From positions 45,744-65,743 of the IMG/VR virus record IMGVR_UViG_2519103125_000002: 20,000 nucleotides of DNA; one strand, given 5' to 3'. The notes below the pieces were generated by a model. It was not told the origin of the DNA, made no database searches, and worked only from the letters and a program-made list of their open reading frames with translations. The DNA comes from an uncultured virus (IMG/VR IMGVR_UViG_2519103125_000002). Lineage: Duplodnaviria > Heunggongvirae > Uroviricota > Caudoviricetes. The position numbers were made by a program, and so were the translations under genes. Each line of letters opens with the position of its first letter. The first letter of the stretch is position 1. Positions 1 to 20,000 of the stretch are shown one piece after another.

Positions 1-402
1 TTTTTGTACTAACGAGATGTTTTCTGTTCGTTCTAGCACCAGTCGTACTAACGATAAATCTTTAATACTTTTAAGCTCTTTCTTTATGCAATCCTCAATC
101 GGCTTGCCACCTTTGTTAAGGTTGTATTTCCCCCAGTTAAGTATGCAAAGTTCTCTAGTTTCTTCGTTATAAACTACCAAATCATGATGATTAATAAAGC
201 GATCCAATAAAGCTTTTGCACTTTCAATTGAGTAACCCAATTCAAAAGCCATTTGTTTTCTAGTTATCTGATAAACTCCAATTTGGTTTGTATGCTCATT
301 AGTCATTAGATAGAGGTAAAAGTATTTATCCTCTGGCGTCATCTCTTCTGAAACTTTTGCATCTGACCAAAATGAAGTTTGAACGTGTCTGTATTTCGCC
401 AT
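1..402 (-). CDS. Phage replication initiator protein (DnaD-domain type), N-terminal part; runs off the window edge
   Basis: Hand-translated from ATG at 402: MAKYRHVQTSFWSDAKVSEEMTPEDKYFYLYLMTNEHTNQIGVYQITRKQMAFELGYS..., the typical Firmicutes phage initiator N-terminus. Start abuts the upstream stop (TAAATG). Not in the ORF track. Confidence 0.85.
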   Translation of the reverse strand, partial: MAKYRHVQTSFWSDAKVSEEMTPEDKYFYLYLMTNEHTNQIGVYQITRKQMAFELGYSIESAKALLDRFINHHDLVVYNEETRELCILNWGKYNLNKGGKPIEDCIKKELKSIKDLSLVRLVLERTENISLVQK

Positions 403-624
403 TTAGTCCACCTTCTTCATCCAACATTCATAGCTCACATTGTCTTCCATGCCAGTAAACCGAACCTTTTCTCTCCCCCTAAATTTACCTTCATGATAAA
501 AAGTTCTTTCTGCCCTATATATTCGTTTAATTGGCGTTACATAGTCATAACCTCGTTTTTCTAAATCCCGAACTGCTGTTAACATCTCTTTCATCGATCC
601 ACGCCTTACAGGTATCTTAAACAT
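403..624 (-). CDS. Hypothetical phage early protein (likely start ATG 624, MFKIPVRRGS...)
   Basis: ORF track 403..645. ATG at 624 overlaps the upstream stop as TGATG, implying translational coupling. Confidence 0.75.
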   Translation of the reverse strand: MFKIPVRRGSMKEMLTAVRDLEKRGYDYVTPIKRIYRAERTFYHEGKFRGREKVRFTGMEDNVSYECWMKKVD

Positions 625-800
625 CACGCATTCGCCCTTTCGCATACCGCTATGTCGCCTTGAATTTTGATTATTTTATATCCTGGGTAGCGATCAGGGG
701 TGATGTACTCAATCGCCTTTACTCTTGCTTCTTTTTCATTCCATGCGCCCTTCCACACCCACTTCGGAAGGACGACTTTAGATTGATTTTTGTCTAACAT
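624..800 (-). CDS. Hypothetical phage protein, 58 aa (MLDKNQSKVVLPKWVWKGAWNEKEARVKAIEYITPDRYPGYKIIKIQGDIAVCERANA)
   Basis: Hand-translated. AAGGAG RBS upstream; fills the gap in the operon; TGATG coupling to the next gene. Confidence 0.75.
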   Translation of the reverse strand: MLDKNQSKVVLPKWVWKGAWNEKEARVKAIEYITPDRYPGYKIIKIQGDIAVCERANA

Positions 801-815
801 AGGTTTAGCATCTCC

Positions 816-1448
816 TTAGTTTGTTTGTTCTATTTTTTCTACTTGTTCTTGCTCTTCAGTTTCAGAAGTTTCTTTTTCAGCCTGTTTAACCCACTTTGTT
901 AATTTCTTAAGTACTTCTCCAGCTTGTTTTAATGTCAATTCGCCAACCTCTTTAATACCTAAGTATCCTTTAATCGTGTCTTCATCCACTTTTCGAAGGG
1001 TAGCTAATTTTTTTATGTTTAATTTAATTGCACCAACTTGTTGAGCAGTAATCATTTCCTCCTGGATCTCTGGTAAATCTTCACCTGCATAGATGTACAA
1101 TCCTAATCCGTGAAGTGCAATTGCCTTTACTAAGCAACGTTGGATACTTGTGTTAATGTCAAAGCTGTTAGGCTCTGCAATCGGCTTGTTCTGATTGTTA
1201 AGTATCGGGTGAATCTGACTTAGTGATATTCCTTGTACAGTTACTTCAACTTCTACAAAGTAACCACAATCTGTTTTGAGGTAAGGCACTCCATCAAATC
1301 GTTTTACTTCCCATGTAGCTGTTGGATCTACTTCACGAAGCTTTTTAACTGCCCATGCCCACGATAAGTAATTAAAACGCCCTTTCTTCTCAACATGTCC
1401 CGAACAATCTATTTGAGCCAATTTAGAAAAGTAATTTTCAGTTATCAT
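816..1448 (-). CDS. Sak3/DUF1071-family single-strand annealing recombinase
   Basis: Motifs VEKKGRFNYLSWAWA and DINTSIQRCLVKAIALHGLGLYIYAGEDLP; upstream of the replication genes. Confidence 0.9.
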   Translation of the reverse strand: MITENYFSKLAQIDCSGHVEKKGRFNYLSWAWAVKKLREVDPTATWEVKRFDGVPYLKTDCGYFVEVEVTVQGISLSQIHPILNNQNKPIAEPNSFDINTSIQRCLVKAIALHGLGLYIYAGEDLPEIQEEMITAQQVGAIKLNIKKLATLRKVDEDTIKGYLGIKEVGELTLKQAGEVLKKLTKWVKQAEKETSETEEQEQVEKIEQTN

Positions 1449-1465
1449 ATGAATCTCCCCTTCTT

Positions 1466-1651
1466 TTAAAATGGTGCTATTTCCGTTTGTTTACTAGCTT
1501 CATACACTTCCATAAGTGCTTGTAATCCATATTCGTAAGCTACAACCATTGATGCAGCGTTAGGCTCTTTACTTTGCTTGTATCGTTCAACTAGACTCTT
1601 CATAATTTGAATTTCAGCTTCAATTTTGTTTTGTAGGACCACCTTATTCAC
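1466..1651 (-). CDS. Hypothetical phage protein
   Basis: ORF in operon orientation, overlapping the upstream stop; GCAGGTG RBS. Confidence 0.7.
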   Translation of the reverse strand: MNKVVLQNKIEAEIQIMKSLVERYKQSKEPNAASMVVAYEYGLQALMEVYEASKQTEIAPF

Positions 1652-1844
1652 CTGCTACTTTCTTCATCGAATGTTCTTCAACGTACTGTTTGATACATTT
1701 GGATTCGGTATGGATTGGATCACCACTAAAATCAAGGTACCCTTCTCCGTAGAAGATTTCTCCACCACACCCTTGGCAATAATCCATAAAGTCTCTTGCT
1801 GATGAATCGTGATGATTTCCGTAAGTAATTGGATTTTCAATCAT
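1644..1844 (-). CDS. Small phage protein with CxxC/His-Cys putative zinc-binding motif
   Basis: Strong AGGAGG RBS; CQGCGGEI...HTESKC. Confidence 0.75.
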   Translation of the reverse strand: MIENPITYGNHHDSSARDFMDYCQGCGGEIFYGEGYLDFSGDPIHTESKCIKQYVEEHSMKKVAGE

Positions 1845-1926
1845 TTTTTGAATTCCTCCTTATTTACTGAGAGAAAACTTATGGTATAATATAGGTAGCT
1901 AATTTTAGGGAATGTTTTCTCTACAT

Positions 1927-1951
1927 CGCTCGTTGCTATCGAGCGTTTTTT
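1927..1951 (+). terminator. Intrinsic terminator, antisense to the early operon
   Basis: cgctcg-ttgctat-cgagcg followed by T6; TGGTATAAT extended -10 at 1882-1890 upstream. Confidence 0.65.
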
Positions 1952-2015
1952 ATTTTTTAATAGCTAACTTTCTGAAAGTTTGTTAAAATTTAGTTACCGA
2001 TATGTGTAACAACTG

Positions 2016-2041
2016 GCCTGTGCTTCTGTACGGGCTTTTTT
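2016..2041 (+). terminator. Intrinsic terminator, antisense to the early operon
   Basis: gcctgtgc-ttct-gtacgggc (with GU pairs) followed by T6; TGTTAAAAT at 1981-1989 upstream. Confidence 0.55.
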
Positions 2042-2193
2042 GATGCTTTCACGCATCAAAATATCCAGGAATCCTTTTACTAGATGGGGAACACCATTAA
2101 ATTCCTGAATATTACGACAAGCGAACGCGCGTCTTATCCTTGTAGAATTTTCCTCCTTTTTGTCGAATTAATCAGACGGAAGGAGGTGTTTTT

Positions 2194-2442
2194 ATGAAAC
2201 CAACTACTATAAATATTCGTGTTGACTTAGATGATATTTTCAAACTATCTCATCATGAAATTGTTGACGGTGTTTTAAAATACGTCCATGAACAATCGCA
2301 TCAGTATAATGATTTAACTCCAGAGAGCAGTCTAGAAATGGTTATAAAAGAAGCGACAAAAGCTTATGAAGATAACTTAAGAAAACGTATGCATGAACGA
2401 TATAGTGCTACTATTTCTGGTCAAGTTGAAGTACAACGTTAG
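2194..2442 (+). CDS. Hypothetical 82-aa protein inserted antisense within the early operon
   Basis: Perfect AAGGAGGTG RBS; TAGAAT -10 at 2143-2148. Confidence 0.75.
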   Translation: MKPTTINIRVDLDDIFKLSHHEIVDGVLKYVHEQSHQYNDLTPESSLEMVIKEATKAYEDNLRKRMHERYSATISGQVEVQR

Positions 2443-2530
2443 ATTCACAAATTTGCTTATTATTTAATAGAATTTTTACTTCTACAACAGCCTCTTTTAC
2501 CGCAGGGGCTTGATTCTTGTTTTCTTCCAC
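2411..2530 (-). CDS. Putative 39-aa protein (MEENKNQAPAVKEAVVEVKILLNNKQICESNVVLQLDQK)
   Basis: GTG start with AAGGAGTGA RBS; overlaps the 3' end of the + strand ORF. Confidence 0.45.
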   Translation of the reverse strand: MEENKNQAPAVKEAVVEVKILLNNKQICESNVVLQLDQK

Positions 2531-2677
2531 ATAAATCACTCCTTTTATCAAATTTTATTGTGTTCATAAATCTGTAAAATCTTTATATAAAAATTTAATG
2601 AACTATGTGTTAAACTTATTACATTCCAAGAAGTCCTTTACTTTTAGAATCGACAATTCTTCAATACCCTTAGTCTT

Positions 2678-2703
2678 GCCCTGCATCCCCTTGCAGGGCT
2701 TTT
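2678..2703 (+). terminator. Intrinsic terminator hairpin
   Basis: gccctgca-tcccct-tgcagggc followed by T4. Confidence 0.6.
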
Positions 2704-2704
2704 A

Positions 2705-2845
2705 TCATTTAGCTAGAGTGATATACCTCTTGTATGTTTCCTCAACCTTATCTGCGCTGTTATGTACACCCTTTGCTCTTAAATCCTTTATAATCCACAA
2801 GATTTTCTTTCGTTCATATTCATCACGTTGCTGTTTATTTATCAT
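2705..2845 (-). CDS. Hypothetical 46-aa phage protein (MINKQQRDEYERKKILWIIKDLRAKGVHNSADKVEETYKRYITLAK)
   Basis: Hand-translated; overlaps the upstream small ORF in operon orientation. Confidence 0.65.
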   Translation of the reverse strand: MINKQQRDEYERKKILWIIKDLRAKGVHNSADKVEETYKRYITLAK

Positions 2846-2957
2846 CTTGTGACCATCCTGTCTTTTTATCCCAGACATCAATTCTGTGTACTAGGTATGT
2901 TAATAGACATATAGCCGCTGATACAATCGCCAATGATAATGTACTTTCCTCCATCAT
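2835..2957 (-). CDS. 40-aa single-pass membrane protein (MMEESTLSLAIVSAAICLLTYLVHRIDVWDKKTGWSQDDK)
   Basis: GGGAGG RBS; hydrophobic segment; hand-translated. Confidence 0.65.
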   Translation of the reverse strand: MMEESTLSLAIVSAAICLLTYLVHRIDVWDKKTGWSQDDK

Positions 2958-3011
2958 TTACATCGCCTCCCTATCCATTTCTGGAATAATTCCGCGTTTC
3001 GTTAGAAGTTC
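2958..3011 (-). pseudogene. Orphan C-terminal tail resembling a phage antirepressor (ELLTKRGIIPEMDREAM*)
   Basis: Startless frame beginning right after the HNH stop and ending TAA directly before the next ATG. Resembles the end of Bacillus phage KilAC antirepressors (from memory). Confidence 0.5.
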
Positions 3012-3012
3012 G

Positions 3013-3549
3013 TTACACATGCTTCCAAGTCTCATTTCTTACAACCTTCCCTATAGTTGAATGTGATGTTCCGAATGTTCTAGCCATTGCTCTAGCTCCA
3101 TATTTAGAGTGGCCTGGTTTGTAGTGTTTTCTTATCCATTCAATTTGTTCTTCAGTAAAAACAGCTGTATGAATCTGTTCACCTTTTGCGTTTAAATCAT
3201 TTTTAATTGCATGTTTTTTATTTTCCTTATCTGTCACAAATTCCAAATTGCTTAATCTGTTATTAGTCTTATCTCCATCAATATGATTAACTTGCATCTT
3301 CTCTTCTTGGCACTTATTAAAAGATTCAATAACTAATCTGTGTATATAAAATCTCCTTTGTATTCCTTTTTCGTCAGTTAATCCTATTCTTAAATAACCT
3401 TTTTTGGTAACAACAGGTGTTAAGATTCTGCCTTTTACGCTATTCCCTCTTTTTATAACTGTTTTAACTCTACCTAGATTGCTAATCACATATATCCCTT
3501 CATAACCTATTAAATCTACCCATATCTCATTTTGTTCTTTTGATTCCAC
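3013..3549 (-). CDS. NUMOD4-HNH homing endonuclease-like protein
   Basis: EIWVDLIGYEGIYVISNLGRVKT (NUMOD4), HRLV...VNHIDGDKTNNRLSNLE (HNH_3), C-terminal HTH-like segment. Confidence 0.93.
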   Translation of the reverse strand: MESKEQNEIWVDLIGYEGIYVISNLGRVKTVIKRGNSVKGRILTPVVTKKGYLRIGLTDEKGIQRRFYIHRLVIESFNKCQEEKMQVNHIDGDKTNNRLSNLEFVTDKENKKHAIKNDLNAKGEQIHTAVFTEEQIEWIRKHYKPGHSKYGARAMARTFGTSHSTIGKVVRNETWKHV

Positions 3550-3559
3550 AGTTCATTTC

Positions 3560-3752
3560 CTCCAAACGATTAATTATGTACACCTGTCCTTTTGGAGTGA
3601 CTCGCATTGTGATTCAAGTTAATGCTCATTTTGATGTTTCAAAATAACCACAATCAATATATTTTTGTAATGGCTCATTTTTCTTCTCAAAAACTAGTTA
3701 CCGTTCGAACTTTACCGAACTCTTCATTGTTGAAAACCTGTAATTGATTCAT
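3560..3752 (-). pseudogene. Internally deleted phage antirepressor (Bro-N start fused out of frame to KilAC/ANT C-terminus)
   Basis: GGAGG RBS, then MNQLQVFNNEEFGKVRTVTSF* (stop 3687-3689). Another frame reads LVFEKKNEPLQKYIDCGYFETSK*ALT*ITMRVTPKGQVYIINRL with two in-frame TGA stops. Confidence 0.8.
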
Positions 3753-3993
3753 TTTCTTTCTCCTCCGGCCTTCCGGTTGTCATTATGACAACTTTTTGAG
3801 TAAAAAAAAGTTCATCTATTGATACTCCAAGTGCATTTGCTAAAATAGGTATCTTTTCAGCATCTAATCTTCTCTTGCCATTTTCTATAAAAGAAATAGC
3901 TGAAGCGTGACTAAAACCAAGACTCTTAGCCAGTTTTGATTGTGTTATATCTTTTTGTTTGCGAATATCTCTAACTCTGTTTCCAAATGTCAT
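3724..3993 (-). CDS. Cro-like XRE-family HTH regulator
   Basis: HTH_3 pattern ITQSKLAKSLGFSHASAISFIENGKR; likely start ATG 3993 after GGAGGTGAGG; first gene of the leftward operon. Confidence 0.88.
   Translation of the reverse strand: MTFGNRVRDIRKQKDITQSKLAKSLGFSHASAISFIENGKRRLDAEKIPILANALGVSIDELFFTQKVVIMTTGRPEEKENESITGFQQ
3776..3792. promoter_or_regulatory. Putative repressor operator inside the cro-like gene (GTTGTC-N5-GACAAC)
   Basis: Perfect palindrome gttgtc-attat-gacaac, same as the one at 4013-4029. Confidence 0.7.
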
Positions 3994-4012
3994 ATCCGCC
4001 TCACCTCCTATA

Positions 4013-4138
4013 GTTGTCATTTCGACAACAACTTAATTTCATTATAAGTTGTCATTTCGTAAATGTAAACCCCTGTTTTGTCACTTTGTTTTAATTTTTT
4101 TTACAAATAGTGAAAAGTTGTCAAAAAGTATATATACT
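4013..4138. promoter_or_regulatory. Divergent cro/cI switch with operators
   Basis: gttgtc-atttc-gacaac 4013-4029; degenerate copies at 4048-4064 and 4117-4133. Leftward promoter TTTACA(4069-4064)-17-TATAAT(4046-4041); rightward -10 TATACT at 4133-4138. Confidence 0.75.
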
Positions 4139-4197
4139 GTAATTAAAGAATAATACTTCGCAATGGGATCTTATTTATAAAGGGGAATAATAAAATT

Positions 4198-4542
4198 ATG
4201 AACTTAAACGAAAGATTGAAAGCGTGCCGCGAAAAGAAGGGGTACACACAGACTTTCATCTCAGAAAAATTAGACGTAAACAAAGCCACTTTATCTAGTT
4301 ACGAATCAGGAAGACGTAAACCTGACTACGAAACATTAACTAAACTAGCAGACATATACGAAGTTTCTATTGATTACTTATTAGGAAGAGCGATGCATCA
4401 AAAGTTAACAGTTAAAGAAACAGAAGAGATAAGTAAAGAAACTAACGAATGGATGACACTGATTAATCAACTATCAGAGGACAACAAAGAGTTGTTTAAA
4501 TCAACAATTCAAAGCTTTATATCTAAAAACAAAACTCCGTAA
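4198..4542 (+). CDS. CI-like (XRE/ImmR-type) phage repressor
   Basis: HTH_3 LKACREKKGYTQ...SSYESGRRKPDYETL...VSIDYLLGR; divergent from cro; no C-terminal S24 autoprotease domain. Confidence 0.9.
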   Translation: MNLNERLKACREKKGYTQTFISEKLDVNKATLSSYESGRRKPDYETLTKLADIYEVSIDYLLGRAMHQKLTVKETEEISKETNEWMTLINQLSEDNKELFKSTIQSFISKNKTP

Positions 4543-4572
4543 GACTAATTACTGTCTACGGAGTTTTGTTTT
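4526..4572. terminator. Bidirectional terminator between repressor and aimX-like ORF
   Basis: aaaacaaaactccgta(a)gac ... gtctacggagttttgtttt inverted repeat. Confidence 0.75.
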
Positions 4573-4684
4573 ACTCTTTTCCTTCGTTTGATAATTCTAG
4601 TAGCATTTCACGGAGATGTTCAATATTTACCCCTTCGACCGTCTCCATTATCAATAACTCTGTAACTAAATTCTCCATGTTCAT
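4571..4684 (-). CDS. Small acidic protein at the aimX position (MNMENLVTELLIMETVEGVNIEHLREMLLELSNEGKE; start may be 4678)
   Basis: GGGGGA RBS; directly downstream of aimP and convergent with the repressor; hand-translated. Confidence 0.65.
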   Translation of the reverse strand: MNMENLVTELLIMETVEGVNIEHLREMLLELSNEGKE

Positions 4685-4775
4685 TCCCCCTGCATCCTCT
4701 ATATAATTTGTGAACAATTCACATTCGTTAATTATTTATTTTTTTTGAAAAATAGTTAACATTCCCTAAAACGAC

Positions 4776-4809
4776 GAATGACATCTTCTAAAAAAAGAAG
4801 ATGTCATTC
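4776..4809. terminator. 14-bp perfect inverted repeat after aimP (terminator and/or AimR-controlled site)
   Basis: gaatgacatcttct-aaaaaa-agaagatgtcattc. Confidence 0.65.
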
Positions 4810-4823
4810 ATTAAATATATAAT

Positions 4824-4979
4824 TTAAACGCCCGTCCCTGGATCAGACATTTTTAATGTAATTGTAAGTTGAGTATCCTTAGCTAACTGCTGAGGTTGCT
4901 TTTTTTGGCTATCAGAAGGAGCGAATAAAAATCCACCTGACAACGCTAAAATAGTAATAAGCGATAAAACCTTATTCAT
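4824..4979 (-). CDS. aimP: Arbitrium signalling pro-peptide, 51 aa (MNKVLSLITILALSGGFLFAPSDSQKKQPQQLAKDTQLTITLKMSDPGTGV)
   Basis: GAGGTGA RBS, signal peptide, C-terminal DPG-type peptide; immediately downstream of aimR. Not in the ORF track. Confidence 0.88.
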   Translation of the reverse strand: MNKVLSLITILALSGGFLFAPSDSQKKQPQQLAKDTQLTITLKMSDPGTGV

Positions 4980-5018
4980 TTATGTATCACCTCACTCTCA
5001 TAAATTATAACATTTTTT

Positions 5019-6167
5019 CTATATAATCCCTAGAGATTTCTTAGGTAATTGAGCATAAAAAATATTCCCTAATCGCTCAAACATATCTAGTGATTTCAAT
5101 AACAGTTCTTTGTCATTTTTCGCTAGGCCTAAATAGTAAATTTGAAATGCGCTCAGTTCCCCGTTCTCTTCTTTCAACTTCATTAAAATTTTAATTGCAT
5201 GTTCATTATTACCCTTTTGTATTTCTAAATATGCTTGTTCAGCAGCATGTAATGGTTTAATATTTTCTAAATCAACTTTATGATGTATTTTTAGAAACTC
5301 AATAGTATTAGCTATCATTGTTCTTCTCATTTCCATTTGATTACTCGACTCTTTCTCTAAAATGCTCAATGCTTTTTTCAGATAAAATATCGATTTGTCA
5401 AAGGATTCATCACATAGCATAAACGATTCTCCCAATACACCATATACTGTTGCTTCTACAACAGGAAAACGATTATTGATAGGTATACTTTGTATCACTT
5501 CTTCGCATATTTCTCTTAGTTTTTCTAGTTCGTATGCGGTTAAATGACCATGAATTGCACATTCCTTTATCTTATAAAAAAACGATTCTTTTAGATAAGG
5601 ATCTTTAATATCATTTAGTTTCTCCATTAAAAAATCGGATTTGTTAACCATTAACTTAAAGTTACCTTGATCGTAAGCTGATAGCATTTCTATTTCTTCG
5701 GATAAAATCTCTAATTCTTTACTTTTTAATTTGAGGTATTTCTTTCTCTTATTTAATTCCAAAAGTAATTTTTCGCCTTTTATGTGTCCTTTATATCTTT
5801 TATAAATCAGTTCATACAAGCTTGCCCATTCGCGATTTTCTTTATTTGCTGAAGTCATTTCTTGGTCTACTAGTCGTTTTAAAAGTTCCAACTCTCCATG
5901 AGCCATTAAATAATTCATCGCAATTTTTTTATTAAGATGTCTTTTAGTATTAGTAAAGTATTTAGCGCAAAGATCTCGACGTAACTCTACATCATTAGGA
6001 TAAGCGATTTTTAAAAGTTCTCCGTACTTGTCGAATCTAATTCCATCTTTCTCCTTAAAAAATTTAGAAACCGTCACGTTGCTTAAACTGATTTGTTTTG
6101 AAATATTTCTATCGCTTATTCCTTTAGCGTACAAATCATTTTGCAACTTCACTATTGAACTTTGCAC
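5019..6167 (-). CDS. aimR: AimR-family arbitrium peptide receptor (HTH + TPR, RRNPP)
   Basis: 382 aa, N-terminal HTH, NREWASLYEL motif, C-terminal LSAFQIYYLGLA...GNIFYAQLPK; followed by a secreted pro-peptide. Confidence 0.92.
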   Translation of the reverse strand: MQSSIVKLQNDLYAKGISDRNISKQISLSNVTVSKFFKEKDGIRFDKYGELLKIAYPNDVELRRDLCAKYFTNTKRHLNKKIAMNYLMAHGELELLKRLVDQEMTSANKENREWASLYELIYKRYKGHIKGEKLLLELNKRKKYLKLKSKELEILSEEIEMLSAYDQGNFKLMVNKSDFLMEKLNDIKDPYLKESFFYKIKECAIHGHLTAYELEKLREICEEVIQSIPINNRFPVVEATVYGVLGESFMLCDESFDKSIFYLKKALSILEKESSNQMEMRRTMIANTIEFLKIHHKVDLENIKPLHAAEQAYLEIQKGNNEHAIKILMKLKEENGELSAFQIYYLGLAKNDKELLLKSLDMFERLGNIFYAQLPKKSLGII

Positions 6168-6270
6168 AATCTTTGTCCTCCTTGTTGGACAAAAAAGACA
6201 CGTTACCCTAGATTTCTTACATTTAAGGAAAACGCGTCACTATATCTAGGATGTGTGTTATAATTATGTA

Positions 6271-6361
6271 CGAGACTTATGACAAGTGTTCCCCTAGGCA
6301 CATTAGGGCGGACCGTGGAAGAGTGTTACCAGCACTACTTGCACAGCCATGAGTCTTTTTT
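6271..6361 (+). ncRNA. Putative structured small RNA upstream of aimR on the opposite strand
   Basis: TGTTATAAT at 6256-6264; ends pair (agacttatg 6273-6281 with catgagtct 6348-6356, then a T run); two internal hairpins. Confidence 0.45.
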
Positions 6362-6602
6362 ACGTCCGTTTATTTTATTATTTTCATAATATCATATTTT
6401 TGCCAAAATTCAGTCGTGGGGTTATCAGAAAAATGTTGAGAAAGTTTGAAAATAGCTGTATATCAATGGTTTCTCATACTTATGGATAAGGATATGCAAT
6501 AGTACATCTTTTTTTAAGCTTATATACAATGCTTATACTAAAGTTTGGTACAATTGTATTGTATATTTTGGGTGGTAATTTATAAGAAATGGGGCGAGGT
6601 AG

Positions 6603-8099
6603 TTGGGAGTAAAAATAGCAATATTAATTGGTGTAAGCGAATATAAAAATATTAGTAATTTAGATGCATGCTTATGTGATATTGAGGTAATGCATGAACT
6701 ACTTAAGCAAACAAATGAATATAGTGAAATTTTATTTATTAACAAGAATTTGAATAGTAATCAAGTAAAAGACCAAGTTGTAGAGTTTGTAAAAAAATAT
6801 GAAAATCCTGAGGAAGAAATCGATCAGGTATTTTTCTATTTTACTGGACATGGTAAGACAAACTCATCTGATGTTCATTTCTTGTTATCAGATTATGAAT
6901 CCACAAAGTTAAAGGCTACTTCTTTACAAAATTCAGAGGTAGATAGTTATTTACGATTGTTAAGTCCTAAATTAGCTGTAAAGGTCATTGACGCATGCTA
7001 TTCAGGTGCTACATATATTAAAGACGATGAACAACTTGTAGAAAAAACTTTAAGGGAATCTGCAAGGAAAAAAGAATTGAGAGACTGTTATTTTATGTTT
7101 TCGTCTCAAAATAATGAACCTTCTCTTGCACAAAGGTTAAGTTATTTTACAGAAAGTTTTGTCCAAGCAGTTCTTGATCAAGATGCTGGAACTACAATTA
7201 GATTTAAGAATATTACAGACAGAATATCTGATACATTTAGTTCAATATATAAAGACGAACAAACTCCTAAGTTTGTTTTTCAAGCTAATCTTACAGAGGA
7301 TTTTTGTTCAGTAACAACTGAGTTAAAAGAACAAGTTGAAAAAAAATTAGAGGATATCGGGGCAGTTACTTCAGAAGCCTTAGTAGAAGAAAAAGAAGAA
7401 TTTTCCTTAATCGAAATGGTTAAAAAAGAAGCAGAAGATTACTGTACAGATTTTTCGGAAATCATAAATGCTGTTGATATAATAGGGGATAAGTTTGAAA
7501 AGTTTACACTACCAAATCACATAGCTGACCTCTATGAGTTATCAGTTAATAAAGGTTGTATAAATAGAGGGATTCCTTTAAGTAATATTGATAAACATAA
7601 AGCTGTACTTAATTTACTTAAAGAAAAACAAAATGATTATTTTGTTAATGTAATATATGAAGAGGAAGAAGAATCTACAAATCCTTATAGCCTTGCTTCA
7701 CTATATCCCTCATTTGGAAGGAAAAAAGAAAAGAAACCTATAGATTTAGAAGTGCTATCTGGGGATATTCCCTTTGATTATATCTCTATTGAAATTAAGG
7801 CGAAGTATCCTAGTCTTAAATCTTATAAATTTTCGTTAATAATTTTCCTGTCACGTATGAATTTCCTGATTATGAATTCTGTTGCGCCATATAAGGAAAT
7901 TGCATGGAATCAATTTGCAACAGAAGAAGAAGAAATGAAATGGGTATACAGGGAAATTAAAATTAAAGACACTCCACATTTGACAATCACTACTGAAAAA
8001 ATCTTAAGTCAGTGTACGAATATCATACTTGATGAACTAGGAACAAAATTTGAAATGCAAGGTAAAGACAAAAATGGTAATTTGATTAAAACACCATAA
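6603..8099 (+). CDS. Caspase-family (peptidase C14) protein with unrecognised C-terminal domain
   Basis: AILIGVSEY N-terminus; intact catalytic dyad FYFTGHG and IDACYSG; S-FT-SFVQA and QTP motifs. Confidence 0.88.
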   Translation: MGVKIAILIGVSEYKNISNLDACLCDIEVMHELLKQTNEYSEILFINKNLNSNQVKDQVVEFVKKYENPEEEIDQVFFYFTGHGKTNSSDVHFLLSDYESTKLKATSLQNSEVDSYLRLLSPKLAVKVIDACYSGATYIKDDEQLVEKTLRESARKKELRDCYFMFSSQNNEPSLAQRLSYFTESFVQAVLDQDAGTTIRFKNITDRISDTFSSIYKDEQTPKFVFQANLTEDFCSVTTELKEQVEKKLEDIGAVTSEALVEEKEEFSLIEMVKKEAEDYCTDFSEIINAVDIIGDKFEKFTLPNHIADLYELSVNKGCINRGIPLSNIDKHKAVLNLLKEKQNDYFVNVIYEEEEESTNPYSLASLYPSFGRKKEKKPIDLEVLSGDIPFDYISIEIKAKYPSLKSYKFSLIIFLSRMNFLIMNSVAPYKEIAWNQFATEEEEMKWVYREIKIKDTPHLTITTEKILSQCTNIILDELGTKFEMQGKDKNGNLIKTP

Positions 8100-8243
8100 T
8101 AAGATTCAGAAAAAGGAAATGTCTATAGCATAATTAATTATGCTTATACAAAAGGAAAATATACATTTTGGACACTCCCTTTCGCTCATAACATATTCAA
8201 TAATTGAATTTCTAAACATATTACAAACTTGTGTATATTACCC

Positions 8244-8281
8244 AAAAAAGAACTTGTAGTAATTTCTACAAGTTCTTTTTT
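8244..8281. terminator. Bidirectional terminator between caspase and KAP NTPase
   Basis: aaaaaagaacttgtag-taattt-ctacaagttctttttt. Confidence 0.8.
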
Positions 8282-8358
8282 CTTTTCTAATTAATAATAA
8301 AAGAGATTTATACTATACGGATTCAAATAGAGTAATTGTCCTATTATTTTCAACTCTA

Positions 8359-10920
8359 TCATATAGATTGACACTGTATCATTCTATCTTCCCACCAATC
8401 AGGGTAAACAATAATTTCTTCTATATCCTTTTCATATAATGTTGTAATAAAATCGCTAAAATCCTTTAAAATTGAGAATGAGTATACCGATACCTCTTCA
8501 GAAGTTACTCCTTTCCAAAGGATTTTTACAAATTCTTCATTCTTTAATACTTCTCTTACTTTTTCGGCATGTATATAAGAAGCATCAACGTTTAAGTGGT
8601 GATTGCATAAATACATATATGTAAGGAAATTCTCTCGGATTACAAGGTCTTCTTTTGCCATTTCTGCAAGATTGTCTAGTTTATTGTATATATCAGATTT
8701 ATGGAATCGTGAATCTCTGAATAAATAATACTTTTCGAGAGAAAAATCTTTGTCACTCCAAATATTAAGTCCGTTTTTCAAACTAAACTTATCTAGTAAA
8801 TTTCGAATATAAAATGGCTCAATAATTTTAAGTAAATTTATTTTATAGTCATTAAACTGAAGGGACATTTTCTCATCAGGATACCATGGGTCTATAATTT
8901 CTAATAACTTTTCATTGTAATTATCCGCAAGTATTTCAGTTAACTCCTTAATTATTTTCTTTTCTCTATTTCTGTTATCAATATATATATATCTATAAAA
9001 TTCCTCGTATCCATTCATATTAGTATTTATCCAAATCTTTAATTGTTTATAAAGTAAATTAAAGATTTGAACTTGATATTCTGGTATGACTAGAGGTATT
9101 AATTCTTGAATATGATTATCTAAATCTACTAGTTCTTGCTGATAGTTCTTCGCTGTTACATGATATTTAGTTACATGGATTTTACCAAAAAGCTCGTCCC
9201 GATGATTAAAGATATGTTCAATATATTGTGATTTTAAATTTCCATTTATTAAATCGTCAAATTTTGTGTTATCTAAACGCAATCTTTCATAGTTTGATTT
9301 ATATTCCTTCCATGTTAATACACTTGAACTCTCAATAATTCTAAAGTACAGATCAAAATTCTTATCCAATTTATTTATCTGTATTTGTAATCCCATAATA
9401 ATATTTTTAGCTCTTTTCATATCTTTGGATTCCACGGGATATTTATTTAAAATTTCTTTTGCGTCATCCTCTGTAATTAGACTAGCCTTTTTCTTAGAAA
9501 TATAGGAAGGTGAAAACATTCCCCTAACCTCTGAATCCCTTAATATTCCTTTATATACATTTGGAAATTCTAGATTAAGTATTTGGACTAAGTATATAAA
9601 ATTTAAGTTTATTTCATCGCTTTCAAATCGTTGAAGTATAGTTGCAAGTAAGTTCATGTTTTGAAGATACCTTTTTAGGGTTCTTGGATTATTTGGTAAA
9701 TAACTTTTAATATTATTAATAACCTTGGTATCAATTTGATTTTTGGGTTTATTCAATTCTTTTTGTAATAAATCCATTCTTCCTTCCACTGATGGTTCAT
9801 CAATTGTTATATGGTAATTTATAATTTTTTCTAAGAATAAGTTCCCACTTGTTAAATTCATTTCTTTAGTAATTATTTTACTAACTGTCTCATCATCTAT
9901 TGCGAGAACGTAAGAAATTTTATCAATATTAATAATTTCTTTCACTGTTTTTAATATAGTTAAAATTCTCTTAGCATCATCCAAACGGTCTAAATCATCA
10001 ATAAATACAATAATTTTTGCGTTTTGGGGTAAATTTATATTTAAGTAATTATTAATGGCTGCCTTAATTTCATTCTCTATAGGTGTTCCGGCATTTTTTA
10101 TAAGTTCATCAATTAGCTTTCCAATTGGCAATTTAGAGGTTGAATGTTGAAAAATTCTCAATGAAAATGCTTTGATTGACCTAAATATAGGAAAATTAAG
10201 GACCCCCTTATCGTGCATAATTAATTCTTGTTCTATAGCCTCTCGAAAGCCAATCCATAACTCCTTGTCGCTGTGGTATGTCCATGGATTAAACCAGCAC
10301 ACAATAAAATTCTCTTTCTTTTGTAATGATTCCTTAACTAAGTTCATTAGAGACGTCTTACCAGATCCCCACCTACCGTAAACACCTATCTTTAGGCTTT
10401 CATCTTGATGCTTTTCTAGCATTTCAGCTATCCTTTCTGCTGTATTAATTCTTCCTAATGCATCCTCTGATGATGAATATATAGACTCGTCTGAATTATT
10501 ATTGGTAGATTTAAGTTCCTTTATCTTGCATTTCATTCCTCTTTTATATAAATAATAACTACTTACTAATAAAGATAAAAAAATGAGTTGAAGTGTAATA
10601 GTGTCATTTTTCCATATGAAAAGAAGACAGCAAATTACGATGCATACAAAACTAAGAATATATAAAACTTGATATCTCTTCATTGCTTTAACGTAAAAAA
10701 AGATTTTAACTAATGAAAAGAATATTATTCCTAAAGTAATGAGCAATACAGTATTGAATAAATGCAGATCAGATGCTTTAGCAACGAATTTTTCTATCAT
10801 TACATTTATTTTATATGGTATTTTATGAGGTATTTCATAAATTCCTGAACCAATCAATAGCACAGCTAATATTTTAAATACAGAATCAACATAAAACCTT
10901 TTTTTATTCACTTTTTTCAC
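8359..10920 (-). CDS. KAP-family P-loop NTPase with N-terminal transmembrane helices
   Basis: About 4 hydrophobic segments; DALGR, Walker A GRWGSGKTS, WFNPW, Walker B VFIDDLDRL, FLEKII, NPRTLKRY. Confidence 0.9.
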   Translation of the reverse strand: MKKVNKKRFYVDSVFKILAVLLIGSGIYEIPHKIPYKINVMIEKFVAKASDLHLFNTVLLITLGIIFFSLVKIFFYVKAMKRYQVLYILSFVCIVICCLLFIWKNDTITLQLIFLSLLVSSYYLYKRGMKCKIKELKSTNNNSDESIYSSSEDALGRINTAERIAEMLEKHQDESLKIGVYGRWGSGKTSLMNLVKESLQKKENFIVCWFNPWTYHSDKELWIGFREAIEQELIMHDKGVLNFPIFRSIKAFSLRIFQHSTSKLPIGKLIDELIKNAGTPIENEIKAAINNYLNINLPQNAKIIVFIDDLDRLDDAKRILTILKTVKEIINIDKISYVLAIDDETVSKIITKEMNLTSGNLFLEKIINYHITIDEPSVEGRMDLLQKELNKPKNQIDTKVINNIKSYLPNNPRTLKRYLQNMNLLATILQRFESDEINLNFIYLVQILNLEFPNVYKGILRDSEVRGMFSPSYISKKKASLITEDDAKEILNKYPVESKDMKRAKNIIMGLQIQINKLDKNFDLYFRIIESSSVLTWKEYKSNYERLRLDNTKFDDLINGNLKSQYIEHIFNHRDELFGKIHVTKYHVTAKNYQQELVDLDNHIQELIPLVIPEYQVQIFNLLYKQLKIWINTNMNGYEEFYRYIYIDNRNREKKIIKELTEILADNYNEKLLEIIDPWYPDEKMSLQFNDYKINLLKIIEPFYIRNLLDKFSLKNGLNIWSDKDFSLEKYYLFRDSRFHKSDIYNKLDNLAEMAKEDLVIRENFLTYMYLCNHHLNVDASYIHAEKVREVLKNEEFVKILWKGVTSEEVSVYSFSILKDFSDFITTLYEKDIEEIIVYPDWWEDRMIQCQSI

Positions 10921-11096
10921 CGACCCAATTTATATATTTTAATTTATAAATCCCATATTTGAGCATACCACTATTTTTATACTTAACAAGCATGTGAATA
11001 TTTTTAAGAAGATTCAAACAAAATTTAAAATCTACACTGATATCAGATTATACAGCAGTATAGCAAATGCATTGAGGTGACAAAATGAATTCCATT

Positions 11097-11118
11097 GAGA
11101 GCCTCGGCTCTCTTTTTT
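11097..11118 (+). terminator. Repeated terminator family A, copy 1
   Basis: gagagc-ctcg-gctctc + T6; other copies at 13867, 15388, 19026, 19613. Confidence 0.75.
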
Positions 11119-11125
11119 ATTTTCA

Positions 11126-11169
11126 TTCGACAAAATATGACAATATACAAATAACTTGTTTGCTACCAT
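11126..11169 (+). promoter_or_regulatory. Repeated cassette promoter, copy 1 (tandem 0A-like boxes + extended -10)
   Basis: TTCGACA-aaa-TATGACA-21 bp-TACCAT, with TGn before the -10. Confidence 0.7.
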
Positions 11170-11208
11170 GAGATGAGAAATCTTACATTTTGGAGGCCGC
11201 TAATAATA

Positions 11209-12282
11209 ATGAGTAATAAAAACAAAGGGAAAAAACCAACCGAGTCACAACTTGCAAAAAAAGCGATAGCAAGTAAATATCAAACTTCGCCTATTATCGT
11301 AGAAACTAAGTTCAGTTCAACTGATCGTGGCTATGCTGCCATAGATAAAGATCATATTCAATTATTTAAGTACAACAAAGAAACACAAAATGTTTCTAGT
11401 GTTGGCACATATAATTTCAATGAATACGACACTGTTACTATTGATAAATTCGCCGTGAAAGCGGTTATGGAATTTAAAGGAATGAATAAAACATTCGTAT
11501 TTACACCAACACAGCAAACTAATGATATTGAACGCTTAATCCAAACAAATACTTCAATTCAAATCAATAAAGTGGAGCGTAAATTACATAACAAGATACT
11601 CGGTTTCCGATCTAATACTAAATGGAAAATGGTTGTAGCTAGTGCTGTTTACCTATTTATTGTTATTGCTGCAATTAGTGGTTTCATGGATAAAAAAGAG
11701 AATAAAGTTGCTTCTAGCACCCCAAAACAAGAGGCCAAGATAGAAAGTCAATCTGATACGAAAAAAGAAACTAATTCTAAGCCTCAAGATACAGTTTTAA
11801 AAATGGACGATGGCCGTAATGTTAACATGGAGATTTACAACAAGTACGGTGTTAAATATCAGTCTCATGAGCCAACTACAAAGGATAAGGATGCAATGGA
11901 GCATTTTGAAAAAATGGCTGAGAAATATAACATGTCTGTTCCTGAGTACATTTCCAAAGAAGATGAAATTGTAGCTGCTAATGTTCAAAGGAAAAAAGAA
12001 GAAAAACAAAAAGCTGACGAAGAAAACAAACAACGTGCTGGATCTAGTAGACCAGGTTTAACAAAAGTGAAATTCGAAAACATTCAAAACGGTATGACAT
12101 ATGAACAAGTAAAAGAAATTATAGGTACCGATGGAGAATTAATATCTGAAGGTGGAGAGAAAGGAACTGAATTCTACACAGTTATGTATATGTGGGAAGG
12201 TGTAGGCTCACCGGGCGCTAATGCTAACTTTATGTTCCAAGGTGGAAAACTAAATAGTAAAGCACAATTTGGATTGAAATAA
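11209..12282 (+). CDS. Membrane-anchored protein with C-terminal DUF3862/BLIP-like domain
   Basis: Start MSNKNKG after GGAGG; central TM helix; FENIQNGMTYEQVKEIIG...W...ANFMFQGGKLNSKAQFGL. Confidence 0.75.
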   Translation: MSNKNKGKKPTESQLAKKAIASKYQTSPIIVETKFSSTDRGYAAIDKDHIQLFKYNKETQNVSSVGTYNFNEYDTVTIDKFAVKAVMEFKGMNKTFVFTPTQQTNDIERLIQTNTSIQINKVERKLHNKILGFRSNTKWKMVVASAVYLFIVIAAISGFMDKKENKVASSTPKQEAKIESQSDTKKETNSKPQDTVLKMDDGRNVNMEIYNKYGVKYQSHEPTTKDKDAMEHFEKMAEKYNMSVPEYISKEDEIVAANVQRKKEEKQKADEENKQRAGSSRPGLTKVKFENIQNGMTYEQVKEIIGTDGELISEGGEKGTEFYTVMYMWEGVGSPGANANFMFQGGKLNSKAQFGLK

Positions 12283-12286
12283 AAAT

Positions 12287-12306
12287 GCACTCGAAAGAGT
12301 GCTTTT
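12287..12306 (+). terminator. Repeated terminator family C, copy 1
   Basis: gcactc-gaaa-gagtgc + T4; identical at 17136, variant at 16115. Confidence 0.75.
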
Positions 12307-12340
12307 AATTATGAATTCATACGCAAAAGGGGAGTAAACA

Positions 12341-13156
12341 GTGAAATTAACTTTATTTACAATATCTAACGAACAAATTAAAGAACAATTGAGCAAATTA
12401 CAAACGAAGGTTGAGTCTTTGGAGACTGTAAAAGATGTACAAGATAAGATTATCTCCACTAAAGACAGTCAAATTACATTCCTACAAGGGGAGATTTCTA
12501 ATATAACTAGTTGGGTTACTTGGGGAGCCGCAGCCGTTATCACTCTCGCATCTGCGGCATTCATTTATATTAAGTTTTTAGAGCGTAAAGCTAAAAAGAA
12601 AATTGAAGAAGCGGAAAACACATTACAATTAGTTACTGAAAAGTTGGCAGAAGTTGAAAATTCAAGGCAACAAACCGAAAGTAACTTAACTGAATCAGAT
12701 TCAAGAATAGAACAACTAGACATATTAATCGAAAAATCCAATAATATAGCAACTATTGCTCAAGAAAAGATTGATAAATTAGAAGAAAAACACAAAGATC
12801 TATATGATTTAACGACTGCTACAACCATAAACCAAAAAATTGATATGTCAATTAAAGAAATAGATATGTATTTAGATTTTTCTAAGAATATTATTGATAG
12901 AATTTATACCTATCATGAAAAAACAATTAAAATATCACAAAAACAAATGGAGAAATTAACTTATTTAAACAGCCAACATACATCATTTTTAAATGCTTAT
13001 CGAAGATTATTTTCAATTTTTAGTGCTGATATAGCTGAAGGACGAAAAATCAATACTGATGATATGACTGAAGGTACTAACCACCTGAAAATGAACAGTA
13101 TAAATTTATATAAAGAGTGCATAGAACTTGATGATAAGTTAGGATTACTATCCTGA
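12341..13156 (+). CDS. Single-pass membrane coiled-coil protein, unknown function
   Basis: GGGGAG RBS + GTG; TM segment WVTWGAAAVITLASAAFIYI; heptad-like E/K/L-rich stretches. Confidence 0.75.
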   Translation: MKLTLFTISNEQIKEQLSKLQTKVESLETVKDVQDKIISTKDSQITFLQGEISNITSWVTWGAAAVITLASAAFIYIKFLERKAKKKIEEAENTLQLVTEKLAEVENSRQQTESNLTESDSRIEQLDILIEKSNNIATIAQEKIDKLEEKHKDLYDLTTATTINQKIDMSIKEIDMYLDFSKNIIDRIYTYHEKTIKISQKQMEKLTYLNSQHTSFLNAYRRLFSIFSADIAEGRKINTDDMTEGTNHLKMNSINLYKECIELDDKLGLLS

Positions 13157-13210
13157 CAACATAAATTATCAGATTCATATTTGTATTTTTTAATAAGCAC
13201 TACATACAAA

Positions 13211-13298
13211 CATGTAATAATTGTGTTCGATGGGAGTCCAAGACATAGTATTAAAATTAAGATGGTTCAAGTCGGAAGGCACCTTTGGGTGTCTTTTT
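13211..13298 (+). repeat. Intergenic element B, copy 1
   Basis: ...gtccaagacatagtattaaaattaagatggttcaagtcggaaggcacctttgggtgtcttttt; homologous to 17984-18078 and 18865-18916. Confidence 0.85.
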
Positions 13299-13306
13299 CC
13301 TTACCT

Positions 13307-13350
13307 TTCGACAGAATATGACAAATTAAGAAGGTGTAATTTGCTATTAT
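13307..13350 (+). promoter_or_regulatory. Repeated cassette promoter, copy 2
   Basis: TTCGACA-gaa-TATGACA-21 bp-TATTAT, with TGn. Confidence 0.7.
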
Positions 13351-13392
13351 CATCTTATTATCAATATAAACTGTTATAAAAAGGAGATATAC

Positions 13393-13863
13393 ATGCTAGA
13401 ATTTAAAGGGCAACTAAGTACACTAGTAGTCACACCAACTAAAATTACTATTAAATACTCTCGTTTGATCGGCAGGGGATCTAAAGAAATCCAAATCAAA
13501 AGTCTTACGGGTATACAATTCAAACCACCAGGCTTCCTTTCACATGGTTATATTCAATTCGTTTTCCCTGGAAGCTCTGAAGTAAAAACTAAATCCACCT
13601 CTGACTTGGCAAAAGATGAAAATACTGTCATGTTTAATAAACACGAATATAACAATTTCTTAAAAGCAAAAGATTTAATAGAAGGGTACATGAACGAACA
13701 AGAAAAAAATACTTTCGCTTCTAATGACCATTCTTCTACAACAAATCCTGTAAATACCTATTCTGTCGCTGACGAAATCACTAAACTAGCTGCATTGAAA
13801 GATCAAGGGATTCTAACAGAAGAAGAGTTTACAGCAAAAAAGAAACAACTATTAGGAATATAA
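13393..13863 (+). CDS. DUF4429-like + SHOCT domain protein
   Basis: KEIQIKSLTGIQFKPPG...GYIQF...DENTVMF; C-terminal ADEITKLAALKDQGILTEEEFTAKKKQLL (SHOCT). Confidence 0.85.
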   Translation: MLEFKGQLSTLVVTPTKITIKYSRLIGRGSKEIQIKSLTGIQFKPPGFLSHGYIQFVFPGSSEVKTKSTSDLAKDENTVMFNKHEYNNFLKAKDLIEGYMNEQEKNTFASNDHSSTTNPVNTYSVADEITKLAALKDQGILTEEEFTAKKKQLLGI

Positions 13864-13866
13864 TAA

Positions 13867-13889
13867 GGGGGCTTCGGCTCTCTTTTTTT
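13867..13889 (+). terminator. Repeated terminator family A, copy 2
   Basis: gggggc-ttcg-gctctc + T7. Confidence 0.8.
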
Positions 13890-13969
13890 ATTTATGATAT
13901 TTCACCTCTAATATCTTTAAATTAATTTAAAGTGATATAATGATTATAATTACTTATAGGAGGTATATT

Positions 13970-15343
13970 ATGAAAAAGAAATTTATGCTAATGATGCTTC
14001 TGTTTATATTGATGGTAGGATTACATCCTACTTCAATGACAAAAGCAGAAACTACAAGTGTACAAGGTGAACAATTTGAACAGGGGAAGTATGATTTAAA
14101 AGCTGAATCTCCATTTGGATATAACTGGAATAAAAACTCATCTCATGCGGGAACAGAAACAGGTGAGGTGAAATGGGAATACAAGCTTTATAAAAAGGAT
14201 GGTGGTAATCAATTTTTCAGTGCTCCACCAGCAGTTGGAAGAGATGGGACGATTTACGTCGGAAACTCCAATGAGAAATTGTATGCATTCAATCCTAACG
14301 GTTCCATTAAATGGATTAAAGATGATGTAGCTTATATGTATTGTACACCAGTTATAGCGGAAGATGGAACTATTTATGTTGTAAACAAAAAACTAACAGC
14401 TCTAAATCCCGATGGTTCCATTAAATGGGAAGATAAAAATGCAAATGCTTTCAGCACACCTATTATAGATAGTGAAGGTACAGTTTATATACATAATTCA
14501 AAATCAATAACTGCTTATAATTCGGATGGATCAAAGAAATGGGAATCAAGTCAGATGTTCGAAGGAGCTAATAGTGGTAAGAATACTATAGTCATGTCGA
14601 AAGATGGAACTATTTACACCTTACTTTCAAGTGGCGAAAATTATTTTATCTATGCCCATAATAAGAATGGTAAAGAGTTATGGAAAAAACAGATTAGAGG
14701 AGGGTGGGGGCACCCAGGTTTTTCTTTAGGATTAGATAATGAATTATATATAAGTGCTGGCTCTGTTATCTTTGTTTTTGATAAAGATGGAAACCTAATA
14801 AAAGAGTGGAAGCCAGGGGCACAAGCTGCTGTTACAATCTCTTCCAAGGATGGAGCAATTTATACGACTGGAGGTGGCACGGTAGCTGCTTATAATCGAG
14901 ACTACACACTAAGGTGGAAATTCTTACCGGATGAAGGTGGGTTGAACTCACCGATAATAGATAAAAATGGTGTAGTTTATGTTAATTCAAAAAAAACAGT
15001 ATACGCAGTAAATCCAGATGGAACGCTAAAATGGAAGATGCCGTTTTCATCATTTGATCCTGGTGCTCCAAATGATGCTATAACCATTGGTAGCGATGGA
15101 ACTTTATACATGCTGGGATATGTTCCAGAACTAACTTACTTTGGTCCTGACAAAACGTATTTTTCAGTAGTAGCTATTGGCGACTCTTATACAGACACTG
15201 TATGTACCAAAGATAGTACATACATGCAAGTACTTAAATCACTTGAAGCAAAGAGTAAGACTGCTAAGTTAACAGATGAAGAGAAGAAAGAAGCACGTGA
15301 TATTTTGAAGAAATTATCGGCTGATCTTGATAAAACAGAGTAG
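13970..15343 (+). CDS. Secreted PQQ-like beta-propeller repeat (cell-surface) protein
   Basis: Signal peptide from MKKKFML after AGGAGG; repeated P-hydrophobic-xxDGTIY...A-h-NPDGSIKW blades. Confidence 0.85.
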   Translation: MKKKFMLMMLLFILMVGLHPTSMTKAETTSVQGEQFEQGKYDLKAESPFGYNWNKNSSHAGTETGEVKWEYKLYKKDGGNQFFSAPPAVGRDGTIYVGNSNEKLYAFNPNGSIKWIKDDVAYMYCTPVIAEDGTIYVVNKKLTALNPDGSIKWEDKNANAFSTPIIDSEGTVYIHNSKSITAYNSDGSKKWESSQMFEGANSGKNTIVMSKDGTIYTLLSSGENYFIYAHNKNGKELWKKQIRGGWGHPGFSLGLDNELYISAGSVIFVFDKDGNLIKEWKPGAQAAVTISSKDGAIYTTGGGTVAAYNRDYTLRWKFLPDEGGLNSPIIDKNGVVYVNSKKTVYAVNPDGTLKWKMPFSSFDPGAPNDAITIGSDGTLYMLGYVPELTYFGPDKTYFSVVAIGDSYTDTVCTKDSTYMQVLKSLEAKSKTAKLTDEEKKEARDILKKLSADLDKTE

Positions 15344-15387
15344 TAAACTTGGGCGGATCATTACAGATATAGTAACTTTTGATGGAA

Positions 15388-15460
15388 GAGGGCTTCGGCT
15401 CTCTTTTTTATTTTCCTTCGACATAATATGACAATATAATAATGTTTGTTTTGATAAGAT
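15388..15460 (+). promoter_or_regulatory. Terminator A copy 3 fused to cassette promoter copy 3
   Basis: gagggcttcggctctc-T6, then TTCGACA(15417)-taa-TATGACA-21 bp-TAAGAT with TGn. Confidence 0.75.
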
Positions 15461-15504
15461 TGTCCAGAAATATTATATTTTATATATCTTGGAGGAATTA
15501 AATT

Positions 15505-16104
15505 ATGAGTAAAAAATTATTAATGGCTTTAGCATGCAGCGTGTTACTTATGGGATTGGCTGCTTGTGGTTCAAATGATAAAGCAAGTACATCAGAAGAA
15601 CCAAAACAAGAAACTAAAAAAGAAGAGGAACAAAAGAAGTTAGATGAGCAAAAACAGGAAGAGGAACAAAAGAAAATAGAAGAACAGAAAAAGGCCGAAG
15701 AACAAAAGCAAGCTGAGGAACAAAAGAAGTTAGAAGAACAGAAAAAGGCTGAAGAGCAAAAGCAAGCTGAGGAACAAAAAAAGGCTGAAGAACAAAAGCG
15801 ATTAGATGAACAACGCAAACAAGAAGAGGCTCAAAGACAACAGGAAGAACAAAAGAAACAACAAGAAGCAGCTCGAGCAAAAGAACAGGAACAACAAAAA
15901 GCTGCAGCTAATACAGCACCTCAGCAACAAGCTGCACCTAAACAAGAGAAAGTTCACTTTGCAAACTGTACAGATGCAAATAATGCTGGTTACTATGATA
16001 TAACTTCAGATAGCCCAGCTTATGCTTCGCATTTAGATCGTGATGGCGATGGTGTAGCTTGTGAACGAAATAAAGGACATAAAAAATCTAGTAAAAAACA
16101 TTAG
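15505..16104 (+). CDS. Lipoprotein with EEQKK repeats and C-terminal Excalibur calcium-binding domain
   Basis: Lipobox LAAC; FANCTDANNAGY...YASHLDRDGDGVACE. Confidence 0.9.
   Translation: MSKKLLMALACSVLLMGLAACGSNDKASTSEEPKQETKKEEEQKKLDEQKQEEEQKKIEEQKKAEEQKQAEEQKKLEEQKKAEEQKQAEEQKKAEEQKRLDEQRKQEEAQRQQEEQKKQQEAARAKEQEQQKAAANTAPQQQAAPKQEKVHFANCTDANNAGYYDITSDSPAYASHLDRDGDGVACERNKGHKKSSKKH
15625..15822 (+). repeat. About 11 imperfect 18-bp coding tandem repeats (EEQKKx)
   Basis: Hexapeptide periodicity EEQKKL/DEQKQE/EEQKKI/EEQKKA/EEQKQA... Confidence 0.8.
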
Positions 16105-16114
16105 ATTTATAGAT

Positions 16115-16191
16115 AAGCACTCTTATGAGTGCTTTTTTATTTTTCGTTCGACGAAATATGACAAAATAGTTGTAACCGTTTCTGTTATGAT
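16115..16191 (+). promoter_or_regulatory. Terminator C variant fused to cassette promoter copy 4
   Basis: aagcactc-ttat-gagtgctt-T, then TTCGACG(16147)-aaa-TATGACA-22 bp-TATGAT with TGn. Confidence 0.72.
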
Positions 16192-16233
16192 GGTTTCAGA
16201 AATCTTACATTTTACATAATTGGAGGAAACAAA

Positions 16234-16761
16234 ATGTATAAGAAATTGGGTACAATCGCTATAACTGGGGCACTTGCTTTTAGTTTAGCTGCATGTGGTG
16301 AAACTGAAGAAACTGCAAAAAAGGTATCAAATGATACTAAAACTGAACAACCAGCTGAAAAGAAAGAAGAGAAGAAAGAATTTAAAATTGGTGAAATGAT
16401 TCAACTTGGAGACCACAAGTTAACTGTCACAAATATTGAAAAGTCTCAAGGTGGAGAATTTGATAAACCTAAAGAGGGACATGAATTTTTAATCGCTAAG
16501 GTAACTATAGAAAATAGTGGGAAGGAAGAAATAAGTTATAATCCTTTCGATTTTAGCTTACAAAACAGTGAAGGGAATATTGTAGATCAAGCATTTACTA
16601 CAGTTAACCAAGATACTGTGTTGAATTCCGGGAAACTTGCACCAAACGGCAAAATTTCTGGAACTATCGCTTTCGAATCAAAGCAAGGAGATCCTAAGCT
16701 TCAATTAATCTTCAAACCAAATTTCTTATCTAAAAAAGAAATTCGAGTAAATCTTCAATAA
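16234..16761 (+). CDS. DUF4352-family lipoprotein
   Basis: Lipobox LAAC; KPKEGHEFLIAKVTIENSG...YNPFDF...LNSGKLAPNGKISGTIAFE. Confidence 0.85.
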   Translation: MYKKLGTIAITGALAFSLAACGETEETAKKVSNDTKTEQPAEKKEEKKEFKIGEMIQLGDHKLTVTNIEKSQGGEFDKPKEGHEFLIAKVTIENSGKEEISYNPFDFSLQNSEGNIVDQAFTTVNQDTVLNSGKLAPNGKISGTIAFESKQGDPKLQLIFKPNFLSKKEIRVNLQ

Positions 16762-16785
16762 CAAATTAGAAATGGAGTTATCACT

Positions 16786-17130
16786 ATGAAAAGAACAGCT
16801 GAATTTGTATTAGGGCTTATTGGTGGGATTTTTGGAATCCTATGTGCATTTATCGCATTATTTATCGGTGGACTTGGATCTGCTTTAGAAGCTGATGGCG
16901 CAAACACTGTTATTGGCTTAGGATGGGGGGCTGTAGCTCTATCTATATTAGGAATCGTTGGATCTGTTATGGTAAGAAGTAAAGCGAAAGTTGGCGGTAT
17001 CATGATGACTGTTGCTGCTATCGGAGGCTTTATCTGTATATCTCTGATTTACTTATTACCAGGAGTATTATTATTAATCGGCGGATTAATGGGTATCTTC
17101 CGTAAAGATAAAGTTGTTGTATCTGCTTAA
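16786..17130 (+). CDS. DUF4064-family small integral membrane protein
   Basis: MKRTAEFVLGLIGGIFG start; 3-4 TM helices; 24 bp after the DUF4352 gene with no terminator between. Confidence 0.8.
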   Translation: MKRTAEFVLGLIGGIFGILCAFIALFIGGLGSALEADGANTVIGLGWGAVALSILGIVGSVMVRSKAKVGGIMMTVAAIGGFICISLIYLLPGVLLLIGGLMGIFRKDKVVVSA

Positions 17131-17135
17131 AATGT

Positions 17136-17155
17136 GCACTCGAAAGAGTGCTTTT
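17136..17155 (+). terminator. Repeated terminator family C, identical to copy 1
   Basis: gcactc-gaaa-gagtgc + T4. Confidence 0.75.
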
Positions 17156-17195
17156 ATTTTACTCTCTGGCATAAATGAAATTAGGGGTGATGTGT

Positions 17196-17939
17196 TTGAA
17201 AAAACTATTACTTATTATTTCTGCTCTTGGAATACTAATGGTGGGTTGCGAAAATAAAACTGTTGAAAAAGAAGAAAAAACAAGTTCAAGTGAAACACCC
17301 TCTAGTAATACAAACAATAAGAAAGAAGTCTTAACCGATTCTGAATATAGAGCCAAACTCGATCAATCGTTTAACGATATTGATCCATATACAACAGCAT
17401 ACTTAAAAATTGTAAACTCAGGATCTATACAGATGGATAATGAAGACTGGAGAAAAGAAGTAATTACTATTTTAAGAGGATTCGAAACAGTATCAAAGGA
17501 TATGCTATCAATTAGCGCACCTAATAAGTACAGCAAACTACATAGTACGATGGTAGAAGCAATGCAAGGGTTCTCAGATGCATCTTTTATTATGAAAGAC
17601 GCATTAGCAGCTAAAGATATAAATGGATTTCAAAAAGGTCATGAATTGATGCAAAAATCAGCTAGAAAATATACGGAAATTTTCCCTTTGTTACGCGAAA
17701 TTGATGGAAAACAAATTACTACACCAAATATCCCTAATCCAACACCAAAAACAACACCAGTACCTAAAACAGAAGAGCCTGCTGTTCTTAAAGAACAAGT
17801 TCCACCATCTACTTATGATCCTAAGAAAGATTCGGCCGACTATGATAAACACGGAAATTATAAACCAGTTGACCAAATGACTCCAGAAGAGATCAAAAAA
17901 GAAGCTGAAGAGTTCATGACAGATTATTTGAATCGATAA
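17196..17939 (+). CDS. Lipoprotein with helical domain and Pro/Thr-rich linker, unknown function (start TTG 17196 or nearby)
   Basis: GGGGTG RBS; KKLLLIISALGILMVGC lipobox; ORF track 17175..17939. Confidence 0.78.
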   Translation: MKKLLLIISALGILMVGCENKTVEKEEKTSSSETPSSNTNNKKEVLTDSEYRAKLDQSFNDIDPYTTAYLKIVNSGSIQMDNEDWRKEVITILRGFETVSKDMLSISAPNKYSKLHSTMVEAMQGFSDASFIMKDALAAKDINGFQKGHELMQKSARKYTEIFPLLREIDGKQITTPNIPNPTPKTTPVPKTEEPAVLKEQVPPSTYDPKKDSADYDKHGNYKPVDQMTPEEIKKEAEEFMTDYLNR

Positions 17940-17983
17940 AATATAGATATAAACCACATTTCTCAATGAACAAAGGAATTTAA

Positions 17984-18078
17984 CATGGTAAAATAATATT
18001 TGGATTGGCGTCCAATACATATTATTAAAATTAAAGTGGTTCAAGTCAGAGGAAGGCGCCTTAGGGTGTCTTTTCTTT
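17984..18078 (+). repeat. Intergenic element B, copy 2 (most complete; putative sRNA with promoter and terminator)
   Basis: TGGTAAAAT extended -10 at 17986-17994; hairpin ttgga-ttggcg-tccaa; conserved core aaaattaa..tggttcaagtc; terminator aggcgcc-ttag-ggtgtct-T. Confidence 0.8.
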
Positions 18079-18377
18079 ATTTCCAAAAAGGGTATCGAGG
18101 GACTAGCCTTTTCTAATTTGAAAGTAAACTTTTGAATATAAATTCAAAAAAAAAGTTTGAGTTCTATACTTCTTACCCCATAAATAATTTAGTTTTCTTC
18201 CAATCATTGACTTGAGATTCACTACTAATAGAACTAATTATTTTTAAATCTTTTCATGTTAATTATATAGTTTGAATATTCAATTAAATATTTATAAATA
18301 AATTAAAATGTTAGAAAATACAAATAATATGGTATTGTTATTTATGTAATATTCATTCCAAAAAAGGGGGATTTTTC

Positions 18378-18671
18378 ATGTTCAAGAAAGTAATAATTGG
18401 AACATTAGCAACTGGAATTATGTTATCTGGTGCTGGAGGAGTATTTGCGGAAACACCTACTGATACAGGTGTAAAATTAAAAACGATTGATAATAAAAAA
18501 AGTTTTGTTAAGAAAAAAGAAAAACAAGACTTTCCTGGTTACAAATCAAAAGGGGAAATACCTACTGTAAAAGAGTGGGATGGAGTGACTTGGTATTTAA
18601 AAGGAGCAACTGAAGTAAGTAAAAATTCATGGACAGGACATTATGAAGGATGGCGAACAAGTAATAATTAA
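18378..18671 (+). CDS. Secreted LCI-fold (antimicrobial peptide-like) protein
   Basis: Signal peptide MFKKVIIGTLATGIMLSGAGGVFA; C-terminal DGVTWYLKG...WTGHYEG resembles B. subtilis LCI (DGTKWIFKS...WVGIYE). Confidence 0.65.
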   Translation: MFKKVIIGTLATGIMLSGAGGVFAETPTDTGVKLKTIDNKKSFVKKKEKQDFPGYKSKGEIPTVKEWDGVTWYLKGATEVSKNSWTGHYEGWRTSNN

Positions 18672-18712
18672 GAAACTTTAATTAAGTTTTCCAAGAAAAC
18701 AAGTAAACAAAT

Positions 18713-18759
18713 AAAAAGAAGACCGAACTAGATTGTTATTCTAGTTCGGTCTTCTTTTT
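18713..18759. terminator. Strong bidirectional terminator
   Basis: 20-bp perfect inverted repeat aaaaagaagaccgaactaga / tctagttcggtcttcttttt. Confidence 0.85.
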
Positions 18760-18864
18760 ATTTTAAATTCATTAATAATTAATTTTTTCATATCACTATA
18801 AAATACCATTATTAACATCCCTAATATAGTTATAAATAAAGAAATTCCTTCAATGCCATTTTTC

Positions 18865-18916
18865 AAAATTAAGATGGTTCAAGTCCCAGGAAGGCACCTT
18901 TGGGTGTCTTTTCTTT
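18865..18916 (+). repeat. Intergenic element B, copy 3 (3' half only)
   Basis: aaaattaagatggttcaagtcccaggaaggcacctttgggtgtcttttcttt. Confidence 0.85.
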
Positions 18917-19025
18917 ATGATTAGCAATAAGTTCTCTAAATTTCGCAATGACATCCAACGAGCTTATGAGGAGCCAGACGGACGTCAGTAAGGCTGTTTT
19001 GCAAAACATTACCAATTTATCCAAT

Positions 19026-19047
19026 GAGGGCTTCGGCTCTCTTTTTT
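19026..19047 (+). terminator. Repeated terminator family A, copy 4
   Basis: gagggc-ttcg-gctctc + T6. Confidence 0.78.
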
Positions 19048-19068
19048 ATTTACTCTTTTTAAACTAGA

Positions 19069-19095
19069 ACCTTTTTATACAACCTTCATAATATA
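19069..19095 (+). promoter_or_regulatory. Putative sigma-K promoter
   Basis: AC-16 bp-CATA-ata-TA matches the sigK consensus; lies upstream of an exosporium-type gene. Confidence 0.6.
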
Positions 19096-19138
19096 TATGG
19101 GACAACCTTAAACTCTTTTTTGAGAGGAATGATTAGAT

Positions 19139-19600
19139 ATGGCAGATTATTTCTGTAAAGATGGAAAGAAATATTACAAGAAAAAAGATAAATCATGTAA
19201 CTCTTCAAACTCCAATAACTGCTTCATAGAGACATTTACAATTTTCGGCTCTGAAACTACCCCTACAAGTCTTGAAATTCCACCCGGTTCTACAATTACC
19301 CTATTTGAAAATTTTACAACTAATCACAATAAAACTCTAATTCGCTTTAGTTTTAGCCCTGTATTTGCTGCGTTTGTTACATTGACTATTAGAACATTTA
19401 ATTCCACAACTCCCCAAACAATTACATTAACACCAGGAGATAGAAAAACTTTCTTATTTGAGGATGTTCAAAGTATTACTTTCTCAAATGCCACTACAGC
19501 TAACGCTGAACTTAGTCCATTATTTATCCAACAAACAACATGCATCTGCTGTGGTAATTCAGATTCATATTATTATGAATCTAGTGGGGATAATTATTGA
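19139..19600 (+). CDS. exsD: Exosporium protein D-like protein
   Basis: MADYFCKDGKKYYK...NNCFIETFTI...FENFTTNHNKTLI...FIQQTTCICC closely resembles B. cereus ExsD as I recall it. Confidence 0.75.
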   Translation: MADYFCKDGKKYYKKKDKSCNSSNSNNCFIETFTIFGSETTPTSLEIPPGSTITLFENFTTNHNKTLIRFSFSPVFAAFVTLTIRTFNSTTPQTITLTPGDRKTFLFEDVQSITFSNATTANAELSPLFIQQTTCICCGNSDSYYYESSGDNY

Positions 19601-19612
19601 TAAATGATTTTA

Positions 19613-19685
19613 GAGGGCTTCGGCTCTCTTTTTTATTTTCCTTCGACATAATATGACAATATACAAATAAATAGTTTGTTATGAT
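19613..19685 (+). promoter_or_regulatory. Terminator A copy 5 fused to cassette promoter copy 5
   Basis: About 50 bp identical to 15388 onward; TTCGACA(19642)-taa-TATGACA-21 bp-TATGAT with TGn. Confidence 0.75.
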
Positions 19686-19728
19686 AGTTCAGGCAATCTT
19701 ATATTTTAGATACTGGGGGATACATATT

Positions 19729-20000
19729 ATGAACAATAAACTATTAACCGCACTCACAAGTTGCGTTTTAATTATGGGATTAGCAGCATGCTCAAGTAAC
19801 AAAGTAGCAAGTACTTCTAATGACTCTAAAGTTGAAGAAAAATCACAAAAAGAAGCTGATAAGGAGCAAAAAGCTAAACAAGAAGAGGCGCAACGACAGG
19901 CTGAAGAAGAAAAAGCTAAACAAGAAGAACAGCAACGTCAAGAAGCTGAGACGCAACGACAGGCTGAAGAAAAAGCTAAACAAGAAGAACAGCAACGTCA
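19729..20000 (+). CDS. Lipoprotein with E/Q/K-rich repeats, N-terminal part; runs off the window edge
   Basis: Hand-translated MNNKLLTALTSCVLIMGLAACSSNKVASTSNDSKVEEKSQKEADKEQKAKQEEAQRQAEEE...; signal peptide similar to 15505. Not in the ORF track. Confidence 0.85.
   Translation, partial: MNNKLLTALTSCVLIMGLAACSSNKVASTSNDSKVEEKSQKEADKEQKAKQEEAQRQAEEEKAKQEEQQRQEAETQRQAEEKAKQEEQQR

Follow-up and report, generated by a model that had tools for sequence, protein, structure and literature searches.

Accessory genes of a Bacillus cereus-group phage-plasmid are separated by reused terminator and promoter modules that probably serve short-homology exchange

Our window, the whole stretch of 20,000 nucleotides that was analysed, is one end of a circular 65.7-kb phage-plasmid of the B. 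cereus group with ParA, AimR and Sak3 and without an integrase. Circularity is indicated by a 95-base overlap between the termini of the record, which also carries plasmid-type genes (a ParA-type ATPase, replication-relaxation and FtsK) as well as head and tail genes recognised from the list of open reading frames only; relatives of the element have been deposited as circular plasmids. With structural and partition genes on a circular molecule without integrase, the element is a temperate phage-plasmid. Its accessory array spans about 21.6 kb from aimR to the DNA upstream of parA, crosses the circular join and runs on into contig positions 1 to ~8000. The first-pass annotation had described this region as extending toward the integrase, a location that does not hold for a plasmid prophage since the record has none. 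The features of the window are the following.

816..1448, minus strand: Sak3/DUF1071 annealase (PF06378), candidate, non-dedicated catalyst
5019..6167, minus: AimR, conserved left boundary of the array; homology to relatives stops near 6511
6603..10920: aimR-proximal defence-like slot with a caspase-like gene (plus) and a KAP NTPase/PifA-like gene (minus)
11097..11122, plus: variant copy of the module A terminator, in which homology stops at 11108 and 11112
11123..11192, plus: module P, promoter layout from sequence
11209..12282, plus: gene 1, membrane protein; C-terminus weakly DUF3862/BLIP-like, below cut-off
12285..12310, plus: module C terminator; homology end at 12285
12341..13156, plus: gene 2, one-TM coiled-coil protein, 3′ of the module C terminator
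13205..13300, plus: module B with diverged 5′ part, core from 13253, and terminator
13301..13372, plus: module P, box at 13307
13393..13863, plus: gene 3, DUF4429-SHOCT (Pfam)
13865..13895, plus: module A, join site in pFORC087.3
13970..15343, plus: gene 4, secreted PQQ-type beta-propeller with its own promoter (Pfam, sequence)
15382..15486, plus: modules A+P, P box at 15417, join site in the c25 megaplasmid
15505..16104, plus: gene 5, Excalibur lipoprotein (Pfam) containing an 18-base repeat linker
16111..16216, plus: modules C+P, P box at 16147 with one mismatch
16234..16761, plus: gene 6, DUF4352 lipoprotein (Pfam)
16786..17130, plus: gene 7, DUF4064 membrane protein (Pfam)
17132..17162, plus: module C terminator (hairpin scan, homology ends)
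17196..17939, plus: gene 8, DUF7018 lipoprotein (profile match)
17950..18082, plus: full module B, made up of a promoter-like site of the extended −10 type, a small hairpin, a core that is near-invariant, and a terminator
18378..18671, plus: gene 9, secreted LCI-fold peptide (Pfam)
18709-18763: 24-bp bidirectional terminator, 3′ of gene 9
18864..18920, plus: short B, core and terminator only (pattern match, homology ends)
19020..19052, plus: module A (hairpin scan; join)
19139..19600, plus: gene 10, ExsD/Ena-like Cys-rich protein (nearest protein cluster)
19607..19712, plus: modules A+P, P box at 19642; join
19729..20000, plus: gene 11, lipoprotein, crossing the circular join and ending at contig position 401

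At least 11 co-oriented open reading frames had been reported for the array and all 11 are present. Pfam supports the proposed domains for DUF4429 with SHOCT, the PQQ-type propeller, Excalibur, DUF4352, DUF4064 and LCI, while the DUF3862 assignment of gene 1 is weak. For gene 10, first described as ExsD-like, the nearest cluster is ‘Exosporium protein D’/Ena (score 0.95), with PF13157 on 26% of the members; the gene has a sigma-K-like promoter as judged by eye. Too little space is left after module C for gene 2 to have its own promoter, so that it is presumably transcribed by read-through. None of genes 1–11 reached a curated family in PADLOC or NCBIfam; gene 2 merely scored weakly against the coiled coils of XhlA and JetC. 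Beyond gene 11 the array continues with B, DUF4352, C+B, DUF4236-like, LCI-like, YjcZ and DUF5065 genes, and in relatives other defence-type genes occupy the aimR-proximal slot. Since a study in mycobacteria links a DUF4352 domain to phage resistance (PMC12596739), some of these genes may serve defence.

The modules A, B, C and P lie co-oriented where they had first been seen, in the mixed combinations A+P, C+P and B+P, and the DUF4352/DUF4064 junction is the sole one without a module. Terminator-like hairpins were found at 11097, 12287, 13865, 15384, 16115, 17136, 18051, 18889, 19026 and 19612, and the terminator scan returned 17 sites compared to 4.0 ± 1.8 in shuffled sequences. The boxes of the P copies begin at 11126, 13307, 15417, 16147 and 19642, and the B cores at 13253, 18027 and 18865; element B, originally placed at 13211, 17984 and 18865, is present at all three sites, but the last copy consists of core and terminator only. 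Assembled contigs of a sequencing run that may be the source of the record agree with the listed pieces without a single difference, a comparison that is not independent. The modules are not generic genome-wide motifs: the 21.6-kb array holds six B, six P, five A and four C, whereas all five whole B. cereus-group genomes (5.2–5.6 Mb) have few matches (3–7 B, 2–3 P and 0–3 A each).

Module P has the layout of a promoter activated by Spo0A, a feature that is new here and absent from the first-pass annotation. The copy at 11123 shows a reversed 0A box (11126–11132), a second box overlapping the position of the −35 element (11136–11142), a 21-base spacer, an extended −10 (11164–11169) and a conserved motif downstream of it. 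Among 144 copies, collected with a pattern that itself included the 0A box (up to three mismatches), the reversed box is perfect in 125, and a second 0A-like box lies 10 bases beyond the first; the spacer to the extended −10 is 21 or 22 bases in 129 copies and 17 in one. A generic sigma-70 scan (35 sites, 38 in shuffled sequences) is uninformative because the spacer of P is long. The spoIIE and spoIIG promoters likewise have a long spacer, which in our reading of the B. thuringiensis upstream sequences is 21 bases for spoIIE and 22 for spoIIGA. Promoters of this class carry 0A-like boxes at and upstream of the −35, as does P, which differs from them in its perfect upstream box, in being a reused mobile part and in serving uncharacterised cargo. 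The 0A core motif is that given in PMC3485338, and PMC12090719 describes the class as sigma-A dependent. The layout of P points to expression in transition phase or sporulation, so that Spo0A of the host probably controls the envelope cargo.

Gene content is not fixed among relatives. Across 11 arrays of 3 to over 30 kb we counted 144 ORF families, none common to all, and relatives differ in content at short intergenic homologies, as expected if cassettes are gained, lost and replaced. The proposed reordering is real but uncommon, as 17 of 414 common gene pairs are discordant and 397 concordant, and no strand flip was seen in 161; the conserved order stems partly from shared descent of three close plasmids. 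A scan of viral contigs anchored on AimR retrieved three loci only.

The breakpoints of homology fall largely into the modules. Using matches of at least 300 bases and at least 88%, from position 11000 to 1.96 kb beyond the join, 47 of 68 distinct homology ends lie inside modules, which cover 12.6% of the bases. Among intergenic ends the figure is 47 of 49, with modules making up 53% of intergenic bases (p 3e-11), although alignment ends are pulled into any module common to both sequences and module limits were set post hoc. Another 19 of the 68 lie within genes, mostly in lipoprotein repeat linkers such as that of gene 5, a secondary site of crossover and length variation. Three-way comparisons over 151 zones gave 61 joins with a median overlap of 32 bases; 44 touch a module and 13 touch none. 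Random placement yielded 3.4 joins touching modules, or 7.2 when joins were placed outside ORFs, and never reached 44 in 2000 trials, a null that is lenient because the zones take in 4-kb flanks. Several joins are exact across 20–52 common bases. In the c25 megaplasmid gene 10 is joined to gene 5 via 52 identical bases of A+P. Plasmid pFORC087.3 skips 5,140 bases and joins gene 3 to gene 10 via 20 bases of A, such that A at 13865 continues directly into the sequence 3′ of A at 19026. At sites where one B stands in some relatives, others have two B copies that enclose additional cassettes: among 234 flank pairs, 211 enclose one B and 23 are longer, and 18 of these 23 rows (14 after removal of duplicates) start and finish in B as judged by eye.

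Selection alone could produce such a picture if cassettes moved by rare illegitimate joins of which just those between terminator and promoter survived, the small number of module families giving the overlaps a homology-driven look. This would suit the eight of 61 joins that overlap by 10 bases or fewer, several located in terminator T-tracts, and the largely kept gene order. We regard it as unlikely, since 53 of the 61 overlaps measure at least 14 bases, the parents of the exact 52- and 20-base overlaps are near-identical on both sides, pairs with one B and with B-cassette-B exist, and the same terminators behind unrelated genes require copying.

Short-homology exchange among the A, B, C and P modules, combined with a P of the Spo0A type, is in our judgement the likely explanation. 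The accessory region would have been assembled from promoter-gene-terminator units by copying a few intergenic parts throughout it, so that any two copies give 15–80 bases of homology between transcription units. General short-homology recombination at these copies would then swap blocks, with host pathways as catalyst or, in lytic growth, a phage annealase such as Sak3, ERF or RecT; joins of 5–20 bases could be independent of RecA and annealase. The partners would chiefly be co-resident or co-infecting elements that exchange at similar map positions and sometimes through non-matching copies, with cassettes being deleted, inserted or reordered and one hybrid module remaining. As the joins lie between terminator and promoter, the products would remain functional, and the same modules would let cassettes move to megaplasmids and chromosomal islands. 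Furthermore, P would act as a Spo0A~P-activated sigma-A promoter of spoIIE/spoIIG layout, so that the envelope genes behind it would join the transition-phase and sporulation programme of the host. The modules, their enrichment, the variable gene content, the joins at modules and the layout of P are observations; the catalyst, excised circles, activation by Spo0A and the function of the cargo, for which superinfection exclusion had been proposed, are inferred.

Module B gives rise to two further readings. Its core is 94–100% invariant at most positions in 204 contexts, an unstructured stretch included, values that are biased upward because many loci were collected with the B pattern; in these contexts 116 left and 133 right flanks occur in combination. 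Such invariance exceeds what a terminator needs, and short-homology exchange accounts for it by homogenisation only. B could instead be a functional site, a short RNA or protein-binding sequence, targeted in a dedicated system, for example by a LAGLIDADG-like protein or a host recombinase. Besides the invariance, the confinement of B to 7 of the 301 genomes that were sampled across the order and a LAGLIDADG-like gene at the parA-proximal end of 7 of 11 arrays agree with this idea, and B is a candidate short RNA of ~80 bases. We nevertheless consider a dedicated system quite improbable: the complete record has no tyrosine or large serine recombinase, crossover windows are disjoint (A, C+P, B core, B terminator and lipoprotein repeats), linkage across B shows no sharp switch inside the module, and B has neither an attC-like fold (bottom-strand z +0.45) nor covariation, its one R-box-like pairing being without compensatory change. 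A structured RNA was likewise rejected (z −1.82 for one copy; a consensus fold of 183 copies retained the terminator alone), and Rfam gave no match at B and three weak matches elsewhere, all far under the gathering score. In two RNA runs from other strains (X21 and X23; 54 and 302 reads, strand sense unclear) reads on B pass the terminator, with no clustered starts or ends at B, which favours neither presence nor absence of a B transcript or of P activity.

Self-insertion of B between genes as a MITE-like repeat, with shuffling as a by-product, would fit the chromosomal copies of B and the mobile repeats known from B. cereus (bcr group A; PMC3184786). It is very unlikely, because none of the 234 flank pairs lacks B, all copies in the 11 arrays lie on a single strand and the consensus has no evident terminal inverted repeat. 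Compared by description, B resembles bcr1–bcr18, intergenic repeats of the B. cereus group of which some are linked to rearrangements according to the same review, in being group-specific and intergenic, but differs in having no empty sites and in being concentrated in accessory arrays. A more ambitious version of short-homology exchange, which we hold to be doubtful, posits integrase-free exchange in the B. cereus group across phage-plasmids, conjugative megaplasmids and chromosomal islands, with B actively maintained as a short RNA gene or as an enzyme target, possibly of the neighbouring LAGLIDADG-like protein, and P as a plug into the Spo0A regulon; if true, captured envelope genes would equip lysogens with surface or anti-phage functions that vary and are timed to sporulation.

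That the array is integrase-free was confirmed across the complete record, in which PF00589 has zero matches (control positive in 14/14), although an enzyme may be supplied by the host. The proposed catalyst Sak3 is correctly named; however, ERF or RecT takes its place in relatives that have arrays, which argues against a dedicated role, and Sak3 is one among several interchangeable annealases.

Integrons resemble this array in consisting of unrelated, co-oriented, exchangeable genes with repeated non-coding DNA between them. They employ IntI, an attC bottom-strand hairpin with paired R boxes, a fixed crossover and mostly promoterless cassettes expressed from one Pc, whereas the genes of the array are separated by terminators and five copies of P, and IntI, an attC fold and a single crossover point are absent from it. 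The designation ‘integron-like’ is therefore an analogy at most. Lambdoid morons and boundary or linker sequences are similar promoter-gene-terminator units whose mosaic boundaries carry short, conserved stretches of intergenic homology; the array differs in that a single genome holds its parts in many copies, and this makes ectopic exchange possible too. Judged from its sequence, the array fits recombination of the PeSL type, described for cassettes of the T4-type phages RB49 and phi1 (Arbiol et al. 2010, PMC2839356) by authors who also drew the integron analogy. In those phages, repeated promoter and terminator parts flank non-essential genes, as here around accessory ORFs, and indels leave one chimeric part without an integrase, as indels and replacements do in the array. 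PeSLs differ in belonging to lytic coliphages with one composite part and a strong early sigma-70 promoter, compared to a temperate phage-plasmid with four parts in mixed combinations and a P with 0A box and 21–22-base spacer. Mini-circles were demonstrated for PeSLs, whereas the array is known here from assembled contigs; unlike PeSLs it carries envelope and spore cargo from a pool common to megaplasmids and chromosomes. A search of open-access main texts found no description of such arrays, a term look-up in PMC8026635, PMC11526630 and PMC7969092 did not retrieve any mention of them, and no paper matched three of the module motifs.

Short-homology exchange would provide a concrete route by which accessory genes of the B. 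cereus group move between phages, plasmids and chromosomes with no need for an integrase or transposase, and the modules can be used to search for further members of a gene pool that is largely uncharacterised. The Spo0A-type P predicts when dozens of uncharacterised envelope proteins are produced and would link prophage cargo to the sporulation and biofilm decision of the host. Cassettes are common to phage-plasmids, megaplasmids and chromosomal islands, and one chromosomal island holds a 95.5% copy of gene 10 flanked by A copies.

The array occupies the variable stretch from aimR to the DNA upstream of parA, 21.6 kb in this record; the window is the record's final 20 kb. The ends of the 65,743-base record overlap by 95 bases. 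A tandem repeat in gene 11 contains this overlap, yet relatives such as pFORC087.3 align uninterrupted across it, which makes a circle credible. AimR, repressors and a Sak3/DUF1071 annealase are encoded together with a ParA-type ATPase, a replication-relaxation protein, FtsK and a small serine resolvase. The nearest matches are circular B. cereus-group plasmids of 50–88 kb with aimR, and the element is a phage-plasmid. Neither a tyrosine integrase nor a large serine recombinase was found in the record, in agreement with the earlier view of the array as integrase-free. A NUMOD4-HNH endonuclease gene (window 3013–3549, minus strand) is present in some close relatives and missing from others, and the annotation of plasmid pBCA2 splits aimR into two pieces (L007:24654–25825).

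Comparison of eleven aimR-anchored arrays, two of them incomplete at the far end, revealed lengths from 3 to more than 30 kb and 222 ORFs in 144 families, 35 of which occur in at least two arrays and none in all. The first-pass annotation had proposed that cassettes are gained, lost and reordered; content indeed varies, but order was kept in 397 of 414 shared pairs, an agreement inflated by three close plasmids, and none of 161 shared genes had changed strand. Annotations suggest a rough zonation from aimR through defence-type genes and envelope proteins to secreted and spore-related genes. Judged from gene content, the slot beside aimR appears to be a defence hotspot, which relatives fill with restriction, TIR, DUF262/HEPN, AAA+DUF4435 or DUF4297 genes. 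In the window, a caspase-like gene faces a KAP NTPase (6603–10920; PifA-like, E 2e-33).

Homology ends were defined from matches of at least 300 bases at 88% identity or more to fetched loci (region 11000–21955). They fell mainly in the four repeated modules, namely terminators A and C, element B and the shared promoter P, as had been predicted for relatives. Among 68 distinct ends, 47 lay in modules, 19 in genes and two in other intergenic DNA. Modules make up 12.6% of bases and 53% of intergenic bases, so that 47 of 49 intergenic ends is far above their share, with the qualification that module limits were set after the data had been viewed, that alignments continue into modules common to both sequences, and that a B pattern was used to fetch many of the loci. 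Two exact joins were also found: the c25 megaplasmid passes from gene 10 to gene 5 via 52 identical bases of A+P, matching the junction expected from a circle of genes 5–10, and in pFORC087.3 gene 3 is connected to gene 10 by 20 bases of A, the 5,140 bases between being left out. An all-against-all comparison of 151 zones yielded 61 three-way joins (median overlap 32 bases), of which 44 touch a module, as against 3.4 or 7.2 under random placement, a lenient null. Four touch only a T-tract and 13 neither, five of the latter lying in lipoprotein repeat linkers. No flank pair lacked B (0/234); the same B flanks occurred with extra DNA in 23 rows, 18 of which by eye have B at both ends.

The crossover windows are disjoint (the A hairpin; T-tract and P; the core of B; the B terminator, in either arm; repeat linkers), polymorphisms in B show only weak linkage to the left or right flank and no abrupt change along the element, and no attC-like fold or covariation was found in B. 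These observations argue against a site-specific integron mechanism; the array is not an integron, and the integron-like reading holds as an analogy only. Exchange would instead proceed by general short-homology recombination, which has been demonstrated for the PeSL (promoter/stem-loop) cassettes of T4-type phages (PMC2839356); the array works like a PeSL array without being one in the strict sense. Short, diverged homologies serve as substrates of phage annealases (PMC8093625). Sak3, previously suggested as the catalyst, is a plausible candidate but a non-dedicated one, since array-bearing relatives encode Sak3, ERF or RecT. We infer that excised circles form.

The earlier listing of genes and modules was confirmed by sequence, profile, terminator and motif checks. 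The modules are not generic genome-wide motifs: five whole B. cereus-group genomes had 3–7 matches to B, 2–3 to P and 0–3 to A. B was present in 7 of 301 genomes sampled across the order. The species collection returned 80 stretches, every one under a Bacillus title, and 105 came from viral contigs. In the single chromosome looked at, modules cluster in islands that hold related cassettes, among them a gene 10 copy (95.5%) that sits between two A copies.

Islands in the B. thuringiensis lyx16 chromosome that hold B, A and P modules together with array-type cargo, phage genes not evident
L204:9400–16000
L205:8000–13800
L206:7500–14200

B combines a promoter-like site with a small hairpin, a core that is unstructured and nearly invariant, and a terminator; it may give rise to a short RNA. 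Its invariance is the main difficulty for the recombination model.

P resembles a Spo0A-type promoter. The first seven bases of P match the reversed Spo0A core motif (PMC3485338) exactly in 125 of 144 distinct copies. A second near-box follows 10 bases after the first and covers the −35 position. The extended −10 lies at 21 or 22 bases in 129 of 144 copies and at 17 in one, the search pattern containing the boxes and neither spacer nor −10. The spoIIG and spoIIE promoters have long spacers; on a B. thuringiensis chromosome we read a spacer of 22 bases upstream of spoIIGA and one of 21 upstream of spoIIE. Both promoters are sigma-A-dependent Spo0A targets (PMC12090719). A lipobox lies downstream of 43 of 144 copies, and membrane-anchored N-termini follow many others. 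Gene 10 is similar to ExsD/Ena proteins, YjcZ genes lie further along the array, and P probably drives expression when the host shifts towards sporulation or biofilm. A 12-base motif directly downstream of the −10 (window 11178–11191 and other copies), conserved in 125 of 144 copies, is possibly the site of a second regulator. A search of the open-access literature found no published description of these arrays; the present analysis contributes their four-part grammar, the exact joins through A and through A+P, and the reading of P as a Spo0A-type promoter.

Superinfection exclusion is a possible role of the cargo. The lipoprotein Ltp is reportedly a precedent, and a phage-resistance protein of mycobacteria (PMC12596739) includes DUF4352, the domain of gene 6. 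The lipoprotein heads of genes 5 and 11 (window 15505–15850 and 19729–20000) are homologous in promoter, signal peptide and charged repeat linker, and heads of this type are joined to different C-terminal domains in relatives. Past the circular join, a gene for a secreted LCI-type leader (minus strand) and a YjcZ gene (plus strand) form a duplicated unit (L001:2500–3480 and 5880–6790); the two copies are ~78% alike, and the unit recurs in relatives. Among named clusters, LAGLIDADG-like ones (scores 0.92–0.94) are nearest to a 223-aa protein (L001:7297–7968, minus strand), which may act as a free-standing endonuclease or as a DNA-binding protein linked to replication; its gene precedes the parA-proximal non-coding region and stands at the far end in 7 of the 11 arrays.
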